From sequence record OR757454.1: a stretch of DNA of 64,000 bases; one strand, given 5' to 3'. This document shows, piece by piece, positions 1 through 64,000 of the stretch. Each line of letters starts with the position of its first letter. Positions within the stretch are counted from its first letter, which is position 1. The stretch comes from Escherichia phage BYEP02. Below the pieces are notes generated by a model. It saw nothing but the letters and a program-made list of their open reading frames with translations, did no database searches and was not told where the DNA came from. The translations under genes were made by a program, and so were the position numbers.

Positions 1-2
1 AG

Positions 3-341
3 CCAGGTTGTCAAATTGGATGGGCTCATGATACTTTGCTTGAAGCAGTAGATGCTGCTCAAAAATTAGGATATAAATATGTAGAGATTGTTCAACTACC
101 ATCAGGAACAGTTATTACTCTTGAAGAGTTCAATAACATTAAACCAAACTTTTTACTTTTTGCAGGTGATAATTATTATCCTCGTGGTGGATATGCTGAT
201 TTAATCGCGAAAGCCGCTACTGAAGATGAACTTCGTGATATTATCAAAGAAAATGAAAACAAACCGATGTATGGTTCTAATCGCTTTGATTGGTGGCAAA
301 TTGTAAATGCCCATACTCATACTATTGTTGATGAAGGTTGA
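3..341 (+). CDS. hypothetical protein, 5' partial (frame open to window edge)
   Basis: Frame open from position 3, stop TGA 339-341; next gene starts 3 nt later. Confidence 0.5.
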   Translation, partial: PGCQIGWAHDTLLEAVDAAQKLGYKYVEIVQLPSGTVITLEEFNNIKPNFLLFAGDNYYPRGGYADLIAKAATEDELRDIIKENENKPMYGSNRFDWWQIVNAHTHTIVDEG

Positions 342-343
342 TA

Positions 344-631
344 ATGATTCTTTATGCTAAAGTATCATCCATTGAAAATGGATATAAATATGATCAAGAA
401 GCAGTTAAAGCCTTGATTGATGATTATGGCATTTTAACATGTTTTGAAGTTGAAAAGGTTTATGTTGACCGTTCATCTTCTCAAGTTAAATTAGTGAAGG
501 AAGACCGTAAATTTAATACAGTAAATTTTGATTTCTTTATTGAAACAGAAAAAGGTCCTCTTGAATATGATATTTTCAAGAATCCTTTGGGTCTTGAATG
601 CATCGTAAATATGTATTATCATAAATGGTAA
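344..631 (+). CDS. hypothetical protein (95 aa)
   Basis: ATG 344 just after upstream stop; ORF to TAA 629-631. Confidence 0.5.
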   Translation: MILYAKVSSIENGYKYDQEAVKALIDDYGILTCFEVEKVYVDRSSSQVKLVKEDRKFNTVNFDFFIETEKGPLEYDIFKNPLGLECIVNMYYHKW

Positions 632-782
632 ATATGCTTTAAGAATTATTTGTTATTATTAACTCATATCGCACTGATTAATACCCTCTATCATCAAGGG
701 TTCTTTAAATATGCTTTAAGAATTATTTGTTATTATTAACTCATACCGCACTGATTAATACCCTCTATCATCAAGGGTTCTT
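629..782. repeat. 77-bp tandem duplication (629-705 / 706-782), 1 mismatch, intergenic
   Basis: Two adjacent near-identical 77-nt units read directly. Confidence 0.9.
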
Positions 783-818
783 GTTTGAGAGCCTTTGTTA
801 ATAATTGGGAATCATATT

Positions 819-1427
819 ATGGATACTAAATTAGCTGAAATTTTTGAAGGAAAACATCCAAATTTTAGTACAGGAAAGCTGAAAGATAAAATAATAAAAG
901 AAAATATTTTTCCATATGAGTGTGCAATTTGTAAAATTTCAAAATGGCAAAATAAGCATATTGTTCTGCAATTAGACCATATTGACGGAAATAACAAAAA
1001 TCATCTTAAATCAAATTTAAGATTATTATGTCCAAATTGCCATTCGCAAACTGATACTTTTGCTGGTAAAAATATTAAAAATAATAAAAAGCGTTATAAT
1101 GTTAGTGATGAAGAAATTTTAAACGCATTATTAAATTCTGCTACTATATCATCTGCAATTACTTCATTAGGTTTAAGTAAAGGCGGAAACTATAAAAGAT
1201 TCATTAAAATTGCTAATGATAATAAATTATATCATTTACTGGTAAATATTAATGAAAACATTTTAACTGATGAAATTTACGAAGAATTAGTTAAAATTGA
1301 TTATTCTAAATTTGGATGGGTTAGTAAAGCTGCTAAAATAATAGGTATAAGCCCACAAAAAGCTAGAAAATGGATAGAACGAAAGTGTCCAGAATTGATA
1401 GAACAATCTTTTTCACGTAATAAATAA
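819..1427 (+). CDS. HNH-family homing-type endonuclease
   Basis: HNH core in translation (LDHIDGNNKNH...LRLLCPNCH); C-terminal helix-rich segment; lies immediately 5' of tRNA cluster. Confidence 0.7.
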   Translation: MDTKLAEIFEGKHPNFSTGKLKDKIIKENIFPYECAICKISKWQNKHIVLQLDHIDGNNKNHLKSNLRLLCPNCHSQTDTFAGKNIKNNKKRYNVSDEEILNALLNSATISSAITSLGLSKGGNYKRFIKIANDNKLYHLLVNINENILTDEIYEELVKIDYSKFGWVSKAAKIIGISPQKARKWIERKCPELIEQSFSRNK

Positions 1428-1433
1428 TATAGA

Positions 1434-1520
1434 GCGAGAATGGTCAAATTGGTAAAGGCACAGCACTTAAAATGCTGCGGAATGATTTCCTTGTGGGTTC
1501 GAGTCCCACTTCTCGCACCA
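1434..1520 (+). tRNA. tRNA-Leu (anticodon TAA), long variable arm, CCA encoded
   Basis: Acceptor gcgagaa/ttctcgc, anticodon loop ctTAAaa, T-arm gggttcgagtccc. Confidence 0.85.
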
Positions 1521-1525
1521 AATTT

Positions 1526-1752
<227 letters not shown>

Positions 1753-1762
1753 TATGGAGACT

Positions 1763-1852
1763 GGAGGCGTGGCAGAGTGGTTTAATGCACCGGTCTTGAA
1801 AACCGGCAGTCGCTCCGGCGACTCATAGGTTCAAATCCTATCGCCTCCGCCA
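1763..1852 (+). tRNA. tRNA-Ser (anticodon TGA), class II long variable arm
   Basis: Acceptor ggaggcg/cgcctcc, anticodon loop ctTGAaa. Confidence 0.85.
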
Positions 1853-1962
1853 GTTTTGCTGATTTAGCTCAGTAGGTAGAGCACAGTCGCTCCGGCGACT
1901 CATAGGTTCAAATCCTATCGCCTCCGCCAGTTTTTGCTGATTTAGCTCAGTAGGTAGAGCAC
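1808..1962. repeat. 77/78-bp tandem duplication (1808-1884 / 1885-1962) across the Ser-Thr junction, one 1-nt indel
   Basis: 3' part of tRNA-Ser plus spacer plus 5' part of tRNA-Thr repeated. Confidence 0.9.
1858..1929 (+). pseudogene. chimeric tRNA-like element: tRNA-Thr 5' half fused to tRNA-Ser 3' half
   Basis: Thr acceptor/D-arm (gctgatttagctcag...) followed by Ser variable arm/T-arm/acceptor at the duplication junction. Confidence 0.7.
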
Positions 1963-2011
1963 CTCACTTGTAATGAGGACGTCGGCGGTTCGATTCCGTC
2001 AATCAGCACCA
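1936..2011 (+). tRNA. tRNA-Thr (anticodon TGT)
   Basis: Acceptor gctgatt/aatcagc, anticodon loop ctTGTaa, CCA encoded. Confidence 0.85.
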
Positions 2012-2012
2012 A

Positions 2013-2087
2013 GGCCCTGTAGCTGGAAGGTTCAAGCAAGCGACTCATAATCGCCAGATGGTGGTTCAATTCCACCCAGGGCCACCA
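2013..2087 (+). tRNA. tRNA-Ile/Met-type (anticodon CAT)
   Basis: Acceptor ggccctg/cagggcc, anticodon loop ctCATaa; T4 tRNA-Ile uses a CAU anticodon. Confidence 0.8.
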
Positions 2088-2096
2088 AATTAATTT

Positions 2097-2183
2097 GGGG
2101 AGTTATCCCGTAGAGGTAGCGGTGTGGACTGTAAATTCATTGTCATTGCGACTCGGGTGGTTCGACTCCACCACTCCCCACCA
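2097..2183 (+). tRNA. tRNA-Tyr (anticodon GTA), class II
   Basis: Acceptor ggggagt/actcccc, loop ctGTAaa, long variable arm, T-arm ggtggttcgactccacc. Confidence 0.7.
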
Positions 2184-2187
2184 ATTT

Positions 2188-2262
2188 GGATGTGTAGCTC
2201 AATGGCAGAGCGATCGCCTGTTAAGCGATTGGTTATAGGTTCGAATCCTATCACGTCCGCCA
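2188..2262 (+). tRNA. tRNA-Asn (anticodon GTT)
   Basis: Acceptor ggatgtg/cacgtcc, anticodon loop ctGTTaa, T-arm ataggttcgaatcctat. Confidence 0.75.
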
Positions 2263-2376
2263 AATTTGTGACAACTGTCACATTAATATCTACTTGACGC
2301 GATTATAGGGGTTGAACTGATCACTCTTCTCTTAATTTCGTGTGAAGACATCTTGATTGTTGGAGTAGGTATTAAT

Positions 2377-2452
2377 GTGGCCGTAGTTCAGTTGGTAGAA
2401 CTCGAGATTGTGATTCTCGTAGTCATGGGTTCGACTCCCATCGGTCACCCCA
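2377..2452 (+). tRNA. tRNA-His (anticodon GTG)
   Basis: Acceptor gtggccg/cggtcac, anticodon loop ttGTGat. Confidence 0.75.
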
Positions 2453-2456
2453 ATTA

Positions 2457-2532
2457 CGGGGCATAGCTCAGAAGGAAGAGCAAGGACCTTCTAAGTCCTA
2501 GGTCGTAGGTTCGATCCCTACTGCCTCGACCA
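2457..2532 (+). tRNA. tRNA-Arg (anticodon TCT)
   Basis: Acceptor cggggca/tgcctcg, anticodon loop ctTCTaa. Confidence 0.8.
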
Positions 2533-2550
2533 ATTATAAGTGAGGAAAAT

Positions 2551-2901
2551 ATGAAAGGTAATGTTTATTTAGTAGTTCATGATTTAACATTTTACTTCAA
2601 TGAATATGAAAAACATATCTCATTTCGTGAAATTAATTTACTTTATCAACATGCGGATTATATTTATATTCAAAACGAATTTGGTCATTGGCAATTTCTC
2701 AAAAATCGTTCATTTGGCTTAGATGGTTACGAATACTTTGAACGTAAAGACCTTTTAGATAAAATTCCGTTATCTACGCAATATCAAAATCACAAATCTT
2801 TATATAAATGCCGTCCAATTCGAAATGTTGAATCCGCGTATGAAGCAATTGATTTATGGCGTGAACGCCGTAAACAGATTGATGCTTTAAAAGAATATTA
2901 A
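2551..2901 (+). CDS. hypothetical protein (116 aa)
   Basis: ATG with GAGGA RBS directly after tRNA-Arg. Confidence 0.5.
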   Translation: MKGNVYLVVHDLTFYFNEYEKHISFREINLLYQHADYIYIQNEFGHWQFLKNRSFGLDGYEYFERKDLLDKIPLSTQYQNHKSLYKCRPIRNVESAYEAIDLWRERRKQIDALKEY

Positions 2902-2904
2902 GAA

Positions 2905-3160
2905 ACCGGGTCGCTACCGGTAAGTCGTCGGACTGATGTTCCCTGAGTAAGGAATTGCGTTAATAATCTTTGCGTTTATTGATGCCCTCTTACATCACAG
3001 CAGAAACGGCGCACCGAATTATCGATTCGAGGAAATATCTTTGCCGTAAGCCGAGTAGCGTTTTTGACGGAACGTTCGGATATGGTCGAGATATGGCCTT
3101 TTAAAAATATTGAGTAGCGTCAACTGCTTAATAACCGGGTTCGAATCCCGGCGTTTCGTA
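2905..3160 (+). ncRNA. possible small stable RNA(s) distal to tRNA cluster
   Basis: Non-coding GC-rich stretch with tRNA T-arm-like element (ccgggttcgaatcccgg); position matches where T4 has small stable RNAs. Confidence 0.3.
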
Positions 3161-3210
3161 CAAACACTTGCCTTAGCAGGTGGAACCCCGACAAGGTTGC
3201 CGCAAGGCTT

Positions 3211-3239
3211 AGCCCCGACCGAAAGGTTGGGGCTTTTTG
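3211..3239 (+). terminator. intrinsic terminator, 10-bp stem, GAAA loop, T-tract
   Basis: agccccgacc-gaaa-ggttggggct followed by ttttt. Confidence 0.7.
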
Positions 3240-3291
3240 GTATAACACTTGCCTTAGCAGGTGGAACCCCGACAAGGTTGCCGCAAGGCTT

Positions 3292-3320
3292 AGCCCCAGC
3301 CGAAAGGTTGGGGCTTTTTA
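3292..3320 (+). terminator. intrinsic terminator (second repeat unit)
   Basis: agccccagcc-gaaa-ggttggggct followed by tttt. Confidence 0.7.
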
Positions 3321-3321
3321 G

Positions 3322-3329
3322 TATAAATA
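3322..3329 (+). promoter_or_regulatory. T4-type late promoter TATAAATA
   Basis: Exact TATAAATA ~37 nt upstream of ATG 3366. Confidence 0.55.
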
Positions 3330-3365
3330 AGTATATTAAATCTACAAATTAAAACAGGAAATAAG

Positions 3366-3839
3366 ATGAAATCATATGCTCAATTTTTAAATGAAGCGGT
3401 GTTAAATGAAGCATCTAGCACTGAAATTCAAGCTGTTGCAAAAGCTGCCATTGCCGCGGGTAAATATTCCTATAAAGATGCTTCCGATGAATCACGATTC
3501 CAATTTGCTCGTGATATGAAAGCCGAAGGATTTACAGGGAATGCAGTTAGTATGGCTTGGAAAAGTTTAGTTGCTACTGGAGCTGCTTTTGCAAAGGCTT
3601 CAGGTAAACCTGCTCCTAAGGCTGACCCTAAAGCAGCACAAGAAAAAAATATTGCTAAAGGAATTATCTCTAGGTATGAAGCAATTCTTAAAGAACTTTT
3701 GATAATTAAGACCGAAGGCCAGAAACTTGCGCGTGCTTATAGTTTCAAAGATAATCCACATGCTCATGACCTAGAGTATGTTGAAGACCTCCAAAAAATC
3801 ATCAAAGACCGCATTTGGTCTGCTAAACAAATCAAATAA
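3366..3839 (+). CDS. internal head protein (IP-like) with N-terminal capsid targeting sequence
   Basis: N-terminus MKSYAQFLNEAVLNEASSTE resembles T4 IP targeting sequences; flanked by repeated terminators. Confidence 0.65.
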   Translation: MKSYAQFLNEAVLNEASSTEIQAVAKAAIAAGKYSYKDASDESRFQFARDMKAEGFTGNAVSMAWKSLVATGAAFAKASGKPAPKADPKAAQEKNIAKGIISRYEAILKELLIIKTEGQKLARAYSFKDNPHAHDLEYVEDLQKIIKDRIWSAKQIK

Positions 3840-3846
3840 CATTCTT

Positions 3847-3875
3847 AGCCCCGACCAAAAGGTTGGGGCTTTTTG
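3847..3875 (+). terminator. intrinsic terminator, third copy of the agcccc...ggggct hairpin
   Basis: agccccgacc-aaaa-ggttggggct followed by tttt. Confidence 0.7.
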
Positions 3876-4007
3876 GTATCTAGGCCTTTCCGGGCCTCTC
3901 TAGGCATCATTTAGTTTATACCCTTTATAATATATTATCCTACCTTTTAATTGCCCCTCCTGACCCTAGAATTCCCTAAAACTTTTTAAAAATTTTTTCA
4001 CAAAACT

Positions 4008-4037
4008 GTTTACATCCCTGTTCTTCCATGGTACTAT
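4008..4037 (+). promoter_or_regulatory. T4 early-type promoter (GTTTAC, 18 nt, TACTAT)
   Basis: Upstream A/T tract, -35 gtttac, -10 tactat; same architecture recurs across the window. Confidence 0.6.
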
Positions 4038-4080
4038 ACAACTATCAACTACTGATACAGAAAATAACTTGGAGAATGAA

Positions 4081-4421
4081 ATGGATAATTACGGCGAACT
4101 GTTCAACTTCTTTATGAAATGCGTTTCAGAAGATTTCGGTCGTACAGTGAATGATATTAAAGTCATCGGTCCTGACCATCCAACTTCTTTATGAAATGTG
4201 TTTCAGAAGATTTTGGTCGTACAGTGAATGATATTAAAGTTATCGGTCCTGATCATCCGATGTTTGAAACTTACGCAGTAATGGGTAATGAAGATGGTCA
4301 GTGGTATACTGTAAAGGTTGTGATTAACATGTTCACTGCTGAAGGTTATGTTAAACTGTCTTCTAAAGTTTACCATGATAACGATGAAATCGCAGAAGAA
4401 TATTTCAATAATATGAAATAA
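4081..4421 (+). CDS. hypothetical small protein, frameshifted by a 77-bp duplication
   Basis: ATG 4081; copy 1 gives premature stop; intact sub-ORF 4191-4421. Confidence 0.5.
4104..4257. repeat. 77-bp tandem duplication (4104-4180 / 4181-4257), 4 C/T mismatches
   Basis: Read directly; offset 77. Confidence 0.9.
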
Positions 4422-4451
4422 GTTTACACAGGCTCATGATTGAGATATTAT
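4422..4451 (+). promoter_or_regulatory. T4 early-type promoter (GTTTAC, 18 nt, TATTAT)
   Basis: Motif spacing as at other early promoters. Confidence 0.55.
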
Positions 4452-4477
4452 GAGCCTATAACTTTGAGGAGAACATT

Positions 4478-4813
4478 ATGAAACGTAACTTTAGTAAAGC
4501 TTTTTGTAATAGAAATTATTATCCTGAAGAGCTTTTTGAATCTAAGGACTTTAAAGAGTTTAACGAACGTTCTCAAAACATGCCTGTACAATGGGTGTTA
4601 GATTATGCCAAACGTATCTTTGAAGGTGTACGTTGGTTCAGTCCTGATGATGAAGCCCCATATTTTCAAAGGGCATGGTCTATAGTCAATCAAGCTTATA
4701 TTGATGCTTTAGAAAATATTAATATTATGGATGATGATGATGCTTTGTTAATCATCGATGAGTCTATTAATAGTAGTATCGATAAATTTATTGATGAATT
4801 GGACGAAGAATAA
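4478..4813 (+). CDS. hypothetical acidic protein (111 aa)
   Basis: ORF with RBS; acidic C-terminus. Confidence 0.5.
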   Translation: MKRNFSKAFCNRNYYPEELFESKDFKEFNERSQNMPVQWVLDYAKRIFEGVRWFSPDDEAPYFQRAWSIVNQAYIDALENINIMDDDDALLIIDESINSSIDKFIDELDEE

Positions 4814-4843
4814 GTTTACAAACTCTTGGGAGTAGAGTATAAT
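4814..4843 (+). promoter_or_regulatory. T4 early-type promoter (GTTTAC, 18 nt, TATAAT)
   Basis: Consensus -35/-10. Confidence 0.55.
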
Positions 4844-4888
4844 ACTCCCACGGATTATAAAAACCCTTAATTAACTAAAGGAAATGCT

Positions 4889-5482
4889 ATGAACATGCTG
4901 AAGAAAATTGTTGAGTTTATTCGCACTAAACTTGGTTCTGCTATGGCTAAAAATTTATCTGTTGAAGAACAGTATACTGCTGCGGCAGCAAAACTACTTG
5001 ATAAGATTAAAGATCTAAAAACTGCTTCTGTTAAATCTATTAATGAAGAAAAACGTATTCGTGAACTTATTGTCGAAAAGAATCGACAGGCCGAATCAAA
5101 AGAGCGTGAAATTCGCAAGCTTCTTTCTGAAGGTCAAGATGTAACAATGCATGCTAAACTCGGCTTGCTATATCGTCGAACAGCTGAACAGTTGACTACT
5201 AAAGCTGATGGTTATGCTGAAATGCGAATTGAAATCGCCAAGAAAGTAGTTGAATTGGATGATGCTCGCCAAGAACTTGCAGTTAAATTGGAATATATCC
5301 GTGAAACTCGTGCAGCAAATGCCCTTGGAATTAGTACTGCTGATGATGTAGTTGAAATTGCAGCGCTAACTAAAGTTGATATTGAAGATACTCTCGCCCG
5401 AGTTGAAACCTTTAATGGTAATATTTCTGGGGTTGAAACTACCTCTGCCGATGTTCAGGAATATATTAATTCTCTGAAATAA
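4889..5482 (+). CDS. coiled-coil protein (197 aa), loosely PspA/IM30-like
   Basis: Heptad-rich, charged helical sequence; assignment by composition only. Confidence 0.5.
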
Positions 5483-5487
5483 TGATA

Positions 5488-5510
5488 AGGGGCTTCGGCC
5501 CCTATTACTT
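5488..5510 (+). terminator. intrinsic terminator, UUCG tetraloop hairpin
   Basis: aggggcttcggcccct. Confidence 0.65.
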
Positions 5511-5523
5511 GGAGTAAGTAGGA

Positions 5524-6132
5524 ATGAAAATGCAAAGTGATTTCAATTCAATGTTTGAAGAGTTCCAAAGACAGGTTGATGTTCCAGATCAATTATTAAA
5601 TGCTCTTAAACGTATGGCAGAAGGACGTAATTATTATTGGGGTTCTTCATATGAAACTGATGAAAGTCTTTCTAGAGGATTTTCTAGAGGTAAAAAGTCT
5701 TTAATACGTCCTGGAATACTTATTAACAGTATTGAATCAATTCATTTATTAACATGCGATTTTGACGTTGAATTTACTGATTTTGTTTCTCCTGAATGGA
5801 CGGTCTGTTATTTAAACGACGATTATGATTATCTTGGCGTTTATAGTTTAAGTGATGCACGGTTTAAACGTAATTTACAAAAGTCAAATTTATTTTATAT
5901 TGATACTACTGTAAAATTTCAGGGCAAGAAATATTTCTTTACTCTTATAGTTGATTCTGAAACGAAGCATGAAAATAAACGTATTCTTAGTAAAAAGAAT
6001 ATCTTGAATATTGTTGATGATCTTTTTGATAAATTCGTAGAAAATCTCAATTTTGAAAGCGATTTATTATTAGAAAAATTTGTTAAGGAATGTAGAGAAT
6101 ATGTCAAAGCCATCAATGTATCTTCCAAGTAA
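5524..6132 (+). CDS. hypothetical protein (202 aa)
   Basis: ORF with upstream GGAG. Confidence 0.5.
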   Translation: MKMQSDFNSMFEEFQRQVDVPDQLLNALKRMAEGRNYYWGSSYETDESLSRGFSRGKKSLIRPGILINSIESIHLLTCDFDVEFTDFVSPEWTVCYLNDDYDYLGVYSLSDARFKRNLQKSNLFYIDTTVKFQGKKYFFTLIVDSETKHENKRILSKKNILNIVDDLFDKFVENLNFESDLLLEKFVKECREYVKAINVSSK

Positions 6133-6463
6133 ACCGTTGAAGTATGAATTAAAGCGCCAGCTAATTTCTACTGATGTATTAATAGGTCCTGTAATAGCTG
6201 TATCATTTGTAATTCTACTGGGGGTTGGAATAGTTATAGATGTTATGACTGATATTGAATCTAATATAATATTTGCGTCAACATTAATTCTTCCAATGAT
6301 AGTTCCATTTTTATTAGTACCTGTAAATTGGGTAGGATACTGGTATCAAGGAAGACATTATCGTAAACGTGTACGTGAATGGAAAGCTCAGTGTAAAAAG
6401 ATTAAAAAGGAACACCAGCTTAAACTTGCTGCGTATGAATTTGATGAAATTATGAAATTATGA
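6101..6463 (+). CDS. small membrane protein (2 predicted TM segments)
   Basis: ATG 6101; hydrophobic core, basic C-terminus. Confidence 0.5.
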   Translation: MSKPSMYLPSKPLKYELKRQLISTDVLIGPVIAVSFVILLGVGIVIDVMTDIESNIIFASTLILPMIVPFLLVPVNWVGYWYQGRHYRKRVREWKAQCKKIKKEHQLKLAAYEFDEIMKL

Positions 6464-6482
6464 AATTTGTTAAGGAATCACG

Positions 6483-6922
6483 ATGCAAAAGCCAAAACTA
6501 AATAAAGTCAAATATTCGCTTCCTGAGTCATTTTTAATTTTTGCTGTGGCGTTGGCTGTAGCTCTTGCTGGTAGTCTTATTGGATTAATGATTGACTGTA
6601 TTATTTTAAACATCGATGGCACAGTAATTATAACAGATGTTTGGAGTGAACTTCGTTTTACTATAGCGATTTCATTATTTTCATTCTTTGGTACCATGTT
6701 ATATTTTCATTATGATAATTTTAAAATAAATTGGCAAAGAAAAAAGGATTACAAAATACAATTAAAAGAATATAATAATATTTTCATTATGATAATTTTA
6801 AAATAAATTGGCAAAGAAAAAAGGATTACAAAATACAATTAAAAGAATATAATAACTACATGTCTTATATTGAAAATGAATCAATGGAAGAGTTTGTGAG
6901 TGATTGTAGGAAAATTAAATGA
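6483..6922 (+). CDS. membrane protein, frameshifted by a 77-bp duplication
   Basis: Frame from ATG 6483 restored after removing 77 nt (121 codons). Confidence 0.5.
6704..6857. repeat. 77-bp tandem duplication (6704-6780 / 6781-6857), 1 mismatch
   Basis: Read directly. Confidence 0.9.
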
Positions 6923-7403
6923 TTTTAAAAACTCGCTGGTATGATTTAGATGATGGGGATGATGGCATTTCAGTTGATAGAGTTGACTGGAATGGTTGTT
7001 CCGAAGATATGAAAAATTTGTTGATTAGGGAGTTTAGAATGGGATATCAACCAGTTAAGCCATCTACTATAACAGATGATAAGTTCGTATGTATTCATAA
7101 TGGTCGCGCTAAGTTAACGAACGCTAATTGGTTCACAGATAAAATTATGATTCTGTGGTACATTATTAGTTTTCCTGTGACATCATTTGTATTTTGCTTC
7201 TTTGGAGAAAGTCCAGTAGGCAGAACGGAAGATTGGATTCTTTTAATTATACTTGTTAATATTTTTACAGCAGCAATATTATCTGGGATATGGTACACGT
7301 TCATTGAAATGCCATGGCGGCTACGCAGACAACAAAAGATTTTTGATGAAAAGAAATACACTCAAAATTTAAATAACTTTATCACTGAATGCAGGAAATT
7401 AAA

Positions 7404-7407
<4 letters not shown>
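6919..7407 (+). CDS. membrane protein (162 aa)
   Basis: ATG overlapping upstream stop; hydrophobic segments. Confidence 0.5.
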
Positions 7408-8802
<1,395 letters not shown>

Positions 8803-8803
8803 T

Positions 8804-8833
8804 GTTTACTTCCTCCAAGGACTTTGATACTAT
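8804..8833 (+). promoter_or_regulatory. T4 early-type promoter (GTTTAC, 18 nt, TACTAT)
   Basis: Consensus motifs upstream of denV. Confidence 0.55.
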
Positions 8834-8860
8834 ACATTCATCAACTACTTGGAGGAAATT

Positions 8861-9277
8861 ATGACTCGTATCAATTTAACACTTGTTTCTGAACTGACCG
8901 ACCAACATCTTATGGCTGAGTATCGTGAATTGCCGCGTGTTTTTGGTATAGTTCGTAAACATGTGGCAAATGGTAAGCGGGTTAAAGATTTTAAAATATC
9001 TTCCGAGTTTATTTTAGGCTCTGGTCATGTTAAGTTCTTTTACGATAAGTTAGAATTTTTGCGAAAGCGTCAATCAGACATTATAACGGAATGCTTAAAA
9101 CGTGGGTTTAGTATAAAAGATACTGAAGTTCCTGACATCAGCGATATTCCAGCAGAATGGAAAAATGATTATAATCCATGCAAATCAGCTATTAAATTGA
9201 GTCAACAACGACTCGATGAAAAAATTTTAATGAAGCCACACTGGTACAAGTATTACGGCAAAAATATTTACATTTAA
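8861..9277 (+). CDS. denV: endonuclease V (pyrimidine-dimer DNA glycosylase)
   Basis: Translation [29 protein letters not shown]... matches T4 endonuclease V. Confidence 0.95.
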
Positions 9278-9286
9278 AGGAAACAT

Positions 9287-9760
9287 ATGAAAACATATCA
9301 AGAATTTATCACTGAAGCAGCTATTAATTCTCAAATTATTGCTGAATCTTTTACTGATCTTTTGAAATTTAAAAAAGGTCAAAAAATTACTGCTGTATTG
9401 GATGATGGTACAGAAGTTGAGATGGATGTACAGGGATATAATTATGCAGTAGATGGAAAACTGTATAATAAATCCCATGCTAAATTTGATTCATTTGACG
9501 ACTTTGTTAATACAGTTGAAGATGAAAAAACTCGTAGATCAATTTCAACTGGTGATGCTAAGGTTCTTATGGCACACGGTCATGAACGTATTCGCGCTAA
9601 ACAGAATAAAATGGGTGAAGATAATTTCGCATTAGTTGGTTATCAATCTGGTAAACAAACTTATGGCTATCAGCGTACTGCTACCATGTATAATAAAAAT
9701 GGTAAAATCGCTTTCGTGAATAGTAAAGGTTCTATTCAGTACGTCAAATCATTCAAATAA
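9287..9760 (+). CDS. internal head protein (IP-like) with capsid targeting sequence
   Basis: N-terminus MKTYQEFITEAAINSQIIAE is the T4 IP-type targeting sequence. Confidence 0.65.
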   Translation: MKTYQEFITEAAINSQIIAESFTDLLKFKKGQKITAVLDDGTEVEMDVQGYNYAVDGKLYNKSHAKFDSFDDFVNTVEDEKTRRSISTGDAKVLMAHGHERIRAKQNKMGEDNFALVGYQSGKQTYGYQRTATMYNKNGKIAFVNSKGSIQYVKSFK

Positions 9761-9865
9761 GCAAATAAGAAATATGGGAACAAGCTGGACCTCATGATTC
9801 TGTGAGGGATTCCCGCCAACCTGTAATAAGGTCGAGCCCAAGTGCGGTAATGGGTAAATACAGAA

Positions 9866-10530
9866 ATGGACAATTCATGCGCCATGGAATGGCCCAAATT
9901 TAGAGAGAATAAAATGAGAACATTTTTAACTGGACCTTATCTATCCCTGATGAATGCTTTTACACACCATTCTGATGCTAGAGTAGAAGAAATTTGTAAA
10001 AACGATTATATCCCACCATTTGAAGACTTACTCAAACAGTATTGCACACTTCGACTAGATGGTGGACGTCAATCCGGTAAATCAACTGCCCGCCATTTGA
10101 AGAATTACTTAAACAGTACTGCACACTTCGACTAGATGGTGGACGTCAATCTGGTAAATCAATTGCTGTGACTAACTTTGCTGCTAATTGGTTGTATGAT
10201 GGCGGAACAGTTATTGTTCTTTCTAATACTTCAGCTTACGCTAAAATTTCTGCAAATAACATTAAAAAGGAATTTTCGCGTTATTCTAATGATGATATAC
10301 GTTTTCGTTTATTTACTGATTCTGTGCGCAGTTTTATTGGTAATAAAGGAAGCAAGTTCAGAGGTTTATCGCTTTCGCGAATTTTGTATATAATCGATGA
10401 GCCTGTTAAATCTCCTGATATGGATAAAATTTACGATATTCATATTGAAACTGTGCACCACTGTTGCAATAGTAAATGCTGCATTGGTGGTATTACTCGT
10501 CCACAGTTTTTCATAATCGGAATGCAATGA
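9866..10530 (+). CDS. P-loop protein (GGRQSGKS), frameshifted by a 77-bp duplication; true start may be ATG 9914
   Basis: Walker-A-like GGRQSGKS duplicated with the repeat; frame restored on removing 77 nt. Confidence 0.45.
10018..10171. repeat. 77-bp tandem duplication (10018-10094 / 10095-10171), 5 mismatches
   Basis: Read directly. Confidence 0.9.
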
Positions 10531-10856
10531 TGACAGACACGCAACTTTTCGAATATCTTTATTTTTCGCCAAAAACTATTAAAAATAAATTGGTGAATCA
10601 TTTTGAAATTTTGGCAAATAACAACGTCTTGAGCGAATTTTATCCTAAGCAATACAAATTACAAAAAGGCGTATTCAAAGGATGCAGAGTTTTGTGCACT
10701 GCTCCTAATGCAAGATTAATGAATAAAATTCCATATTTTACCATGGAATTTATTGATGGGCCTTTTAAAGGACTAATTACCCAAAGTTTAATGGCATATG
10801 ATTCTGAGCCATTTTTAATTAAAGAGCAATCTTGGATAAATTTATTTTCTAATTGA
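10527..10856 (+). CDS. hypothetical protein (109 aa)
   Basis: ATGATG start overlapping upstream stop. Confidence 0.5.
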
Positions 10857-10864
10857 GAGGTTAT

Positions 10865-11227
10865 ATGAAAGCATATCAAATTCTTGAAGGCACGCATAAA
10901 GGTACTATTTATTTTGAAGACGGTATTCAAGCACGAATTATTGTCTCTAAAACCTTTAAAGAGGACTCTTTTGTAGACCCAGAAATTTTCTACGGTTTGC
11001 ATGCCCGTGAAATTGAAATTGAAACACAACCTACAGTTAAAATTGAAGGTGGTCAACACTTGAACGTTAATGTTCTGCGTCGTGAAACTCTGGAAGATGC
11101 AGTTAAGCATCCGGAAAAATATCCGCAGCTGACCATCCGTGTATCCGGTTATGCAGTTCGCTTTAACTCTCTGACTCCGGAACAGCAGCGCGACGTTATC
11201 GCTCGTACCTTTACTGAGAGTTTGTAA
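10865..11227 (+). CDS. autonomous glycyl-radical cofactor (GrcA/YfiD-like)
   Basis: C-terminal half ...[57 protein letters not shown] carries the RVSGYAV glycine-radical motif. Confidence 0.8.
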
Positions 11228-11525
11228 TGGCAAAGATAATTATTGAAGGTTCTGAAGATGTGCTAAATGCTTTCGCCGAATGGTTTAGTAATTCAGGCGA
11301 ACAGCAATTTAATGAAGCGTGGAAGGTTCTAAAGATGTGCTAAATGCTTTCGCCGAATGGTTTAGTAATTCAGGCGAACAGCAATTTAACGAAGCATGGA
11401 ACATGGGTGATATTAATGGAATTTATCCTACTACAGAAATTTCTGTTCAAGGATATGGCATTCATGAACCTATTCGTTTAGTTGAATACGATTTATGTAC
11501 TGGTGAGGAAGTCAAATATGATTGA
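11227..11525 (+). CDS. hypothetical small protein, frameshifted by a 77-bp duplication
   Basis: ATG 11227 overlapping upstream stop; 74 codons after removing 77 nt. Confidence 0.45.
11245..11398. repeat. 77-bp tandem duplication (11245-11321 / 11322-11398), 3 mismatches
   Basis: Read directly. Confidence 0.9.
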
Positions 11526-11784
11526 AGATATTAAAGGTTATAAGCCACATACCGACGAAAAAATCGGTAAAGTAAATGCTATTAAAGACGCTGAAGTTCG
11601 TTTAGGACTTATCTTTGATGCTTTATACGATGAATTTTGGGAAGCACTAGATAATTGTGAAGACTGTGAATTCGCGAAGAATTATGCTGAAAGCCTCGAT
11701 CAGTTAACCATTGCTAAAACGAAACTCAAAGAAGCCAGTATGTGGGCTTGTCGTGCTGTGTTCCAACCAGAGGAAAAATATTAA
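11518..11784 (+). CDS. hypothetical protein (88 aa)
   Basis: ATG with GAGGAAG RBS. Confidence 0.45.
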
Positions 11785-12062
11785 TGGCTCAATTAAGCGC
11801 AGGGTTTGGTTATGAGTATTATACTGCCCCTCGTCGTGTATCTGTTGCTCCTAAGAAAATTCAAAGTCTTGATGACTTCCAGGAAGTAGTCCGTAAAGCT
11901 TTCCAGGACTATGCACGTTATCTTAAAGAAGATTCACAGGACTGTCTCGAAGAAGATGAAATTGCTTACTATGAGCAACGTCTTGAACAGCTCAAAAACC
12001 TACATGAGGTTCGTGCAGAAGTTTCAAAGTCTATGAATAAATTGATTAGATTTAAAGAATAA
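11785..12062 (+). CDS. hypothetical protein (92 aa)
   Basis: ATG directly after upstream stop. Confidence 0.45.
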
Positions 12063-12064
12063 CT

Positions 12065-12094
12065 GTTTACTTTTCCTCTTGACTGTGGTATAAT
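12065..12094 (+). promoter_or_regulatory. T4 early-type promoter (GTTTAC, 18 nt, TATAAT)
   Basis: Upstream of regB. Confidence 0.55.
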
Positions 12095-12121
12095 TTTTCT
12101 ATCAGTTAAGAGGAGAATAAC

Positions 12122-12583
12122 ATGACTATCAATACAGAAGTTTTTATCCGTCGAAATAAGCTCCGTCGTCACTTTGAGTCGGAGTTTCGTCAAATTAACA
12201 ATGAGATTCGTGAGGCATCAAAAGCAGCAGGGGTCTCATCGTTTCATCTAAAATATTCTCAACATCTTCTTGATCGTGCAATTCAACGGGAGATTGATGA
12301 GACATACGTTTTTGAATTATTCCATAAAATAAAAGACCATGTTTTAGAAGTTAATGAATTCCTGAGTATGCCTCCGCGTCCTGACATTGACGAGGATTTT
12401 ATTGATGGGGTTGAATATCGTCCTGGACGTTTAGAAATCACAGATGGAAATCTTTGGCTTGGATTTACAGTTTGTAAACCTAACGCGAAGTTCAAAGACC
12501 CGTCACTTCAGTGTAGGATGGCAATTATCAACAGTCGTCGTTTACCGGGAAAGGCTTCTAAAGCAGTAATTAAAACTCAATGA
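12122..12583 (+). CDS. regB: RegB sequence-specific endoribonuclease
   Basis: Translation MTINTEVFIRRNKLRRHFESEFRQ... matches T4 RegB as recalled; 153 aa. Confidence 0.85.
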   Translation: MTINTEVFIRRNKLRRHFESEFRQINNEIREASKAAGVSSFHLKYSQHLLDRAIQREIDETYVFELFHKIKDHVLEVNEFLSMPPRPDIDEDFIDGVEYRPGRLEITDGNLWLGFTVCKPNAKFKDPSLQCRMAIINSRRLPGKASKAVIKTQ

Positions 12584-12590
12584 GGTAAGC

Positions 12591-13136
12591 ATGAGAAAAG
12601 CACTACTCGCTGGTCTATTGGCCATTTCAATGATGGCACATAGCTCCGAGCATACTTTCAGTAATGTCCAACTCGATAACATGCGTTACGCGTATCAATT
12701 CGGGGAACAATTTTCTAAGGATGGAAAATATAAAACACACAAAAATATCCACAAGAGCGGATTGGGTCATATAATGGCTGCTATTTTATGGCAAGAAAGC
12801 TCTGCCGGAGTTAATTTAAAATCTAAACCAAAGCATCATGCCTATGGAATGTTCCAAAATTATTTGCCGACTATGCGAGCAAGAGTTAAGGAACTTGGTT
12901 ATAATATGACCGATGCTGAAATAAAAAGAATGTTGAATAAACGGTCCAATTCAGCTTCATGGGCGTACATTGAACTTTCTTATTGGTTAAATATACATAA
13001 GGGCGATATAAGAAAGGCAATATCCTCTTATAATTCGGGATGGAATGTTAAAGCAGGTTCTAAATATGCTTCTGAAGTCCTAGAAAAGGCTAATTACCTT
13101 AAAAATAATAAACTTTTGGAAATAGTAAATGACTAA
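12591..13136 (+). CDS. secreted protein, possibly lytic-transglycosylase-like
   Basis: Signal peptide MRKALLAGLLAISMMAHS; WQESS motif resembling a transglycosylase catalytic Glu-Ser. Confidence 0.5.
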   Translation: MRKALLAGLLAISMMAHSSEHTFSNVQLDNMRYAYQFGEQFSKDGKYKTHKNIHKSGLGHIMAAILWQESSAGVNLKSKPKHHAYGMFQNYLPTMRARVKELGYNMTDAEIKRMLNKRSNSASWAYIELSYWLNIHKGDIRKAISSYNSGWNVKAGSKYASEVLEKANYLKNNKLLEIVND

Positions 13137-13470
13137 AATTTTGGTTTTATGTATAGGATTAATTTCATTTTCTGCGTTAGCAAATACATCATACACTGAA
13201 ATTAGAGAGTATGTAAACCGTACTGCCGCGGATTATTGTGGGAAAAATAAAGCATGCCAAGCTGAATTTGCGCAGAAATTAATATATGCATATAAAGACG
13301 GAGAAAGAGATAAATCAAGTAGATACAAAAATGATACTTTATTAAAACGATATGCTAAAAAGTGGAATACCTTAGAATGTTCAGTTGCGGAGGAGAAAGA
13401 TAAAGCCGCTTGTCATTCAATGGTTGACCGTTTGGTAGATTCTTATAATCGAGGATTGAGTACTAGATGA
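13129..13470 (+). CDS. secreted/periplasmic protein (113 aa)
   Basis: Signal peptide MTKILVLCIGLISFSALA; four Cys. Confidence 0.5.
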   Translation: MTKILVLCIGLISFSALANTSYTEIREYVNRTAADYCGKNKACQAEFAQKLIYAYKDGERDKSSRYKNDTLLKRYAKKWNTLECSVAEEKDKAACHSMVDRLVDSYNRGLSTR

Positions 13471-13581
13471 TTGTAAAATATATCAAGGGCGATATTGTCG
13501 CCCTCCGTTTGGTAGATTCTTATAATCGAGGATTGAGTACTAGATGATTGTAAAATATATCAAGGGCGATATTGTCGCCCT
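13428..13581. repeat. 77-bp tandem duplication (13428-13504 / 13505-13581), identical; spans a gene junction, both genes intact
   Basis: Read directly. Confidence 0.9.
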
Positions 13582-14011
13582 TTTCGCTGAAGGTAAAAAT
13601 ATTGCGCATGGATGTAATTGTTTTCACACGATGAAAGCTGGAGTCGCAGGTCAATTAACTAAAGCTTTCCCTAAAATTTTGGAAGCTGATAAATTACAGA
13701 CAGAATGGGGCGATGTAACTAAACTCGGTTCTTACTCAGTCTATGAAAAATACTTTAGGACTCATAAAGCTTACTGCTTCAATCTTTATACTCAATTTCA
13801 ACCGGGGCCAAATTTTGAGTATTCCGCTTTAATGAATTGTATGTTAGAATTAAATGAGTTTGGTGAAAATAAACTGATTAAACCTACAATCTATATGCCT
13901 AGGATTGGTGCAGGCATAGGTAAAGGGAACTGGGATATTATTGAGGGGATTTTAGATACATATTCCTCTAAATTAGAAATTGTGATTGTTGATTGGGAAC
14001 CGTTATTATGA
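13544..14011 (+). CDS. macro-domain-like protein (ADP-ribose binding/processing fold)
   Basis: N-terminal KGDIVAL...AHGCNC...MKAGVAGQL follows the macro-domain pattern; C-terminal PRIGAGIGKGNW. Confidence 0.5.
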   Translation: MIVKYIKGDIVALFAEGKNIAHGCNCFHTMKAGVAGQLTKAFPKILEADKLQTEWGDVTKLGSYSVYEKYFRTHKAYCFNLYTQFQPGPNFEYSALMNCMLELNEFGENKLIKPTIYMPRIGAGIGKGNWDIIEGILDTYSSKLEIVIVDWEPLL

Positions 14012-14220
14012 ATATACATTATCCACATCCGTATGACCCAAAGAATAAGGCAGTAATTATTCGTCAATGGGAACGCATTTGCCGTACTAAATGTCCAATT
14101 AATAGTCCACATGATGTAGATAAAGACTACATTGGAACATTCGTTGAATATACCTTTATTGATAAGAAAGGTCGTAAACAACATGTAGAAGAATATTGCT
14201 TAAAGGTTACATGGTTATGA
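14008..14220 (+). CDS. hypothetical protein (70 aa)
   Basis: ATGA overlap with upstream stop. Confidence 0.45.
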   Translation: MNIHYPHPYDPKNKAVIIRQWERICRTKCPINSPHDVDKDYIGTFVEYTFIDKKGRKQHVEEYCLKVTWL

Positions 14221-14423
14221 GCCAAACTAGTATTCTTAAAAATGCCCACTGCGAAAAGTGTAAGTGGCCGGTTGTTTTTGCTTTATGCAACGATGAAATG
14301 ACTTGTGATTTCGATTATTGGTGCTATTGTTCTAATAAAGGATGCATCAATCATAAAGGTGAAGGATTTTATTCAGGATTTTATCCTTATCCTGATTTCG
14401 TTAAAGAAGGTAAACCAAAATGA
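14217..14423 (+). CDS. Cys-rich small protein (CxxC ... CxC ... C)
   Basis: CEKCKW...CNDEMTCDFDYWCYCSNKGC. Confidence 0.45.
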   Translation: MSQTSILKNAHCEKCKWPVVFALCNDEMTCDFDYWCYCSNKGCINHKGEGFYSGFYPYPDFVKEGKPK

Positions 14424-14596
14424 ATGATGATTTAAAATATCAATTATTACGTGAACTTGATGTTTTGATTAAACTTTCTGCGCAAAAAGGATTTATAATT
14501 GGATCAGGTCAAAAAGACCCCAACGGTCATTCAATCGTAGCAGTTATGAATCAGAAACGAGTCATTTTAAAACTTTTGGGGATTGACATACTGTGA
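14420..14596 (+). CDS. hypothetical protein (58 aa)
   Basis: ATGA overlap; not in supplied ORF track (below its length cutoff). Confidence 0.4.
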   Translation: MNDDLKYQLLRELDVLIKLSAQKGFIIGSGQKDPNGHSIVAVMNQKRVILKLLGIDIL

Positions 14597-14778
14597 GCCT
14601 AAGCAAAGAACAAAAAGATAAATTGTTTGAGCTTATCCATGAACTTCTAGATGAGCATACAGAAGCAAACACCTTTTATGATGAATACGGCCCGCTATCT
14701 CCTGAACAGCAGGAAGAATTTGCTGATCGGTTTGATAAGAAAGAAAATGAATTAATAGCTTATGTGAATACGCTTTAA
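14593..14778 (+). CDS. hypothetical acidic protein (61 aa), GTG start
   Basis: GTGA overlap with upstream stop. Confidence 0.45.
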   Translation: MSLSKEQKDKLFELIHELLDEHTEANTFYDEYGPLSPEQQEEFADRFDKKENELIAYVNTL

Positions 14779-14787
14779 GAAGGTGAT

Positions 14788-15369
14788 ATGGCGAGTTTAA
14801 TTTTTACTTATGCAGCAATGAATGCTGGAAAATCTGCTTCTCTTTTGACTGCTGCGCATAATTATAAAGAACGCGGAATGAGTGTATTAGTTCTTAAGCC
14901 TGCTATTGATACTCGCGATTCTGTCTGTGAAGTCGTTTCTCGCATTGGAATTAAGCAGGAAGCGAATATTATTACGGATGATATGGATATTTTTGAGTTC
15001 TATAAATGGGCTGAAGCACAAAAAGATATTCATTGCGTATTTGTAGATGAAGCTCAGTTTTTAAAAACTGAACAGGTGCATCAATTAAGCCGAATTGTTG
15101 ATACATATAATGTTCCTGTTATGGCTTATGGGCTAAGGACTGATTTCGCTGGAAAATTATTTGAAGGTTCTAAAGAACTTTTGGCGATTGCAGATAAACT
15201 TATTGAACTAAAAGCAGTTTGTCATTGTGGTAAAAAAGCTATTATGACAGCTCGATTAATGGAAGATGGAACACCAGTTAAAGAAGGTAATCAAATCTGT
15301 ATTGGTGATGAAATTTATGTTTCTTTGTGTAGAAAACATTGGAATGAATTAACTAAAAAGCTCGGTTAG
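14788..15369 (+). CDS. tk: thymidine kinase
   Basis: Translation MASLIFTYAAMNAGKSASLL... with P-loop; matches T4 Tk. Confidence 0.95.
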   Translation: MASLIFTYAAMNAGKSASLLTAAHNYKERGMSVLVLKPAIDTRDSVCEVVSRIGIKQEANIITDDMDIFEFYKWAEAQKDIHCVFVDEAQFLKTEQVHQLSRIVDTYNVPVMAYGLRTDFAGKLFEGSKELLAIADKLIELKAVCHCGKKAIMTARLMEDGTPVKEGNQICIGDEIYVSLCRKHWNELTKKLG

Positions 15370-15378
15370 TGCAAAAGT

Positions 15379-15386
15379 TATAAATA
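15379..15386 (+). promoter_or_regulatory. T4 late promoter TATAAATA
   Basis: Exact TATAAATA ~26 nt upstream of ATG 15412. Confidence 0.5.
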
Positions 15387-15411
15387 GGTTTATCTAACTA
15401 AAGGGGTATAT

Positions 15412-15624
15412 ATGCTACAATTAACTGAAAAGCAACTTCGCAATCTTACTGTTCTTCAATTAGATGAAATTCGTAGGGAAGTTGGAAATATCATTTCAGC
15501 TTTGCGTCGAGAAGTATCACTCAACCAATCTCCGGCAGACTATACTAGATTGCGAAATTTTGAAAAATACCTTGATAGAGTTAAGGCCGTGCATCGGCAT
15601 AAAGTAAATACAGGACAAAAATGA
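15412..15624 (+). CDS. hypothetical protein (70 aa)
   Basis: ORF with GGGG RBS. Confidence 0.5.
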
Positions 15625-15636
15625 TAGGAGGCCTTT

Positions 15637-15930
15637 ATGGCCTTAAAAGCAACGGCACTATTTGCCATGCTAGGATTGTCATTTGTTTTATCTCCATCGA
15701 TTGAAGCGAATGTCGATCCTCATTTTGATAAATTTATGGAATCTGGTATTAGGCACGTTTATATGCTTTTTGAAAATAAAAGCGTAGAATCGTCTGAACA
15801 ATTCTATAGTTTTATGAGAACGACCTATAAAAATGACCCGTGCTCTTCTGATTTTGAATGCATAGAACGAGGCGCGGAGATGGCACAATCATACGCTAGA
15901 ATTATGAACATTAAATTGGAGACTGAATGA
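15637..15930 (+). CDS. rI: RI lysis-inhibition regulator (antiholin)
   Basis: Translation MALKATALFAMLGLSFVLSPSIEANVDPHFDKF... matches T4 RI; signal-anchor N-terminus. Confidence 0.9.
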   Translation: MALKATALFAMLGLSFVLSPSIEANVDPHFDKFMESGIRHVYMLFENKSVESSEQFYSFMRTTYKNDPCSSDFECIERGAEMAQSYARIMNIKLETE

Positions 15931-16390
15931 AATTCAGCGACTTTTCACAAAGTGGAAAACCTTCAAAGGCAGATGAATACTTAGGTTTATTAATGGCTGC
16001 ACAAGCTTATTTTCATTCTGCTCACAAAGTGGAAAACCTTCAAAGGCAGATGAATACTTAGGTTTATTAATGGCTGCACAAGCTTATTTTCATTCTGCAC
16101 ATTTTGAAACTAAAAGTTATGCTAGACACAAAGCATACGATTTTATTTTCTCCGAGTTGCCAGATTTGATTGATAAATTTGGTGAGCAATATTTGGGGTA
16201 TTCTGGTAGAAAATACACACCTTCAATTCCAGATGCTAGTAAACTTCCTACCGACACAATTAAAATGATTGATCGCATACTAGACCAATCTAACAGCATT
16301 TATAAAGAAATGCCTCCAGCCATCCAAAGCACGATAGATGATATTACTGGAATGTTTTACCAGAGTAAGTATCTTCTTTCCCTCGAATAA
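15927..16390 (+). CDS. hypothetical protein, frameshifted by a 77-bp duplication
   Basis: ATGA overlap with rI stop; 129 codons after removing 77 nt. Confidence 0.5.
15946..16099. repeat. 77-bp tandem duplication (15946-16022 / 16023-16099), 0-1 mismatch
   Basis: Read directly. Confidence 0.9.
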
Positions 16391-16395
16391 CGTTA

Positions 16396-16417
16396 GTCTC
16401 CTTCGGGAGACTTTTTT
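16396..16417 (+). terminator. intrinsic terminator, UUCG tetraloop hairpin
   Basis: gtctccttcgggagac followed by tttttt. Confidence 0.7.
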
Positions 16418-16427
16418 CATTTTACCG

Positions 16428-16457
16428 GTTTACTTTCCATTTGAGCTGTGATACTAT
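16428..16457 (+). promoter_or_regulatory. T4 early-type promoter (GTTTAC, 18 nt, TACTAT)
   Basis: Consensus motifs. Confidence 0.55.
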
Positions 16458-16485
16458 ACAACCATCGGATAAAGAGGAGAACATC

Positions 16486-16674
16486 ATGAAAATTGAAGCA
16501 CTCAATCAAGAAGGAAATATCTACGTCATCATTAATGGTGATTTTTTCGTCGACATGGATGAAGTTACTAGTGAAGAACTTGTAGAACTTCTTAAGAAAC
16601 GTTATAATATGTGTGATGAAGTTGCAACTCACATGGCGTGTGCAATATTCTCTCTTTCATATGTGGTGGAATAA
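16486..16674 (+). CDS. hypothetical small protein
   Basis: ATG with GAGGAG RBS. Confidence 0.45.
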
Positions 16675-16877
16675 TGATTAGTATCGAACAAGCTGATAAA
16701 ATTAAGGAATTGGTAGCTTTAATTCGTAAAGCAGACGAGGAGCGCATTAACTTTGCTTGGTATTCATCGGGTATTTCGAATAAAGGCATTAAAGACTTTG
16801 AAACTAAAGTGGATAATGCTTTAGAAGCGTTAGATATGTTTCTTGATGAAATTATCGATCATAATACGAGAGTTTAA
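16674..16877 (+). CDS. small protein, member of a 4-gene local paralogue set
   Basis: N-terminus [23 protein letters not shown] resembles those of the ORFs at 16880, 17064 and 17402. Confidence 0.45.
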   Translation: MISIEQADKIKELVALIRKADEERINFAWYSSGISNKGIKDFETKVDNALEALDMFLDEIIDHNTRV

Positions 16878-16879
16878 GT

Positions 16880-17074
16880 ATGCTAACACGCGAACAGTTT
16901 GAAAAAATCATTAAATTAGCACGTGATATTGAAATAGATTCATATCAATTAGCAGTTGAGCATTGTGAAGGATATTCATACGACGGTATAGAAGCAGCTA
17001 AAAAGGATTTGGATAAATCTAAAGCTAAGTTAGTTCAATATCTTGAAATGATTAGGTGGAATAATGAAAACTGA
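16880..17074 (+). CDS. small protein, paralogue set member
   Basis: MLTREQFEKIIKLARDIEIDSYQLA. Confidence 0.45.
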   Translation: MLTREQFEKIIKLARDIEIDSYQLAVEHCEGYSYDGIEAAKKDLDKSKAKLVQYLEMIRWNNEN

Positions 17075-17237
17075 AAAGCAGATGTTTTTAATGAAACTAA
17101 TTGAAGAATATGCTAATGCAGTTTCTGACTATGAGTATTCTGCTCGGGAAAGAGGTACAGCTTTCGCAAAAGAAGAAATGAAAATCATGGTTGATGCTCA
17201 CACAAAGCTTCAGAATTTTATTGAAAACGTCATTTAA
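17064..17237 (+). CDS. small protein, paralogue set member
   Basis: MKTEKQMFLMKLIEEYANAVSDYEYS; not in supplied ORF track. Confidence 0.4.
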   Translation: MKTEKQMFLMKLIEEYANAVSDYEYSARERGTAFAKEEMKIMVDAHTKLQNFIENVI

Positions 17238-17239
17238 TG

Positions 17240-17269
17240 GTTTACAAGTTGGCAAGGTTATGGTATAGT
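17240..17269 (+). promoter_or_regulatory. T4 early-type promoter (GTTTAC, 18 nt, TATAGT)
   Basis: Consensus motifs. Confidence 0.5.
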
Positions 17270-17401
17270 AATCTTGTCAACTGCCAAGGAGAAGAGAATG
17301 AAAGTTTTGTTTGTTGTGTATGTGATGATTCAATATAATTACCCAATGTTTACTTATAATCTGGTGAACAACATTATTGATATTATTCAAAGGAGTATGT
17401 A

Positions 17402-17587
17402 ATGACAAGTGAGCAGGCTTTTAAATTAAGAGAATTAATTGAGACGTATAGTAAAGCTGTTCATACATCAACAATTATTGATGAATCAGCTTTCTCCGGA
17501 CATGCTAACAAGATTAAATACAAAACTCTTATGGAAGAAGCTAAAGTAAATCTTGATTCTTATATTGAAACTTTAATTGGTGAATAA
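17402..17587 (+). CDS. small protein, paralogue set member
   Basis: MTSEQAFKLRELIETYSKAVHTS. Confidence 0.45.
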   Translation: MTSEQAFKLRELIETYSKAVHTSTIIDESAFSGHANKIKYKTLMEEAKVNLDSYIETLIGE

Positions 17588-17588
17588 T

Positions 17589-17855
17589 ATGAGTTTTCCT
17601 AAATTAGAAGTAGGTGACTTAGTTTTAACAAAATTATGGAATGGTGTTCAATCAGTAGAAATCTGCCAATATCGTGGAGCAACAGGTAATTTGATGTACA
17701 CGATTTATAATCCAGAAATTTTGTTAGAGTGTCATTTGGAACGCTTTATAAAAGACACCGATAGTATGCCTTATAGTGTATCAATTGTACGTAAATCTGA
17801 TACAAAGGAATACTCTAAAATTTTAGAACAAATCAGCGCAAATAAAAAGGATTAA
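17589..17855 (+). CDS. hypothetical protein (88 aa)
   Basis: ATG after upstream stop. Confidence 0.45.
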   Translation: MSFPKLEVGDLVLTKLWNGVQSVEICQYRGATGNLMYTIYNPEILLECHLERFIKDTDSMPYSVSIVRKSDTKEYSKILEQISANKKD

Positions 17856-17856
17856 T

Positions 17857-18467
17857 ATGAAACGATTAGTATTAGAAGTTAGTTCATTTTTTGGTGAATT
17901 GGCTATAGAAAAAGTAAATAATATGTATCGTTTGACGCAAGAAGACGATATGCTATATTTTACGCCTAGCGAAATTATTCATTTAACCCAAATTGAAAAA
18001 CCTTACACTGATAAAATTGTAAGCATTAATGATGAGCATAAAATTCATTTCTATTCTTTATGCCCAGGATTTAACATTGAAAGCGAGTCAATATGCTTAT
18101 CAGTTATCCATTGGGATAGTTTTATAGCTAAGATTAAATATTTTTATTATTCTAATGAAAGAAAACATAGTTTAAAATGGCTCAAAAATTGCAATGCTAT
18201 TATTACTAACGCTTGCAATCAGAATGATGAAACTGTTTTAAACATAGTTTAAAATGGCTCAAAAATTGCAATGCTATTATTACTAACGCTTGCAATCAGA
18301 ATGATGAAACTGTTTTAAATGTATCAAAATGTTATGAAGATGGAGATGTCTTAACTATTCGTCAAATTGATGATTTTCGAGCGCATATTGTCACATTTAC
18401 CAAAGACGAAGCTATTGCGTTAAAGACTTATCTTGATTCTGTCATTCCAACTATGATTTCAAAGTGA
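17857..18467 (+). CDS. hypothetical protein, frameshifted by a 77-bp duplication
   Basis: 178 codons after removing 77 nt. Confidence 0.5.
18164..18317. repeat. 77-bp tandem duplication (18164-18240 / 18241-18317), identical
   Basis: Read directly. Confidence 0.9.
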
Positions 18468-18473
18468 GGAAAT

Positions 18474-18995
18474 ATGTTTATTTCAAGTGGAAGCGGTTTA
18501 ATTCGTGTTGAATTTAAAAATGACATCTTTCTTAGTCAAGGAGATGATATTATTAAAATGAGTTATGACGAAATCAAGAAAATTTGTCATGCTCTTGAAA
18601 GTCATGGAAAGGAAAATGCTACTATCGATATAGGTGATTTATGGGTGACACTTTATGAAGTATCCGAAGGATTTAACATTGAAGATGAAAACAACATTTT
18701 AGCTATTGATAAAAGAAGTGATTTGTTTGATGTATTAAAAGTTTATGAACAGTCAAATGGTGGAAGAAAAGCTGTATTGATTTATCAAAAACCACATTCG
18801 TGTGGAACTGCTTCAATCATTTCAAATATTGAAGATGAAACTGATACTTATATGTGTGTTTTAAAAGCCGGTGGTGACCGTCATCCGGATTTTATTTCTA
18901 TTCGTCAAAACAATGGAGAAATTTCATTATCAAAATCAGAAGCTGAAGCTATGATTAAGTATTTAACAACCGTTACGCCTTCAATGAAAGGATGA
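18474..18995 (+). CDS. hypothetical protein (173 aa)
   Basis: ATG with GAGGAAA RBS. Confidence 0.5.
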   Translation: MFISSGSGLIRVEFKNDIFLSQGDDIIKMSYDEIKKICHALESHGKENATIDIGDLWVTLYEVSEGFNIEDENNILAIDKRSDLFDVLKVYEQSNGGRKAVLIYQKPHSCGTASIISNIEDETDTYMCVLKAGGDRHPDFISIRQNNGEISLSKSEAEAMIKYLTTVTPSMKG

Positions 18996-19465
18996 TTATA
19001 ATTATGATTATTAATGAAAACTCTTGGCACTATAAATTATTCAAATTGTTTAACGATGAATGGCAACGACCTAAGACACTGTGCGCGTATTTTTGGTCTA
19101 TTGTTATTCCTACATTTTTCGTTTCTTTTTTCGGATGTACTATACTCGTAGGTCTAACTATTATCTGCGCAGAAATCATGCAGAAATGGCTTATTTTTGG
19201 TAGTTTATGGACTCTTATTCCATCAGCATTTATACTTGCCATTTTGCTTGTTTTACTTATTATCGGTTCATTTGTTATTCCTGCACAACTGCGTGAAAAA
19301 TATAAAGATTATAAATGGAAAAAGGATTATGCTTTACACGTAGAAAATATTGATAGGGCGTATAAAGGTTTACCTCCTATTCAACCTAAGAAATCGATTA
19401 TCGTCGAATTTTTAAAAGCTCGTAAAGCTAAAGTATGTCCTGTTATTGAATATAAGGCTGAATGA
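18992..19465 (+). CDS. membrane protein (157 aa)
   Basis: Multiple hydrophobic segments. Confidence 0.5.
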   Translation: MIIIMIINENSWHYKLFKLFNDEWQRPKTLCAYFWSIVIPTFFVSFFGCTILVGLTIICAEIMQKWLIFGSLWTLIPSAFILAILLVLLIIGSFVIPAQLREKYKDYKWKKDYALHVENIDRAYKGLPPIQPKKSIIVEFLKARKAKVCPVIEYKAE

Positions 19466-20552
19466 TGAAAACAGTAATGAAAAGCTATTTTGGTAGTCAT
19501 CTTTATGGAACTTCTACTCCAGAATCTGATGTAGATTTTAAAGAAATCTTTGTTCCTCCTGCTCGTGATATTCTTATTGGAAATGTTAAAGAGCATATGA
19601 GCAAAAACACTAACAACACATCATCTAAAAACACTAAAGATGATATTGACCATGAACTATACAGTCTTAAGTATTTCTTTAAATTAGCAGCAGATGGTGA
19701 AACTGTAGCATTGGATATGCTCCACACTCCACCTGAACTAGTCTTAAATATTTCTTTAAATTAGCAGCAGATGGTGAAACCGTAGCATTGGATATGCTTC
19801 ACACTCCACCTGAACTAGTGGTTAAATCTGATTTGCCTGATGTGTGGAAGTTTATTCAAGACAACCGTTCTCGTTTTTATACGACTAACATGAAATCCTA
19901 TTTAGGATATGTCCGTAAGCAAGCTTCTAAATATGGCGTCAAGGGTTCTCGTTTGGCTGCATTACGTGATGTATTGAAAGTAGTTAATCAAATCCCTGAG
20001 CAATGGATTGATTACCAAGAAGATGGTTCTATTAAGCAGCGTCGTACTAAAGTTGAAGATATTAAGCATCGTCTTCCAGAAAACGAATTCTGTGAATGGG
20101 TGTTCCATAATCATGAGAAAACAGGCCCACAAACGTTCTACACTGTGTTGGGTCGTAAATATCAGACAACGCTTTCTCTTATTGAGCTTAAGCAGTCACT
20201 GAACAAATTAGATGCTGAATACGGTGAACGCGCTCGTAAGGCCGAAGCCAATGAAGGCATTGACTGGAAAGCTCTGAGCCATGCCTGCCGTGGTGGACTC
20301 CAACTATTGGAAATTTACAAAACTGGTGACTTGGTTTATCCACTCCAAGATGCTCCATTTATTCTCGACGTGAAGTTGGGTAAACACCCATTTAAAACAG
20401 TTCAAGAGTTTTTGGAAGATGTGGTCGATCAAGTAGAAGCAGCATCTACTGAAGCTTCTAAGAACGGTATGCAGCAAAAAGTAGACATGGGTTTCTGGGA
20501 TGACTTCCTTGAGAAGGTTTATCTTGAAAACCACCGAAGCTATTATAAATGA
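19462..20552 (+). CDS. nucleotidyltransferase-fold protein, frameshifted by a 77-bp duplication
   Basis: N-terminal FGSHLYGTSTPESDVDF fits the GS...D.D minimal nucleotidyltransferase signature; 338 codons after removing 77 nt. Confidence 0.55.
19664..19817. repeat. 77-bp tandem duplication (19664-19740 / 19741-19817), 3 mismatches
   Basis: Read directly. Confidence 0.9.
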
Positions 20553-20554
20553 TA

Positions 20555-20579
20555 GGGAGCCCGAAGGCTCCCTTTTTTT
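20555..20579 (+). terminator. intrinsic terminator hairpin with T-tract
   Basis: gggagcccgaaggctccc followed by ttttttt. Confidence 0.7.
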
Positions 20580-20603
20580 ATTTCAAAAATTTTTCACAAA
20601 ACT

Positions 20604-20633
20604 GTTTACAAGCATAAAGCTTTATGGTACTAT
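20604..20633 (+). promoter_or_regulatory. T4 early-type promoter (GTTTAC, 18 nt, TACTAT)
   Basis: Consensus motifs with upstream A/T tract. Confidence 0.6.
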
Positions 20634-20669
20634 ACAACTATCAAAACAAACACTTAAACGGAAAACAAA

Positions 20670-20818
20670 ATGAAAATTACACCAATTGAAGTAAAAAAGT
20701 TGATTGATACAGAAGAAATTTCAGAGTGTTTTGAAAGTTTCTTAGAAGACGCAACTGAAGATAACGCGGTTTATCTCGCCCAGAAAATTATCGAAACTTA
20801 TTTGGAGAAGAATCAATG
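20670..20818 (+). CDS. hypothetical small acidic protein (49 aa)
   Basis: ATG downstream of early promoter; not in supplied ORF track. Confidence 0.35.
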
Positions 20819-21079
20819 ACAGTTTACGTAGATGTTTTAATGAATCATGGATGGAAACTTCGCGGTCATCCAACTAAAAATTGTCATATGTTCACTGATG
20901 GAGATATTGAAGAGCTTCACGAAATGGCAGAAGCAATAGGAATGAAACGTTCTTGGTTTCAAGATAAACGCATTAAACATTATGACTTACGTGCAAGTCG
21001 TCGTCAAAAAGCTATAGAACTTGGCGCCGTAGAAGTATCGAGGCGAGAAGCAGTAAAAATTTGGCGAAAATTAAAATAA
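20816..21079 (+). CDS. hypothetical protein (87 aa)
   Basis: ATGA overlap with upstream stop. Confidence 0.5.
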   Translation: MTVYVDVLMNHGWKLRGHPTKNCHMFTDGDIEELHEMAEAIGMKRSWFQDKRIKHYDLRASRRQKAIELGAVEVSRREAVKIWRKLK

Positions 21080-21082
21080 ATT

Positions 21083-21112
21083 GTTTACATGGTCTGTAGT
21101 TGTTGATACTAT
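21083..21112 (+). promoter_or_regulatory. T4 early-type promoter (GTTTAC, 18 nt, TACTAT)
   Basis: Consensus motifs. Confidence 0.55.
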
Positions 21113-21150
21113 AGACCTATCAAAACAAATGAGTAAATTGGAGATACAAA

Positions 21151-21351
21151 ATGACTACTTTGAATAAACGTTTCGGTAAAGCTAAATCTGGTTGTGCAGC
21201 TGAACGTCGTTATGTTTTCGCTCAGTTAGAAGATGTAGAGTATCAGATTAATCAAGTTCACATTACTGGTATCGAGCCTATGTGTGGCCTTGAAGCTCTT
21301 CGTGAAGTTCGTGACGGGTATCGTCGTGACATCGAAGAAATGTCAAAATAA
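21151..21351 (+). CDS. hypothetical protein (66 aa)
   Basis: ORF with GGAGA RBS. Confidence 0.5.
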   Translation: MTTLNKRFGKAKSGCAAERRYVFAQLEDVEYQINQVHITGIEPMCGLEALREVRDGYRRDIEEMSK

Positions 21352-21381
21352 GTATACAAACTGATAGGACTATGTTATAGT
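21352..21381 (+). promoter_or_regulatory. early-type promoter variant (GTATAC -35, TATAGT -10)
   Basis: Same spacing as other early promoters. Confidence 0.45.
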
Positions 21382-21408
21382 AGTCCTATCAAATCATTGG
21401 AGAATAAA

Positions 21409-22454
21409 ATGAAAACTGTAACTATCAATAAGGGTATCTACTTCGGTAAAGAAATCTCTGGAACTTTTGAGCTCTTAGGCGAATGGTTCCCAGATAATGC
21501 TCCGGTAGATGCACAAGGAGATGGTAAAGTTTTTGTTGAAATTGACGGTAAACGTCGCGGTGTTTGGGTTTACAAATCAGACATTTCATATGATGGTGTA
21601 AAAGTTGAAGAAGTTAAAGAATCGTATGAAGATATGAAAACCCGCATTAATAAAAGATTTAATGTTATGGGAATGATGACGAATGGTATTATTAATGGAA
21701 ACATTCGTTCATTAATTATCTCTGGTGCGGCGGGTATTGGTAAAACGTATTCTTTAGATAAAGCTTTGAATAAAGCAAATGATAATGGATACATTGAATA
21801 TAAAAGCATTAACGGTAAAATCTCTGGTATTGGTCTTTATGAGCAGCTTTGGAATAATCGTGAAGAGAATTCTGTCCTTTTGATTGATGATGTGGATGTT
21901 TTCTCTGATATGGACATTCTTAATCTTCTAAAAGCCGCTCTGGACACTGGAGAGACCCGTAAAGTCTGCTGGAGCACTGCATCTTCTTACTTAGAAGAAA
22001 AAGGCATTGAGCGTGAGTTTGAATTTAAAGGAACGATTGTTTTTATCACAAACGTTGACATTGACCGCGAATTAGACCGTGGTACTAAACTTGCTCCACA
22101 CTTACAAGCATTAGTGTCCCGCTCAGTTTATTTGGATTTGGGTGTTCATACTAATGAAGAAATTATGGTCAGGGTTGAAGATGTTATTCTTTCAACTGAC
22201 ATGATGCAAAAGCGCGGTCTTTCTACACTAATGAAGAAATTATGGTCAGGGTTGAAGATGTTATTCTTTCAACCGACATGATGCAAAAGCGCGGTCTTTC
22301 TGATGAAGAAACTTATAAAGCATTATCATGGATGAAAGTCAATGTTAACCGTTTACGCAATGTTTCACTGCGTACTGCACTTTATCTTGCTGACTTTATT
22401 ATGACCGACAAAAACGGCTGGCAAGAAATCGCTGAGGTTACTCTTCTGAAATAA
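21409..22454 (+). CDS. P-loop ATPase (AAA-like), frameshifted by a 77-bp duplication
   Basis: Walker A GAAGIGKTY, Walker B LLIDDVD; 323 codons after removing 77 nt. Confidence 0.6.
22148..22301. repeat. 77-bp tandem duplication (about 22148-22224 / 22225-22301), 1-3 mismatches
   Basis: Offset 77 between repeated ATG-containing segments. Confidence 0.85.
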
Positions 22455-22555
22455 TTCATAAGAGGACTTCTATGACAAAAAGGCAGTTCAGAAATAGATT
22501 ATATGGACTGCCATCAAAAAGATGATTAGAATTAAACTGGTAAATGGAGGTAGTG

Positions 22556-22858
22556 ATGTTATACTCAAAGGCTCGTGAAATTTACGAAACTAAAATTAAA
22601 GACGCGGTTCATCAGTTCGCAACGACAATGCGTTGGACAAATGACTGGGAATACTCCAAGAATCATAAGAAGCCCTTGGTGACAAGAAAGGCTCATGTGT
22701 TAGTGTTAATAGACCGTGAGCAGATTAAAGCCCGAGAAGCCCTCCAGAATCATAAAAAGGCTGCCTTTGAATGGTTTATGGATAACACTGCTCCTGAGAC
22801 TAAGAAAGCAGTGAGTGCGTGGTTCAGTGGAAAAAATTGTGAAAGAAGTTTCTTTTAG
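22556..22858 (+). CDS. hypothetical protein (100 aa)
   Basis: ATG after GGAGG RBS. Confidence 0.45.
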   Translation: MLYSKAREIYETKIKDAVHQFATTMRWTNDWEYSKNHKKPLVTRKAHVLVLIDREQIKAREALQNHKKAAFEWFMDNTAPETKKAVSAWFSGKNCERSFF

Positions 22859-22860
22859 TT

Positions 22861-22890
22861 GTTTACAAGACCGTTCCTCTGTGGTACTAT
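22861..22890 (+). promoter_or_regulatory. T4 early-type promoter (GTTTAC, 18 nt, TACTAT)
   Basis: Consensus motifs. Confidence 0.55.
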
Positions 22891-22918
22891 ACAACTATCA
22901 ACTACGGAGGAACACAAA

Positions 22919-23233
22919 ATGAACGCTAAAGATATTTTCAACTTGGTAAATTACAACGATGGTAAATTTAAATCTGAAGCACAAAGCAAGTTCTTTAATG
23001 ACATCTCAATCGGAGGTGAAATCACTGTTGATGGAGGACAAATTTACAAATCCCGTTGGAATTGGATCGTTATTATTGATGAGATCGGTATTGTAGAAAT
23101 TTACAAAAATACGAATAAAAATCGTACATTGCACTGGTCTCGTGATACTAACGAACAGTACAAAAAGGATAAAGCATCTAAATTATCTCGTGTAACTCAA
23201 GAAGATATTGAGTTCATCAAGAAGATATTTTAA
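22919..23233 (+). CDS. hypothetical protein (104 aa)
   Basis: ATG with GGAGG RBS downstream of promoter. Confidence 0.5.
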   Translation: MNAKDIFNLVNYNDGKFKSEAQSKFFNDISIGGEITVDGGQIYKSRWNWIVIIDEIGIVEIYKNTNKNRTLHWSRDTNEQYKKDKASKLSRVTQEDIEFIKKIF

Positions 23234-23445
23234 TGTATGATAACTTAATTGCTGAAGAGCAAGCTGTTATTGATAAATTTGACGAGATTAAAGCTTCTCG
23301 TGAAATTCCTGATTTTATGAAAGAATCAGTAAATGAACGATACACTCTCATTTCAGAGCGTATTGAAACTTACAAAAAGCAAAGAGCTGAACGCCAAAAT
23401 ACTCTTCGGAAGTTTGAAGAACGGTTAAAGACGGTACTCGCATAA
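23233..23445 (+). CDS. hypothetical protein (70 aa)
   Basis: ATG overlapping upstream stop. Confidence 0.45.
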   Translation: MYDNLIAEEQAVIDKFDEIKASREIPDFMKESVNERYTLISERIETYKKQRAERQNTLRKFEERLKTVLA

Positions 23446-23497
23446 CCGCTTTATACCAAGGATGGTATAATGGTTCTAAGCCCTTTTAATTGAGATT

Positions 23498-23884
23498 ATG
23501 AAACAGTTGATAATTAAAAGATTGAATTTATTGATATGTTGTTTATGTGTAGTAGTTGCATACGGTTATTATGCTATTAATGATTATATGCATTATAAAG
23601 ATTATGATGTTACTGTAGTTAATACCATTACAGGAACACAAGGAAAAGGGTCTAGTTTATCGTTTATTGCCGTATATGAACTCAAAGACGGTTATAGATT
23701 TAGTGAATATATTTCCCCAGAGATGTATTCTTCAATAGAAAAAGGTGATAATATTACTGTAAGTTTACGTCCTTTCGACGTAAAACAGACACTGTTTGAT
23801 AATATTGTTTGGTTCTTTGGAATGGTATTAGTTCAATCTGTGTGGTGCTTATATAGTCTGTTCAATCATATTCTGTATATTTAG
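23498..23884 (+). CDS. membrane protein (128 aa)
   Basis: Hydrophobic N- and C-terminal segments. Confidence 0.5.
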   Translation: MKQLIIKRLNLLICCLCVVVAYGYYAINDYMHYKDYDVTVVNTITGTQGKGSSLSFIAVYELKDGYRFSEYISPEMYSSIEKGDNITVSLRPFDVKQTLFDNIVWFFGMVLVQSVWCLYSLFNHILYI

Positions 23885-23912
23885 TAAAATTGAAATTGAG
23901 TGAGGAAAATAT

Positions 23913-24884
23913 ATGTCAGCAGTAATTAATAATGTCAATGCAGTAATTAAATCTTTAGTTAATAAAAAAATGATGAATGAATGGACTGTATTTCGTCGTG
24001 GAGAGCCAGATAAATTTTTTCATAGATTTAACCCAACTTTGGATTTGAATGTTATCGACAAAGATGTTCATGCTGAAATTTTAGATAAGTTTAAAGTTGA
24101 TATTGGATTTGGATTAGAAAAACATCTACAGCGAACAAATGGGTCTGGAATGAGTTTATCTAATCGCATTATGAAAGCCCTTAATAAAATTGGAGCATTG
24201 TCTCGTATTAAGCGAACAAACGGGTCTGGAATGGGTTTATCTAATCGCATTATGAAAGCCCTTAATAAAATTGGAGCATTGTCTCGTATTAATGCAAGTG
24301 AAATTCTTCGCAATTATAATAAAGGCTATGATCTTTACGGTCGACTAATGCCGAAATTATCATTTGACCAAATGATCGCAGATTTGTGGGAAAATCAACG
24401 ACGATTATTAGCATTAGGCGCTCGATTAGCTAAAGGTCTAGATAAACAAATGATTTTTAAGACCAATAATACAGAAGACCTTAAATGCTTTAAATTTAGT
24501 ATTCGCGGCGATGATTATTACGTCAGAGCTCGCTCTACAGATTATGTTAATATGGGGCATCATCTCTGTTTAGCTTTTGAAGTTTTAAAAGAAGCCGGAA
24601 CATTAGAATATGTGTCTGGTGCTAAATGCCCGATTGGTTCAAGTTGTATTTTAATTTATCGCCCGGATGAATCCAGTTTAACTAAATTGCCTACAAAACC
24701 TGTACCAGTTCGCAGTAATGAAAAACATTCTGAGCAAATTGATTATTTTAATAAGCAAATTGAAGAGCTGAATATTTCTATTCAACAGTATGACGATGAA
24801 ATTTTCAGACTATCTGGATTGAGTAGTAAAGCTAAATCTGAGCGTGAAAAATTAATTAAAATTGTTGATTTACTTAAATCTTAA
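23913..24884 (+). CDS. hypothetical protein A of a 4-gene tandem set; contains an in-frame 27-aa tandem repeat; C-terminal coiled coil
   Basis: ORF intact through 81-bp repeat; C-terminus heptad-like. Confidence 0.55.
   Translation: MSAVINNVNAVIKSLVNKKMMNEWTVFRRGEPDKFFHRFNPTLDLNVIDKDVHAEILDKFKVDIGFGLEKHLQRTNGSGMSLSNRIMKALNKIGALSRIKRTNGSGMGLSNRIMKALNKIGALSRINASEILRNYNKGYDLYGRLMPKLSFDQMIADLWENQRRLLALGARLAKGLDKQMIFKTNNTEDLKCFKFSIRGDDYYVRARSTDYVNMGHHLCLAFEVLKEAGTLEYVSGAKCPIGSSCILIYRPDESSLTKLPTKPVPVRSNEKHSEQIDYFNKQIEELNISIQQYDDEIFRLSGLSSKAKSEREKLIKIVDLLKS
24131..24292. repeat. 81-bp in-frame tandem repeat (24131-24211 / 24212-24292), 3 mismatches
   Basis: Encodes RTNGSGMSLSNRIMKALNKIGALSRIK / RTNGSGMGLSNRIMKALNKIGALSRIN. 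Confidence 0.9.
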
Positions 24885-24892
24885 GGAACACC

Positions 24893-25918
24893 ATGAAAAC
24901 TCGTTCTCAAATTGAAGATATGGTTCGTAATGCCAGCTATACTCGTGATGTTATGACATTTTTGTGCCAAAATAATTTAGACCCTGATAAAGTTAATCGT
25001 GATATTCACTTTAAGTATATGAATAGCAGTGAATGGTTACGTCATTTTAGTAAAGCTGGGTATATTACACAAATGACTGCTCGTGAGCAGCTCACCGATT
25101 TCTGTAAAACTATTGATTATAAAAATCCTCTATTTGTTCAAGGCGTTGGTCAAAGTAAGGTTGATTTATCATCTGGATTTTTCAATCCAAATCATTATCG
25201 TCTTGAATGGAGATTTATTGCTCTATTCCGTAAACAATTAAAGCAAATTTTGTCTACTGCTAGTCGATTAAAAGGTTCTGATATTAACTTAAAGAACCTG
25301 AAATTTGATGGTTATACTCTTCAGATGGAAGTAAGACCGTTAAAAGAAAATAATAGAACTGCACGAATTAGCTTTAAACCTAATACAAAAAATTCTCTTT
25401 CAATTTGTGAATGCCTTAAATCACAGTTGACAGAAGCATTTAAGTATATGGATGTTGTTGCTGCTGTTCAATCTAAGATTTTACCTCGTTTTGAACGATT
25501 TAAGTTAGATACAACATCATATGAACTTGATATGATCGTTTCATTTAAATATGAATTTTTGAGAAAGGACGAAGTCCCGCAAGAGAAAAAGCAGGAAGTA
25601 CAAGATAACTTAAATTTAAATTTATCCAATTACTTATCAAACGATCCTAAATTTTGGATGTATAGTTCAGGTAATAAAGATGCATGGAAATTCAATAAAG
25701 TGAATTTTCTTCCTGTTGAAAATCCGAGTCTTAAACCTGTTGAAAAATGGCACGCGGATGCGATTGAGAAGTCTCTTAAGGCAGTAGATGATGAACTCGT
25801 TAAAGCAACTAATGAAGTGCTAGAAGCTGAAAAGGTGTTAAAACAAGCTCAGTCAAGGGTTCAAAATCTGACAAAGCAACGTTCTAAACTGAACAATGCA
25901 CTAAATGCACTGAACTAG
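24893..25918 (+). CDS. hypothetical protein B of tandem set (341 aa); C-terminal coiled coil
   Basis: Similar size and architecture to neighbours. Confidence 0.55.
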   Translation: MKTRSQIEDMVRNASYTRDVMTFLCQNNLDPDKVNRDIHFKYMNSSEWLRHFSKAGYITQMTAREQLTDFCKTIDYKNPLFVQGVGQSKVDLSSGFFNPNHYRLEWRFIALFRKQLKQILSTASRLKGSDINLKNLKFDGYTLQMEVRPLKENNRTARISFKPNTKNSLSICECLKSQLTEAFKYMDVVAAVQSKILPRFERFKLDTTSYELDMIVSFKYEFLRKDEVPQEKKQEVQDNLNLNLSNYLSNDPKFWMYSSGNKDAWKFNKVNFLPVENPSLKPVEKWHADAIEKSLKAVDDELVKATNEVLEAEKVLKQAQSRVQNLTKQRSKLNNALNALN

Positions 25919-25975
25919 TTTACTTTGCCACAAGGATGTGGTATAATGTTCTTACTTTCTACTGAGGAGATTAAT

Positions 25976-26977
25976 ATGACTCGTAACGAATATATCAAAT
26001 CATTCAATAGCGTTATTGATGATAAAGCTATACCGATGTTTGGTCAAAATATCGTTCTTTCTATTATCAATCAATGGCTCAATAGTGTTGATGCAAGTAT
26101 TGTTTCTTCTACTAAATTTATTCATGAAATTCGTAAAATTTCTAGTCGTGTAGATAAAGATGTTATCAAGAAAACCTTTAAAGAGTCTCGTCTTCTTTCA
26201 TATTTGGTTAATCGGGATATTCTTGGTAATTTTGGGAAAGAAATTAAACGAACTAAAGATGTAGTAGGATATAATTGGTTCGGTGATGTTAATTCTTATC
26301 ATCTTAATAATAAAGAAGACCCTGAGAATATTTTTACTCGTCGTTGGATTAGTAATTTCAGACTTTTCAAAGGACAGATTCTAAAATCAGCTTCTAAATT
26401 ATGTTATGGCGATTATCGTCAAATTCATCCTTTGGCTTCTGATATGATTATCGTAAAAGAATATGAACTTGATAAAAATAAAGTATCTATTTTTGTGAAT
26501 TATGGATTTTTTACACCAGAAACTAACCAAAAGAATATTAATAAATTTTTCTCAATTGCTAGCACTATAACTCGTCAATTAGAGACCGCATTACTTTGTA
26601 TGGAAACAGTAGAAAATATTCATACTTATCCTTTTAAGAATATATGCGGTTGGGAAGGATATAAAATTGTAATTAGTCTTCGTGAAGTGAAATGTGCTTA
26701 TTCACCTACTGATAAAGAAATTTACCAACAAAAATGTGATGAAATTGTGAATACTCCTAAAGAAGAAACTACCCTTGAGGAACTAATGGAATGTCTTGAC
26801 GATTCACCTGAACCGGTAGAAATTCGTCCAGAAGTTATTGCACTAGAAAAAGCTTATAAAGAAGTTCTAGAAATTTCTAATAAAGCGCAGAAAGAATATG
26901 AGAAGGCTAAAAGGATTTGGGAAGAATCTGTTAATCGCCTTGATCGTTTGGAACAAGCTTTACAGTTAATTAAGTAA
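25976..26977 (+). CDS. hypothetical protein C of tandem set (333 aa); C-terminal coiled coil
   Basis: ATG with GAGGAG RBS. Confidence 0.55.
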   Translation: MTRNEYIKSFNSVIDDKAIPMFGQNIVLSIINQWLNSVDASIVSSTKFIHEIRKISSRVDKDVIKKTFKESRLLSYLVNRDILGNFGKEIKRTKDVVGYNWFGDVNSYHLNNKEDPENIFTRRWISNFRLFKGQILKSASKLCYGDYRQIHPLASDMIIVKEYELDKNKVSIFVNYGFFTPETNQKNINKFFSIASTITRQLETALLCMETVENIHTYPFKNICGWEGYKIVISLREVKCAYSPTDKEIYQQKCDEIVNTPKEETTLEELMECLDDSPEPVEIRPEVIALEKAYKEVLEISNKAQKEYEKAKRIWEESVNRLDRLEQALQLIK

Positions 26978-27083
26978 TTTAAAGCCAAGGATGGCTCGGA
27001 GTATAAGTTAATCGTCTTGATCGTCTGGAACAAGCTTTACAGTTAATTAAGTAATTTAAAGCCAAGGATGGCTCGGAGTATAA
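26930..27083. repeat. 77-bp tandem duplication (26930-27006 / 27007-27083), 2 mismatches; gene 3' end and intergenic
   Basis: Read directly. Confidence 0.9.
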
Positions 27084-27106
27084 ATCATTAACCAAGTGAG
27101 AAGAAC

Positions 27107-28036
27107 ATGAAAACTCGTAAACATTATATTGATTATTTTGACAGTCTTATTACTAAACACCGTAATTATCAGATCGGACACAGAGCAGTAATCAATAATA
27201 TTCTTCGTGATTTCCTTCAATATGTTGGCCAGGAAAATCATATCTGTAAAGATACTCAAAACGCTTATTCTCATTCGTTGGGCAATTTGCTTCAATGGTT
27301 TAAACGTTCTCGTATGTTATCTTCTACTGTAGCTCGCGATAACATTAAAAACTTTATGAAGCCGAGCTTTATTAAATCTGAGACATCTATAACTGATTTG
27401 GTTGAATTTACTATTGTTAACGATGTTAAAAAGACCCATTTGGCTGATTGGTTATCTACCATTCCTGAAACTAAATTTGCTGATAAATTTGCTTGTCAAT
27501 TCAATGACCAAGTGAATATGCTTTTTAAGCATGCTCGCAAACTATTTACCGCGGGCGATGACCGTACAAATACAGTTCATGTTAAGGATTGGGTTATTGC
27601 TGATGAAGTAACACACAAGCCAGGTGGTTCATCAGTATTAATTAATATCCAGGTTCCTTATTATTACTCACGTAATCTCGGCACCATGAACTCTAGAGAA
27701 ATTAATAAGCACAACAAAACTATTCGTTCGTTATCTTATAAACTCCGCATGATGTTAAAAATCATGGACGTAGTAGAAATGTATGACGAAACCGAAGATA
27801 ATGGTTCAATGTTATACAGTTCACGCATTTTAATTAAACTGAAGAACCCTAATACATATAAGACAGTTGTAAAAGAGCCTAAAGTAGAAAAGATTGATAA
27901 CTTGAGCGAAGAACGTGAATACCTCAAATCTCGACTAGTTGAAGTTGAAGCTCAGATTGCCGAACACACTAAATTGTTAAAAGCTCTTAATGCAAAAGCA
28001 AATGGTTTACGTAATGCTATTGAGGTATTGAAATGA
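27107..28036 (+). CDS. hypothetical protein D of tandem set (309 aa); C-terminal coiled coil
   Basis: Begins MKTR like protein B. Confidence 0.55.
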   Translation: MKTRKHYIDYFDSLITKHRNYQIGHRAVINNILRDFLQYVGQENHICKDTQNAYSHSLGNLLQWFKRSRMLSSTVARDNIKNFMKPSFIKSETSITDLVEFTIVNDVKKTHLADWLSTIPETKFADKFACQFNDQVNMLFKHARKLFTAGDDRTNTVHVKDWVIADEVTHKPGGSSVLINIQVPYYYSRNLGTMNSREINKHNKTIRSLSYKLRMMLKIMDVVEMYDETEDNGSMLYSSRILIKLKNPNTYKTVVKEPKVEKIDNLSEEREYLKSRLVEVEAQIAEHTKLLKALNAKANGLRNAIEVLK

Positions 28037-28422
28037 AAAAGCGTCTATTAGAAGATATTGCAGCTTCAAGTAATTCCAGTCTAATTAAAATTATTATGGC
28101 TGGTGAAGAAGACGATCTGGAAATGCGCGGAAAGATTCATGGTTGTGATGATTTAGATTTTAAACCTCCAGCCTGGGATGCTATTATGGTTATGGTTAAA
28201 CGTCGCGAAAGGGCTTCTAAAAACGTTCCTAATTGTCCTGAATGCGGTACTGAACAAGTTCAATTGATTAACTGGCGTAAACCGGAACTTGAATATAAAT
28301 GCCGTCATTGCAAACATAAATTTAGTAAGCATGCTCCGGAAATGGTTAAATTACCTGACTCTACTGAGTTCTTTAAAGAACTTGCGAGTGTTCAACCAAT
28401 GCCTAATAATATTTTGGATTAA
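28033..28422 (+). CDS. zinc-ribbon protein (129 aa)
   Basis: CPECG...CRHCKH. Confidence 0.5.
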
Positions 28423-28424
28423 AA

Positions 28425-28667
28425 ATGACCAAGCGTAAAGAATATATGGAGACTGCTGAAAAGGCAGTCCGTGAATTAGCAATAGCTTATTATAATGAAC
28501 ACGGTAAATTTCCTGATAGATACAGCGTGCTTAAATCTGCTTTAACTCGTTCATATAAAAATATGCTATCAGAAGTAAGTGATATTATATACAAACATAA
28601 AGAACAAACGGGCCAAAGTCTTGATTACGACGAGACTTTTAAACAAGTACTAGGAATTAAGGAATAA
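28425..28667 (+). CDS. hypothetical protein (80 aa)
   Basis: ATG right after upstream stop. Confidence 0.5.
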
Positions 28668-28668
28668 T

Positions 28669-28932
28669 ATGTTTAAAGTATATGGTTATGATAGCAACAT
28701 CCACAAATGTGTGTATTGCGATAATGCAAAACGTCTTTTGACAGTGAAGAAACAACCGTTTGAATTTATCAACATTATGCCGGAAAAAGGTGTTTTTGAT
28801 GATGAGAAAATCGCTGAGCTTCTGACTAAACTAGGTCGTGATACTCAAATCGGCTTGACAATGCCCCAGGTATTTGCTCCTGATGGAAGTTATATTGGTG
28901 GATTTGACAAATTGCGGGAATACTTTAAATGA
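28669..28932 (+). CDS. nrdC: thioredoxin/glutaredoxin-like NrdC
   Basis: Translation MFKVYGYDSNIHKCVYCDNAKRLL... with CVYC active site matches T4 NrdC. Confidence 0.9.
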   Translation: MFKVYGYDSNIHKCVYCDNAKRLLTVKKQPFEFINIMPEKGVFDDEKIAELLTKLGRDTQIGLTMPQVFAPDGSYIGGFDKLREYFK

Positions 28933-29144
28933 TTCTCGAAGGAACTGATTATATCCATGACTACCGCGGAAGCGCGGTATATGTAGGTGATGAGGTTGCA
29001 GTTTATTACGGGTATGGAACTTTGATGACAGCCAAAGTTATTCAAATTAAAAATAACCGTGCTAAACTCGAAGTTTATTATTCTAACGGTGAAAAGTCTA
29101 TTTCTAAATGGAAATATGGCGATTGTATGGTCAAACTGGGGTAA
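28929..29144 (+). CDS. hypothetical protein (71 aa)
   Basis: ATGA overlap with nrdC stop. Confidence 0.45.
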   Translation: MILEGTDYIHDYRGSAVYVGDEVAVYYGYGTLMTAKVIQIKNNRAKLEVYYSNGEKSISKWKYGDCMVKLG

Positions 29145-29146
29145 AT

Positions 29147-29317
29147 ATGATTTACGATATTAGTGTATCAAGAACTCCGTCAATGGTTACTATTCCAGCC
29201 GAAGAACTAGATCGTCTTCAGAAAATTGAAGAACTTCTTTGGGAAATTGAATCTGATTTGCCATCAGGACTAGAATCCTGGATTGATTATGAAGAACTTA
29301 ATAAGCTTCGGGGTTAA
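29147..29317 (+). CDS. hypothetical acidic protein (56 aa)
   Basis: ATG 3 nt after upstream stop. Confidence 0.4.
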   Translation: MIYDISVSRTPSMVTIPAEELDRLQKIEELLWEIESDLPSGLESWIDYEELNKLRG

Positions 29318-29395
29318 AGGAAATTGAATCTGATTTGCCATCAGGACTAGAATCCTGGATTGATTATGAAGAACTTAATAAGCTTCGGGGTTAAA
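29242..29395. repeat. 77-bp tandem duplication (29242-29318 / 29319-29395), identical
   Basis: Read directly. Confidence 0.9.
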
Positions 29396-29516
29396 CCTTG
29401 GTGGGCGGTTAGATGGGAAACTGTAGAGCCAGAGCCGGAAGAACCGGTTTACACTGATGAAGAAACAGTATATAATGAACCAACGATAAATGACTTAATT
29501 GATATGGAGATGGGAC

Positions 29517-30002
29517 ATGATTACAGTAGATAAGTGGTTTAGAATTAATCGTGCTGATACAGGGCTGTGTAATTACTGGCCGGAACTTAGTGCAGGTACT
29601 GTCTTTAAAGTTCGTGAACTTGCAAAAGAATGTGAAGATGATATAGAGCCTGATACTGGAATTATTGAAATTGAACTTTCCGACGGAAAGATTATTAACA
29701 TCTATGATAAGCCAATTACGTATTGGTGCTTGTGGAATACTGAATCAGTAGAAAATGGCGAAATTGAAGAAGTTGTAGAGCGAACTAATCAAGTTGTTCA
29801 GAAGCCTAAAGCCGATTTTCAAGGTGAACGTATTTCATACGCATTAGCTAAATTAGCTGCACAAGAAAATAACGATGGTTATGAAGGAAATTTGATGCAA
29901 GCTGCGGCAGAATATATTGAATGGCTTGAAACTCAAATTTCTTTTTCTGACCAAAAGATTCGGCAATATAAGCGATTGAATCAAATGTTTTACAATACTT
30001 GA
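29517..30002 (+). CDS. pin: Pin-like protein (protease inhibitor), by position between nrdC and 49
   Basis: 161 aa ORF in the T4 pin position; identity not confirmed by motif. Confidence 0.55.
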   Translation: MITVDKWFRINRADTGLCNYWPELSAGTVFKVRELAKECEDDIEPDTGIIEIELSDGKIINIYDKPITYWCLWNTESVENGEIEEVVERTNQVVQKPKADFQGERISYALAKLAAQENNDGYEGNLMQAAAEYIEWLETQISFSDQKIRQYKRLNQMFYNT

Positions 30003-30086
30003 AAATAATGCTGCGGCAGAATATATTGAATGGCTTGAAACTCAAATTTCTTTTTCTGACCGAGCGTTTTAATACTTGAAAATAAT
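29901..30086. repeat. imperfect direct repeat: 109-bp unit (29901-30009) then 77-bp variant unit (30010-30086) sharing a 52-bp identical core
   Basis: Second unit looks like the first with a ~32-bp internal deletion. Confidence 0.8.
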
Positions 30087-30121
30087 AAATACCCTTATCT
30101 ATTTAAGGTAAGGGTTTTATT

Positions 30122-30672
30122 ATGTTATTGACTGGCAAATTATACAAAGAAGAAAAACAGAAATTTTATGATGCACAAAACGGTAAATGCTTAATTTGCC
30201 AACGAGAACTAAATCCTGATGTTCAAGCTAATCACCTTGACCATGACCATGAATTAAATGGACCGAAAGCTGGAAAGGTGCGTGGATTGCTCTGTAATCT
30301 TTGCAATGCTGCGGAAGGTCAAATGAAGCATAAATTTAATCGTTCTGGCTTAAAGGGACAAGGTGTTGATTATCTTGAATGGTTAGAAAATTTACTTACT
30401 TATTTAAAATCCGATTACACCCAAAATAATATTCACCCTAACTTTGTTGGAGATAAATCAAAGGAATTTTCTCGTTTAGGAAAAGAGGAAATGATGGCTG
30501 AGATGCTTCAAAGAGGATTTGAATATAATGAATCTGACACGAATTTTCTCGTTTAGGAAAAGAGGAAATGATGGCCGAGATGCTTCAAAGAGGATTTGAA
30601 TATAATGAATCTGACACAAAAACACAGTTAATAGCTTCATTCAAGAAGCAGCTTAGAAAGAGTTTAAAATGA
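30122..30672 (+). CDS. 49: endonuclease VII (Holliday-junction resolvase), frameshifted by a 77-bp duplication
   Basis: Translation MLLTGKLYKEEKQKFYDAQNGKCLICQREL... matches T4 gp49; 157 aa after removing 77 nt. Confidence 0.9.
30464..30617. repeat. 77-bp tandem duplication (30464-30540 / 30541-30617), 1 mismatch, inside gene 49
   Basis: Read directly. Confidence 0.9.
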
Positions 30673-32563
30673 CAATTGAAAAAGAAATTGAAGGATTGAT
30701 TCATAAAACTAATAAAGACCTTTTGAACGAGAATGCTAATAAAGATTCTCGTGTTTTTCCAACTCAACGGGACCTTATGGCTGGTATTGTGTCTAAACAC
30801 ATTGCCAAAAATATGGTCCCGTCTTTTATTATGAAAGCGCATGAAAGCGGAATTATTCATTTCCATGATATTGATTATTCCCCTGCTCTTCCATTTACTA
30901 ATTGCTGTTTAGTAGATTTAAAAGGAATGCTTGAGAACGGATTTAAGCTTGGTAATGCACAGATTGAAACTCCTAAATCAATTGGCGTTGCTACTGCAAT
31001 TATGGCACAAATTACTGCACAGGTTGCTTCCCATCAATATGGCGGAACGACTTTTGCGAATGTAGATAAAGTACTTTCTCCTTATGTTAAACGCACATAT
31101 GCAAAACATATTGAGGATGCAGAAAAATGGCAAATCGCTGATGCGTTGAATTATGCTCAATCTAAAACAGAAAAAGACGTATACGATGCATTCCAAGCTT
31201 ATGAATATGAAGTAAATACTCTCTTTAGTTCAAACGGGCAAACACCTTTTGTAACAATTACATTTGGTACGGGAACTGACTGGACTGAACGAATGATTCA
31301 GAAAGCAATTCTGAAAAATCGTATTAAAGGTCTTGGTCGTGATGGGATAACTCCTATTTTCCCTAAGCTTGTTATGTTTGTTGAAGAAGGTGTTAATCTT
31401 TACAAAGACGATCCGAACTATGATATTAAGCAGCTTGCTCTAGAGTGTGCAAGCAAAAGGATGTATCCTGATATTATTTCAGCTAAGAACAATAAAGCTA
31501 TCACTGGTTCATCTATTCCTGTTTCTCCAATGGGATGCCGTAGTTTCTTGAGCGTATGGAAAGATTCGACTGGCAATGAAATTCTTGATGGACGTAATAA
31601 TCTTGGTGTTGTAACACTGAATCTTCCTCGCATCGCGTTAGATTCTTATATTGGAACACAGTTCAATGAACAGAAATTTGTTGAATTATTCAATGAACGA
31701 ATGGATTTGTGTTTTGAAGCTTTGATGTGTAGAATTAGTTCCTTAAAAGGAGTTAAAGCTACTGTTGCTCCTATTCTTTACCAAGAAGGTGCATTCGGGG
31801 TTCGTCTTAAACCTGATGACGATATAATTGAGTTATTTAAAAACGGTAGAAGTTCAGTCAAGAAGGTGCATTCGGGGTTCGTCTTAAACCTGATGACGAC
31901 ATAATTGAGTTATTTAAAAACGGTAGAAGTTCAGTGTCCTTAGGATACATTGGTATTCACGAATTGAATATTCTTGTCGGTCGTGATATTGGACAAGAAA
32001 TTTTAACTAAGATGAATGCTCATCTTAAACAGTGGACCGAAAGAACCGGTTTTGCTTTTAGCTTGTATTCTACTCCTGCTGAAAACCTTTGCTATCGCTT
32101 CTGTAAACTTGATACTGAAAAATATGGAAGCGTAAAAGATGTTACTGATAAAGGTTGGTACACTAATAGTTTCCATGTTTCAGTAGAAGAAAATATCACT
32201 CCGTTTGAAAAGATTTCTCGTGAAGCACCATATCATTTCATTGCGACAGGTGGTCACATTTCTTATGTTGAACTTCCTGATATGAAAAATAACCTAAAAG
32301 GTCTTGAGGCTGTATGGGATTATGCTGCACAACATTTAGATTATTTTGGTGTTAACATGCCAGTAGATAAATGTTTTACGTGTGGAAGCACTCATGAAAT
32401 GACTCCTACTGAAAACGGATTTGTTTGTTCTATTTGTGGAGAAACTGATCCTAAAAAGATGAACACAATAAGAAGAACATGCGGCTATCTTGGAAACCCG
32501 AACGAACGCGGATTTAATCTCGGCAAAAATAAAGAAATCATGCATAGGGTTAAACACCAATGA
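30669..32563 (+). CDS. nrdD: anaerobic ribonucleotide reductase NrdD, frameshifted by a 77-bp duplication; no intron
   Basis: 605 aa after removing 77 nt; both halves read as T4 NrdD. Confidence 0.9.
31782..31935. repeat. 77-bp tandem duplication (31782-31858 / 31859-31935), 1 mismatch, inside nrdD
   Basis: Read directly. Confidence 0.9.
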
Positions 32564-33030
32564 ATTATGATAGATTTTATCCTTGCGATTTTATTAATGG
32601 TCCTGGCTGCAGGACCGTTCTTTTCGTTACAGGTTGTTTGCATAAATGTGAAGGGTGTTATAATAAATCAACATGGAATGCTAGAAATGGTATTCCATTC
32701 ACTGGTGAAACACTAGAGCAATTAATTGAATGTTTGAATAATGATTATATAGAAGGATTGACTATAACTGGAGGTGACCCTCTCTATCCTGATAACCGAG
32801 ATGTTATTCATTGCATTGTTCAAACAGTAAAAAATCTTTATCCCAATAAAAGCATTTGGTTGTGGACAGGATATAAGTTTGAAGATATTAAACAACTAGA
32901 AATGCTTAAATATGTTGATGTTATTATTGATGGGAAGTATGAGAAAAATCTTCCGACCAAAAAGCTGTGGCGAGGTTCAGATAATCAGCGACTTTGGTCA
33001 AATACCGATGGGGTGTGGAAACATGATTAA
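32560..33030 (+). CDS. nrdG: anaerobic RNR activating enzyme NrdG (radical SAM)
   Basis: Cys cluster CLHKCEGC; ATGA overlap with nrdD stop; 156 aa. Confidence 0.9.
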   Translation: MNYDRFYPCDFINGPGCRTVLFVTGCLHKCEGCYNKSTWNARNGIPFTGETLEQLIECLNNDYIEGLTITGGDPLYPDNRDVIHCIVQTVKNLYPNKSIWLWTGYKFEDIKQLEMLKYVDVIIDGKYEKNLPTKKLWRGSDNQRLWSNTDGVWKHD

Positions 33031-33144
33031 ACTGAATTATATTATTGATACTATAAATGATATGATTTTTCATTTTGGTCCAGAATTTTATTCGCAGTAT
33101 AGTTTAGTACTTATCAATGCTTGGTTAATCAATTAAGGGTAAAT

Positions 33145-33434
33145 ATGTATAAATTTCGTAAAGGTTTAGCTGATTTTCTTACAACTGTAACGTTCTTTTT
33201 GTTTATGGCAGTTGGAGCTATTTTCCTTATTCCTTTTATTGCTATATTTTTCGTGATTAGCTTAATTTCTCCAGAAAAAGGCTTATCTTCTAGGCTATTT
33301 TCCTTATTCCTTTTATTGCTATATTTTTCGTGATTAGTTTGATTTCTCCAGAAAAGGGCTTATCTTCTAGTGAGTTCAATGAGCGTCTGGATAAAATTAC
33401 TAACAAGCTGAATGCTGCTCTTAGTAAGGAATAG
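33145..33434 (+). CDS. small membrane protein, frameshifted by a 77-bp duplication
   Basis: 71 codons after removing 77 nt. Confidence 0.45.
33218..33371. repeat. 77-bp tandem duplication (33218-33294 / 33295-33371), 3 mismatches
   Basis: Read directly. Confidence 0.9.
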
Positions 33435-33436
33435 TT

Positions 33437-33745
33437 GTGAAACAAAATAAGATTGAAGTCTATGGAATTCCAGATGAAGTTGGTCGTTGTCCTGGATGTC
33501 AATCAGTTACAAAACTTCTAAAGGAGCTCAATGCTCCTTTTACTTTCTATAAAGTTCTTACAAATAATGGTAAGATTGAGTATGATCGTCCACTGATTGT
33601 ATCTCTTGCTAAACGCGCTGGATTCACATCTCTTAACATTCGTTATCCAGTCATTTTCATCAATGATTCCAGACAAAAGAACATTAAACACTTCAAAGAA
33701 ACTCTCATTTCACTTGGATATGATAGAGATATCATAGAAGACTAA
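33437..33745 (+). CDS. nrdH: glutaredoxin-like NrdH
   Basis: CPGC active site; GTG start; 102 aa. Confidence 0.8.
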   Translation: MKQNKIEVYGIPDEVGRCPGCQSVTKLLKELNAPFTFYKVLTNNGKIEYDRPLIVSLAKRAGFTSLNIRYPVIFINDSRQKNIKHFKETLISLGYDRDIIED

Positions 33746-33843
33746 GACGGGCCCTCTGGGCCTTTCTTTCTCGCATTCTGTATATTACCATTCTAAGCTA
33801 TCGTTCCTTTCTTATCATTCCCTAAAATAATTTTCACAAAGTT

Positions 33844-33873
33844 GTTTACAACGAGCTCAAACTGTGGTATTAT
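33844..33873 (+). promoter_or_regulatory. T4 early-type promoter (GTTTAC, 18 nt, TATTAT)
   Basis: Consensus motifs. Confidence 0.55.
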
Positions 33874-33903
33874 TAACATATGAATTGCCTTTGAGGAATT
33901 GAT

Positions 33904-34086
33904 ATGGTTATGGTTGATAAAGAAATTAAAAAGGGACAGTATTATCTCATTAATGGTAATGCTGTTCGTGTTACTCATGTAAATAGTTTTGAAGTTTGCT
34001 ATATTATACTCAAGTTACATAAACGCATGATTTGTGATCGTGCTGTATTTAGTTCAGTTGCTAAGGAAATTAAACTCCATGGGTAA
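33904..34086 (+). CDS. hypothetical protein (60 aa)
   Basis: ATG after GAGGAA RBS. Confidence 0.4.
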   Translation: MVMVDKEIKKGQYYLINGNAVRVTHVNSFEVCYIILKLHKRMICDRAVFSSVAKEIKLHG

Positions 34087-34372
34087 AACGTATCGTCGTA
34101 AAGACTTAAAAGTGCGTGATTATGACTATTTCGGAAAGCGTAAAGCTCCTGATGGGGTAAGTCATAAAGATATGGTTGAAAACATTTTTCGCTCAGATAA
34201 ATGGCGTAGAATGAAAGGCATTGATTCAGAAGTTAAAGATGAGCTAAATCGTCAATTACGCGGTGAAGTAAGAAAGTTGAAAAAATCAGTTTACATTGAC
34301 GATGATTTTGATTACAATACTTCTCAACGAGTTGCTAAGCGTAAATCAAACGAGTGCTATCGTTACAGCTGA
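34079..34372 (+). CDS. hypothetical basic protein (97 aa)
   Basis: ATG overlapping upstream 3' end. Confidence 0.45.
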   Translation: MGKTYRRKDLKVRDYDYFGKRKAPDGVSHKDMVENIFRSDKWRRMKGIDSEVKDELNRQLRGEVRKLKKSVYIDDDFDYNTSQRVAKRKSNECYRYS

Positions 34373-34379
34373 GGAAAAT

Positions 34380-34511
34380 ATGAATATCAAACGCATGCTT
34401 TTTAAACAAGGATTATACACTTTAAATATTGCTCCAAAAGGCGATACGACCAAGTGGTCAGTAAATGACTGGATTAAATTTATTGATGAAAACGGTAACT
34501 GGAAAATTTAA
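34380..34511 (+). CDS. hypothetical small protein (43 aa)
   Basis: ATG with GAGGAAAA RBS. Confidence 0.35.
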   Translation: MNIKRMLFKQGLYTLNIAPKGDTTKWSVNDWIKFIDENGNWKI

Positions 34512-34712
34512 ATGAATCCTGAATCTAAATTATCACAACGAATTGCCGAAGCTCGTCGTCAGTTCTTTGAAAATATGATAGCCCAAGGTATTGATGACGA
34601 AGTTTTTCTGAACTGGTTTTGGAATCACAAATATTCAAGTTGCTCAGGAGCAATATTAATATCAGCCGCAATGATGTACGAAGGCTGGAAGGGTGCCAAA
34701 AAGTTTAGCTAA
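34512..34712 (+). CDS. hypothetical protein (66 aa)
   Basis: ATG directly after upstream stop. Confidence 0.45.
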   Translation: MNPESKLSQRIAEARRQFFENMIAQGIDDEVFLNWFWNHKYSSCSGAILISAAMMYEGWKGAKKFS

Positions 34713-34729
34713 GGGCTTCGGCCCTTTTT
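34712..34729 (+). terminator. intrinsic terminator, UUCG tetraloop
   Basis: agggcttcggccct followed by ttttt. Confidence 0.65.
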
Positions 34730-34764
34730 GGATAATAAAATTTTAACGTAATTGAGGATAATGT

Positions 34765-35091
34765 ATGACTATTCAAATTAAAAACGTCATTAATTCTTAC
34801 GCATATGATAAAGTAGTTTCTTTGCTAGAAAAAGGCGATATTGTAACTCCTCAAATTTTGGATAAATGGGAAAAAGAGCTTCATCAAATGATGAAACAGA
34901 ATGATCAGAAGATTGGACGCAATACTGTCCGTGAATTGTTGGTTCAATATATCTTGTCAGAATTTGATGTTAAAGTTTTTGGTGTAGAATCTAAAGCTTA
35001 TCAAAAGCATGAAATTTCCGATAAAACTATTCGTCGCATGAAAAATCAACGCAAGAAAAAATTTGCAGACCGGAAAATTGCTAAGGTATAA
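34765..35091 (+). CDS. hypothetical protein (108 aa)
   Basis: ATG with GAGGA RBS. Confidence 0.5.
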   Translation: MTIQIKNVINSYAYDKVVSLLEKGDIVTPQILDKWEKELHQMMKQNDQKIGRNTVRELLVQYILSEFDVKVFGVESKAYQKHEISDKTIRRMKNQRKKKFADRKIAKV

Positions 35092-35093
35092 TT

Positions 35094-35309
35094 ATGAACG
35101 AAGCTCTTATTAACGATTTGCGTCTTGCTGGATATGAAGTAAATACAAATGGCATTGGTTTAACTCAAATTGAAGGAAATGGATTCATCCTTGAGTATGA
35201 ATTTAGCCAATGGTGGTTATACGCTAATTACGGCGAATTGATTGAATACGTTGACCAATTTGATTCACTAGATGCAGCTCTTGAAGCGGCTAAGTTGATG
35301 AATGCATGA
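35094..35309 (+). CDS. hypothetical acidic protein (71 aa)
   Basis: ATG 3 nt after upstream stop. Confidence 0.45.
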   Translation: MNEALINDLRLAGYEVNTNGIGLTQIEGNGFILEYEFSQWWLYANYGELIEYVDQFDSLDAALEAAKLMNA

Positions 35310-35575
35310 AATTAATTAATATTTCTATTGCTATTGAAAATTTTGGTATTTTCTATGTTGACCAATACATGAAAATTTCATTTTTCCCAAATAAGATTGG
35401 TGTTGGATATTGGGAAAGCCATGTTTCTGAATTAAATGAAAGTAAATATTCTAACACCCATAAAAAGTTTTTAGACTTTTTATATCGTGCTGATATTAAT
35501 GATCATTACATAGATATTCATGAATTTAAAAAGATGATGGAGAAAGTATTCCAAGCATACTGTTTACTTAGATAA
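35306..35575 (+). CDS. hypothetical protein (89 aa)
   Basis: ATGA overlap. Confidence 0.45.
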   Translation: MKLINISIAIENFGIFYVDQYMKISFFPNKIGVGYWESHVSELNESKYSNTHKKFLDFLYRADINDHYIDIHEFKKMMEKVFQAYCLLR

Positions 35576-35653
35576 CTGATATCCTCTATGCTTTAAGATA
35601 GATCTTCAAATATTATGATATAATAGATCTATGAATTGAGCTAAGAGGTGAAA

Positions 35654-36211
35654 ATGTCAGAAACTAAGCCTAAATATAATTACGTAAACAATAAAGAGCT
35701 TTTACAAGCTATTATTGATTGGAAAACAGAATTAGCAAATAATAAAGACCCAAATAAAGTAGTTCGTCAGAATGATACTATCGGATTAGCCATTATGCTT
35801 ATTGCAGAAGGCTTATCTAAACGTTTCAACTTTTCAGGATACACCCAATCCTGGAAACAAGAAATGATTGCAGATGGTATAGAAGCTTCTATTAAGGGGC
35901 TTCATAATTTTGACGAAACGAAATATAAAAACCCACATGCATATATAACTCAAGCTTGTTTTAATGCATTCGTCCAACGTATTAAAAAAGAACGTAAGGA
36001 AGTTGCAAAGAAATATAGTTACTTCGTTCACAATGTCTATGACAGTCGTGACGACGATATGGTTGCGTTAGTAGATGAAACTTTTATTCAAGACATCTAC
36101 GATAAAATGACGCATTACGAAGAATCAACCTATAGAACACCGGGGGCTGAAAAGAAAAGTGTTGTAGACGATTCTCCTAGTTTGGATTTTTTATATGAGG
36201 CTAACGATTAA
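35654..36211 (+). CDS. 55: late-transcription sigma factor gp55
   Basis: Translation [24 protein letters not shown]... matches T4 gp55; 185 aa. Confidence 0.9.
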
Positions 36212-36413
36212 CCTCTCCGGATTCTTGGAAGAAATACCTGAAGTTGAAGCTATTCCCTATTTACTTAAAATGTATCTCAGGGAAGTTTTAGCTCTTGACA
36301 TTGATATTGATCCAGAAAATCCGTATGATACCGCTTTTAAATCTAATGGTGTAGAATTAAACTATCGGTATCATTTAACAGATGATGATTTTTATTTTAT
36401 ATTAGAGAAATAA
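36195..36413 (+). CDS. hypothetical protein (72 aa)
   Basis: Overlaps gp55 3' end. Confidence 0.45.
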
Positions 36414-36414
36414 T

Positions 36415-36732
36415 ATGACTGATAAACCCGAAATTAATGATGAAGTGGAAAAGCTTATTTCTTCTATTGAAGAAAAGAACCGTCTTGAAGCAGAAAGAAA
36501 AGCAAATAAGTTATTGTCTAAAAATAAACGCGAACTGAACCGTCTTTATAAGCACGCTCAGATTGCAGCTGAAAATAATAATTTTGCTCAATACGAATAT
36601 GCTATCAAGAAAAGTCGGGATATTCTAAAACAGCCATATAACGATGAACTCATTAGTATTCTTTGGAAGACTACTAGATCGCAGATTGAGGATATGATTG
36701 ATGCTTACACACGTAAAATTCAAGCGTCTTAA
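36415..36732 (+). CDS. hypothetical coiled-coil protein (105 aa)
   Basis: ATG 2 nt after upstream stop. Confidence 0.5.
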   Translation: MTDKPEINDEVEKLISSIEEKNRLEAERKANKLLSKNKRELNRLYKHAQIAAENNNFAQYEYAIKKSRDILKQPYNDELISILWKTTRSQIEDMIDAYTRKIQAS

Positions 36733-36904
36733 AATTAATGCAGGATTTACTGAATCTTTGAATGGTCATCTTTGTGTGAAAATTTCTGAAAAAGAATACC
36801 ATGATAGTTCAATTAAAGAAGTTAATCCTCCTATTGTAAGAGCAGACCCTAATATGAAAGTGTGGGTTGATTCTTATCAAGTCAAAAAATGGTGGCAACT
36901 GTGA
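36701..36904 (+). CDS. hypothetical protein (67 aa)
   Basis: ATG overlapping upstream 3' end. Confidence 0.45.
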   Translation: MLTHVKFKRLKINAGFTESLNGHLCVKISEKEYHDSSIKEVNPPIVRADPNMKVWVDSYQVKKWWQL

Positions 36905-37049
36905 AAGATGAACACCCAGACTTCTGAAATAGATTATAATAAAATTCGTTCCTCTAAAGTAGAAATGATGAGCAACTGTGAAAGATGAACGCCCAGACTT
37001 GTGAAATAGATTATAATAAAATTCGTTCCTCTAAAGAGGAAATGATGAG
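36896..37049. repeat. 77-bp tandem duplication (36896-36972 / 36973-37049), 4 mismatches
   Basis: Read directly. Confidence 0.9.
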
Positions 37050-37157
37050 ACGCTTTAAAGAGTCTCATGATAAAGCTAAAGCAGAAGGAACTATAACATA
37101 TAAGCGCATAAAATTTAAAAGTTCTAATGAGCCTCTGTATGGCGTATTATGCGGATA

Positions 37158-37175
37158 GGAGCTTCGGCTCCTATA
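37158..37175 (+). terminator. UUCG tetraloop hairpin, weak T-tract
   Basis: ggagcttcggctcc. Confidence 0.45.
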
Positions 37176-37224
37176 TTGCTTTATAAATTTTTGATAAAAT
37201 AAACCAAAACAAAGAGGATATTAA

Positions 37225-38427
37225 ATGAAAGTATGTATTTTTATGGCTCGAGGTCTTGAAGGTTGTGGTGTAACTAAATTTTCTCTTGAGCAACGTGATT
37301 GGTTTATTAAGAATGGTCATGAAGTAACTTTGGTTTATGCTAAAGATAAATCATTTACTCGTACAAGTTCTCATGACCACAAATCATTTTCAATTCCAGT
37401 TATTTTAGCTAAAGAATACGATAAAGCACTTAAGCTGGTAAATGATTGTGATATTCTAATTATTAATTCTGTTCCTGCTACTTCCGTTCAAGAAGCCACG
37501 ATTAATAACTATAAAAAACTTTTAGATAATATTAAACCTTCTATTCGTGTTGTAGTTTATCAGCATGATCATTCTGTTCTTTCTTTGCGTCGAAATTTGG
37601 GATTAGAAGAAACTGTTCGTCGAGCTGATGTTATTTTTAGCCATTCTGATAATGGTGACTTTAATAAAGTTTTGATGAAAGAATGGTATCCGGAAACTGT
37701 TTCTCTGTTTGATGATATTGAAGAAGCACCGACCGTATATAACTTTCAGCCTCCTATGGATATTGCGAAAGTTCGATCAACCTACTGGAAAGATGTTTCT
37801 GAAATTAACATGAATATCAATCGTTGGATTGGTCGTACGACTACATGGAAAGGTTTTTACCAGATGTTTGATTTTCACGAAAAATTCTTAAAACCTGCTG
37901 GTAAATCCACTGTAATGGAAGGTCTTGAACGTTCCCCTGCTTTTATTGCAATTAAGGAAAAAGGTATTCCGTATGAATATTACGGTAATCGTGAGATCGA
38001 TAAAATGAATCTCACGCCGAATCAACCGGCACAAATCCTAGATTGTTATATTAATAGTGAAATGCTTGAACGAATGAGTAAATCTGGCTTTGGATATCAG
38101 TTGAGTAAACTTAACCAGAAATACTTACAACGCTCACTAGAATATACTCATCTTGAATTAGGTGCTTGCGGTACAATTCCTGTTTTCTGGAAATCTACTG
38201 GCGAAAATTTAAAATTCCGTGTTGATAATACTCCTTTGACCTCGCATGATAGCGGTATCATTTGGTTTGATGAAAATGACATGGAATCAACATTCGAGCG
38301 TATTAAAGAACTGTCATCTGACCGAGCTCTTTATGACCGTGAGCGAGAAAAAGCATATGAATTTTTGTATCAGCATCAAGATTCAAGCTTCTGCTTTAAA
38401 GAACAGTTTGACATTATTACAAAATAA
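37225..38427 (+). CDS. a-gt: DNA alpha-glucosyltransferase
   Basis: 400 aa; translation MKVCIFMARGLEGCGVTKFSLEQRDWF... matches T4 alpha-gt. Confidence 0.9.
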   Translation: MKVCIFMARGLEGCGVTKFSLEQRDWFIKNGHEVTLVYAKDKSFTRTSSHDHKSFSIPVILAKEYDKALKLVNDCDILIINSVPATSVQEATINNYKKLLDNIKPSIRVVVYQHDHSVLSLRRNLGLEETVRRADVIFSHSDNGDFNKVLMKEWYPETVSLFDDIEEAPTVYNFQPPMDIAKVRSTYWKDVSEINMNINRWIGRTTTWKGFYQMFDFHEKFLKPAGKSTVMEGLERSPAFIAIKEKGIPYEYYGNREIDKMNLTPNQPAQILDCYINSEMLERMSKSGFGYQLSKLNQKYLQRSLEYTHLELGACGTIPVFWKSTGENLKFRVDNTPLTSHDSGIIWFDENDMESTFERIKELSSDRALYDREREKAYEFLYQHQDSSFCFKEQFDIITK

Positions 38428-38445
38428 AGGGCTTCGGCCCTTTAG
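38428..38445 (+). terminator. intrinsic terminator, UUCG tetraloop
   Basis: agggcttcggccct followed by tt. Confidence 0.6.
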
Positions 38446-38466
38446 CTTTATACGGAGTTTGATATA

Positions 38467-38607
38467 ATGATATTTCTTGGATATGTGATACTTTTTCTTG
38501 CATTTTATCTATTCACTAGAGCATGTTGGATTGGGTTCTTTAGCACTCCAGATGGATTTATTTCAATAATTTTATTTTGCATTTCAATGACGGTTCTTGA
38601 TATATGA
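38467..38607 (+). CDS. possible small membrane protein (46 aa)
   Basis: Hydrophobic ORF overlapping gene 47 start; not in supplied ORF track. Confidence 0.3.
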   Translation: MIFLGYVILFLAFYLFTRACWIGFFSTPDGFISIILFCISMTVLDI

Positions 38608-39623
38608 AAATTTTAAATTTAGGTGATTGGCATTTAGGCGTTAAAGCTGATGATGAGTGGATTCGCGGTATTCAAATTGATGGAATTAAGCAAGCGATAG
38701 AATATTCTAAGAAAAACGGAATTACTGTATGGATTCAATATGGTGATATTTTTGATGTGCGAAAAGCGATCACGCATAAAACTATGGAGTTTGCTCGCGA
38801 AATAGTTCAAATGCTTGATGACGTTGGAATCACATTACATACTATTGTAGGAAATCACGATCTCCACTATAAAAATGTAATGCATCCAAATGCTTCTACT
38901 GAGCTTTTGGCTAAATACCCTAATGTTAAAGTATATGATAAGCCTACTACAGTAGATTTTGACGGATGTTTGATTGATTTAATTCCTTGGATGTGTGAAG
39001 AAAATACCGGTGAAATTCTTGAACATATTAAAACTTCATCTGCTTCTTTTTGTGTCGGTCACTGGGAACTGAATGGATTTTATTTTTATAAAGGAATGAA
39101 ATCTCACGGTCTTGAACCTGATTTCCTTAAGACTTACAAAGAAGTGTGGTCTGGTCACTTCCATACTATCTCTGAGGCTGCTAACGTTAGATATATTGGG
39201 ACACCATGGACACTAACTGCAGGTGACGAGAATGACCCTCGCGGGTTCTGGATGTTTGATACAGAAACAGAACGAATGGAATTTATTCCAAACAACACTA
39301 CCTGGCATCGTCGAATTCAATATCCATTTAAGGGAAAAATTGACTATAAAGATTTTACAAATCTATCAGTACGTGTTATAGTAACTGAGGTAGACAAAAA
39401 TCTGACGAAGTTCGAATCTGAACTAGAAAAAGTTGTGCATTCATTACGAGTTGTGTCAAAGATTGATAACTCTGTCGAGTCAGATGATAGTGAAGAAGTT
39501 GAAGTTCAATCTCTTCAGACGTTGATGGAAGAATACATTAATGCAATTCCAGACATCACTGATTCTGACCGCGAAGCACTTATTCAATATGCAAATCAGT
39601 TATATGTAGAGGCAACACAATGA
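38604..39623 (+). CDS. 47: recombination nuclease gp47 (Mre11-like)
   Basis: 339 aa; phosphoesterase motifs LGDWH and GNHD. Confidence 0.9.
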   Translation: MKILNLGDWHLGVKADDEWIRGIQIDGIKQAIEYSKKNGITVWIQYGDIFDVRKAITHKTMEFAREIVQMLDDVGITLHTIVGNHDLHYKNVMHPNASTELLAKYPNVKVYDKPTTVDFDGCLIDLIPWMCEENTGEILEHIKTSSASFCVGHWELNGFYFYKGMKSHGLEPDFLKTYKEVWSGHFHTISEAANVRYIGTPWTLTAGDENDPRGFWMFDTETERMEFIPNNTTWHRRIQYPFKGKIDYKDFTNLSVRVIVTEVDKNLTKFESELEKVVHSLRVVSKIDNSVESDDSEEVEVQSLQTLMEEYINAIPDITDSDREALIQYANQLYVEATQ

Positions 39624-39883
39624 CTTTTGATGAATTTAAAAATGTTATGATGAGTCAGCATTTTGAATGCGAAGTAAAAGATGATATTGGGCATAAAGAA
39701 ATTATTGAATACTGGTTTGAACCACTAGAGGTTGAAGATAATTGTATTAAAAAGGTCACAGTCTGCACTGACTGGGCTGTATCTTTTAACTTCAACATTT
39801 TAGATAATGACACACCTAAATCATTACAAGATATGGCTGTATCTTGTATTAAGGATGCATACTGTGAAGTTTTCGACATTTGA
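39620..39883 (+). CDS. hypothetical protein (87 aa)
   Basis: ATGA overlap with gene 47 stop. Confidence 0.5.
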   Translation: MTFDEFKNVMMSQHFECEVKDDIGHKEIIEYWFEPLEVEDNCIKKVTVCTDWAVSFNFNILDNDTPKSLQDMAVSCIKDAYCEVFDI

Positions 39884-40070
39884 CATTAACGATGAATTCA
39901 TAGCAAATATTGAATACACCGAAGAAGATTCTAGATATGTTGGAATAATTTATATCACATCAAAAGCAGCACAAGGTGTTGTTTGCATGGCTGAATTTGA
40001 TGAATACTTTTTAGATTATGATGATATGATAGAATGGTCTAAAAGATACATTAAAAGGAATCTTTTGTGA
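39855..40070 (+). CDS. hypothetical protein (71 aa); start uncertain (ATG 39855 or GTG 39864)
   Basis: ORF ending at gene 46 start. Confidence 0.4.
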   Translation: MHTVKFSTFDINDEFIANIEYTEEDSRYVGIIYITSKAAQGVVCMAEFDEYFLDYDDMIEWSKRYIKRNLL

Positions 40071-41826
40071 AGAATTTTAAACTTAACCGAGTTAGGTATC
40101 AAAATATAATGTCAGTAGGTGGAAATCCTATTGACATTCAACTAGATAAGGTTCAAAAAACTCTTATTACTGGACGAAATGGCGGTGGTAAGTCTACTAT
40201 GCTAGAATTGACATTCAATTAGATAAGGTTCAAAAAACTCTTATTACTGGACGAAATGGCGGTGGTAAGTCTACTATGTTAGAAGCCATCACATTCGGGC
40301 TTTTTGGCAAGCCATTCCGTGATGTAAAGAAAGGCCAATTAATAAACAGTACAAATAAGAAAGAACTTTTAGTTGAACTGTGGATGGAATATGACGAGAA
40401 AAAGTACTATATCAAAAGAGGACAAAAACCAAACGTTTTCGAAATCACCGTTAACGGTACACGTCTTAATGAATCTGCCAGCAGTAAAGATTTCCAAGCA
40501 GAATTTGAACAGCTTATCGGAATGTCATATGCCAGTTTCAAGCAGATTGTTGTCCTTGGTACAGCAGGGTATACCCCTTTCATGGGTTTGTCGACCCCTG
40601 CGCGAAGAAAGCTTGTGGAAGACCTGCTCGAGGTAGGAACATTAGCTGAAATGGATAAGCTTAATAAAGCACTAATACGTGAATTAAATTCACAAAACCA
40701 AGTGCTTGATGTTAAAAAAGATAGTATTATCCAGCAAATTAAAATATATAATGATAACGTTGAACGCCAGAAAAAATTAACTGGTGATAACCTTACTCGT
40801 CTACAGAATATGTATGATGATTTAGCAAAAGAAGCTAGAACGCTAAAATCGGAAATAGAAGAAGCTAATGAAAGATTAGTTAATATTGTTTTGGATGAAG
40901 ACCCGACTGATGCATTTAATAAAATCGGTCAAGAAGCATTTTTAATTAAATCAAAAATTGACTCGTATAATAAAGTCATTAATATGTATCACGAAGGTGG
41001 ATTATGTCCAACCTGTTTGTCACAATTAAGTTCTGGTGATAAAGTTGTTTCTAAAATTAAAGATAAAGTTTCTGAATGTACGCATTCATTTGAACAGCTT
41101 TCAACACATCGTGATAATTTAAAAGTTCTTGTTGACGAATACCGAGATAATATTAAAACCCAGCAGACGTTGGCAAATGATATTCGCAATAAAAAGCAAT
41201 CTCTAATCACGACTGTAGATAAAGCTAAAAAAGTTAAAGCAGCTATAGAAAAAGCATCATCTGAGTTTATTGACCATGCTGATGAAATAGCACTGCTTCA
41301 AGAAGAACTTGATAAAATTGTTAAGACAAAAACTAATTTAGTAATGGAAAAATACCACAGAGGAATTTTGACTGATATGCTCAAAGATTCTGGTATTAAA
41401 GGTGCTATTATTAAAAAGTACATTCCATTATTTAATAAGCAGATTAACCATTATCTTAAAATAATGGAAGCGGATTATGTGTTTACATTAGATGAAGAAT
41501 TTAATGAGACAATTAAATCCCGTGGTCGTGAAGATTTTAGTTATGCTTCATTTAGTGAAGGTGAAAAAGCACGAATTGATATTGCTCTTTTATTTACTTG
41601 GCGTGATATTGCTTCTATTGTATCTGGTGTTAGTATTAGTACATTAATTCTTGATGAAGTGTTTGATGGGTCATTTGATGCCGAAGGTATTAAAGGTGTA
41701 GCTAATATTATAAATTCAATGAAAAATACTAATGTTTTTATAATTTCGCATAAAGACCATGACCCGCAAGAATATGGTCAGCATCTTCAAATGAAGAAAG
41801 TTGGTCGATTTACTGCAATGGTTTAA
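40067..41826 (+). CDS. 46: recombination ATPase gp46 (Rad50/SbcC-like), frameshifted by a 77-bp duplication
   Basis: Walker A GRNGGGKST (duplicated by the repeat); 560 aa after removing 77 nt; GTG start. Confidence 0.9.
40131..40284. repeat. 77-bp tandem duplication (40131-40207 / 40208-40284), 2 mismatches, inside gene 46
   Basis: Read directly. Confidence 0.9.
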
Positions 41827-41881
41827 TTTATAAGAGATTATGCTTTAATTTATTAGAGTATAATCTCTATGGAGGAAAAAC

Positions 41882-42070
41882 ATGGAATATTCAACTGGAC
41901 AGCATCTATTAACTATTCCTGAAATAAAACGATATATTCTGAGAAATAATTTTTCTAATGAAGAGCATATAGTTACTGAATCTATGCTTAAGAATGCATT
42001 TAAATCAGAATATACGAAAATAATGTCCAACAGAAATGAAGCTTGGACTGTTACTGATTATTATGACTAA
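41882..42070 (+). CDS. hypothetical protein (62 aa)
   Basis: ATG with GGAGGA RBS. Confidence 0.45.
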   Translation: MEYSTGQHLLTIPEIKRYILRNNFSNEEHIVTESMLKNAFKSEYTKIMSNRNEAWTVTDYYD

Positions 42071-42079
42071 AGGTGTATT

Positions 42080-42546
42080 ATGACTAAAATTACTGTGAAT
42101 TATACTGTTGATGTAAAAGATATTCAGCCAAAACACGTGCGTTCTGATTCAAATCCACAAAACCAAAATAAAATTCGTCGAGCATGGGTTTTGTCTCTTT
42201 CTGATAACGCAATGGAAGTTATTCAGAACAAAATTAAATCTGCACCTGCTCGTCATGCGTATTATGAAGCTATCGATCGTGAAGTAAGTAATAAATGGAT
42301 TGAACTAATGCGCAAACATACTACAGAATCCCTAAACGCCGGTGCTAAATTTATTATGACTTCATGTGGTGAACGCCTTGAAGATGACGCAAACATACTA
42401 CAGAATCCCTAAACGCCGGTGCTAAATTTATTATGACTTCATGTGGTGAACGTCTTGAAGATGATTATTGCGGTAATGCAGATGAACGTCTAATTGTTGC
42501 TGCTCAAATTGTTGCGGAAACAATTGCGGCTGATTTTAATCGTTAA
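42080..42546 (+). CDS. rpbA: RNA polymerase binding protein RpbA, frameshifted by a 77-bp duplication
   Basis: 129 aa after removing 77 nt; sits between 46 and 45 as in T4. Confidence 0.7.
42313..42466. repeat. 77-bp tandem duplication (42313-42389 / 42390-42466), 1-2 mismatches
   Basis: Read directly. Confidence 0.9.
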
Positions 42547-42699
42547 TTGCTTTATTAAATTAGTTATAAAATTAAATCTCATTTGAATTGAAGGAAATTA
42601 CATGAAACTGTCTAAAGATACAATTGCTTTATTAAATTAGTTATAAAATTAAATCTCATTTGAATTGAAGGAAATTACATGAAACTGTCTAAAGATACA
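42546..42699. repeat. 77-bp tandem duplication (42546-42622 / 42623-42699), identical; duplicates the gene 45 promoter, RBS and first 7 codons
   Basis: Read directly. Confidence 0.9.
42624..42649 (+). promoter_or_regulatory. possible MotA-dependent middle promoter (TTGCTTTA box plus TATAAA)
   Basis: ttgctttattaaattagttataaaat ~30 nt upstream of gene 45 ATG. Confidence 0.4.
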
Positions 42700-43365
42700 C
42701 TGAATATTTTGAAAAATTTCGCTACTATTAACTCTGGCATTATGCTTAAATCCGGTCAATTTATTATGACTCGCGCAGTTAATGGTACAACTTATGCGGA
42801 AGCAAATATTTCTGACGTTATTGATTTTGATGTAGCAATTTACGATTTGAACGGTTTTCTCGGTATTCTGTCTCTAGTTAATGATGATGCAGAAATTTCC
42901 CAGTCAGAAGATGGAAATATTAAAATTGCTGATGCTCGTTCAACAATTTTTTGGCCAGCAGCCGATCCGAGTACAGTAGTTGCTCCTAATAAACCAATTC
43001 CATTCCCGGTAGCATCTGTTGTTACTGAAATTAAAGCTGAAGACCTTCAACAACTGTTGCGTGTATCTCGTGGTCTGCAAATTGATACAATTGCTATCAC
43101 GGTAAAAGAAGGTAAAATCGTAATTAACGGTTTTAATAAAGTAGAAGATTCTGCTTTGACCCGTGTTAAATATTCTTTGACTCTTGGTGATTATGATGGT
43201 GAAAATACATTTAATTTCATTATCAATATGGCAAATATGAAAATGCAACCAGGAAATTATAAACTTCTGCTCTGGGCAAAAGGTAAACAAGGTGCTGCTA
43301 AATTTGAAGGTGAACACGCGAATTATGTAGTAGCTCTTGAAGCTGATTCTACCCACGACTTTTAA
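42679..43365 (+). CDS. 45: sliding clamp gp45
   Basis: 228 aa; translation MKLSKDTLNILKNFATINSGIMLKSGQFIMTRA... matches T4 gp45. Confidence 0.95.
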   Translation: MKLSKDTLNILKNFATINSGIMLKSGQFIMTRAVNGTTYAEANISDVIDFDVAIYDLNGFLGILSLVNDDAEISQSEDGNIKIADARSTIFWPAADPSTVVAPNKPIPFPVASVVTEIKAEDLQQLLRVSRGLQIDTIAITVKEGKIVINGFNKVEDSALTRVKYSLTLGDYDGENTFNFIINMANMKMQPGNYKLLLWAKGKQGAAKFEGEHANYVVALEADSTHDF

Positions 43366-43367
43366 TA

Positions 43368-43386
43368 AAGGGCTTCGGCCCTTTAT
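43368..43386 (+). terminator. UUCG tetraloop hairpin
   Basis: aagggcttcggccctt. Confidence 0.55.
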
Positions 43387-43416
43387 AATTTACACTAAAA
43401 CTTGAATGAGGAAATT

Positions 43417-44453
43417 ATGATTACTGTAAATGAAAAAGAACACATTCTTGAACAGAAATATCGTCCATCTACTATCGATGAATGTATTCTTCCCGCCTTT
43501 GATAAAGAAACCTTTAAATCTATTACAAGTAAAGGTAAGATTCCACATATTATTCTTCATTCTCCTTCTCCAGGAACAGGTAAAACAACCGTAGCAAAAG
43601 CATTGTGTCATGACGTAAATGCTGATATGATGTTTGTGAATGGGTCAGATTGTAAAATTGATTTCGTTCGTGGTCCTTTGACTAATTTTGCTAGTGCAGC
43701 TTCATTTGATGGTCGTCAAAAAGTAATTGTTATTGATGAATTTGACCGTTCAGGGTTAGCAGAGTCTCAAGTGCAGCTTCATTTGATGGTCGTCAAAAAG
43801 TAATCGTTATTGATGAATTTGACCGTTCAGGGCTAGCAGAGTCTCAGCGACATCTTCGTTCATTTATGGAAGCTTATAGTTCAAACTGTAGTATTATTAT
43901 TACTGCTAACAATATTGATGGTATTATTAAACCGCTTCAGTCACGCTGCCGAGTTATTACATTCGGTCAACCGACCGATGAAGATAAAATTGAAATGATG
44001 AAGCAGATGATTCGTCGATTGACTGAAATCTGCAAGCGTGAAGGAATTGCTATAGCTGATATGAAAGTTGTAGCAGCTTTGGTTAAAAAGAATTTTCCTG
44101 ATTTTCGTAAAACTATTGGCGAGCTTGATAGTTATTCATCTAAAGGTGTTTTGGATGCTGGTATTTTATCACTGGTTACTAACGATCGTGGTGCTATTGA
44201 TGATGTTCTTGAATCTCTCAAAAATAAAGATGTTAAACAGCTCAGAGCTTTAGCACCAAAATATGCAGCTGATTATTCGTGGTTCGTAGGTAAACTTGCC
44301 GAAGAAATTTATTCACGTGTAACTCCGCAAAGTATTATTCGTATGTATGAAATTGTTGGTGAAAATAACCAGTATCATGGTATTGCAGCTAATACTGAGT
44401 TACATTTAGCATATCTTTTCATTCAATTGGCATGCGAAATGCAGTGGAAGTGA
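43417..44453 (+). CDS. 44: clamp-loader large subunit gp44, frameshifted by a 77-bp duplication
   Basis: Walker [11 protein letters not shown]; 319 aa after removing 77 nt. Confidence 0.9.
43694..43847. repeat. 77-bp tandem duplication (43694-43770 / 43771-43847), 3 mismatches, inside gene 44
   Basis: Read directly. Confidence 0.9.
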
Positions 44454-44454
44454 T

Positions 44455-45018
44455 ATGAGCTTATTTGAAGATGATATTCAATTAAACGAGCATCAAGTTG
44501 CTTGGTATTCAAAAGATTGGACAGCTGTCCAATCTGCTGCTGATTCTTTTAAAGAAAAAGCTGAAAATGAATTTTTTGAAATAATTGGAGCTATTAATAA
44601 TAAAACTAAATGCTCTATTGCTCAAAAAGATTATTCAAAATACATGGTTGAGAATGCATTATCACAATTTCCAGAGTGCATGCCAGCTGTATATGCTATG
44701 AATTTAATTGGATCAGGTTTAAGTGATGAAGCTCATTTTAATTATCTGATGGCTGCTGTTCCTCGGGGTAAAAGATATGGTAAATGGGCAAAACTGGTTG
44801 AAGATTCCACCGAAGTATTGATTATTAAGTTACTTGCTAAACGGTATCAAGTTAATACAAATGATGCAATTAACTATAAATCAATTCTTACTAAAAATGG
44901 AAAACTTCCTTTAGTATTAAAAGAACTAAAAGGTTTAGTCACGGATGATTTTTTGAAAGAAGTGACTAAGAACGTAAAAGAACAGAAACAACTCAAAAAA
45001 CTAGCATTGGAATGGTAA
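44455..45018 (+). CDS. 62: clamp-loader small subunit gp62
   Basis: 187 aa immediately after gene 44. Confidence 0.9.
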
Positions 45019-45019
45019 A

Positions 45020-45388
45020 ATGATTGAAATTACTCTTAAAAAACCTGAAGATTTTCTGAAAGTAAAAGAAACTTTGACTCGTATGGGAATTGCTAATAAT
45101 AAAGATAAAGTTCTGTATCAGTCCTGCCACATTCTTCAGAAAAAAGGACTATACTATATCGTTCATTTTAAAGAAATGCTTCGTATGGATGGCCGTCAGG
45201 TTGAAATGACAGAAGAAGATGAAGTTCGTCGTGATTCGATTGCATGGCTGTTAGAAGATTGGGGACTGATTGAAATCGTTCCTGGTCAAAGAACTTTTAT
45301 GAAAGATTTAACTAATAACTTCCGAGTTATTTCTTTTAAACAAAAACACGAATGGAAACTCGTTCCTAAATATACGATTGGTAATTAA
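45020..45388 (+). CDS. regA: translational repressor RegA
   Basis: 122 aa; translation MIEITLKKPEDFLKVKETLTRMGIANN... matches T4 RegA. Confidence 0.9.
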   Translation: MIEITLKKPEDFLKVKETLTRMGIANNKDKVLYQSCHILQKKGLYYIVHFKEMLRMDGRQVEMTEEDEVRRDSIAWLLEDWGLIEIVPGQRTFMKDLTNNFRVISFKQKHEWKLVPKYTIGN

Positions 45389-45391
45389 GCA

Positions 45392-45410
45392 AGGGGCTTC
45401 GGCCCCTTAT
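45392..45410 (+). terminator. UUCG tetraloop hairpin
   Basis: aggggcttcggcccct. Confidence 0.55.
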
Positions 45411-45466
45411 TTGGAGTATAATATATCAAGAGCCTAATAACTCGGGCTATAAACTAAGGAATATCT

Positions 45467-48240
45467 ATGAAAGAATTTTATATCTCTATTGAAACAGTCG
45501 GAAATAATATTGTTGAACGTTATATTGATGAAAATGGAAAGGAACGTACTCGTGAAGTAGAATATCTTCCGACTATGTTTAGGCATTGTAAGGAAGAGTC
45601 AAAATACAAAGACATTTATGGTAAAAATTGCGCTCCTCAAAAATTTCCATCAATGAAAGATGCACGAGACTGGATGAAGCGAATGGAAGACATCGGTCTC
45701 GAAGCTCTTGGTATGAACGATTTTAAACTCGCTTATATCAGTGATACATATGGTTCAGAAATTGTTTATGACCGAAAATTTGTTCGTGTAGCTAACTGTG
45801 ACATTGAGGTTACTGGCGATAAATTTCCTGACCCAATGAAAGCAGAATATGAAATTGATGCTATCACTCATTATGATTCAATTGATGATCGTTTTTACGT
45901 CTTTGATTTGTTGAATTCAATGTACGGTTCAGTATCAAAATGGGATGCAAAGTTAGCTGCTAAGCTTGACTGTGAAGGTGGCGATGAAGTTCCTCAAGAA
46001 ATTCTTCAGTATCAAAATGGGATGCAAAGTTAGCTGCTAAGCTTGACTGTGAAGGTGGTGATGAAGTTCCTCAAGAAATTCTTGACCGAGTAATTTATAT
46101 GCCATTCGATAATGAGCGTGATATGCTCATGGAATATATCAATCTTTGGGAACAGAAACGACCTGCTATTTTTACTGGTTGGAATATTGAGGGATTTGAC
46201 GTTCCGTATATCATGAATCGCGTTAAAATGGTTCTCGGTGAACGTAGTATGAAACGCTTCTCTCCAATCGGTCGGGTAAAATCTAAACTAATTCAAAATA
46301 TGTACGGTAGCAAAGAAATTTATTCTATTGATGGCGTATCTATTCTTGATTATTTAGATTTGTACAAGAAATTTGCTTTTACTAATTTGCCGTCATTCTC
46401 TTTGGAATCAGTTGCTCAACATGAAACCAAAAAAGGTAAATTACCATACGACGGTCCTATTAATAAACTCCGTGAGACTAATCATCAACGATACATTAGT
46501 TATAACATCATTGACGTAGAATCAGTTCAAGCAATTGATAAAATTCGCGGGTTTATCGATCTAGTTTTAAGTATGTCTTATTATGCTAAAATGCCTTTTT
46601 CTGGTGTAATGAGTCCTATTAAAACTTGGGATGCTATTATTTTTAACTCATTGAAAGGTGAACACAAGGTTATTCCTCAGCAAGGTTCGCATGTTAAACA
46701 GAGTTTTCCGGGTGCATTTGTATTTGAACCTAAACCAATTGCTCGTCGATATATTATGAGTTTTGACTTGACGTCTCTGTATCCGAGCATTATTCGTCAG
46801 GTTAACATTAGTCCTGAGACTATTCGTGGTCAGTTTAAAGTTCATCCAATTCATGAATATATCGCAGGAACAGCTCCTAAACCGAGTGATGAATATTCTT
46901 GTTCTCCGAATGGATGGATGTACGATAAGCATCAAGAAGGTATCATTCCAAAGGAAATCGCTAAAGTATTTTTCCAGCGTAAAGATTGGAAAAAGAAAAT
47001 GTTCGCTGAAGAAATGAATGCCGAAGCTATTAAAAAGATTATTATGAAAGGCGCAGGGTCTTGTTCAACTAAACCTGAAGTTGAACGATATGTTAAGTTC
47101 AGTGATGATTTCTTAAATGAACTATCGAATTATACTGAATCTGTTCTCAATAGTTTGATTGAAGAATGTGAAAAAGCGGCTACACTTGCTAACACAAATC
47201 AGCTGAACCGTAAAATTCTTATTAACAGCCTTTACGGTGCTCTTGGTAATATTCATTTCCGTTACTATGATTTGCGAAATGCTACTGCTATCACAATTTT
47301 CGGTCAAGTCGGTATTCAGTGGATTGCTCGTAAAATTAATGAATATCTAAATAAAGTATGTGGAACTGATGGTGAAGATTTCATTGCCGCGGGTGATACT
47401 GATTCGGTATATGTTTGTGTAGATAAAGTAATTGAAAAAGTAGGTCTTGACCGCTTTAAAGAACAAAATGATTTAGTTGAATTCATGAATCAGTTTGGTA
47501 AGAAAAAGATGGAACCTATGATTGATGTTGCATATCGTGAGTTATGTGATTATATGAATAATCGCGAGCATCTGATGCATATGGACCGTGAAGCTATTTC
47601 TTGCCCTCCACTTGGTTCAAAGGGCGTTGGTGGATTTTGGAAAGCGAAAAAGCGTTATGCTCTGAACGTTTATGATATGGAAGATAAACGATTTGCTGAA
47701 CCGCATCTAAAAATCATGGGTATGGAAACTCAACAGAGTTCAACACCAAAAGCAGTGCAAGAAGCTCTCGAAGAAAGTATTCGTCGTATTCTTCAGGAAG
47801 GTGAAGAGTCTGTCCAAGAATACTACAAGAACTTCGAGAAAGAATATCGTCAACTTGACTATAAAGTTATTGCTGAAGTAAAAACTGCGAACGATATAGC
47901 AAAATATGATGATAAAGGTTGGCCAGGATTTAAATGTCCGTTCCATATTCGCGGTGTGCTAACTTATCGTCGAGCTGTTAGTGGTCTGGGTGTAGCTCCA
48001 ATTTTGGATGGAAATAAAGTAATGGTTCTTCCATTGCGTGAAGGAAATCCATTTGGTGACAAGTGCATTGCTTGGCCGTCGGGCACAGAACTTCCAAAAG
48101 AAATTCGTTCTGATGTACTATCTTGGATTGACTACTCAACTTTGTTCCAAAAATCGTTTGTTAAACCGCTTGCGGGCATGTGTGAATCGGCTGGTATGGA
48201 CTATGAAGAAAAAGCTTCGTTAGACTTCCTGTTTGGCTGA
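45467..48240 (+). CDS. 43: DNA polymerase gp43 (family B), frameshifted by a 77-bp duplication
   Basis: 898 aa after removing 77 nt; exo and polymerase motifs present (e.g. YGDTDS-like GDTDS). Confidence 0.95.
45930..46083. repeat. 77-bp tandem duplication (45930-46006 / 46007-46083), 1 mismatch, inside gene 43
   Basis: Read directly. Confidence 0.9.
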
Positions 48241-48252
48241 TAGAATAAATCT

Positions 48253-48274
48253 AGGGACCTCCGGGTCCCTTTTT
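48253..48274 (+). terminator. intrinsic terminator hairpin with T-tract
   Basis: agggacctccgggtccct followed by tttt. Confidence 0.65.
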
Positions 48275-48357
48275 CATACAAGTAATATAAATCTATACTT
48301 AGGAAAAATAGATGATTCTAGGTCCTGTAAATTCATTAAAAATTTTTTCACAAAACT

Positions 48358-48387
48358 GTTTACAAGACTGTTCCTCTGTGGTACTAT
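48358..48387 (+). promoter_or_regulatory. T4 early-type promoter (GTTTAC, 18 nt, TACTAT)
   Basis: Consensus motifs with A/T upstream element. Confidence 0.6.
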
Positions 48388-48421
48388 ACAATTATCAACT
48401 AATACGGATTTGGAGAATAAA

Positions 48422-48658
48422 ATGAAAATTGTTATGGGATGCTTAGCAGTTTGTTTAGTTGCATTAGCAGCAGTTCCATTTGTTAGTGTTGAAAATGATA
48501 CTCAACCTGTGATTGAATCTAGCACCGTTATTCACACTAATGGTAAAATATCAGTTAAAATTGATGATAATCTTCATGTGAATACTAATGGAACGCTGGG
48601 TGTTCAATTAGGTAATATCTGTGTAAGCACTACTGGAGTAATTACTACTTGTATTTGA
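48422..48658 (+). CDS. small secreted protein (78 aa)
   Basis: Signal-peptide-like MKIVMGCLAVCLVALAAVPFVSV. Confidence 0.5.
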   Translation: MKIVMGCLAVCLVALAAVPFVSVENDTQPVIESSTVIHTNGKISVKIDDNLHVNTNGTLGVQLGNICVSTTGVITTCI

Positions 48659-48668
48659 GGAAATTATT

Positions 48669-49049
48669 ATGAAAATCGCTATTTTGGTTATTGCATTAGG
48701 TCTTACTGGTTGTGTAGCTCAAGGACCGGTAGTAAATCAGTCTGATGCAGGAAAAATTGTAAACTGTTCAAGCAAATTTTATAATCCTAATGTCAAGTGT
48801 TATAAAGAAGCTCCAAAGCAAACAGTCGAACAAATGCAGGCGAATTTTGACGAAGCTATTCGTCCAGATGAATCTGCTCAAGCATATCGTAATTCTGATG
48901 TAATTACACGCGAAGAAAAAATTGAAAACTACTGCGCCGAAATTTGGGCTAATTGGGCTAATAATTACCAATGGCGTACTGGTAAAAATGCTCCGATGGA
49001 GTATGTAGTGAATTCTTATAATTCATGCGTAAAAAATTTGACTAAGTGA
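48669..49049 (+). CDS. lipoprotein (126 aa)
   Basis: Lipobox LGLTGC after signal peptide. Confidence 0.55.
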   Translation: MKIAILVIALGLTGCVAQGPVVNQSDAGKIVNCSSKFYNPNVKCYKEAPKQTVEQMQANFDEAIRPDESAQAYRNSDVITREEKIENYCAEIWANWANNYQWRTGKNAPMEYVVNSYNSCVKNLTK

Positions 49050-49056
49050 GGAAAAC

Positions 49057-49308
49057 ATGGAAACTTTAGTAGCAGGTTCAATTTTTATGGTTTTAGTATC
49101 AGGCGTGTTGGCTATTATTATATACATGCTTCCATGGTTTATCGCCTTGATGCGTGGGTCAAAATCGACAGTAGGAATCTTTTTCACATCTTTACTGTTT
49201 AACTGGTCAATTATTGGTTGGTTTATTACATTTATTTGGTCAATTGTAGGTGAAACTAAAAAGTCTGCGCAGCCAAATCAGGTAATTATCATCAGAGAGA
49301 AGGAATGA
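49057..49308 (+). CDS. imm: Imm superinfection-immunity membrane protein
   Basis: 83 aa, two TM helices; between 43 and 42 as in T4. Confidence 0.8.
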   Translation: METLVAGSIFMVLVSGVLAIIIYMLPWFIALMRGSKSTVGIFFTSLLFNWSIIGWFITFIWSIVGETKKSAQPNQVIIIREKE

Positions 49309-49454
49309 AAAGCAAAATTATAGCAGTGTTGCTTTTAATCTTGATGGTTATAATAAGTATATACTATAGTGTAACGGTTCCTCTTATGATTCCAACTATT
49401 ATTTTAGGTTGGAGTTTATTACTGTTACAAATTAAATATGAATGCATCAATTGA
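49305..49454 (+). CDS. possible small membrane protein (49 aa)
   Basis: ATGA overlap with imm stop; hydrophobic; not in supplied ORF track. Confidence 0.35.
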   Translation: MKSKIIAVLLLILMVIISIYYSVTVPLMIPTIILGWSLLLLQIKYECIN

Positions 49455-49461
49455 GGTTTAA

Positions 49462-50279
49462 ATGATTAACGATTATATGACAGTTGAAGAAATCCGTCTT
49501 GATTTGGGTCTTGCATTAAAGGAAAAAGATTTCGTAATTGATAAAACCGGGGTTAAAACTATTGAAATTATTGGTGCATCATTTGTAGCAGATGAACCTT
49601 TTATTTTTGGCGCTCTTAATGATGAATACATTCAGCGTGAACTTGAATGGTATAAATCTAAGAGCTTGTTCGTTAAAGATATTCCAGGTGAAACACCGAA
49701 GATTTGGCAGCAGGTAGCATCTTCTAAAGGCGAAATTAACTCGAATTATGGTTGGGCTATCTGGTCAGAAGATAACTATGCTCAGTATGATATGTGTTTA
49801 GCTGAACTTGGTCAAAATCCTGATTCTCGACGTGGTATCATGATTTATACTCGTCCATCCATGCAATTTGACTACAATAAAGATGGTATGTCAGATTTCA
49901 TGTGCACGAATACAGTACAGTACCTGATTCGTGATAAGAAAGTCAATGCAGTGGTTAACATGAGAAGCAATGATTGCTGGGCAGGCTATCGTAATGATTA
50001 TGCATGGCAAAAATACGTATTAGATAAATTAGTATCTGATTTGAATGCAGGCGACCCATCGCGGCAATATAAAGCAGGTTCTATTATATGGAACGTTGGA
50101 AGTCTTTAGTATCTGATTTGAATGCAGGCGATTCAACTCGTCAGTATAAAGCAGGTTCTATTATATGGAATGTTGGAAGTCTTCATGTATATTCTCGTCA
50201 TTTTTACTTGGTTGATCATTGGTGGAATACTGGCGAAACTCATATTGTGAAAAAAGATTATAACGGTGAGTGGAAATGA
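49462..50279 (+). CDS. 42: dCMP hydroxymethylase gp42, frameshifted by a 77-bp duplication
   Basis: 246 aa after removing 77 nt; thymidylate-synthase-like fold sequence. Confidence 0.9.
50031..50184. repeat. 77-bp tandem duplication (50031-50107 / 50108-50184), about 7 clustered differences (GDPSRQY vs GDSTRQY)
   Basis: Read directly. Confidence 0.9.
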
Positions 50280-51118
50280 TTCAATTCGTAATTCCAAGCT
50301 ATCAACGCGTAGGGGCAGTTTCTGCCCTTGATATGTTTCCGACTGATTATGAACCACATATTGTAGTGCGTGAACACGAAGAAAAAGCTTATTATGATGC
50401 TTATGGGTCTAGAGCTAAAATTGTAACTATTCCTGATGATGTTAATGGAATTGCCGGTACTCGTAAAGCAATTACTGATATGTATGCAGGTCAACGAATC
50501 TGGATGATTGATGATGATACTACTATTCGTATGAGTTCAATACGAAAGAGAGACGATAAACGGCGCGTAGATAAAATTAATCAATTAACTCGTGAACAGT
50601 TCTATGAATTAATTCAATACGTTGAGGATGCTATGGATTGCGGGTATTATCACGGTCATGCTCGTCTACCAATTTTTAAAATTACTTCATCTTGGGGTAA
50701 TTATCGTGAAAACTCATATGGATTCACGAATACATGGTATGACCTCGGAAAACTTACGACAGAACAAATTGGGTATGGAAAAATTGATTTATGTGAAGAT
50801 ATGTACGCATTTCTCAATTTAATTAATCAAGGTTATCCGCATTTGGCCTTGTTCAAATATCTAGTTGTATCTGGAAAATCACACGCTCCCGGCGGGTGCA
50901 GTTCAATTCGTAGTAATTCTAAACATAATAGAGCGCTTGAACAAATCAATAGAGAGTTTCCAGAGCAAGCTCGTTGGAAAACTTCTAATATTGAAAAACG
51001 AAAATCGTTGGGTGAAGAAGACGAGCCATTAAAGGTTCTTCGCATGTGTGTTTCTCGTAAAGAAAAATCAGAAGCATTTCATAAGTTTAATGCTATTCAT
51101 CCAATAGCAGTTGATTAA
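50276..51118 (+). CDS. putative glycosyltransferase in the beta-gt position but unlike T4 beta-gt (possibly T2/T6-type beta-glucosyl-HMC alpha-glucosyltransferase)
   Basis: 280 aa ORF between 42 and uvsX; family assignment by position and size only. Confidence 0.5.
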   Translation: MIQFVIPSYQRVGAVSALDMFPTDYEPHIVVREHEEKAYYDAYGSRAKIVTIPDDVNGIAGTRKAITDMYAGQRIWMIDDDTTIRMSSIRKRDDKRRVDKINQLTREQFYELIQYVEDAMDCGYYHGHARLPIFKITSSWGNYRENSYGFTNTWYDLGKLTTEQIGYGKIDLCEDMYAFLNLINQGYPHLALFKYLVVSGKSHAPGGCSSIRSNSKHNRALEQINREFPEQARWKTSNIEKRKSLGEEDEPLKVLRMCVSRKEKSEAFHKFNAIHPIAVD

Positions 51119-51195
51119 TGCCTAAATTTATTGTGTTATAATTACTCTATCTTTAACCAGTGAGGAAAATATAATGATGCCTATGGAAAAAATGA

Positions 51196-52377
51196 ATGTC
51201 TATTGCAGATTTAAAATCCCGTTTGATTAAAGCTTCCACTTCTAAAATGACTGCTGAACTGACTACATCTAAATTCTTTAATGAAAAGGATGTAATTCGT
51301 ACAAAAATTCCAATGCTTAATATTGCTATTTCTGGTGCGATTGATGGTGGTATGCAGTCTGGTTTAACTATTTTCGCAGGGCCTTCTAAACACTTTAAAT
51401 CAAATATGTCTTTGACTATGGTTGCGGCGTATTTGAACAAATATCCTGACGCGGTTTGTCTATTCTATGATAGCGAATTTGGTATTACTCCAGCTTATTT
51501 GCGATCCATGGGAGTTGACCCGGAACGAGTAATTCATACGCCGATTCAGTCAGTTGAACAACTGAAAATTGATATGGTGAACCAGCTTGAAGCTATTGAG
51601 CGTGGTGAAAAGGTTATTGTATTCATCGACTCAATCGGTAATATGGCTTCTAAGAAAGAAACGGAAGATGCCTTGAATGAAAAATCTGTGGCAGATATGA
51701 CTCGTGCTAAATCACTGAAGTCATTATTCCGTATTGTTACTCCTTATTTTAGCATTAAAAATATTCCGTGCGTTGCGGTTAACCATACAATTGAAACAAT
51801 TGAAATGTTTAGTAAAACCGTGATGACAGGTGGTACAGGCGTAATGTATTCGGCTGATACTGTATTCATTATCGGTAAGCGTCAGATTAAAGATGGTTCT
51901 GATCTTCAGGGGTATCAATTTGTTCTAAATGTAGAAAAATCTCGTACCGTTAAAGAAAAAAGTAAATTCTTTATTGATGTTAAATTTGACGGTGGTATCG
52001 ATCCTTATTCTGGATTGTTAGATATGGCTCTAGAATTAGGATTCGTGGTAAAACCTAAAAATGGCTGGTATGCTCGTGAATTTCTTGATGAAGAAACCGG
52101 CGAGATGATTCGCGAAGAAAAATCTTGGCGTGCAAAAGATACCAACTGCACTACATTCTGGGGTCCTTTATTTAAGCATCAACCATTCCGAGATGCTATT
52201 AAACGCGCTTATCAGTTAGGTGCTATTGATAGTAATGAAATTGTTGAAGCTGAAGTTGATGAATTGATTAACTCAAAGGTTGAAAAATTTAAATCTCCAG
52301 AAAGTAAAAGTAAATCAGCAGCTGATTTAGAAACTGACCTAGATCAGTTAAGTGATATGGAAGAATTTAATGAATAA
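51196..52377 (+). CDS. uvsX: UvsX recombinase (RecA-like)
   Basis: Walker A GPSKHFKS; translation matches T4 UvsX along its length. Confidence 0.95.
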   Translation: MSIADLKSRLIKASTSKMTAELTTSKFFNEKDVIRTKIPMLNIAISGAIDGGMQSGLTIFAGPSKHFKSNMSLTMVAAYLNKYPDAVCLFYDSEFGITPAYLRSMGVDPERVIHTPIQSVEQLKIDMVNQLEAIERGEKVIVFIDSIGNMASKKETEDALNEKSVADMTRAKSLKSLFRIVTPYFSIKNIPCVAVNHTIETIEMFSKTVMTGGTGVMYSADTVFIIGKRQIKDGSDLQGYQFVLNVEKSRTVKEKSKFFIDVKFDGGIDPYSGLLDMALELGFVVKPKNGWYAREFLDEETGEMIREEKSWRAKDTNCTTFWGPLFKHQPFRDAIKRAYQLGAIDSNEIVEAEVDELINSKVEKFKSPESKSKSAADLETDLDQLSDMEEFNE

Positions 52378-52714
52378 AGATGATTTAGATTTAGATCTAG
52401 AAATTATCGACGAATCCCCCTCTTCGGAGGGGGAAGAAGAAAGAAAAGAACGTCTTTTTAATGAATCTCTTAAGATAATTAAATCTGCCATGGAAAATGT
52501 TATCCAGGAGATTGTCATTAAACTAGAAGATGGTTCTACACACATTGTGTATGTGACAAAATTAGATTGGGTTGATGGAAAAGTCGTAATGGACTTTGCT
52601 GTTCTTGACCAAGAAAGAAAAGCTGAGTTAGCTCCTCATGTAGAAAAATGTATTACAATGCAACTACAAGATGCATTTAACAAAAGGTCAAAGAAAAAAT
52701 TTAAATTCTTTTAA
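52370..52714 (+). CDS. 40: gp40 head-vertex assembly chaperone
   Basis: 114 aa acidic protein between uvsX and 41. Confidence 0.75.
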   Translation: MNKDDLDLDLEIIDESPSSEGEEERKERLFNESLKIIKSAMENVIQEIVIKLEDGSTHIVYVTKLDWVDGKVVMDFAVLDQERKAELAPHVEKCITMQLQDAFNKRSKKKFKFF

Positions 52715-52723
52715 GGAGTAAGT

Positions 52724-54228
52724 GTGGTAGAAATTATTCTTTCTCATCTCATATTTGATCAAGCTTATTTTTCAAAAGTTTGGCCATATATGGATTCAGA
52801 ATATTTTGAAAGTGGTCCAGCTAAAAATACATTCAAATTAATTAAATCTCATGTTAATGAGTACCATAGCGTTCCATCCATTAATGCGTTAAATGTTGCA
52901 TTAGAAAATAGTTCATTTACTGAAACAGAATATTCTGGTGTAAAAACACTTATTTCAAAACTAACCGATTCTCCGGAAGACCACAGCTGGTTAGTAAAAG
53001 AAACAGAAAAATATGTTCAGCAAAGGGCGATGTTTAATGCTACGTCTAAAATAATTGAAATTCAAACCAATGCTGAGCTTCCTCCAGAAAAACGAAATAA
53101 GAAAATGCCAGATGTAGGTGCTATTCCTGACATCATGCGCCAAGCATTGTCAATTTCATTTGATAGCTACGTCGGTCATGATTGGATGGATGACTACGAA
53201 GCACGTTGGCTATCTTATATGAATAAAGCTCGTAAGGTTCCATTTAAACTCAAAATTCTAAATAAAATTACTAAAGGCGGAGCTGAAACTGGAACACTGA
53301 ACGTTTTAATGGCTGGTGTTAACGTTGGTAAGTCATTAGGATTGTGTTCATTGGCAGCAGATTATTTGCAGCTCGGACACAATGTTCTTTACATTTCCAT
53401 GGAAATGGCAGAAGAAGTCTGTGCTAAGCGTATTGACGCTAATATGCTCGATGTTTCTCTTGATGACATTGATGATGGGCATATTTCTTACGCTGAATAT
53501 AAAGGAAAAATGGAAAAATGGCGTGAGAAATCTACTCTTGGACGTTTAATCGTTAAACAGTATCCTACTGGTGGAGCAGACGCTAATACATTTCGATCGC
53601 TTTTAAACGAATTAAAGCTCAAGAAGAATTTTGTTCCAACAATCATTATTGTTGACTATCTAGGTATTTGTAAATCTTGTCGCATCAGAGTTTATTCAGA
53701 AAATAGTTACACAACTGTTAAAGCTATCGCAGAGGAATTGCGTGCTCTGGCTGTTGAAACCGAAACTGTTCTTTGGACCGCAGCACAAGTTGGTAAGCAA
53801 GCTTGGGATTCTTCTGATGTTAACATGAGCGATATTGCAGAATCTGCCGGTCTTCCGCAGCACAGGTTGGTAAACAAGCTTGGGATTCTTCTGATGTTAA
53901 CATGAGCGATATTGCAGAATCTGCCGGTCTTCCAGCAACAGCCGATTTTATGCTTGCGGTCATTGAAACCGAGGAGTTAGCAGCTGCTGAACAACAACTC
54001 ATTAAGCAAATCAAATCACGATATGGTGATAAGAATAAATGGAATAAGTTTTTGATGGGTGTTCAAAAAGGAAATCAAAAATGGGTAGAAATTGAGCAAG
54101 ATTCTACTCCAACTGAAGTTAACGAAGTAGCAGGTTCACAGCAGATTCAGGCTGAGCAGAATCGCTATCAAAGAAACGAATCTACTCGAGCCCAGTTAGA
54201 TGCTTTGGCAAATGAATTAAAATTTTAG
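52724..54228 (+). CDS. 41: replicative helicase gp41 (DnaB-like), frameshifted by a 77-bp duplication
   Basis: Walker A GVNVGKS; 475 aa after removing 77 nt; GTG start. Confidence 0.9.
53780..53933. repeat. 77-bp tandem duplication (53780-53856 / 53857-53933), 2 mismatches, inside gene 41
   Basis: Read directly. Confidence 0.9.
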
Positions 54229-54257
54229 TTTACAAGCTGACAGGACTATGGTATAGT
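54228..54257 (+). promoter_or_regulatory. T4 early-type promoter (GTTTAC, 18 nt, TATAGT)
   Basis: Consensus motifs upstream of dmd. Confidence 0.5.
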
Positions 54258-54286
54258 AGTCTTGTTGGTTAAATGAGGAGATTGTT

Positions 54287-54546
54287 ATGGAATTGGTAAA
54301 GGTAGTTTTTATGGGGTGGTTTAAGAATGAAAGCATGTTTACTAAAGAAATCACAATGATGAAAGAGAATTGGTAAAGGTAGTTTTTATGGGGTGGTTTA
54401 AGAATGAAAGCATGTTTACTAAAGAAATCACAATGATGAAAGATGACGTTCAATGGGCTACTACTCAGTATGCTGAAGTTAATAAAGCATTAGTTAAAGC
54501 TTTCATTGATGACAAGAAAGTATGTGAAGTGGATTGCCGAGGATAA
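54287..54546 (+). CDS. dmd: Dmd (antitoxin against host RnlA/LsoA-type RNases), frameshifted by a 77-bp duplication
   Basis: 60 aa after removing 77 nt: MELVKVVFMGWFKNESMFTKEITMMKDDVQW... Confidence 0.85.
54290..54443. repeat. 77-bp tandem duplication (54290-54366 / 54367-54443), identical, inside dmd
   Basis: Read directly. Confidence 0.9.
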
Positions 54547-54547
54547 T

Positions 54548-54805
54548 ATGCATATTGTTTTATTTAAACCTACTCCGTATAACGTCAGGAAAAATACACA
54601 ATTCAAAGCACTTATTGCAGATACGTGGGAATTGGTATTAGATATTCCAGCAGAAGAAAGTCCTCCATTTGGTCGAGTGGAATTTATTAAGTTTGCTGTT
54701 CGCCCTACGAAGCGGCAGATTCGCCAATGCAAAAGATACTTTCGTAAAATCGTCAAGCTAGAGAAACAGTTTGTAACATGTGATTATGCAAAAGTTTTAA
54801 AATAG
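54548..54805 (+). CDS. hypothetical basic protein (85 aa)
   Basis: ATG right after dmd stop. Confidence 0.5.
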   Translation: MHIVLFKPTPYNVRKNTQFKALIADTWELVLDIPAEESPPFGRVEFIKFAVRPTKRQIRQCKRYFRKIVKLEKQFVTCDYAKVLK

Positions 54806-54807
54806 CT

Positions 54808-54837
54808 GTTTACTTTTGTTGGAAATTGAGATACTAT
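54808..54837 (+). promoter_or_regulatory. T4 early-type promoter (GTTTAC, 18 nt, TACTAT)
   Basis: Upstream of sp. Confidence 0.55.
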
Positions 54838-54863
54838 AAACATAAACTACTGAGGAGATTATC

Positions 54864-55157
54864 ATGAAAAAATTTATCTTTGCTACAATTTTTGCTTTAG
54901 CTTCTTGTGCTGCTCAGCCTGCTATGGCAGGTTATGATAAAGATTTGTGCGAATGGTCTATGACTGCTGATCAGACTGAAGTTGAAACCCAAATTGAAGC
55001 AGATATTATGAATATCGTTGAGCGCGATCGTCCTGAAATGAAAGCTGAAGTGCAAAAACAGCTTAAGTCTGGTGGTGTAATGCAGTATAATTATGTTCTG
55101 TATTGCGATAAAAACTTTAATAATAAAAATATCATCGCTGAAGTGGTAGGTGAATAA
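54864..55157 (+). CDS. sp: Spackle (periplasmic lysozyme inhibitor, superinfection exclusion)
   Basis: 97 aa with signal peptide MKKFIFATIFALASCAAQPAMA; matches T4 Sp as recalled. Confidence 0.85.
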   Translation: MKKFIFATIFALASCAAQPAMAGYDKDLCEWSMTADQTEVETQIEADIMNIVERDRPEMKAEVQKQLKSGGVMQYNYVLYCDKNFNNKNIIAEVVGE

Positions 55158-55783
55158 TGCTCTATCAAATGCACAAGTGCAAAGATACATACAAATATAA
55201 AGGTGCCCAGTGTTATATCATTAATCGTGAAAACGCGGGTCCAGGTCATTCGCATCAATCACGGTTTGTATTCGTTAAAAATAATGAAATTATAGCAGTT
55301 GCTAATTACATGCTTGTGACTAATGATGTTAATCCGGTGCCTTTTACATATTATAATCTAATGGATTTGGCGTACGATTATAATTGGTTTAATCATGACA
55401 CTTTGGCTCATATCGAAGGCGTAGGATTTGACATCTCTTATTCTAGTTACTCGTTGTGTCCTATGAGCCGAGCTCATAAAGAGCCTGAATATTTTTCATT
55501 TCGTCGGCGTGTAGACTTTAAACGCAGTACAGAGTATGTCGGTGGAATCTTTGTTAAAGATAATCGAATTACTCGCATTATTTATCCTTTGGGCTTTGGT
55601 CAAAAAGATATTGATGTCGATTTAGACTTCACTGAAAATATCATTAATCATATTGCTTCTGTGTATTTTGATATTGATCATAAAATTGTAATATGTGGAT
55701 ATGAATTGCCATCTGAAAAACAGTCTAAAGTAAATGTTTCTATTGATGACCAAATTTTTAATGCTTTTATGAATAGAGATTAA
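55157..55783 (+). CDS. hypothetical protein (208 aa); C-terminus shared with next gene
   Basis: Ends SIDDQIFNAFMNRD. Confidence 0.55.
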   Translation: MLYQMHKCKDTYKYKGAQCYIINRENAGPGHSHQSRFVFVKNNEIIAVANYMLVTNDVNPVPFTYYNLMDLAYDYNWFNHDTLAHIEGVGFDISYSSYSLCPMSRAHKEPEYFSFRRRVDFKRSTEYVGGIFVKDNRITRIIYPLGFGQKDIDVDLDFTENIINHIASVYFDIDHKIVICGYELPSEKQSKVNVSIDDQIFNAFMNRD

Positions 55784-56147
55784 TATGTATAGTTCTGAAT
55801 TTTCATATTTAAAAATGGAAAAAATTTCATACGATTTCATAGATGAAAAGGTTTATTACAGTTTCCATGAACCACGTTTTAATAGTGAAGTTGGGTTTAT
55901 TGTAGTAAAAGACAATTTCATTTTAAAGATATATTCGGCATTAAAGGATTTTCACTACGAAAATATTAACCTAAAATTTGATAAAGAAAACGTTCGTAAT
56001 TGTGCAGTAACAATTACAGGAAATAAAGGCACATGTGTTATGATATCTGATGAAATTAATGATTTGCTAAATGATGCCGAAAAGGTTGCTATTCCATCTA
56101 TTGATGACCAAATTTTTAATGCTTTTATGAATAGAGGTTAATATGAA
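55739..56147. repeat. dispersed direct repeat, two ~49-bp copies (55739-55789 and 56097-56147) at the 3' ends of adjacent genes
   Basis: tctattgatgaccaaatttttaatgcttttatgaatagag(a/g)ttaatatg. Confidence 0.85.
55785..56141 (+). CDS. hypothetical protein (118 aa); C-terminus shared with previous gene
   Basis: Ends SIDDQIFNAFMNRG. Confidence 0.5.
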   Translation: MYSSEFSYLKMEKISYDFIDEKVYYSFHEPRFNSEVGFIVVKDNFILKIYSALKDFHYENINLKFDKENVRNCAVTITGNKGTCVMISDEINDLLNDAEKVAIPSIDDQIFNAFMNRG

Positions 56148-56307
56148 AACATATAAAGAATTTATTAAAGAAGATATGGTTGCTGGAGATTCAGGTGGTA
56201 ATCCTGAAAATATCTCTACTGGAACAACGTCAGGTGCTGTAGTAAATAAAGGTCCTGAACAGATTCCTAAAAAGAAAAAAGAGGAATCTAAAGAAAAAGA
56301 AGAGTAA
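56143..56307 (+). CDS. small protein (54 aa) with capsid-targeting-like N-terminus MKTYKEFIKE
   Basis: ATG 2 nt after upstream stop; Lys/Glu-rich tail; not in supplied ORF track. Confidence 0.4.
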   Translation: MKTYKEFIKEDMVAGDSGGNPENISTGTTSGAVVNKGPEQIPKKKKEESKEKEE

Positions 56308-56428
56308 AAATGTCATCAATACCTTGGATTGATAATGAGTTTGCATACCGTAAAAAAGAGGAATCTAAAGAAAAAGAAGAGTAAAAATGTCATCAATACC
56401 TTGGATTGATAATGAGTTTGCATACCGT
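56275..56428. repeat. 77-bp tandem duplication (56275-56351 / 56352-56428), identical; duplicates the gene 61 RBS and start
   Basis: Read directly. Confidence 0.9.
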
Positions 56429-57415
56429 GCATTAGCTCATTTACCTAAATTCACACAAGTAAATAATAGTTCAACTTTTAAATTACGGTTTAGATGTCCT
56501 GTTTGCGGAGATTCAAAAACCGACCAAAATAAAGCCCGTGGATGGTATTATGGTGATAATAATGAAGGAAATATTCATTGTTATAACTGTAACTATCATG
56601 CACCAATCGGAATATATTTAAAGGAGTTTGAACCTGATTTATATCGTGAGTATATCTTTGAAATAAGAAAAGAAAAAGGTAAAAGTCGTCCAGTAGAAAA
56701 ACCTAAAGAACTTCCTAAACAACCTGAGAAGAAAATAATTAAATCTCTTCCGTCATGTGTTAGATTAGATAAACTGGCGGAAGACCATCCAATTATAAAA
56801 TATGTAAAAGCTCGTTGTATTCCAAAGGATAAATGGAAATATCTTTGGTTTACAACCGAATGGCCTAAATTGGTTAATAGCATAGCACCGGGAACATATA
56901 AAAAGGAAATTTCTGAGCCTCGTCTTGTTATTCCAATTTATAATGCTAATGGAAAAGCTGAGTCGTTTCAAGGACGTGCATTAAAGAAAGATGCTCCTCA
57001 AAAATATATCACCATCAAAGCTTATCCTGAAGCAACAAAAATCTATGGAGTCGAACGAGTTAAAGATGGTGATGTATATGTTCTAGAAGGACCTATAGAT
57101 TCACTTTTTATTGAAAATGGTATAGCTATTACGGGTGGTCAATTAGACCTAGAAGTTGTTCCATTTAAAGATAGACGAGTGTGGGTTTTAGATAATGAAC
57201 CTCGTCACCCTGACACTATTAAACGAATGACTAAATTAGTTGATGCAGGAGAAAGGGTTATGTTTTGGGATAAATCTCCCTGGAAATCAAAAGATGTTAA
57301 TGATATGATTAGAAAGGAAGGTGCAACCCCTGAACAAATTATGGAATATATGAAAAATAATATTGCCCAGGGGTTGATGGCTAAAATGCGGCTATCTAAA
57401 TATGCCAAGATTTAA
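56387..57415 (+). CDS. 61: DNA primase gp61
   Basis: 342 aa; zinc ribbon CPVCGDS...CYNCNYH; matches T4 gp61. Confidence 0.95.
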   Translation: MSSIPWIDNEFAYRALAHLPKFTQVNNSSTFKLRFRCPVCGDSKTDQNKARGWYYGDNNEGNIHCYNCNYHAPIGIYLKEFEPDLYREYIFEIRKEKGKSRPVEKPKELPKQPEKKIIKSLPSCVRLDKLAEDHPIIKYVKARCIPKDKWKYLWFTTEWPKLVNSIAPGTYKKEISEPRLVIPIYNANGKAESFQGRALKKDAPQKYITIKAYPEATKIYGVERVKDGDVYVLEGPIDSLFIENGIAITGGQLDLEVVPFKDRRVWVLDNEPRHPDTIKRMTKLVDAGERVMFWDKSPWKSKDVNDMIRKEGATPEQIMEYMKNNIAQGLMAKMRLSKYAKI

Positions 57416-57612
57416 ATTAACCCAACTAAAGCAAATGCTAGATCTACGAATGTATCAAGAGTAACTACTGGAATATTAACACCATGCGCAATTGCAATTG
57501 GTGATAAAATAAAGTTCCAGAGTAAAATTCCTACCATAGCAGAAATAGTAAAAGCTATACGTTTTTTATTACCTTTTATGGCATTAACAAGTGCCATTAA
57601 TTTTTGTACCAT
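57412..57612 (-). CDS. small membrane protein (66 aa), the only minus-strand gene in the window
   Basis: Reverse-strand ATG with GGAGGA RBS 5 nt upstream; two hydrophobic segments; convergent with gene 61. Confidence 0.5.
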   Translation of the reverse strand: MVQKLMALVNAIKGNKKRIAFTISAMVGILLWNFILSPIAIAHGVNIPVVTLDTFVDLAFALVGLI

Positions 57613-57656
57613 ATGTCCTCCTTTAAATTAATATTTATCACAAATTTCATAAATTT

Positions 57657-57686
57657 GTTTACTTTCTCAGCTTGTTATGGTATTAT
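57657..57686 (+). promoter_or_regulatory. T4 early-type promoter (GTTTAC, 18 nt, TATTAT)
   Basis: Upstream of the 57712 ORF and dam. Confidence 0.55.
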
Positions 57687-57711
57687 AAAATAAATTGCTG
57701 AGGATGATATA

Positions 57712-59134
<1,423 letters not shown>

Positions 59135-59188
59135 ACATACTCAAATGATATAATTATTTAACTTATTAATGAATTGAAAGGAAAAATA

Positions 59189-59707
59189 ATGGCTCACTTT
59201 AATGAATGTGCTCATTTGATCGAAGGTGTTGATAAAGCAAATCGTGCATATGCTGAGTATATTATGCACAGTATTGACCCATTGCAGGTTATGCTTGACA
59301 TGCAGCGGCATTTACAGATTCGTTTGGCTAATGATAAGCCAGAAACAAATCGTCATCCTGATTCACTTGAAACTGCAGGAGAAGTTCTTGCTTGGTTGCG
59401 AAACCAAGACGATTATATCGCAGATGAAACTCGCGAGCTATATACTTCTCTTGGTGGTATGAGTAATGGTGAAAAAGAAGCTTCTGCTGTATGGAAACCT
59501 TGGAAGAAACGTTATTCTGAAATGCAATCCAAGAAAATTCAAGATTTATCTCCCGAAGATCAGCTTGAAATTAAATTTGAACTGATTGATCAATTTCACT
59601 TTTTCATGAATAAATTTATTGCTCTTGGAATGTCGGCTGAAGAAATCTTTAAACTTTATTATCTGAAAAATGCTGAAAACTTCGCTCGTCAAGACCGAGG
59701 TTATTGA
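59189..59707 (+). CDS. 56: dCTPase/dUTPase gp56 (MazG-like pyrophosphatase)
   Basis: ~172 aa; MAHFNECAHLIEGVDKA... and position between dam and soc as in T4. Confidence 0.8.
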   Translation: MAHFNECAHLIEGVDKANRAYAEYIMHSIDPLQVMLDMQRHLQIRLANDKPETNRHPDSLETAGEVLAWLRNQDDYIADETRELYTSLGGMSNGEKEASAVWKPWKKRYSEMQSKKIQDLSPEDQLEIKFELIDQFHFFMNKFIALGMSAEEIFKLYYLKNAENFARQDRGY

Positions 59708-59901
59708 TGGCTAGTTTAAATAAACGCCAGCTCAAGAAAGCCCATAAGAAACGTATTGACCAGCTATTTAAAGATTATAACAAAGAGCTCGTGTGTGAGC
59801 TCTTAACTAATCAACTTCGTATGGTTGAAATTATAGAAGGTCCTGACGAAATTTTTGTCAGTGAAGAAGCTTTAAAATTAATTATAGAGCATTCAAAATG
59901 A
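59704..59901 (+). CDS. hypothetical basic protein (65 aa)
   Basis: ATGA overlap. Confidence 0.45.
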   Translation: MMASLNKRQLKKAHKKRIDQLFKDYNKELVCELLTNQLRMVEIIEGPDEIFVSEEALKLIIEHSK

Positions 59902-60107
59902 AATTTGATTTTTATGCATGGCAAAAAGCCGGGAGACCGGCTAGTCGAGCATTTGGTTCTGATGGATATAATATTAGAGCCCATTGGAAATTTAATGCTC
60001 CAGAAGATTATTCTCCGGTAATTATTAACGGCGATGTTGTTATATTAACTAAAATTGGGTATTTTAACGTTCCGCGAGAATTTATTATAAATAATCATGT
60101 AATTTAA
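59898..60107 (+). CDS. hypothetical protein (69 aa)
   Basis: ATGA overlap. Confidence 0.45.
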   Translation: MKFDFYAWQKAGRPASRAFGSDGYNIRAHWKFNAPEDYSPVIINGDVVILTKIGYFNVPREFIINNHVI

Positions 60108-60123
60108 ATAAAAGGAGAATTAC

Positions 60124-60369
60124 ATGGCTAGTACTCGCGGTTATGTTAATATCAAAACATTTGAGCAGAAATTAGATGGAAATAAGAAAATTGAAGGAAA
60201 GGAAATTTCTGTAGCTTTCCCTCTTTATTCTGACGTTCACAAAATTTCTGGTGCTCATTATCAGACATTCCCTTCAGAAAAAGCAGCATATTCTACAGTA
60301 TATGAAGAAAATCAACGTACTGAATGGATTGCTGCAAATGAAGATTTGTGGAAAGTAACTGGTGAATAA
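60124..60369 (+). CDS. soc: small outer capsid protein Soc
   Basis: 81 aa; translation MASTRGYVNIKTFEQKLDGNKKIEGKEISVAFPLY... matches T4 Soc. Confidence 0.9.
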   Translation: MASTRGYVNIKTFEQKLDGNKKIEGKEISVAFPLYSDVHKISGAHYQTFPSEKAAYSTVYEENQRTEWIAANEDLWKVTGE

Positions 60370-60375
60370 ATTCAA

Positions 60376-60399
60376 GGACTCCTTCGGGAGTCCTTTTTT
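60376..60399 (+). terminator. intrinsic terminator, UUCG tetraloop with T-tract
   Basis: ggactccttcgggagtcc followed by tttttt. Confidence 0.7.
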
Positions 60400-60409
60400 C
60401 ATTTAAATG

Positions 60410-60439
60410 GTTTACTTTCCAAAATGAGTATGGTATAAT
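60410..60439 (+). promoter_or_regulatory. T4 early-type promoter (GTTTAC, 18 nt, TATAAT)
   Basis: Consensus motifs. Confidence 0.55.
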
Positions 60440-60465
60440 AGAATTATCTTATAGAGGAGAGCACT

Positions 60466-60672
60466 ATGTTAAATCGCTGGATTAAACCAAATGAAGATTT
60501 AGATATTATCATTTCACGACATGTAATGAAGAAATATGAACTACAGCCATGGTCTACAGAAGTTGTTGTGCATTCATTTATGATGTACGCAGATGGTTCT
60601 GTCGAATTTAATGCAGAGATTCGATATGATTATGGCGAAAAGCAAGTCGAATTCAAGAGAGGCTTTTTGTAA
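60466..60672 (+). CDS. hypothetical protein (68 aa)
   Basis: ATG with GAGGAGAG RBS. Confidence 0.45.
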   Translation: MLNRWIKPNEDLDIIISRHVMKKYELQPWSTEVVVHSFMMYADGSVEFNAEIRYDYGEKQVEFKRGFL

Positions 60673-61004
60673 TGTTTATCTTTAATTGGTTTAAAAGTTT
60701 CTTTACGGATTTTTTCTCTACAACTCCCGGAGAAGGTGTAGTTCCTATTTCAAATGACTACCTCTCTTTAACTGTAGTTGAATATGTTTATATGGGAGAT
60801 GGAACAGTAGAAGCAGTTACTATGACTTATGAAGAAGCCCAAGAATATTATAAAAATCCTTGGCGCTGGTCAGTACCTACTACATCATCTAATACACAGT
60901 CTAGTTCTGATTCATATGATACAAATGTCCCTGTTCATGTATGGGCAGGTGATTCATGCGGAAGTTCTTGTGATTCTAGTTGTTCATCTACATCTTGCGA
61001 TTGA
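60672..61004 (+). CDS. hypothetical protein with Cys/Ser-rich C-terminal tail
   Basis: Ends [18 protein letters not shown]. Confidence 0.5.
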
Positions 61005-61013
61005 GGAAAATTA

Positions 61014-61498
61014 TGGAAGCGATTTTGTTTGAAATGTATATTAGCAGTAATAGCATGTCGTTTGCTAAAGATGTTCCAATTACTGTAGCCGTAGTGATTG
61101 ATAAGGGTTATTGTAACCCTATGTATCTCGTAGAAAATTTCGTTTCAATGCCAGTTCCAGAAGATGTTGAAATAAAACTTAAAAAGATCGGAATTATTGA
61201 AACTGTGCCAAATAGTCCGTTTAGAGCAATTGAAGCATTTACTAAATCCGAATACATTAATGTTAGCGCAGAACAATATAATGGTAATCCTTTATCTTTT
61301 TATTCGTACGATTCAGTATATGACTGGAAAATAAATGAAGGAAATAAATTTATAATTGCGAGTGAAGATGCTTTATCATACTTTATTTATTATGTATGGA
61401 ATAATTTAAAACCAAATTTGCTAAAAATTCATGAATTTGACGATGCTCCTACTATTGTTTTAGGTAAAATAAATGAAAGTTCTGAAGAAGATTCTTGA
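61014..61498 (+). CDS. hypothetical protein (161 aa)
   Basis: ATG with GAGGAAAA RBS. Confidence 0.5.
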
Positions 61499-61676
61499 AT
61501 GGCTCAATAGACCAAACTCAATGTATATTGATGATGGCTGGGTTGAACAAGCAAATAAAGAAATGCAGAACGAATCAGAAGAGTGGATGAAATCTATGAT
61601 TAAAGCTGAGCAAGAAAAGAAATTAGAGCGCTCAGCTCTTAAATTAATGAGAGATATTTACGGTGATAAATCATGA
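61473..61676 (+). CDS. hypothetical protein (67 aa)
   Basis: ORF overlapping upstream 3' end. Confidence 0.45.
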
Positions 61677-61837
61677 GCAAAGATATGACGTTAGAAGAGG
61701 CCAAAGCAAAAGCAAATGAAGCAATGGATTTGCTTCTTAAAATTGGTAGTAAAATGATGGAAGAAAATGAGAAATACATTCAGGAAAACAAAATTCCTGA
61801 CGGTCCATTAGTAGGCAAAAGGAAATCACATGATTGA
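61673..61837 (+). CDS. hypothetical protein (54 aa)
   Basis: ATGA overlap; not in supplied ORF track. Confidence 0.4.
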
Positions 61838-62377
61838 AGTAGCAAAATTATATTCAATAGAATTTATGTCTAAAGAAGGTAAATCAGTAAATACACTTGA
61901 TAAAAAGTGCTCATTAATTATTCCTATTATTCAATAGAATTTATGTCCAAAGAAGGTAAATCAGTAAATACACTTGATAAAAATTGCTCGTTAATTATTC
62001 CTTTAGCAGAAAATCCGGATATTTTAATTAAAGATATAAAAGAAAGAAAATATCCAGAAAATGTTATTCTAATTATAAAGCATACTGAAGATATTTTGCA
62101 GAATACTGATTCACCATTTTCTTCTTCTGAAGCTTTAACTATTAAAGGCTATAAAAGAGCTCATGAATATGGTCTTTTTGACCTGTTTGAAGACGATAAA
62201 GTTAAATTAGCGAGTCAACCTTTTAAAAGTAAAACATTCATTATTGAAGATATTAAAGATATAAATGCATTTGTTAGGATGGTCTGGGCTCATTTTGATG
62301 TTGGACTACGCTGGAGAATGTCCGAAGAAGAAAGAAAGATTGCTGAAGCTAATCGTCATTTTGGTTTTTATCGCTAG
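61830..62377 (+). CDS. hypothetical protein, frameshifted by a 77-bp duplication
   Basis: 156 aa after removing 77 nt. Confidence 0.5.
61849..62002. repeat. 77-bp tandem duplication (about 61849-61925 / 61926-62002), 3-4 mismatches
   Basis: Read directly. Confidence 0.85.
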
Positions 62378-62385
62378 GAATTAAT

Positions 62386-62568
62386 ATGGATTTATTTGAG
62401 ATGTTAGAAGATAATCATTCTACGAATATCCAGAATGATTCCAGTGATTATAAGAAAGAGTACCGTATAGTATTACAGAATTATGGAATTGAAGCCCCAG
62501 ATGCTCTTCTAGAAGAACTAGCTTCATACCATCTTGACCCTCCGCCCTGGGCTCCCTGGGCAAAATAA
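62386..62568 (+). CDS. hypothetical acidic protein (60 aa)
   Basis: ATG after upstream stop. Confidence 0.45.
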   Translation: MDLFEMLEDNHSTNIQNDSSDYKKEYRIVLQNYGIEAPDALLEELASYHLDPPPWAPWAK

Positions 62569-62579
62569 TTCAAAAAGTT

Positions 62580-62609
62580 GTTTACTTTCCTTTCTAACGA
62601 TGATATGAT
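62580..62609 (+). promoter_or_regulatory. T4 early-type promoter (GTTTAC, 18 nt, TATGAT)
   Basis: Upstream of modB. Confidence 0.5.
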
Positions 62610-62635
62610 AGCTTCTGAAGTATATGGAGGCTATC

Positions 62636-63259
62636 ATGATTATTAATCTTGCAGATGTTGAACAGTTATCTATAAAAGCTGAAAGCGTTGATTTTCAATA
62701 TGATATGTATAAAAAGGTCTGTGAAAAATTTACTGACTTTGAACAGTCAATTCTTTGGCAATGTATGGAAGCCAAAAAGAATGAAGCTCTTCATCGGCAG
62801 TTGAATAAAATCATTAAAAAGCATTTAACTAAATCGCCTTATCAGTTATATCGTGGTATATCAAAATCGACAAAAGAACTTATTAAAGATTTACAAGTTG
62901 GAGAAGTGTTTTCAACGAACAGGGTAGATTCATTTACTACTAGTTTACTCACAGCATGTTCTTTTTCTTATGCTGAATATTTTACTAAAATAATATTCCG
63001 CTTAAAAACTGATAAAGCTTTTAATTATTCTGACCATATCAGCGATATTATACTTTCTTCTCCTAATACTGAGTTCAAGTACACGTATGAAGATACTGAT
63101 GGGCTAGATTCAGAGCGTACTGATAACTTAATGATGATTGTGCGTGAACAAGAATGGATGATTCCAATTGGAAAGTATAGAATAACTTCTATTTCAAAAG
63201 AAAAATTACACGATTCATTTGGAACATTTAAAGTTTATGATATTGAGGTAGTTGAATGA
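62636..63259 (+). CDS. modB: ADP-ribosyltransferase ModB-like
   Basis: R-S-EXE type motifs: YRG, FTTS, EQEWMIP; ~207 aa; immediately before modA. Confidence 0.75.
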   Translation: MIINLADVEQLSIKAESVDFQYDMYKKVCEKFTDFEQSILWQCMEAKKNEALHRQLNKIIKKHLTKSPYQLYRGISKSTKELIKDLQVGEVFSTNRVDSFTTSLLTACSFSYAEYFTKIIFRLKTDKAFNYSDHISDIILSSPNTEFKYTYEDTDGLDSERTDNLMMIVREQEWMIPIGKYRITSISKEKLHDSFGTFKVYDIEVVE

Positions 63260-63858
63260 AATACTCAGTAATGCAACTAAAAGATTTTAAAATAAAATCA
63301 ATGGATACATCGGTGCGTGCTTCTATTCGTGAAGAATTACTTTCTGAAGGGTTTAATTTATCTGAAATTGAACTTTTAATTCATTGTATTACTAATAAGC
63401 CAGATGACCATACTTGGTTAAATGAAATAATCAAATCTCGTTTGGTTCCAAACGATAAACCTCTTTGGAGAGGTGTTCCAGCTGAGACTAAGCAGGTGTT
63501 AAATCAAGGAATTGATATTATTACATTTGATAAAGTCGTATCAGCTTCATATGATAAAAATATAGCTCTACATTTTGCTTCCGGTTTAGAGTATAACACG
63601 CAAGTTATTTTTGAATTCAAAGCTCCTATGGTATTTAATTTCCAGGAGTATGCTATAAAAGCTCTACGTTGTAAAGAATATAGTCCGAGTTTTAAGTTTC
63701 CGGATAGCCATCGTTATCGTAATATGGAATTAGTTTCAGATGAACAAGAAGTAATGATACCAGCTGGAAGTGTATTTAGAATTGCGGATAGATATGAGTA
63801 TAAAAAGCATTCAACATACACTATCTATACTCTTGACTTTGAAGGATTTAATCTATAA
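63256..63858 (+). CDS. modA: ADP-ribosyltransferase ModA-like
   Basis: WRG, SAS, EQEVMIP motifs; 200 aa. Confidence 0.75.
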   Translation: MKYSVMQLKDFKIKSMDTSVRASIREELLSEGFNLSEIELLIHCITNKPDDHTWLNEIIKSRLVPNDKPLWRGVPAETKQVLNQGIDIITFDKVVSASYDKNIALHFASGLEYNTQVIFEFKAPMVFNFQEYAIKALRCKEYSPSFKFPDSHRYRNMELVSDEQEVMIPAGSVFRIADRYEYKKHSTYTIYTLDFEGFNL

Positions 63859-63914
63859 TGGAAGGACTTAGATTCATTATACCATGAAAGTTTTAAAGCA
63901 TTTTTCATAAAGTT

Positions 63915-63946
63915 GTTTACAATCTGAAGTAAAAATGTTATAGTAT
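63915..63946 (+). promoter_or_regulatory. T4 early-type promoter (GTTTAC, TATAGT-like -10)
   Basis: Consensus -35; -10 position approximate. Confidence 0.45.
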
Positions 63947-63973
63947 AAGTAGTTAACCGTCCGTGAGAAAAAT

Positions 63974-64000
63974 ATGAAACTGTCTAAAAATCAAATTCGT
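63974..64000 (+). CDS. start of a gene running off the window (MKLSKNQIR...)
   Basis: ATG with GAGAAAAAT RBS downstream of early promoter. Confidence 0.3.

What the first reader, a model, noticed from the sequence alone, without database searches (positions are those of the whole stretch)
48422..49454. Envelope-protein cluster around imm
Between genes 43 and 42 lie a small secreted protein, a lipoprotein (LGLTGC lipobox), Imm and a further 49-aa hydrophobic ORF overlapping the imm stop. Imm blocks DNA entry by superinfecting phage. The neighbours are envelope-targeted, so this may be a multi-component exclusion module. Spackle is separately present at 54864-55157.
Basis: partly seen in the sequence, partly recalled or inferred. 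Interest (0 to 1): 0.4.

Follow-up and report, generated by a model that had tools for sequence, protein, structure and literature searches.

The report
Envelope-protein genes flanking phage imm
Four small genes for membrane or periplasm proteins really do sit together around the superinfection-immunity gene imm of this T4-like phage, and only the lipoprotein gene imm.1 tracks imm across related phages, so this is an ordinary, already sequenced locus with one testable new idea rather than a proven multi-part exclusion machine.

Summary
Between DNA polymerase gene 43 (ends 48240) and dCMP hydroxymethylase gene 42 (starts 49462) lie four same-strand ORFs. These are orf78 (48422-48658, hydrophobic N-terminus), an Imm.1 lipoprotein (48669-49049, lipobox LTGC), Imm (49057-49308) and a 49-aa hydrophobic ORF, called gp42.1 in some records (49305-49454, ATGA overlap with the imm stop). 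Spackle is at 54864-55157. The DNA is 100% identical to Tequatrovirus phages slur03 and Lutter.

The "multi-component exclusion module" reading is only partly supported.
- **For:** Imm.1 belongs to one lipoprotein family (phrog_1754). That family lies next to imm, or one gene away, in 8 of the 10 T4-like genera I examined. In Mosigvirus it moved together with imm to sit beside spackle. Its dN/dS (0.04) is as low as that of imm.
- **Against:**
  - orf78 is a swappable cassette: absent in T4, replaced in T2, located elsewhere in Dhakavirus.
  - gp42.1 stays near gene 43 when imm moves.
  - Phage EcS1 keeps the lipoprotein, gp42.1 and spackle but has no detectable Imm.
  - A published T4 imm.1 knockdown had no fitness effect.

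No function is demonstrated for any ORF except Imm. Interest is modest.

The parts
48253..48270 (+). Terminator-like G+C hairpin followed by a T run, just after the gene 43 stop
   Evidence: Consensus scan. Annotated as a terminator at the same place in phages Lutter and SA20RB. Pattern match only.
48358..48387 (+). T4 early-type promoter-like site, GTTTAC-N14-GTGGTACTAT, upstream of orf78
   Evidence: Regex match and sigma-70 scan with a TG extension. The SA20RB record annotates the equivalent site as a T4 early promoter. Not tested experimentally here.
48422..48658 (+). orf78: 78-aa protein with an N-terminal hydrophobic signal or anchor and a beta-rich C-terminal part with two invariant Cys. 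It is a variable cassette gene.
   Evidence: phrog_4189 at 4.2e-30. Hydrophobic residues 1-25. tblastn finds it in 325 phage records. dN/dS is 0.36. Cys67 and Cys77 are invariant. The AlphaFold2 model has six short strands, with pLDDT about 87 for residues 31-78. Absent in T4, replaced in T2, elsewhere in Dhakavirus.
48669..49049 (+). imm.1 homologue: lipoprotein of family DUF5481 / phrog_1754, lipobox LTGC, Cys15, Val at +2
   Evidence: PF17578 at 1e-70. phrog_1754 at 9.2e-44. Lipobox found. Residue +2 is never Asp in 13 family members. C89 and C120 are invariant. dN/dS is 0.042. The AlphaFold2 model has a disordered N-terminus (1-31) and a C-terminal helical hairpin at pLDDT 85-89.
49057..49308 (+). 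imm: superinfection immunity inner-membrane protein
   Evidence: PF14373 at 7.7e-16. phrog_1039 at 2.3e-32. 97.6% identical to T4 Imm (H172). dN/dS is 0.057.
49305..49454 (+). orf49, called gp42.1 in RB51 and VR7: a 49-aa membrane protein with two hydrophobic segments, whose start overlaps the imm stop (ATGA)
   Evidence: phrog_3610 at 1.5e-25. tblastn finds it in 750 phage records, including other genera at 47-60% identity. Seventeen columns are invariant across four genera. dN/dS is 0.335 against 0.72 and 4.0 in the other frames. It is intact but unannotated in the T4 RefSeq record.
49330..49354 (+). Middle-promoter-like site (TGCTT MotA-box-like motif, spacer, TATAAT) inside orf49, reading towards gene 42
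   Evidence: Regex match. Lutter and SA20RB annotate a promoter at the equivalent position. Pattern match only.
54864..55157 (+). sp (spackle, gp61.3): periplasmic inhibitor of the gp5 tail lysozyme. It lies about 5.4 kb away and is not part of the cluster in this phage.
   Evidence: phrog_1586 at 1.4e-46. ORF listed. Its function is taken from PMC7677548.

Best explanation
The interval is a probable early transcription unit of a Tequatrovirus. Its order is early promoter, orf78, imm.1, imm, gp42.1, and it probably reads on into gene 42. All four products are sent to the cell envelope.

- orf78 is a small periplasm-facing beta-rich protein held by, or cleaved from, an N-terminal hydrophobic segment.
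- Imm.1 is a lipoprotein. By the +2 sorting rule it should sit in the inner leaflet of the outer membrane, on a flexible tether of about 20 residues, carrying a disulfide-stabilised helical domain.
- Imm is the inner-membrane protein that stops DNA of a second T-even phage from crossing the membrane.
- gp42.1 is a small inner-membrane protein with two hydrophobic segments.

Only Imm has a demonstrated role.

My best reading is that the Imm.1-family lipoprotein is a separate, non-obligate periplasm-side contributor to the same early envelope-protection programme as Imm and Spackle. That programme would cover exclusion of, or damage limitation from, secondary T-even adsorption. I propose it acts on something conserved, such as the incoming tail tip or a host envelope structure, rather than on a particular receptor. 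orf78 is an exchangeable accessory gene that happens to occupy a variable slot. gp42.1 is tied to the position downstream of gene 43 and is translationally coupled to whatever gene precedes it.

Shown here: the gene identities, the targeting signals, purifying selection and the neighbourhood pattern. Inferred: the cellular locations, co-transcription and any role of Imm.1, orf78 or gp42.1 in exclusion.
For: - **Identity and targeting signals:**
- **Transcription signals:** an early-type promoter and an upstream terminator define one unit by consensus.
- **Selection:** imm.1 is under purifying selection as strong as imm (dN/dS 0.042 against 0.057).
- **One lipoprotein family:** the lipoproteins of VR7, S16, Klebsiella phi1, Serratia PS2 and EcS1 all match phrog_1754 over its full length, at E from 2.3e-15 to 3e-47.
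- **Neighbourhood:** a family member, or a lipobox-bearing lipoprotein at the same position, is adjacent to imm or one gene away in 8 of 10 genera examined, on either side of imm. The Moonvirus and Dhakavirus members were placed by alignment and tblastn rather than by a PHROG scan.
- **Joint relocation:** in Mosigvirus, imm.1 and imm are found together directly upstream of sp, while the gene 43 region there has no lipoprotein.
- **Periplasmic clues:** residue +2 is never Asp. Two Cys are invariant. One family member has lost the lipobox Cys but keeps a signal peptide, which puts the functional part in the periplasm.
- **Not receptor-specific:** T2 and this window share 123 of 126 Imm.1 residues. 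T4 differs at three residues and lacks the C-terminal Lys.
- **orf78 variability:**
- **gp42.1 stays in place when imm moves:**
Against: - No functional data exist for Imm.1, orf78 or gp42.1.
- Knockdown of T4 imm.1 gave no fitness effect (score -0.77, 'Not Fit'; PMC11879866 supplement file 15). A single-phage assay would not reveal an exclusion role, so this is weak evidence either way.
- EcS1 keeps the lipoprotein without any detectable Imm, so the two are not obligate partners.
- T4-like genomes are strongly syntenic. Adjacency therefore partly reflects shared ancestry rather than function.
- The structure models gave no informative fold match.
- From my own memory of Lu and Henning, J Virol 1989 (I could not retrieve the paper), plasmid-borne imm alone excludes T4.
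Confidence: 0.45

Rival explanations
1. The genes share a location only. The space between genes 43 and 42 is a plastic region where small early genes accumulate. Imm.1, orf78 and gp42.1 each do something unrelated to Imm, for example altering the outer membrane or peptidoglycan, affecting lysis timing, adapting to particular hosts or countering host defences.
For: - EcS1 and CIP9 keep the lipoprotein and gp42.1 downstream of gene 43 with no imm in that locus. The whole EcS1 genome has no Imm.
- The slot upstream of imm.1 holds three different contents in T4, T2 and this phage.
- gp42.1 follows an arabinose-5-phosphate isomerase gene in three genera.
- The imm.1 knockdown was neutral whereas the imm knockdown scored 'Fit'.
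Against: - imm.1 and imm relocated together to sit beside sp in Mosigvirus.
- The lipoprotein stays next to imm even though it is upstream in six genera and downstream in two.
- The apparent early promoter is shared.
Confidence: 0.35
2. The four proteins are subunits of a single exclusion complex that spans the envelope, and all are needed for Imm to work.
For: The genes are tightly packed with short gaps, and imm and orf49 overlap by ATGA. All four carry envelope-targeting signals.
Against: - T4 itself lacks orf78 yet is the phage in which Imm immunity was defined (annotation; PMC7677548).
- T2 has another gene in that slot.
- The Dhakavirus orf78 homologue is far from imm.
- Mosigvirus separates gp42.1 from imm.
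- S16, Klebsiella phi1 and Moonvirus have no gp42.1 ORF between imm and gene 42.
- EcS1 lacks Imm.
- From memory of Lu and Henning 1989, plasmid-borne imm alone excludes T4.
Confidence: 0.05
3. Imm.1 masks a receptor, like T5 Llp or the Cor proteins. As an outer-membrane lipoprotein it would bind the phage's own outer-membrane receptor from the periplasmic side and block adsorption.
For: Imm.1 is a small, early-expressed lipoprotein predicted to sit in the outer membrane. Llp is such a protein (abstracts of PMC9586334 and 10.64898/2026.03.26.714494).
Against: - Imm.1 is 96-100% identical in about 500 Tequatrovirus records. T2 shares 123 of 126 residues with this window, and T4 differs at only three residues plus a missing C-terminal Lys. 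From my own knowledge, T2 and T4 use different protein receptors.
- No match to Cor or Llp families. The only Cor hit is to the signal peptide of PS2 gp047, at E=8e-4.
- From my own knowledge, T4 superinfecting phage still adsorb.
Confidence: 0.08

Closest known systems
T4 imm locus (43 - imm.1 - imm - 42), GenBank NC_000866 and M37159
   Same: Same gene order and nearly the same proteins. Imm is 97.6% identical. Imm.1 differs at three residues and lacks the C-terminal Lys in T4. The 49-aa ORF is present in T4 DNA. Terminator and promoter-like sites sit at the same places.
   Different: T4 has no orf78. There imm.1 starts exactly where orf78 starts here, a clean indel of about 247 bp between two ATGAAAAT starts. 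T4 RefSeq does not annotate the 49-aa ORF and labels imm.1 'iduronate sulfatase'.
Mosigvirus (RB69-like) imm.1-imm-sp cluster
   Same: Homologous lipoprotein (33% identity, lipobox LTGC) directly upstream of imm.
   Different: The cluster lies between dmd and 61.2 with spackle immediately downstream. gp42.1 stays beside gene 43 after an arabinose-5-phosphate isomerase gene. There is no orf78.
T5 Llp and Cor-type superinfection-exclusion lipoproteins
   Same: Small phage-encoded lipoproteins, made early, predicted to sit in the inner leaflet of the outer membrane.
   Different: No sequence or fold similarity. Imm.1 does not vary with receptor usage. No adsorption-blocking role is known.
T4 Spackle (gp61.3)
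   Same: A small early periplasmic protein that contains disulfide bonds and acts in superinfection exclusion (PMC7677548). It is adjacent to imm.1-imm in Mosigvirus.
   Different: Unrelated sequence. Its target (the gp5 lysozyme) is known, whereas Imm.1 has no known target. In this window it lies 5.4 kb away.

Membership tests
Imm_superinfect (Pfam PF14373) / T4 Imm | Profile match above the curated cut-off | tested here: met
   58.2 bits against a cut-off of 27.9, E=7.7e-16. phrog_1039 at 2.3e-32. 97.6% identical to T4 Imm.
Imm_superinfect (Pfam PF14373) / T4 Imm | Two long hydrophobic stretches of a small inner-membrane protein | tested here: met
   Kyte-Doolittle segments at residues 1-34 and about 39-66.
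Imm_superinfect (Pfam PF14373) / T4 Imm | Blocks DNA entry of superinfecting T-even phage | not testable with these tools
   Needs infection experiments. Inferred from near-identity to T4 Imm.
Bacterial lipoprotein (signal peptidase II substrate), for Imm.1 | Lipobox [LVI][ASTVI][GAS]C at the end of a short positively charged and hydrophobic signal | tested here: met
   MK-IAILVIALG-LTGC, with Cys15.
Bacterial lipoprotein (signal peptidase II substrate), for Imm.1 | Lipobox Cys conserved in homologues | tested here: met
   Present in all 13 members scanned, across about 10 genera. One further representative, P0004, has Phe in place of Cys and a signal-peptidase-I type site.
Bacterial lipoprotein (signal peptidase II substrate), for Imm.1 | Actual lipid modification and outer-membrane sorting | not testable with these tools
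   Residue +2 is V, G, A, S or Q and never Asp. The E. coli sorting rule (established knowledge) then predicts the outer membrane. Needs globomycin or palmitate labelling and cell fractionation.
DUF5481 (PF17578) / phrog_1754 | Profile match | tested here: met
   235.1 bits against a cut-off of 27. phrog_1754 at 9.2e-44. The lipoproteins of five other genera also match phrog_1754. Profile-profile comparison aligns only the N-terminal 45 columns (97.9% probability).
Sec-type secreted protein, for orf78 | N-terminal positive residue, hydrophobic core and a small-x-small cleavage site | tested here: inconclusive
   Lys2, a hydrophobic stretch over residues 1-25 and three candidate sites, the most canonical being A-L-A|A after residue 16. 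No SignalP-type predictor was available. Some variants carry 7-residue duplications in the hydrophobic core. It could equally be an uncleaved anchor.
   Holds only for the lipoprotein-imm pair, in 8 of 10 genera. orf78 is variable. gp42.1 is separated from imm in Mosigvirus. EcS1 has no Imm.
   One early-type promoter sits upstream and a terminator-like hairpin before it. No terminator-like site was found within or after the ORFs up to gene 42. These are consensus matches only.
   The only relevant data are a neutral T4 imm.1 knockdown in a single-phage fitness screen.
Llp / Cor receptor-blocking lipoproteins | Sequence or fold relationship to Llp or Cor | tested here: not met
   No PHROG, Pfam, PADLOC or PDB hit. 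The Cor hit of PS2 gp047 covers only the signal peptide.
Spackle (phrog_1586), for 54864-55157 | Profile match over the full length | tested here: met
   E=1.4e-46, residues 1-97 matched to profile positions 1-96 of 96.

The most novel reading that the evidence does not exclude
Imm.1-family lipoproteins (phrog_1754) could be an unrecognised third layer of T-even superinfection exclusion. Anchored under the outer membrane, they would act on the incoming tail tip. Together with periplasmic Spackle and inner-membrane Imm they would form a barrier covering each envelope compartment in turn. The contiguous imm.1-imm-sp cluster in Mosigvirus would then be the compact form of that system.
Probability: 0.25. 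Interest if true: 0.6.

Novelty: new member of a known kind. Interest (0 to 1): 0.35.

Why it matters
How Imm blocks DNA entry has been unclear since the gene was cloned around 1989. Only Imm and Spackle are named as T4 exclusion factors in the papers I read (PMC7677548 and PMC6832632). A strongly conserved lipoprotein that follows imm across genera, and that sits beside spackle in one genus, is a cheap and specific candidate to test by deletion and expression.

If it contributes, the textbook two-protein picture of T-even exclusion would need a third member. If it does not, the locus is simply a set of unrelated small envelope genes.

For annotation, the work shows three things:
- gp42.1 is a real gene that is missing from the T4 reference record.
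- The label 'iduronate sulfatase' for imm.1 has no support from any profile or structure search run here.
- The label 'immunity protein' that many records give to imm.1 and gp42.1 is likewise unsupported.

Tried and rejected
- **Sequence search of solved structures.** Imm.1 and orf78 gave nothing usable.
- **NCBIfam and PADLOC.** No meaningful hits for any of the four ORFs.
- **Word-indexed protein search with Imm.1.** It returned only three near-identical clusters. The exhaustive search of 1.84 billion representatives found only six proteins. The family is therefore small and is known here only from T4-like phage records.
- **AlphaFold2 model of Imm.1** (pLDDT 64.7; only the C-terminal helical hairpin is confident). 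Foldseek against the PDB gave no match better than E=3.5.
- **AlphaFold2 model of orf78** (pLDDT 70.5). Foldseek against the PDB and BFVD found only its own family. Tail-fibre and adenovirus-shaft hits at E=0.7-3, and Pfam Av_adeno_fibre at E=0.052, are too weak to use.
- **Profile comparison of the Imm.1 family with S16 gp27 alone** was inconclusive (18.7% probability). Homology was settled instead by PHROG matches.
- **IMG/VR scan with Imm** returned only five loci, so I drew the selection analysis from annotated phage records.
- **Literature.** No paper in the library mentions DUF5481, or imm.1 together with T4. I could not retrieve Lu and Henning 1989.
- **A borderline tblastn hit of Imm to EcS1 ORF143** (E=0.001) was rejected. 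Pfam finds no Imm domain there and the similarity is confined to hydrophobic segments.
Full report
**What is there.** The window comes from a T4-like phage of the genus Tequatrovirus. Positions 48200-49500 are 100% identical to phages slur03, slur08, slur14 and Lutter, and 518 phage records match. Four ORFs lie on the + strand between the end of DNA polymerase gene 43 (48240) and the start of dCMP hydroxymethylase gene 42 (49462). They are orf78 (48422-48658), an imm.1 homologue (48669-49049), imm (49057-49308) and a 49-aa ORF (49305-49454). Each has a Shine-Dalgarno-like stretch upstream, and the last ORF starts at an ATGA overlap with the imm stop. A terminator-like hairpin (48253-48270) follows gene 43. 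A site matching the T4 early promoter pattern, GTTTAC-N14-GTGGTACTAT, lies at 48358-48387. A middle-promoter-like TGCTT...TATAAT site lies inside the 49-aa ORF at 49330-49354. The records for Lutter and SA20RB annotate the same elements. So is the position of spackle (54864-55157; phrog_1586, E=1.4e-46).

**Identity of each ORF.**
- **Imm.** It matches Pfam Imm_superinfect (58.2 bits, cut-off 27.9) and is 97.6% identical to T4 Imm.
- **The 126-aa protein.** This is T4 Imm.1, in family DUF5481 (235 bits) and phrog_1754. It has a strict lipobox, L-T-G-C, with Cys15 and Val at +2, and four further Cys.
- **The 49-aa ORF.** It belongs to phrog_3610. RB51 and VR7 annotate it as gp42.1. It is intact in T4 DNA but absent from the T4 RefSeq annotation. 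It has two hydrophobic segments around a conserved P-x-M-x-P-T turn, and a conserved Y-E-C-x-N tail.
- **orf78.** It belongs to phrog_4189. It has a hydrophobic N-terminus (residues 1-25) with A-L-A|A as the most canonical of three candidate cleavage sites. Its C-terminal part contains three copies of an h-x-h-x-[TN][TN]-G-x-h-x-h motif and two invariant Cys.

**Are they real genes?** All four ORFs are intact in the Tequatrovirus loci compared. The one exception is imm.1 in the record marked UNVERIFIED (CJY920), which is frameshifted. Pairwise Nei-Gojobori dN/dS is 0.042 for imm.1, 0.057 for imm, 0.36 for orf78 and 0.335 for gp42.1. The other two frames of the gp42.1 DNA give 0.72 and 4.0 and contain stops. 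gp42.1 is recognisable at 47-60% identity in other genera, among them Mosigvirus, Gaprivervirus, Dhakavirus, Kanagawavirus and Kagamiyamavirus. It is therefore a coding gene and not just conserved promoter DNA.

**Neighbourhood analysis, the key test of the module idea.**

*The lipoprotein.* The lipoproteins next to imm in VR7, S16, a Klebsiella phage and Serratia PS2, and the one downstream of gene 43 in EcS1, all match phrog_1754 over its full length. The Moonvirus and Dhakavirus proteins align with them and carry the same lipobox and Cys pattern. A direct profile comparison aligns only the signal, lipobox and a post-lipobox G-x-V-V-x-A-S-E-x-G-K motif. A family member lies directly upstream of imm in Tequatrovirus, Mosigvirus, Gelderlandvirus S16, Klebsiella phi1, Moonvirus NM4.3 and Muldoonvirus PS2. 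It lies one gene downstream (imm, gp42.1, lipoprotein) in Gaprivervirus VR7 and SP18 and in Dhakavirus PSD9. In Mosigvirus the order imm.1-imm-sp lies between dmd and 61.2, and the gene 43 region has no lipoprotein. That joint relocation, plus adjacency on either side of imm, goes beyond plain synteny. None of 13 family members scanned has Asp at +2. The E. coli sorting rule then predicts an outer-membrane location. One further representative lacks the lipobox Cys but keeps a signal peptide. Two C-terminal Cys are invariant.

*gp42.1.* It overlaps the imm stop in Tequatrovirus, Gaprivervirus and Dhakavirus. In Mosigvirus, EcS1 and CIP9 it instead directly follows an arabinose-5-phosphate isomerase gene next to gene 43, overlapping its end in the two records where it is annotated. 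It is absent between imm and gene 42 in S16, Klebsiella phi1 and Moonvirus. Its link is to the position, not strictly to imm.

*orf78.* It is absent from T4 and two other Tequatrovirus loci, through a clean indel between two ATGAAAAT start sites. T2 has an unrelated 83-aa soluble ORF there. The Dhakavirus homologue lies near the lysozyme, nudix hydrolase and pyrimidine-dimer excision genes. It is a swappable cassette.

*A genome without Imm.* I scanned the whole EcS1 genome with a custom Imm HMM and with tblastn. No Imm homologue appeared. The single borderline hit has no Pfam Imm domain. EcS1 nevertheless has the lipoprotein, gp42.1 and spackle. The lipoprotein therefore does not depend on Imm.

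**Other evidence.**
- The Imm.1 family is small. Only six representatives reach E below 0.001 among 1.84 billion proteins.
- The AlphaFold2 model of Imm.1 has a disordered N-terminal 31 residues and a confident C-terminal helical hairpin. The orf78 model has six short strands. Neither gave a significant fold match outside its own family.
- Imm.1 is at least 96% identical in about 500 Tequatrovirus records. T2 shares 123 of 126 residues with this window. From my own knowledge T2 and T4 use different receptors, which argues against an Llp-like receptor-masking role.
- In a published knockdown screen, T4 imm.1 is listed as of unknown function and 'Not Fit' (score -0.77), while imm scores 'Fit' (1.40, p=0.022) (PMC11879866 supplement). 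That screen measures single-phage fitness, not exclusion.
- The reviews and structural papers I read name only Imm and Sp as T4 exclusion proteins (PMC7677548 and PMC6832632).
- From memory of Lu and Henning 1989, which I could not retrieve, imm alone on a plasmid excludes T4.

**Conclusion.** The cluster is a genuine, probably early, set of four envelope-directed genes. It is already present in hundreds of sequenced genomes. It is not an obligate four-part machine. The one relationship that survives comparison is between the Imm.1-family lipoprotein and imm.

My best reading, at confidence 0.45, is that the lipoprotein is an independent contributor, acting in the periplasm, to the same anti-superinfection and envelope-protection programme as Imm and Spackle. 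The main rival, at 0.35, is that the genes merely share a location. The strong module reading (0.05) and the receptor-masking reading (0.08) are disfavoured.

The novelty is low to moderate: these are known genes of unknown function, with one specific and testable hypothesis attached.

Noticed in passing
window 619-61842, e.g. 45928-46081, 50029-50105, about 53767-53920, 54290-54443: About 30 tandem duplications of exactly 77 nt, plus 2 of 81 nt, are scattered through the window; the copies listed are 90-100% identical. They split gene 43 (the ORF restarts at 46099), gene 42 (truncated at 50109) and gene 41 (split at 53902), and they duplicate the start of the dmd-like ORF at 54370. No deposited phage record carries the gene 42 duplication. 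This looks like untrimmed k-mer (k=77) overlaps from an assembly graph of a mixed phage population, not biology. None lies in 47900-49700.
   Followed up: partly
L001 (T4 NC_000866) 3728-3877 minus strand; L009 2734-2871; L026 about 2447-2590: The gp42.1 ORF is intact but unannotated in the T4 reference genome, in Dhakavirus PSD9 and in Kanagawavirus CIP9.
   Followed up: yes
L001 4137-4514 (T4 imm.1) and many records: RefSeq labels T4 imm.1 'iduronate sulfatase'. Many records label imm.1 or gp42.1 'immunity protein'. No profile or structure search here supports either label.
   Followed up: partly
window 48422-48658; P0012, P0018, P0019: Variants of orf78 carry 7-residue tandem duplications (CLVALAA) inside the N-terminal hydrophobic segment. 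In one variant this creates an L-A-A-C lipobox-like motif, and UniRef calls that variant a lipoprotein. The mature part shows a threefold beta-hairpin motif with only weak resemblance to fibre-shaft repeats.
   Followed up: partly
window 54864-55157; L003 4237-4530; L028 4649-4972: Spackle signal peptides contain a conserved lipobox-like motif (L-A-S-C or A-V-S-C) ahead of what I recall to be the A-x-A cleavage site. This holds in this phage, in Mosigvirus and in EcS1.
   Followed up: no
L024 1142-1802 (Shigella phage DS8); L025 1486-1808 (Acinetobacter phage SR): In phages unrelated to T4, imm homologues also have envelope-type neighbours. DS8 has a signal-peptide protein upstream of imm. Phage SR has a 37-aa hydrophobic ORF overlapping the imm stop.
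   Followed up: no
window 50270-51118: The gene after gene 42 is of the beta-glucosyl-HMC-alpha-glucosyltransferase type (phrog_842 at 1.4e-88; Pfam TAGT). T4 has a beta-glucosyltransferase at this position instead.
   Followed up: no
L032 40639-41145 minus strand (EcS1 ORF143): A 168-aa EcS1 protein has C-terminal hydrophobic segments with weak similarity to Imm (tblastn E=0.001) but no Pfam Imm domain.
   Followed up: partly

What the first reader, a model, noticed from the sequence alone, without database searches (positions are those of the whole stretch)
50031..50184. Upstream duplicate in gene 42 carries clustered coding differences
The two units differ at about 7 positions, 6 of them within 16 nt, changing GDPSRQY to GDSTRQY. 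Clustered, coding-compatible differences look like allelic variation between related phages, not random error.
Basis: seen in the sequence. Interest (0 to 1): 0.4.

Follow-up and report, generated by a model that had tools for sequence, protein, structure and literature searches.

The report
Assembly-join duplicate in phage gene 42
The 77-base repeat in the T4-like phage's dCMP hydroxymethylase gene is one of 33 equal-length stitching artefacts in this window, and its two copies differ because they carry two real natural alleles of the gene.

Summary
Units 50029-50105 and 50106-50182 differ at 7 positions, 6 of them within 13 nt, changing GDPSRQY to GDSTRQY. The upstream unit is 100% identical to 79 Tequatrovirus records, and the downstream unit to 180, including T2 and slur03. 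But the duplication is not a genome feature. The window holds 33 tandem duplications, 30 of period exactly 77 nt, one 77/78 and two 81. They lie about 1.9 kb apart, and no other period between 30 and 300 nt occurs. Cut at these joins, every segment aligns in one piece to phage slur03, and neighbouring segments overlap by exactly 77 nt there. The joins frameshift genes 41, 42, 43, 44, 46, 49 and nrdD; removing one copy at each join restores them. None of about 500 related genomes has the gene 42 duplicate. 77 nt is the contig-end overlap SPAdes leaves. The window alternates between slur03-identical stretches and a second natural haplotype, so it is a two-source, untrimmed contig concatenation. 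One side note is biological: the GDPSRQY allele usually travels with a Seg-like homing endonuclease gene downstream of gene 42. Interest is low.

The parts
49462..50109 (+). Gene 42 (dCMP hydroxymethylase) as it reads in the window. It is truncated to 215 aa by the TAG made at the join.
   Evidence: ORF list. Pfam Thymidylat_synt, E = 1.4e-10. Relatives have a 741-nt gene of 246 aa.
49905..50105 (+). 3' tail of the upstream segment. Here the sequence leaves the slur03 haplotype and follows the second haplotype, which carries the CWAGY block and the GDPSRQY allele. It is identical to phage EP01 from gene position 445 through the end of copy 1.
   Evidence: All 25 differences from slur03 in segment 46005-50105 lie in its last ~200 nt.
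50029..50105 (+). Copy 1 of the 77-nt duplicate (end of the upstream segment), carrying allele A (GDPSRQY).
   Evidence: Exact match in 79 phage records. 7 mismatches to slur03.
50055..50067 (+). Cluster of 6 substitutions (GACCCATCGCGGCAA versus GATTCAACTCGTCAG).
   Evidence: The seventh difference is at 50094 (AAC/AAT).
50106..50182 (+). Copy 2 of the duplicate (start of the downstream segment), carrying allele B (GDSTRQY).
   Evidence: 0 mismatches to slur03. Exact match in 180 phage records, including T2.
50107..50109 (+). TAG stop codon created by the join (…GGAAGTCT|TTAGTATC…).
50106..50279 (+). 3' end of gene 42, in the frame displaced by the 77-nt insertion (LVSDLNAGDSTRQY…GEWK*).
   Evidence: Removing either copy gives an intact 246-aa protein.
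50276..51118 (+). Next gene, beta-glucosyl-HMC-alpha-glucosyltransferase. In allele-A phages a 213-aa homing endonuclease gene usually sits between it and gene 42. The window has no such gene.
   Evidence: Annotation of relatives. Pfam TAGT. The roughly 720-nt insertion is present in L003 and DalCa.

Best explanation
The duplicate is an assembly-joining artefact. The window was built by concatenating about 34 sequence segments whose ends overlap by a fixed 77 nt, without trimming the overlaps. This length is the k-mer overlap that SPAdes-type de Bruijn assemblers leave on contig ends. The segments come from two sources. One is a haplotype identical to phage slur03. The other is a second natural T4-like haplotype, about 3% divergent. 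At the gene 42 join, the upstream segment ends in the second haplotype (allele A, GDPSRQY) and the downstream segment restarts in the slur03 haplotype (allele B, GDSTRQY). The two copies therefore display a genuine natural polymorphism of gene 42. Shown: the series of equal-length joins, their absence from relatives, the broken reading frames, the natural origin of both alleles, and the directional two-haplotype pattern. Inferred: the software route. The strong left-to-right asymmetry suggests seed-and-extend or reference-anchored joining with slur03-like sequence, or a mixed-phage sample. An exact k-mer overlap is less likely.
For: (1) A scan of all periods from 30 to 300 nt finds tandem duplications only at period 77 (30 sites, plus one with a 1-nt indel) and period 81 (2 sites). 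They are spread over the whole window with a mean spacing of about 1.9 kb. The same scan finds none in 70.5 kb of slur03 or in 14.5 kb of L003.
(2) When the window is cut at the 33 joins, 32 of the 34 segments align to slur03 in a single piece and all are colinear. Neighbours overlap by 77 nt in slur03 coordinates (78 once, 81 twice). The IMG/VR relative L003 also lacks the eight joins it spans.
(3) All listed hits among about 500 Tequatrovirus records are 77 nt shorter at gene 42. The junction string is absent from IMG/VR, metagenome contigs and genome contigs. The truncated 215-aa product is not on record.
(4) The joins fall inside genes 43, 44, 46, 41, 42, 49, nrdD and others. Removing one copy at each join restores ORFs of 898 aa (gp43), 605 aa (NrdD) and 546 aa (gp46).
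(5) At 19 imperfect joins copy 2 equals slur03 and copy 1 differs, and never the reverse. Divergence from slur03 is 0.2-0.5% in the first 300 nt of segments and 2.1-2.6% in the last 300 nt.
(6) Both gene 42 alleles are exact natural alleles.
(7) Identical 77-bp contig-end sequences are reported as a SPAdes artefact in phage assemblies (PMC9409062).
Against: A pure de Bruijn k-mer overlap would be exact, but only 10 of the 33 overlaps are identical, and two are 81 nt long. So the simple story of untrimmed SPAdes overlaps is incomplete. The directional asymmetry is not explained by any pipeline I can name. No reads are available, so the artefact is inferred from comparative and internal evidence only. 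The source record could not be identified.
Confidence: 0.93

Rival explanations
1. The tandem duplication is real. It would be a scar of homing-endonuclease-induced double-strand-break repair between an allele-A, endonuclease-carrying phage and an allele-B phage. The broken left end copied 77 nt from the donor and was then joined to the unresected right end through a 1-nt microhomology.
For: Copy 1 is the allele linked to a Seg-like homing endonuclease gene directly downstream of gene 42. Copy 1 ends 7 nt before the next allele-A-specific block (gene positions 651-678). There is a 1-nt T microhomology at the join.
Against: Thirty-two other duplications of the same length occur at unrelated sites. 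The duplicate frameshifts a gene essential for hydroxymethylcytosine DNA, as do the joins in genes 43, 44, 46 and 41. It is absent from all related genomes and collections searched.
Confidence: 0.02
2. An exact 77-nt k-mer overlap was left between graph-adjacent contigs. One copy was later altered by read-based polishing in a mixed population of two phage strains.
For: The length of 77 and the ten exact overlaps fit untrimmed SPAdes overlaps. The differences are natural alleles, as expected from a co-occurring strain.
Against: The second-haplotype sequence extends 200 to 2,200 nt upstream of the joins rather than being confined to the duplicate. It always lies on the left side of the join. Symmetric polishing would not produce that.
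Confidence: 0.25
3. The differences between the copies are sequencing or PCR errors in a recent real duplication.
For: None beyond the existence of mismatches.
Against: All 7 differences together reproduce an allele found exactly in 79 independent records. Four are silent changes and the clustering has P = 0.0013.
Confidence: 0.005

Closest known systems
Untrimmed k-mer overlaps of de Bruijn-graph contigs (SPAdes leaves identical 77-bp sequences at contig ends; PMC9409062)
   Same: The overlap length is fixed at 77 nt and recurs at every join. The joins are independent of gene boundaries and absent from related genomes. Removing one copy restores the genes.
   Different: Only 10 of the 33 overlaps are exact. 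Two are 81 nt long. The copies differ in a directional way, with the downstream copy equal to slur03. This points to two sequence sources or a reference-anchored joining step, not a plain graph overlap.
Natural allelic mosaicism of T-even gene 42 (dCMP hydroxymethylase)
   Same: Both 77-nt units are exact alleles in many isolates. The site reads ST in T4 and T2, PT in T6 and PS in the DalCa/ACG-C40 group. Further blocks vary in the same way: CWAGY versus VVFGF, and SRH versus ENQ.
   Different: In real genomes each allele occurs once per gene. They sit side by side only in this window.
Free-standing GIY-YIG (Seg-type) homing endonucleases of T4-like phages, with co-conversion of flanking markers (review PMC2988022)
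   Same: Allele A is linked to a 213-aa ORF inserted between gene 42 and the glucosyltransferase gene. The ORF matches PHROG 314 'homing endonuclease' (E = 8e-30) and has a GIY-YIG-like N-terminus and a weak NUMOD3 motif. Dense, largely silent substitutions next to the insertion resemble cleavage-site or co-conversion polymorphism.
   Different: The window does not contain this endonuclease gene. T4 has no endonuclease gene at this position; segA lies between beta-gt and uvsX. No cleavage site is known. T4_ev151 and CJY920 carry allele A without the endonuclease gene.

Membership tests
Assembler k-mer-overlap join artefact | The duplicate length is constant and equal to an assembler k value, and it recurs at many joins. 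| tested here: met
   30 sites have period 77, one has 77/78 and two have 81. No other period between 30 and 300 nt occurs. 77-bp SPAdes end overlaps are documented in PMC9409062.
Assembler k-mer-overlap join artefact | The duplicates are absent from closely related genomes, and the flanks are colinear once one copy is removed. | tested here: met
   The segments overlap by exactly 77 nt in slur03 coordinates. L003 lacks eight of the joins. About 500 records are 77 nt shorter at gene 42.
Assembler k-mer-overlap join artefact | The two copies are identical, as an exact graph vertex would be. | tested here: not met
   The gene 42 copies match at 70 of 77 positions. Only 10 of the 33 joins are exact. 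This is therefore a variant: a join between segments of two haplotypes or a reference.
Assembler k-mer-overlap join artefact | No sequencing read spans the junction. | not testable with these tools
   Reads and the source record are not available.
Genuine tandem duplication in a viable phage | It preserves, or plausibly alters, the function of the gene it lies in. | tested here: not met
   A 77-nt insertion shifts the frame and creates a TAG at 50107-50109, which removes the last 31 residues. The same happens in genes 43, 44, 46 and 41.
Genuine tandem duplication in a viable phage | It is seen in an independent genome or assembly. | tested here: not met
   The junction string is absent from IMG/VR, metagenome contigs and genome contigs, and from all listed hits among about 500 phage records.
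Natural allelic variation of gene 42 | Each variant occurs in independent isolates. | tested here: met
   Allele A is exact in 79 records and allele B in 180.
Homing-endonuclease target-site or co-conversion polymorphism | The variant allele co-occurs with the endonuclease gene. | tested here: inconclusive
   89 records carry an A-like allele and 78-86 carry the endonuclease gene. Every endonuclease-positive phage that could be cross-checked has allele A. T4_ev151 and CJY920 have allele A without it.
Homing-endonuclease target-site or co-conversion polymorphism | The endonuclease cleaves allele B at or near the variant cluster and does not cleave allele A. | not testable with these tools
   This needs an in vitro cleavage assay or a co-infection experiment.

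The most novel reading that the evidence does not exclude
The gene 42 join, alone or with some others, could record a real molecule: an aberrant repair product of a homing-endonuclease cut, in which 77 nt copied from an endonuclease-carrying donor (allele A) were joined ahead of the recipient's own allele B. A milder version is that the clustered, largely silent substitutions at 50055-50067 mark the still unmapped cleavage or immunity site of the Seg-like endonuclease found downstream of gene 42 in about 80 T4-like phages.
Probability: 0.03. Interest if true: 0.45.

Novelty: not a real feature. Interest (0 to 1): 0.05.

Why it matters
The main value is as a warning. This sequence carries a 77-nt artificial duplication about every 2 kb. 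These duplications frameshift many genes and mix two haplotypes. Any gene call, variant or repeat finding from this window, or from the record it comes from, should be made only after de-duplication and checked against reads. The biological residue is modest. Gene 42 of T-even phages has a small hypervariable site (ST, PT or PS) whose PS allele usually accompanies a free-standing homing endonuclease gene, which makes it a candidate cleavage or immunity site.

Tried and rejected
1. Homing-repair scar. I first took the duplicate for a homing-endonuclease repair scar, because copy 1 is the endonuclease-linked allele and the homology with the endonuclease-carrying contig L003 ends at the join. I rejected this once the whole-window scan showed 32 more joins of the same length.

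2. Source record. I looked for it with the junction string in IMG/VR, metagenome contigs and genome contigs, and with the truncated protein. Nothing was found. I also checked whether slur07 is the source. It is not; it is in the collection at 167,124 nt.

3. Identity of the second haplotype. I tested whether it is a known phage or just a site-by-site mix of slur03 with the best database match. It is neither. The best matches are 98.5-98.9% identical, and many sites differ from both.

4. Other structures and motifs. No inverted repeats or other structures lie around the join. I saw no common sequence motif at the starts of the duplicated units (by eye).

5. Endonuclease domains. Pfam did not detect a GIY-YIG domain in the endonuclease ORF at E <= 0.01 and gave only a weak NUMOD3 hit. 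The sequence search of solved structures gave nothing useful.

6. Literature. The search found no paper describing an endonuclease gene between gene 42 and the glucosyltransferase gene.

Full report
**The observation**

The window is a Tequatrovirus (T4-like) genome segment. Gene 42 (dCMP hydroxymethylase) starts at 49462. A two-copy tandem repeat of period 77 lies at 50029-50105 and 50106-50182, with one extra matching T at 50183. The copies differ at 50055, 50056, 50059, 50061, 50064, 50067 and 50094. Six of the seven differences fall within 13 nt, four are silent, and the peptide changes from GDPSRQY to GDSTRQY. Such clustering has P = 0.0013 under random placement.

Because 77 is not a multiple of 3, the join creates a TAG at 50107-50109. 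Gene 42 then reads as a 215-aa truncated ORF (49462-50109), and its last 58 codons sit in another frame (50106-50279).

**Origin of the differences**

Both units are natural alleles.
- The upstream unit is 100% identical over all 77 nt to 79 phage records, including DalCa, ACG-C40, JK23 and T4_ev151.
- The downstream unit is 100% identical to 180 records, including T2, RB3 and slur03.
- T4 has GDSTRQY, 4 nt from copy 2. T6 has an intermediate GDPTRQY, 1 nt from copy 2.

**The duplicate itself is not real**

None of about 500 related records contains it; every listed hit is 77 nt shorter. The junction string is absent from IMG/VR, metagenome contigs and genome contigs. The truncated protein is not on record.

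The decisive result is that the gene 42 duplicate is one of a series. Tandem Repeats Finder and my own scan of every period from 30 to 300 nt find 30 duplications of period exactly 77, one of 77/78 and two of 81. No other period occurs. The duplications are spread from 629 to 62002, 212 to 4101 nt apart, with a mean near 1.9 kb. The same scan finds none in 70.5 kb of phage slur03 or in 14.5 kb of an IMG/VR relative.

When the window is cut at the 33 joins, 32 of the 34 segments align to slur03 (LN881728.1) in a single piece and all are colinear. Neighbouring segments overlap by 77 nt in slur03 coordinates, 78 once and 81 twice. The relative L003 likewise lacks the eight joins it spans.

The joins fall inside genes 43, 44, 46, 41, 42, 49, nrdD, rpbA, dam, dmd and a tRNA-Pro gene, among others. 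Deleting one copy at each join restores ORFs of 898 aa (DNA polymerase), 605 aa (NrdD) and 546 aa (gp46); in the window as given, the largest ORF is 713 aa. A phage with frameshifts in all these replication genes could not grow.

**What kind of artefact**

A length of 77 nt is the contig-end overlap left by SPAdes, and this has been described for phage assemblies (PMC9409062). However, only 10 of the 33 overlaps are exact, so this is not a plain untrimmed graph overlap.

The pattern is directional.
- At 19 imperfect joins the downstream copy is identical to slur03 and all differences sit in the upstream copy. The reverse never occurs.
- Segments typically begin with hundreds to thousands of bases identical to slur03. 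They diverge only towards their 3' ends. Divergence is 0.2-0.5% in the first 300 nt and 2.1-2.6% in the last 300 nt.
- About 61% of the window is identical to slur03.
- The remaining 39% or so is a second haplotype, about 3% divergent, with changes mostly at third codon positions. Its best database matches are only 98.5-98.9% identical, and it is not a simple slur03/other mixture.

Switches from the slur03 type to the second type are seamless. Switches back carry the 77-nt duplicate.

I infer a two-source assembly. Either a mixed-phage sample was assembled, or slur03-like reference sequence was used as seed or filler. In both cases the pieces were joined from left to right without trimming a 77-nt anchor. 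I could not identify the exact software route.

**The gene 42 join in this light**

Segment 46005-50105 is identical to slur03 for its first 3.9 kb. Its last ~200 nt follow the second haplotype (the CWAGY block plus GDPSRQY), which matches phage EP01 exactly from gene position 445 through the end of copy 1. The next segment restarts at the homologous position 568 with slur03 sequence, and it stays identical to slur03 for 2.1 kb.

**Biological side note**

In about 78-86 records a 213-aa ORF lies between gene 42 and the beta-glucosyl-HMC-alpha-glucosyltransferase gene. It matches PHROG 314 'homing endonuclease' with E = 8e-30 and has a GIY-YIG-like N-terminus and a weak NUMOD3 motif.

Every such phage that I could cross-check carries the GDPSRQY allele, together with a second allele-specific block (HVYENQFY, gene positions 651-678). 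T4_ev151 and CJY920 carry both blocks without the endonuclease gene. T4 itself has no endonuclease gene at this position; its segA lies between beta-gt and uvsX (PMC2988022).

The dense, largely silent substitutions could therefore be co-conversion or cleavage-site polymorphism. This is untested, and the window does not contain the endonuclease gene.

**Verdict**

The duplicate is an assembly-join artefact, so it is not a real feature and interest is low. The practical consequence is that the whole window needs de-duplication, and haplotype checking against reads, before any further interpretation.

Noticed in passing
window 629-62002 (joins after 705, 1671, 1883, 3243, 4180, 6777, 7671, 8535, 10088, 11321, 13504, 16021, 18239, 19739, 22224, 24210, 27006, 29318, 30540, 31858, 33293, 36971, 40206, 42387, 42621, 43769, 46004, 50105, 53854, 54366, 56351, 59057, 61927): There are 33 tandem duplications of 77 nt (two of 81, one of 77/78), with 0-8 mismatches each. 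They frameshift genes 43, 44, 46, 41, 49, nrdD and others. Any other first-stage finding that rests on one of these repeats has the same explanation.
   Followed up: yes
whole window versus slur03 LN881728.1 97998-159623: About 61% of the window is 100% identical to slur03, in stretches of up to 3.9 kb. About 39% is a second natural haplotype. Switches to the second haplotype are seamless, while switches back coincide with the 77-nt joins (19 against 0). No pipeline I know explains this directional asymmetry.
   Followed up: partly
window 1595-1750: This join leaves a truncated extra copy of tRNA-Pro(TGG) ahead of the complete gene (1687-1761). The two copies differ by compensatory anticodon-stem changes (CTGCT…AGCAG versus CTGAT…ATCAG), so they are two natural tRNA alleles.
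   Followed up: partly
L007 (DalCa) 2665-3306; L003 ~7957-8678; absent from the window between 50279 and 50276: A Seg-like free-standing homing endonuclease gene (213 aa, PHROG 314) lies between gene 42 and the glucosyltransferase gene in about 80 Tequatrovirus records. It is linked to the GDPSRQY/HVYENQFY alleles. T4_ev151 and CJY920 have these alleles without the endonuclease gene. The cleavage site is unknown.
   Followed up: partly
window 49950-49989 (gene 42 positions 489-528): A second hypervariable block in gene 42, with 22 substitutions in 40 nt, changes SNDVVFGFRND to SNDCWAGYRND. The window, LH2, EP01, DalCa and T4_ev151 have CWAGY. T4, slur03 and others have VVFGF.
   Followed up: no
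L002 (phage LH2) 2597-3234: LH2 carries an annotated homing endonuclease gene between the glucosyltransferase gene and uvsX, the position segA occupies in T4. The window and slur03 have none there.
   Followed up: no

What the first reader, a model, noticed from the sequence alone, without database searches (positions are those of the whole stretch)
50276..51118. Non-T4 glycosyltransferase candidate in the beta-gt position
T4 has beta-glucosyltransferase (~351 aa) between 42 and uvsX. Here there is a different ~280 aa ORF. T2 and T6 are known to replace beta-gt with a beta-glucosyl-HMC alpha-glucosyltransferase of about this size. If so, the DNA would be modified T2/T6-style, which changes sensitivity to modification-dependent restriction.
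Basis: partly seen in the sequence, partly recalled or inferred. Interest (0 to 1): 0.45.

Follow-up and report, generated by a model that had tools for sequence, protein, structure and literature searches.

The report
T2/T6-type second DNA glucosyltransferase gene
This is the ordinary, well-known gene that T2/T6-like phages carry in place of T4's beta-glucosyltransferase; its enzyme adds a second glucose to already glucosylated phage DNA, and an identical protein is found in a phage whose DNA has been measured to carry that double sugar.

Summary
An intact 280-codon ORF lies at 50276-51118 (+). Its ATG overlaps the stop of gene 42 (dCMP hydroxymethylase), and uvsX follows it.

It is not T4 beta-gt: there is no sequence similarity, and the fold is GT-A, not GT-B. 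It is the T2/T6 "beta-glucosyl-HMC-alpha-glucosyltransferase" (ba-gt, ggt, Pfam PF20691 TAGT).
- It is 96.8% identical to the T2 protein and 96.1% to the T6 protein.
- It is 100% identical to the proteins of phages slur03 and vB_Eco_EL.
- It has about 470 near-identical copies in phage records.

The enzyme that supplies its substrate, alpha-gt, is in the window at 37225-38427 and is also 100% identical to EL's. No beta-gt is present.

Published HPLC/MS of EL DNA gives hmC : alpha-glucosyl-hmC : alpha-gentiobiosyl-hmC of about 1:2:2. A published T6 ba-gt deletion gives DNA that behaves as alpha-glucosyl-hmC only. The catalytic motifs are intact (D79-D81, E174-D175) and the AlphaFold model is confident (pLDDT 95).

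It is already known and of low interest.

Side note: the window carries about 30 retained 77-bp junction duplications, an assembly artefact that breaks genes 43, 42 and 41 but not this ORF.

The parts
50276..51118 (+). ba-gt / ggt / TAGT: beta-glucosyl-HMC-alpha-glucosyltransferase, 280 aa, GT-A fold. DxD motif at D79-D80-D81, ED motif at E174-D175.
37225..38427 (+). a-gt: DNA alpha-glucosyltransferase, 400 aa. It makes alpha-glucosyl-hmC, the acceptor for the ba-gt enzyme.
   Evidence: Pfam PF11440 at E=5.6e-259. 99% identical to T4 a-gt and 99.5% to T6. 400/400 identical to EL_067.
49462..50279 (+). Gene 42, dCMP hydroxymethylase, which supplies hm-dCMP. Here it is read as two ORFs (49462-50109 and 50088-50279) because of a retained 77-bp junction duplication.
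50029..50182 (.). Inexact tandem 77-bp duplication (7 mismatches) at a junction between assembly segments. It is an artefact, lies upstream of the ORF and does not touch it.
59189..59707 (+). Gene 56, dCTPase/dCTP pyrophosphatase, which keeps unmodified C out of phage DNA. The start coordinate is approximate, mapped from EL_032.
   Evidence: Collinear with EL 15837-16355, annotated dCTP pyrophosphatase. Weak Pfam dUTPase_2 match, below the cut-off.

Best explanation
The ORF encodes the T2/T6-type second DNA glucosyltransferase (ba-GT, ggt, a TAGT-family GT-A enzyme). The pathway runs as follows. Gene 42 makes hm-dCMP, and hmC is incorporated into the DNA during replication. The window's alpha-GT then puts an alpha-linked glucose on hmC in the DNA. 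This enzyme then transfers a second glucose from UDP-glucose onto that glucose in beta-1,6 linkage, giving gentiobiosyl-hmC. The beta product from UDP-alpha-glucose implies an inverting mechanism. That fits a GT2-like GT-A enzyme in which a metal-binding DxD motif (D79-D81) holds the UDP-sugar and an acidic residue (D175 of the ED motif) acts as catalytic base. Because both transferases are identical in protein sequence to those of phage vB_Eco_EL, the DNA is expected to carry roughly 1 part hmC, 2 parts alpha-glucosyl-hmC and 2 parts alpha-gentiobiosyl-hmC, with no beta-glucosyl-hmC. What is shown here: orthology, synteny, fold, conserved motifs and presence of the partner enzyme. What is taken from the literature: the chemistry of EL DNA and the phenotype of the T6 ba-gt deletion. 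What is inferred: the catalytic roles of individual residues, and that this phage's DNA matches EL's.
For: - Family matches: PHROG 842 'beta-glucosyl-HMC-alpha-glucosyltransferase' at E=4e-88; Pfam PF20691 TAGT at 39.1 bits against a 27.5-bit cut-off.
- Identity: 96.8% to T2, 96.1% to T6 and 100% to slur03; 280/280 identical to EL_047.
- Position: same place and same ATGA overlap with gene 42 as in T2, T6, slur03 and EL.
- Partner enzyme: a-gt is present in the window and 400/400 identical to EL's. No b-gt is in the window.
- Conserved residues in an 83-sequence family alignment: D80, D175, G186 and G207 invariant; D79, D81, R11, R63, G206 and R212 near-invariant. All are present in this protein.
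- Literature: EL, BGP and Geo DNA measured by HPLC/MS as hmC: a-glc-hmC: a-gentiobiosyl-hmC about 1:2:2, with no beta-glucosyl form (PMC13390438). A T6 ba-gt deletion gives DNA that Brig1 degrades, unlike wild-type T6 DNA, and the authors take it to carry only alpha-glucosyl-hmC (PMC11078745). A published analysis of an AF3 model places T6 TAGT in the GT-A superfamily next to GT2 (PMC13216743).
Against: - No enzyme assay or DNA analysis exists for this particular phage.
- No solved structure of any family member was found by sequence, so the residue roles are inferred from GT2 enzymes.
- The window is a chain of assembly segments with retained, sometimes mismatched, 77-bp overlaps. a-gt and this gene therefore lie on different segments, and their presence in one genome is likely but not proven by this sequence.
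- The level of gentiobiosylation varies widely among phages with about 97% identical enzymes: T2 about 5%, EL about 40%, T6 and TB37 about 67-72%. The quantitative pattern therefore depends on details that sequence alone does not settle.
Confidence: 0.93

Rival explanations
1. The gene is the ba-gt orthologue but contributes little in this phage, as in T2. The DNA would then be almost entirely mono-alpha-glucosylated, with only a few per cent gentiobiosyl-hmC.
For: T2 carries a 96.8% identical gene, yet only about 5% of its hmC is gentiobiosylated. The level therefore varies strongly among close alleles.
Against: The window protein is identical to EL's, and EL DNA has about 40% gentiobiosyl-hmC. 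The a-gt proteins are also identical. The window protein keeps Arg11, which is present in 82 of 82 aligned family members, whereas both T2 records have His there.
Confidence: 0.07
2. The enzyme uses a different donor or acceptor from the T2/T6 enzyme. For example, it could glycosylate hmC directly, as solitary TAGT homologues in other phages may do, or it could add a sugar other than glucose.
For: TAGT is a broad family. 288 of 753 phage genomes carry a TAGT homologue without a-GT or b-GT, and TAGT also occurs together with b-GT (PMC13216743). Specificity therefore differs within the family.
Against: The protein is 96-100% identical to enzymes from phages whose DNA contains only hmC, alpha-glucosyl-hmC and alpha-gentiobiosyl-hmC. 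The T6 deletion genetics fit a second-step role.
Confidence: 0.03
3. The locus is a chimera of co-assembled strains, so the a-gt plus ba-gt combination seen in the window does not exist in one genome.
For: About 30 junctions carry 77-bp duplications, and about 20 of them have 1-8 mismatches. Identity to EL varies between segments from 96.0% to 99.8%.
Against: The order of all segments is collinear with slur03 and EL. All four phages of this group examined here (T2, T6, EL, slur03) carry this gene, and the three whose a-gt region was examined (T2, T6, EL) also carry a-gt in the same position. Mixing such strains would not change the gene content.
Confidence: 0.05

Closest known systems
T2/T6 beta-glucosyl-HMC-alpha-glucosyltransferase (ba-gt / ggt; PHROG 842; Pfam PF20691 TAGT). 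Examples: T2 BBF63203/AYD82639, T6 BBF63468, slur03 YP_009625204, vB_Eco_EL CAL1327286.
   Same: Same length (280 aa). 96-100% identical. Same position between gene 42 and uvsX, with the same ATGA overlap. Same partner a-gt. Same conserved motifs.
   Different: Nothing of substance. It is the EL/slur03/PST allele. That allele differs from the T6-like TB37 allele at 7 residues (V50, I89, K95, R97, I101, S202, H203) and from T2 at 9 residues, including residue 11 (Arg here, His in T2).
T4 beta-glucosyltransferase (b-gt, GT63, PF09198, PDB 1JG7)
   Same: Occupies the same genomic slot downstream of gene 42. It also uses UDP-glucose to make a beta-linkage on modified phage DNA.
   Different: No sequence similarity. 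351 aa with a GT-B fold, against 280 aa with a GT-A fold. It glucosylates hmC directly rather than adding to alpha-glucosyl-hmC.
Cellular GT2-family inverting GT-A glycosyltransferases (e.g. SpsA 1H7L, TarS 5TZE, AvpGT 9JMA, BcsA 4P00)
   Different: Only 8-16% sequence identity. The acceptor here is a sugar on duplex DNA rather than a lipid, polysaccharide or teichoic acid.

Membership tests
T2/T6 ba-GT (ggt; PHROG 842 / Pfam PF20691 TAGT) | Full-length sequence homology to the T2 and T6 gene products | tested here: met
   271/280 identical to T2 and 269/280 to T6. PHROG 842 at E=4e-88. PF20691 at 39.1 bits, above the 27.5-bit cut-off.
T2/T6 ba-GT (ggt; PHROG 842 / Pfam PF20691 TAGT) | Location immediately downstream of gene 42 and upstream of uvsX, in place of b-gt | tested here: met
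T2/T6 ba-GT (ggt; PHROG 842 / Pfam PF20691 TAGT) | GT-A fold with an intact DxD motif and the family's invariant residues | tested here: met
T2/T6 ba-GT (ggt; PHROG 842 / Pfam PF20691 TAGT) | Co-occurrence with an alpha-glucosyltransferase that makes the acceptor, and absence of b-gt | tested here: met
   a-gt at 37225-38427 (PF11440, E=5.6e-259). No tblastn hit for T4 b-gt in the window. Caveat: the window is a segmented assembly.
T2/T6 ba-GT (ggt; PHROG 842 / Pfam PF20691 TAGT) | Catalytic activity: UDP-glucose plus alpha-glucosyl-hmC DNA gives beta-1,6-glucosyl-alpha-glucosyl-hmC (gentiobiosyl-hmC) | not testable with these tools
   Indirect only. An identical protein occurs in phage EL, whose DNA contains alpha-gentiobiosyl-hmC. 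There is also the published T6 ba-gt deletion phenotype.
T4 beta-glucosyltransferase (GT63, PF09198) | Sequence similarity to T4 b-gt / Pfam PF09198 | tested here: not met
   Best blastp E=8.7. The only Pfam hit is PF20691.
T4 beta-glucosyltransferase (GT63, PF09198) | GT-B two-domain fold | tested here: not met

The most novel reading that the evidence does not exclude
Allelic variation in this gene may set how much of the DNA is doubly glucosylated across Tequatrovirus phages. The EL/slur03-type allele found here has 7 substitutions relative to the T6-like TB37 allele, two of them next to the conserved APGGC motif. It would be a partly efficient enzyme giving a mixed mono/di-glucosyl genome (about 1:2:2). 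T2's His at the otherwise invariant Arg11 would be a hypomorph, explaining its roughly 5% gentiobiosyl-hmC. A mixed pattern could be a hedge between defences aimed at alpha-glucosyl-hmC (Brig1, BapA/Brig3) and those aimed at other forms.
Probability: 0.2. Interest if true: 0.3.

Novelty: already known. Interest (0 to 1): 0.08.

Why it matters
It tells an annotator that this phage belongs to the T2/T6 modification type (hmC, alpha-glucosyl-hmC and gentiobiosyl-hmC, no beta-glucosyl-hmC).

According to published work, that type affects which defences act on the phage:
- Gentiobiosyl-hmC DNA resists the Brig1 glycosylase and the BapA glucosidase in vitro.
- Such DNA remains a target of GmrSD/BrxU-type enzymes.
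- The roughly 20-25% of bare hmC is a target for hmC-specific defences.

This is useful for predicting host range and for choosing restriction enzymes. It adds no new biology, because an identical protein is already deposited for many phages (51 records at 99% identity or more) and has been linked to measured DNA chemistry.

Tried and rejected
- T4 b-gt homology: rejected. There is no blastp or tblastn similarity.
- NCBIfam: no model matches either transferase, which is uninformative.
- Promoter and terminator scan of 48900-51400: the counts equal those of the shuffled controls, so nothing can be said about transcription signals.
- Broken or pseudogenised gene: I checked this because neighbouring genes 42, 43 and 41 appear split. 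The splits are all 77-bp junction duplications of the assembly, and this ORF lies wholly inside one segment (50106-53856) and is intact.
- Arabinosyl-type modification (RB69/Bas46-like): set aside. The window has the T4-type gene 42 and a-gt, and phage EL, which has identical enzymes, showed no arabinose.
- Two paper searches failed on term syntax, as did two in-paper term look-ups.

Full report
**Observation.** The ORF listing shows a single long + strand ORF at 50270-51118, and the ATG at 50276 gives 280 aa. This ATG overlaps the TGA of the upstream gene-42 frame in an ATGA arrangement. uvsX begins 77 bases after the stop codon, at 51196. The gene order is 43, imm.1, imm, 42, this ORF, uvsX, 40, 41. 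This is the T-even order read on the opposite strand from the T4 record. In T4 the corresponding slot holds b-gt (351 aa), followed by segA.

**Identity.**
- The protein matches PHROG 842, 'beta-glucosyl-HMC-alpha-glucosyltransferase', at E=4e-88 over its whole length.
- It matches Pfam PF20691 (TET-associated glycosyltransferase, TAGT) at 39.1 bits, above the 27.5-bit gathering score.
- Megablast of 49400-52400 finds 757 phage records. The best are slur03, slur08, slur14 and Lutter at 98.9%, followed by the Durham phages EL, BGP and Geo at 98.2-98.6%.
- At protein level it is 280/280 identical to slur03 and to vB_Eco_EL, 271/280 to T2 and 269/280 to T6.
- tblastn finds it in 688 phage records. 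470 of them are at 95% identity or more, and a second group at about 64% occurs in Klebsiella and Enterobacter T4-like phages, again next to gene 42.
- It has no detectable similarity to T4 b-gt or a-gt (best E values 8.7 and 1.7).
- T4 b-gt has no tblastn hit anywhere in the 64 kb at E<=10.

**Partner enzyme and pathway.** The window holds a-gt at 37225-38427 (PF11440, E=5.6e-259). It is 99% identical to T4 a-gt, 99.5% to T6 and 400/400 to EL. Gene 42 and the dCTPase gene 56 are also present. All components of the T2/T6-type pathway are therefore in the window.

**Mechanism.** The known product is a beta-1,6 linkage made from UDP-alpha-glucose, which requires inversion at the anomeric carbon. 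That fits a GT2-like enzyme. By analogy with GT2 enzymes, I infer that D79-D81 is the metal and UDP-binding DxD motif and D175 (of E174-D175) is the catalytic base. This assignment of residue roles is inference, not a demonstrated result.

**Functional evidence from the literature.**
- PMC13390438 measured nucleosides of the Durham phages by HPLC/MS. EL, BGP and Geo contain 5-hmdC, alpha-5-glucosylmethyl-dC and alpha-5-gentiobiosylmethyl-dC at about 1:2:2, with no beta-glucosyl form. The authors attribute the disaccharide to the TAGT gene syntenic with T4 b-gt.
- Both the TAGT and a-GT proteins of EL are identical to those in the window. The same pattern is therefore the best prediction for this phage.
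- PMC11078745 deleted ba-gt in T6. Unlike wild-type T6 DNA, the mutant's DNA is degraded by Brig1, the phage is more sensitive to Brig1, and the authors take the DNA to carry only alpha-glucosyl-hmC.
- A 2026 preprint shows that BapA cannot remove glucose from gentiobiosyl-hmC but can do so from DNA of the T6 deletion mutant.
- PMC13216743 reports that a-GT plus TAGT is the commonest arrangement, while only 6 of 753 genomes carry T4's a-GT plus b-GT pair.

**Verdict on the finding.** Both the observation and the interpretation are right. The gene is already annotated under this name in RefSeq for many phages and is linked to measured chemistry, so it is already known and of low interest.

**Caveat about the sequence.** Compared with slur03 and EL, the window contains extra 77-bp tandem duplications at about 30 positions. 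Ten are exact and about twenty carry 1-8 mismatches. They look like k=77 assembly-graph overlaps that were not trimmed when segments were joined. The mismatched ones, together with identity to EL that varies by segment from 96.0% to 99.8%, suggest segments from slightly different variants. These duplications break:
- gene 43, at 45929;
- gene 42, at 50029-50182;
- gene 41, at 53779.

The ORF under study lies wholly inside one segment (50106-53856) and is unaffected. Linkage of a-gt and ba-gt on one molecule is very likely from collinearity with the related phages, but this assembly does not strictly prove it.

**Side observations on reference phages.**
- Both T2 records have His at residue 11, where all 82 aligned relatives with a residue at that position have Arg. 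T2 is the phage with only about 5% gentiobiosyl-hmC.
- The two T6 records disagree with each other. MH550421 has a TAG at codon 10. AP018814 has a 3-bp deletion within the GATGATGAT repeat that encodes D79-D81.
- The window/EL allele differs from the allele of TB37, a phage with T6-like DNA, at seven residues.

These points suggest, but do not show, that allelic differences in this gene tune the degree of double glucosylation.

Noticed in passing
window, first base of copy 1: 629, 1597, 4104, 6701, 7595, 8459, 10012, 11245, 13428, 15945, 18163, 19663, 22148, 26930, 29242, 30464, 31782, 33217, 36895, 40130, 42311, 42545, 43693, 45928, 50029, 53779, 54290, 56275, 58981, 61851: About 30 tandem 77-bp duplications, 10 exact and about 20 with 1-8 mismatches. 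They are absent from slur03 and EL at every junction where these were compared. They look like untrimmed k=77 assembly overlaps joining segments of slightly different variants. They frameshift genes 43 (45929), 42 (50029) and 41 (53779), among others.
   Followed up: partly
L002 7283-8125 (T2 AP018813) and L009 2286-3128 (T2 MH751506): Both T2 records have His at residue 11 of the ba-gt protein. Arg is found there in 82 of 82 aligned family members and in the window, T6, TB37 and EL. This could explain why T2 has only about 5% gentiobiosyl-hmC.
   Followed up: partly
L008 101-943 (T6 MH550421) and L003 7135-7974 (T6 AP018814): The two T6 genome records differ within this gene. MH550421 has TAG at codon 10, and its CDS is annotated from Met20. 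AP018814 has CAG there but lacks one GAT of the GATGATGAT repeat that encodes the DxD motif.
   Followed up: no
window 57712-58272 and 58272-59051: A Dam-type N6-adenine methyltransferase (PF02086, E=6.5e-51) is preceded by a 186-aa protein of unknown function (PHROG 8706, no Pfam hit). By position this small protein appears to be the 'restriction enzyme-like gene' that PMC13390438 says is exclusive to EL, BGP and Geo among the Durham phages.
   Followed up: partly
window 51119-51195, compared with T4 (L004 1571-2236): There is no segA homing endonuclease between the glucosyltransferase slot and uvsX. T4 has segA there; here only a 77-base spacer separates the two genes.
   Followed up: no
L006 (vB_Eco_EL) 26922-29735: EL's DNA polymerase CDS is annotated as 2814 bp, against 2697 bp in T4, T2 and slur03. 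The window-to-EL alignment shows about 100 bases of the window (about 45911-46106) aligning to several adjacent places in EL (29079-29274), which suggests a short internal duplication in the EL record.
   Followed up: no

What the first reader, a model, noticed from the sequence alone, without database searches (positions are those of the whole stretch)
54287..54546. Antitoxin gene dmd present but split by a 77-bp duplication
Removing the duplicate restores a 60-aa product that reads as T4 Dmd. Dmd neutralises host RnlA/LsoA toxin RNases, so its integrity decides host range on strains carrying those systems. As written the gene is truncated at codon 28.
Basis: partly seen in the sequence, partly recalled or inferred. 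Interest (0 to 1): 0.45.

Follow-up and report, generated by a model that had tools for sequence, protein, structure and literature searches.

The report
Assembly-join artefact, dmd actually intact
The 77-base duplication that seems to break the phage anti-toxin gene dmd is one of 33 fixed-length duplications left where separately assembled pieces of T4-like phage DNA were pasted together without trimming their overlaps, so the gene is almost certainly intact and the finding is ordinary.

Summary
An exact 77-nt tandem duplication (54290-54366 / 54367-54443) interrupts an ORF that, once one copy is removed, encodes a protein 60/60 identical to T4 Dmd (PDB 5HY3_B; Pfam PF17587).

It is not a biological event. 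The window carries 31 two-copy duplications of exactly 77 nt and two of 81 nt. No tandem duplication of any other period between 20 and 300 nt is present. Every one is single-copy in T4 and in hundreds of related phages.

As written, the duplications frameshift essential genes 41, 42, 43, 44, 46 and 49, which no viable phage could tolerate. Removing one copy per site restores each as a full-length ORF.

Differences between the paired copies are natural alleles: 37 synonymous against 9 non-synonymous, and 45 transitions against 13 transversions. Similarity to phage slur03 jumps exactly at the junctions, from 96.9% to 99.95% to 100%.

The window is therefore a mosaic of pieces from at least two T4-like haplotypes, concatenated with untrimmed fixed-length overlaps. 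77 is a standard SPAdes k-mer size.

The dmd gene is intact in the underlying phage, and no host-range inference follows. Interest is very low, except as a data-quality flag for the whole record.

The parts
54229..54257 (+). Early-promoter-like site upstream of dmd (TTTACA, 17-nt spacer, TG-extended TATAGT)
   Evidence: 10 of 12 consensus matches; the position matches the 41-dmd intergenic region of T4
54275..54280 (+). Shine-Dalgarno GAGGAG, 6 nt upstream of the dmd ATG
   Evidence: read directly from the sequence
54287..54376 (+). dmd as written: 29-codon ORF (Dmd residues 1-26 plus ENW, then stop)
   Evidence: Pfam PF17587 positions 1-28
54290..54366 (+). Copy 1 of the 77-nt overlap; 3' end of piece 53855-54366 (haplotype 96.9% identical to slur03, closest to G4498)
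54367..54443 (+). Copy 2 of the 77-nt overlap; 5' end of piece 54367-56351 (99.95% identical to slur03)
54367..54546 (+). dmd codons 2-60 plus stop TAA (54544-54546). With 54287-54289 this is the true, intact 183-nt gene
   Evidence: tblastn residues 2-60, 100%; 5HY3_B 60/60
54548..54805 (+). Gene 61.4 homologue immediately downstream (its ATG follows the dmd TAA after 1 nt)
52724..54228 (+). Gene 41 (replicative helicase), split as written into 393-aa and 108-aa ORFs
53778..53931 (+). 77-nt x2 join duplication inside gene 41 (75/77 identical; both differences synonymous)
629..782 (+). 77-nt x2 join duplication (trna.2 / tRNA-Gln intergenic region)
1598..1751 (+). 77-nt x2 join duplication (tRNA-Pro/Gly; two tRNA-Pro alleles with paired changes on both arms of the stems)
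1807..1962 (+). 77/78-nt x2 join duplication (tRNA-Ser/Thr)
3163..3324 (+). 81-nt x2 join duplication (3' flank of rnaC)
4104..4257 (+). 77-nt x2 join duplication (e.8)
6701..6854 (+). 77-nt x2 join duplication (e.3)
7595..7748 (+). 77-nt x2 join duplication (nudE, split into two frames)
8459..8612 (+). 77-nt x2 join duplication (downstream of lysozyme gene e; this region is not shared with T4)
10012..10165 (+). 77-nt x2 join duplication (vs.8)
11245..11398 (+). 77-nt x2 join duplication (vs.5)
13428..13581 (+). 77-nt x2 join duplication (vs / tk.4 boundary)
15945..16098 (+). 77-nt x2 join duplication (rI.-1)
18163..18316 (+). 77-nt x2 join duplication (mobD.1)
19663..19816 (+). 77-nt x2 join duplication (nrdC.11)
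22150..22303 (+). 77-nt x2 join duplication (nrdC.10)
24130..24291 (+). 81-nt x2 join duplication (nrdC.6)
26930..27083 (+). 77-nt x2 join duplication (3' end of nrdC.4 and the spacer downstream)
29242..29395 (+). 77-nt x2 join duplication (49.2/49.1 region)
30464..30617 (+). 77-nt x2 join duplication (gene 49, endonuclease VII, split)
31782..31935 (+). 77-nt x2 join duplication (nrdD)
33217..33370 (+). 77-nt x2 join duplication (55.8)
36887..37049 (+). 77-nt x2 join duplication with a small indel (a-gt.3 / a-gt.2)
40130..40283 (+). 77-nt x2 join duplication (gene 46, split)
42311..42464 (+). 77-nt x2 join duplication (rpbA, split)
42545..42698 (+). 77-nt x2 join duplication (upstream region and start codon of gene 45)
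43693..43846 (+). 77-nt x2 join duplication (gene 44, clamp loader, split)
45928..46081 (+). 77-nt x2 join duplication (gene 43, DNA polymerase, split)
50029..50182 (+). 77-nt x2 join duplication (gene 42, dCMP hydroxymethylase, split)
56275..56428 (+). 77-nt x2 join duplication (61.1 / 61 boundary, includes the gene 61 start)
58981..59134 (+). 77-nt x2 join duplication (3' end of dam)
61851..62004 (+). 77-nt x2 join duplication (modA.3)

Best explanation
The 77-nt duplication in dmd is an in-silico join artefact. The window is a chain of about 34 separately derived sequence pieces (209-4780 nt). They come from at least two closely related T4-like (Tequatrovirus) haplotypes and were written one after another without removing the fixed-length overlap that neighbouring pieces share. 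That overlap is 77 nt at 31 joins and 81 nt at two. One join happens to fall inside dmd. Copy 1 is the last 77 nt of a G4498-like piece, and copy 2 is the first 77 nt of a slur03-like piece. In the real DNA the region occurs once, and dmd is an intact 183-nt gene with its own early promoter and Shine-Dalgarno sequence, encoding a protein identical to T4 Dmd. Shown: the number, fixed length and sharp edges of the duplications; their absence from real genomes; the broken essential genes; the allelic nature of the differences between copies; and the haplotype switches at the joins. Inferred: that the pieces are edges or contigs of a k=77 de Bruijn assembly (SPAdes-style) of a mixed phage population, later polished piece by piece. 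This sub-claim has a confidence of about 0.6.
For: (1) Among all periods from 20 to 300 nt, only 77 and 81 give near-identical tandem duplications. The scan found 30 arrays at 77 and 2 at 81. TRF adds a 31st 77-nt array that carries a 1-nt indel. All have sharp edges.
(2) Where T4 is homologous on both sides of a join (29 of 31), the de-duplicated join aligns to T4 as one collinear match, and the as-written version splits into two matches overlapping by about 77 nt of T4. The 81-nt ones behave the same way. They are also absent from about 500-700 phage records. No phage record matches the dmd/gene 41 region in one piece.
(3) As written, genes 41, 42, 43, 44, 46, 49, rpbA, nudE and dmd are each split over two frames, because 77 is not a multiple of 3. 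Removing one copy per site restores single full-length ORFs 93-100% identical to the T4 proteins. Genes 41-46 and 49 are classical conditional-lethal T4 genes (established knowledge).
(4) The 58 differences between paired copies comprise 45 transitions and 13 transversions. Of the 49 in coding sequence, 35 are at codon position 3. Of the 46 whose codons could be read, 37 are synonymous and 9 are not. The tRNA-Pro copies differ by paired changes on both arms of the stems. These are selected natural alleles, not errors or decay after a duplication.
(5) Identity to slur03 changes stepwise at the joins: 98.3%, 96.9%, 99.95%, 100%, 99.6%, 97.5%. Adjacent pieces overlap by exactly 77 nt in slur03 coordinates.
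(6) SPAdes graph edges and contigs are connected by k-mer overlaps (10.1101/2023.07.09.548288). That 77 is a default SPAdes k is from my own knowledge.
Against: A pure de Bruijn overlap must be exact, yet 19 of 33 overlaps differ at 1-8 positions or by a 1-nt indel. Two overlaps are 81 nt rather than 77. Some extra step, such as per-contig polishing in a mixed sample or a second joining rule, must therefore be assumed. The source record and its reads could not be found, so the pipeline is not documented. The dmd overlap itself is 100% identical, so on its own it carries no allelic evidence. Its artefactual nature rests on being indistinguishable from the other 32 and on the haplotype switch across it.
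Confidence: 0.95

Rival explanations
1. A genuine in-vivo 77-bp tandem duplication inactivated dmd in this phage, which would then be sensitive to RnlA/LsoA hosts.
For: The duplication is exact and frameshifting. Tandem duplications do arise in T4 (own knowledge). dmd is dispensable on hosts that lack rnlA/lsoA (PMC5308261 abstract).
Against: It has the same length and form as 30 other duplications in the same 64 kb. Several of those would destroy essential genes 41, 42, 43, 44, 46 and 49. The piece upstream of the dmd join and the piece downstream belong to different haplotypes (96.9% against 99.95% identity to slur03). No public Tequatrovirus record carries it, and the junction 31-mer is absent from three large collections.
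Confidence: 0.01
2. The record was stitched on purpose or by a non-assembler script from pieces of several genomes that share fixed 77/81-nt ends. Examples are a concatenated file of overlapping synthesis or tiling fragments, or a reference-guided merge. In that case it is not the path of a k=77 assembly graph.
For: The overlaps are not all exact, and two have a different length. That fits a design or merge rule better than strict de Bruijn vertices. The pieces match different known phages.
Against: The pieces have irregular lengths (209-4780 nt), unlike designed tiles. 77 is a typical assembler k. For the dmd finding the consequence is the same: the duplication is not in the DNA.
Confidence: 0.04

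Closest known systems
T4 Dmd (discriminator of mRNA degradation), phage-encoded antitoxin of the RnlA and LsoA toxins; PDB 5HY3 chain B, Pfam PF17587
   Same: After one 77-nt copy is removed, the product is 60/60 identical to T4 Dmd. The gene lies in the same place (41 - dmd - 61.4 - sp - 61.2) behind an early-promoter-like site.
   Different: Nothing differs biologically. The only difference is the duplicated 77 nt in the written record.
Untrimmed k-mer overlaps between de Bruijn graph edges or contigs (SPAdes-type assemblies; the same cause as the k-length terminal repeat on circular SPAdes contigs)
   Same: The overlaps have a fixed length equal to a common assembler k (77), occur at every join, have sharp edges, and the pieces switch between co-assembled strains. 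k-overlap links are described in 10.1101/2023.07.09.548288.
   Different: 19 of 33 overlaps are not identical and two are 81 nt, which a raw graph would not give.
Genuine tandem duplications in T4 (for example the rII-region duplications known from classical genetics; own knowledge)
   Same: Head-to-tail repetition of a stretch of phage DNA.
   Different: Real duplications are single events of arbitrary and usually much greater length. They are not 31 events of exactly 77 nt, and they do not break essential genes in a viable phage.

Membership tests
Dmd (PF17587) antitoxin of RnlA/LsoA | Sequence match to the family profile above the curated cut-off over its full length | tested here: met
   De-duplicated product: 156.9 bits (cut-off 27), profile positions 1-60 of 60. 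As written, the 29-aa ORF matches only profile positions 1-28.
Dmd (PF17587) antitoxin of RnlA/LsoA | Identity to the experimentally characterised T4 protein whose complex with LsoA is solved | tested here: met
   60/60 identical to 5HY3 chain B 'Antitoxin Dmd' and to T4 NP_049653.
Dmd (PF17587) antitoxin of RnlA/LsoA | Conserved genomic position between gene 41 and 61.4/sp, expressed early | tested here: met
   Gene order matches T4, vB_Eco_Geo and slur03. Promoter-like site at 54229-54257; expression itself was not tested.
Dmd (PF17587) antitoxin of RnlA/LsoA | Neutralises RnlA/LsoA RNase activity during infection | not testable with these tools
   Inferred from 100% identity to T4 Dmd. Function is described in PMC5308261 and PMC8266594 (abstracts).
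k-mer-overlap concatenation artefact | Many duplications of one fixed length, and none of other lengths | tested here: met
   31 at 77 nt and 2 at 81 nt; none at any other period from 20 to 300 nt.
k-mer-overlap concatenation artefact | Duplications absent from independent genomes of the same and related phages | tested here: met
k-mer-overlap concatenation artefact | Biologically impossible consequences if taken at face value | tested here: met
   Essential genes 41, 42, 43, 44, 46 and 49 are frameshifted, and all are restored by de-duplication.
k-mer-overlap concatenation artefact | The two copies are exactly identical (strict de Bruijn vertex) | tested here: not met
   Only 14 of 33 are identical; the rest differ at 1-8 positions or by a 1-nt indel. 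The artefact is therefore not a raw graph dump; polishing or another joining rule must be assumed.
k-mer-overlap concatenation artefact | No sequencing reads span the copy-copy junction | not testable with these tools
   Reads and the source record are not available. The junction 31-mer is absent from IMG/VR, GTDB genomes and JGI metagenome contigs.

The most novel reading that the evidence does not exclude
One member of the mixed T4-like population really carries a 77-bp tandem duplication in dmd. It would be a natural dmd-null phage maintained on hosts without RnlA/LsoA, and its duplication length would match the assembler overlap only by coincidence.
Probability: 0.01. Interest if true: 0.25.

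Novelty: not a real feature. Interest (0 to 1): 0.03.

Why it matters
It matters only as quality control. Taken at face value, the record would yield about 20 false pseudogenes or split genes, including DNA polymerase, helicase, clamp loader and dmd. It would also yield spurious tRNA fragments and a false claim that a T4-like phage lacks its anti-RnlA/LsoA antitoxin. The whole window is a chimera of at least two haplotypes, so it should not be used for gene-content, host-range or recombination inferences until it is de-duplicated and re-phased. The same 77-nt signature can be used to screen other records from the same source.

Tried and rejected
(1) I looked for the source record through the artefact-specific junction 31-mer in IMG/VR, GTDB genomes and JGI metagenome contigs and found no matches. 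Megablast of 53700-54600 against complete E. coli genomes and PLSDB plasmids also found nothing.

(2) I looked up the frameshifted gp41 fragments by exact protein sequence. The 393-aa fragment is not on record. The 108-aa fragment is encoded on one SPAdes contig (ERZ12298779 NODE_137356). That contig is a different haplotype (97% identical), has an internal TAA, has no duplication, and is collinear with slur03. I rejected it as the source.

(3) I considered that the two 81-nt repeats might be natural: 81 is a multiple of 3, and one lies next to rnaC/rnaD, which I recalled as related to each other. I rejected this because both are single-copy in T4 and in all the best-matching phage records.

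(4) I considered that the differences between copies were sequencing errors. I rejected this because of the strong excess of third-position, synonymous and transition changes, and the paired changes on both arms of the tRNA-Pro stems.

(5) I considered a residual-function scenario for the as-written sequence: a TTG at 54370 overlaps the stop and opens a 58-aa ORF equal to Dmd residues 3-60. This is moot, because the duplication is not real.

Full report
**1. The observation**

The stretch 54290-54366 is repeated exactly at 54367-54443 (77 nt, 100% identical). As written, the ATG at 54287 opens a 29-codon ORF, MELVKVVFMGWFKNESMFTKEITMMK followed by ENW and a stop at 54374-54376. A second ORF in another frame carries the rest. 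Removing one copy yields a 60-aa protein. This protein is 60/60 identical to T4 Dmd and to chain B of PDB 5HY3, 'Antitoxin Dmd'. It matches Pfam PF17587 over positions 1-60 of 60 at 156.9 bits. The description is therefore accurate, apart from the exact codon of truncation.

**2. It is not a local event**

Tandem Repeats Finder over the whole window lists 31 two-copy arrays with period 77 and two with period 81. My own scan of every period from 20 to 300 nt, requiring at least 88% identity, found tandem duplications only at 77 (30 arrays; a 31st has a 1-nt indel) and at 81 (2 arrays). All have sharp boundaries. One lies 359 nt upstream of the dmd duplication, inside gene 41 (53778-53931).

**3. 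The window is a T4-like genome segment, and real genomes have one copy at each site**

The region matches more than 600 Tequatrovirus records; the best is vB_Eco_Geo at 98.6%, and every match is in three or more pieces. The window corresponds to T4 coordinates of roughly 73 kb down to 12 kb, from the tRNA cluster to modA, with its + strand being the T4 - strand.

Where T4 is homologous on both sides of a join (29 of 31), the de-duplicated version aligns to T4 as a single collinear match. The as-written version splits into two matches whose T4 coordinates overlap by about 77 nt. The two 81-nt cases behave the same way, and they are absent from all the best-matching phage records.

**4. Taken literally, the record describes a dead phage**

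Because 77 is not a multiple of 3, each duplication inside a coding region shifts the frame. tblastn with T4 proteins shows that nine genes are each split between two frames as written:
- 41 (helicase)
- 42 (dCMP hydroxymethylase)
- 43 (DNA polymerase)
- 44 (clamp loader)
- 46
- 49
- rpbA
- nudE
- dmd

After one copy per site is removed, every one is a single full-length ORF 93-100% identical to T4. The numbered genes are classical conditional-lethal genes of T4 (established knowledge). Two duplications also cut through the tRNA cluster.

**5. The two copies come from different haplotypes**

Fourteen pairs are identical and nineteen are not (1-8 substitutions or a 1-nt indel). The 58 substitutions tabulated in 20 of the pairs break down as follows:
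- 45 are transitions and 13 are transversions.
- Of the 49 that fall in coding sequence, 35 are at codon position 3.
- Of the 46 whose codons could be read, 37 are synonymous and 9 are not.

At the 1598 join, the copies are two tRNA-Pro alleles that differ by paired changes on both arms of the anticodon and T stems. This pattern is polymorphism filtered by selection in intact genes. It is not sequencing error, and it is not drift after a frameshifting duplication.

The pieces between joins also differ sharply in their similarity to phage slur03 (NC_042129), as one search shows:

| Piece | Identity to slur03 |
|---|---|
| 50106-53854 | 98.3% |
| 53855-54366 | 96.9% |
| 54367-56351 | 99.95% |
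| 56352-59057 | 100% |
| 59058-61927 | 99.6% |
| 61928-64000 | 97.5% |

Adjacent pieces overlap by exactly 77 nt in slur03 coordinates. The 512-nt piece ending with copy 1 of the dmd duplication is closest to vB_EcoM_G4498 (99.4%). The piece starting with copy 2 is essentially identical to slur03, slur08, slur14 and BGP. In slur03, dmd is annotated and intact.

**6. Explanation**

The window is a concatenation of separately derived pieces from a mixture of at least two T4-like phages. They were written end to end without trimming the fixed overlap that neighbouring pieces share.

A fixed overlap equal to k is what links edges and contigs of a de Bruijn assembler such as SPAdes (10.1101/2023.07.09.548288). 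That 77 is one of SPAdes' default k values is from my own knowledge. This pipeline attribution is inferred, not shown.

Two things do not fit a raw graph dump: the non-identical overlaps and the two 81-nt overlaps. They require an added assumption, such as per-contig polishing in a mixed sample or a second joining rule. For the finding in hand the conclusion does not depend on this. The duplication is in the file, not in the DNA.

**7. What the locus really is**

It is an ordinary, intact dmd gene. Upstream are an early-promoter-like site (54229-54257) and a GAGGAG Shine-Dalgarno sequence (54275-54280). The coding sequence is 54287-54289 plus 54367-54546. It is followed by 61.4 (54548-54805), sp and 61.2, as in T4.

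Dmd is the T4 antitoxin that blocks the host RNase toxins RnlA and LsoA after infection (PMC5308261, PMC8266594, abstracts). Given 100% identity, the same function is expected here. This is an inference and was not tested.

**8. Comparison, novelty and score**

The gene is a known member of a known family, identical to the type protein. The 'split' is not a real feature. A real dmd-null variant that happens to have the same 77-nt length cannot be strictly excluded without reads, but I put it at about 1%. Interest is 0.03. The only value is as a warning that the whole record is chimeric and carries 33 spurious duplications.

**9. Dead ends**

The source record could not be located. A SPAdes contig found through the 108-aa gp41 fragment proved unrelated.

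Noticed in passing
whole window; junctions listed in parts; measured for 43770-64000: The window is a haplotype mosaic. Identity to phage slur03 steps between 96.9% and 100% exactly at the join points, so at least two co-assembled T4-like phages contributed pieces. Any recombination or mosaicism analysis on this record would be misleading.
   Followed up: partly
window 3163-3324 and 24130-24291: Two join duplications are 81 nt rather than 77. Both are absent from T4 and from all the best-matching phage records. The reason for the different length is unexplained.
   Followed up: partly
window 1434-2532: The tRNA cluster holds 10 predicted tRNAs (Leu, Gly, Pro, Ser, Thr, Met/Ile-CAT, Tyr, Asn, His, Arg). 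Tyr, Asn and His are not in T4's set of eight, and no tRNA-Gln was called. Two of the join duplications cut through this cluster and leave chimeric tRNA fragments.
   Followed up: no
window 1598-1751: The two copies at this join are distinct tRNA-Pro alleles that differ by paired changes on both arms of the anticodon stem and the T stem. This is a natural example of covariation between co-occurring phage strains.
   Followed up: partly
window 54370-54546: As written, a TTG at 54370 overlaps the premature TAA (54374-54376) and opens a 58-aa ORF equal to Dmd residues 3-60. Even a real duplication of this kind might therefore not be a clean null, because translation could restart there.
   Followed up: no
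L005 (ENA ERZ12298779 NODE_137356_length_539_cov_2.77), positions 1-539: An unrelated low-coverage metagenome contig of another T4-like haplotype has an in-frame TAA within gene 41. It therefore yields the same 108-aa C-terminal gp41 product as the window, and it carries no duplication.
   Followed up: yes
window 8536-10088, 18240-19739, 27007-29318: Several pieces align only partly or weakly to T4 (about half to a third of their length, or 81% identity). These regions correspond to the ipII/ipIII-denV, mobD and nrdC.1-49.x parts of T4, and they differ in content from the reference. That is expected hypervariable T4-like content.
   Followed up: no
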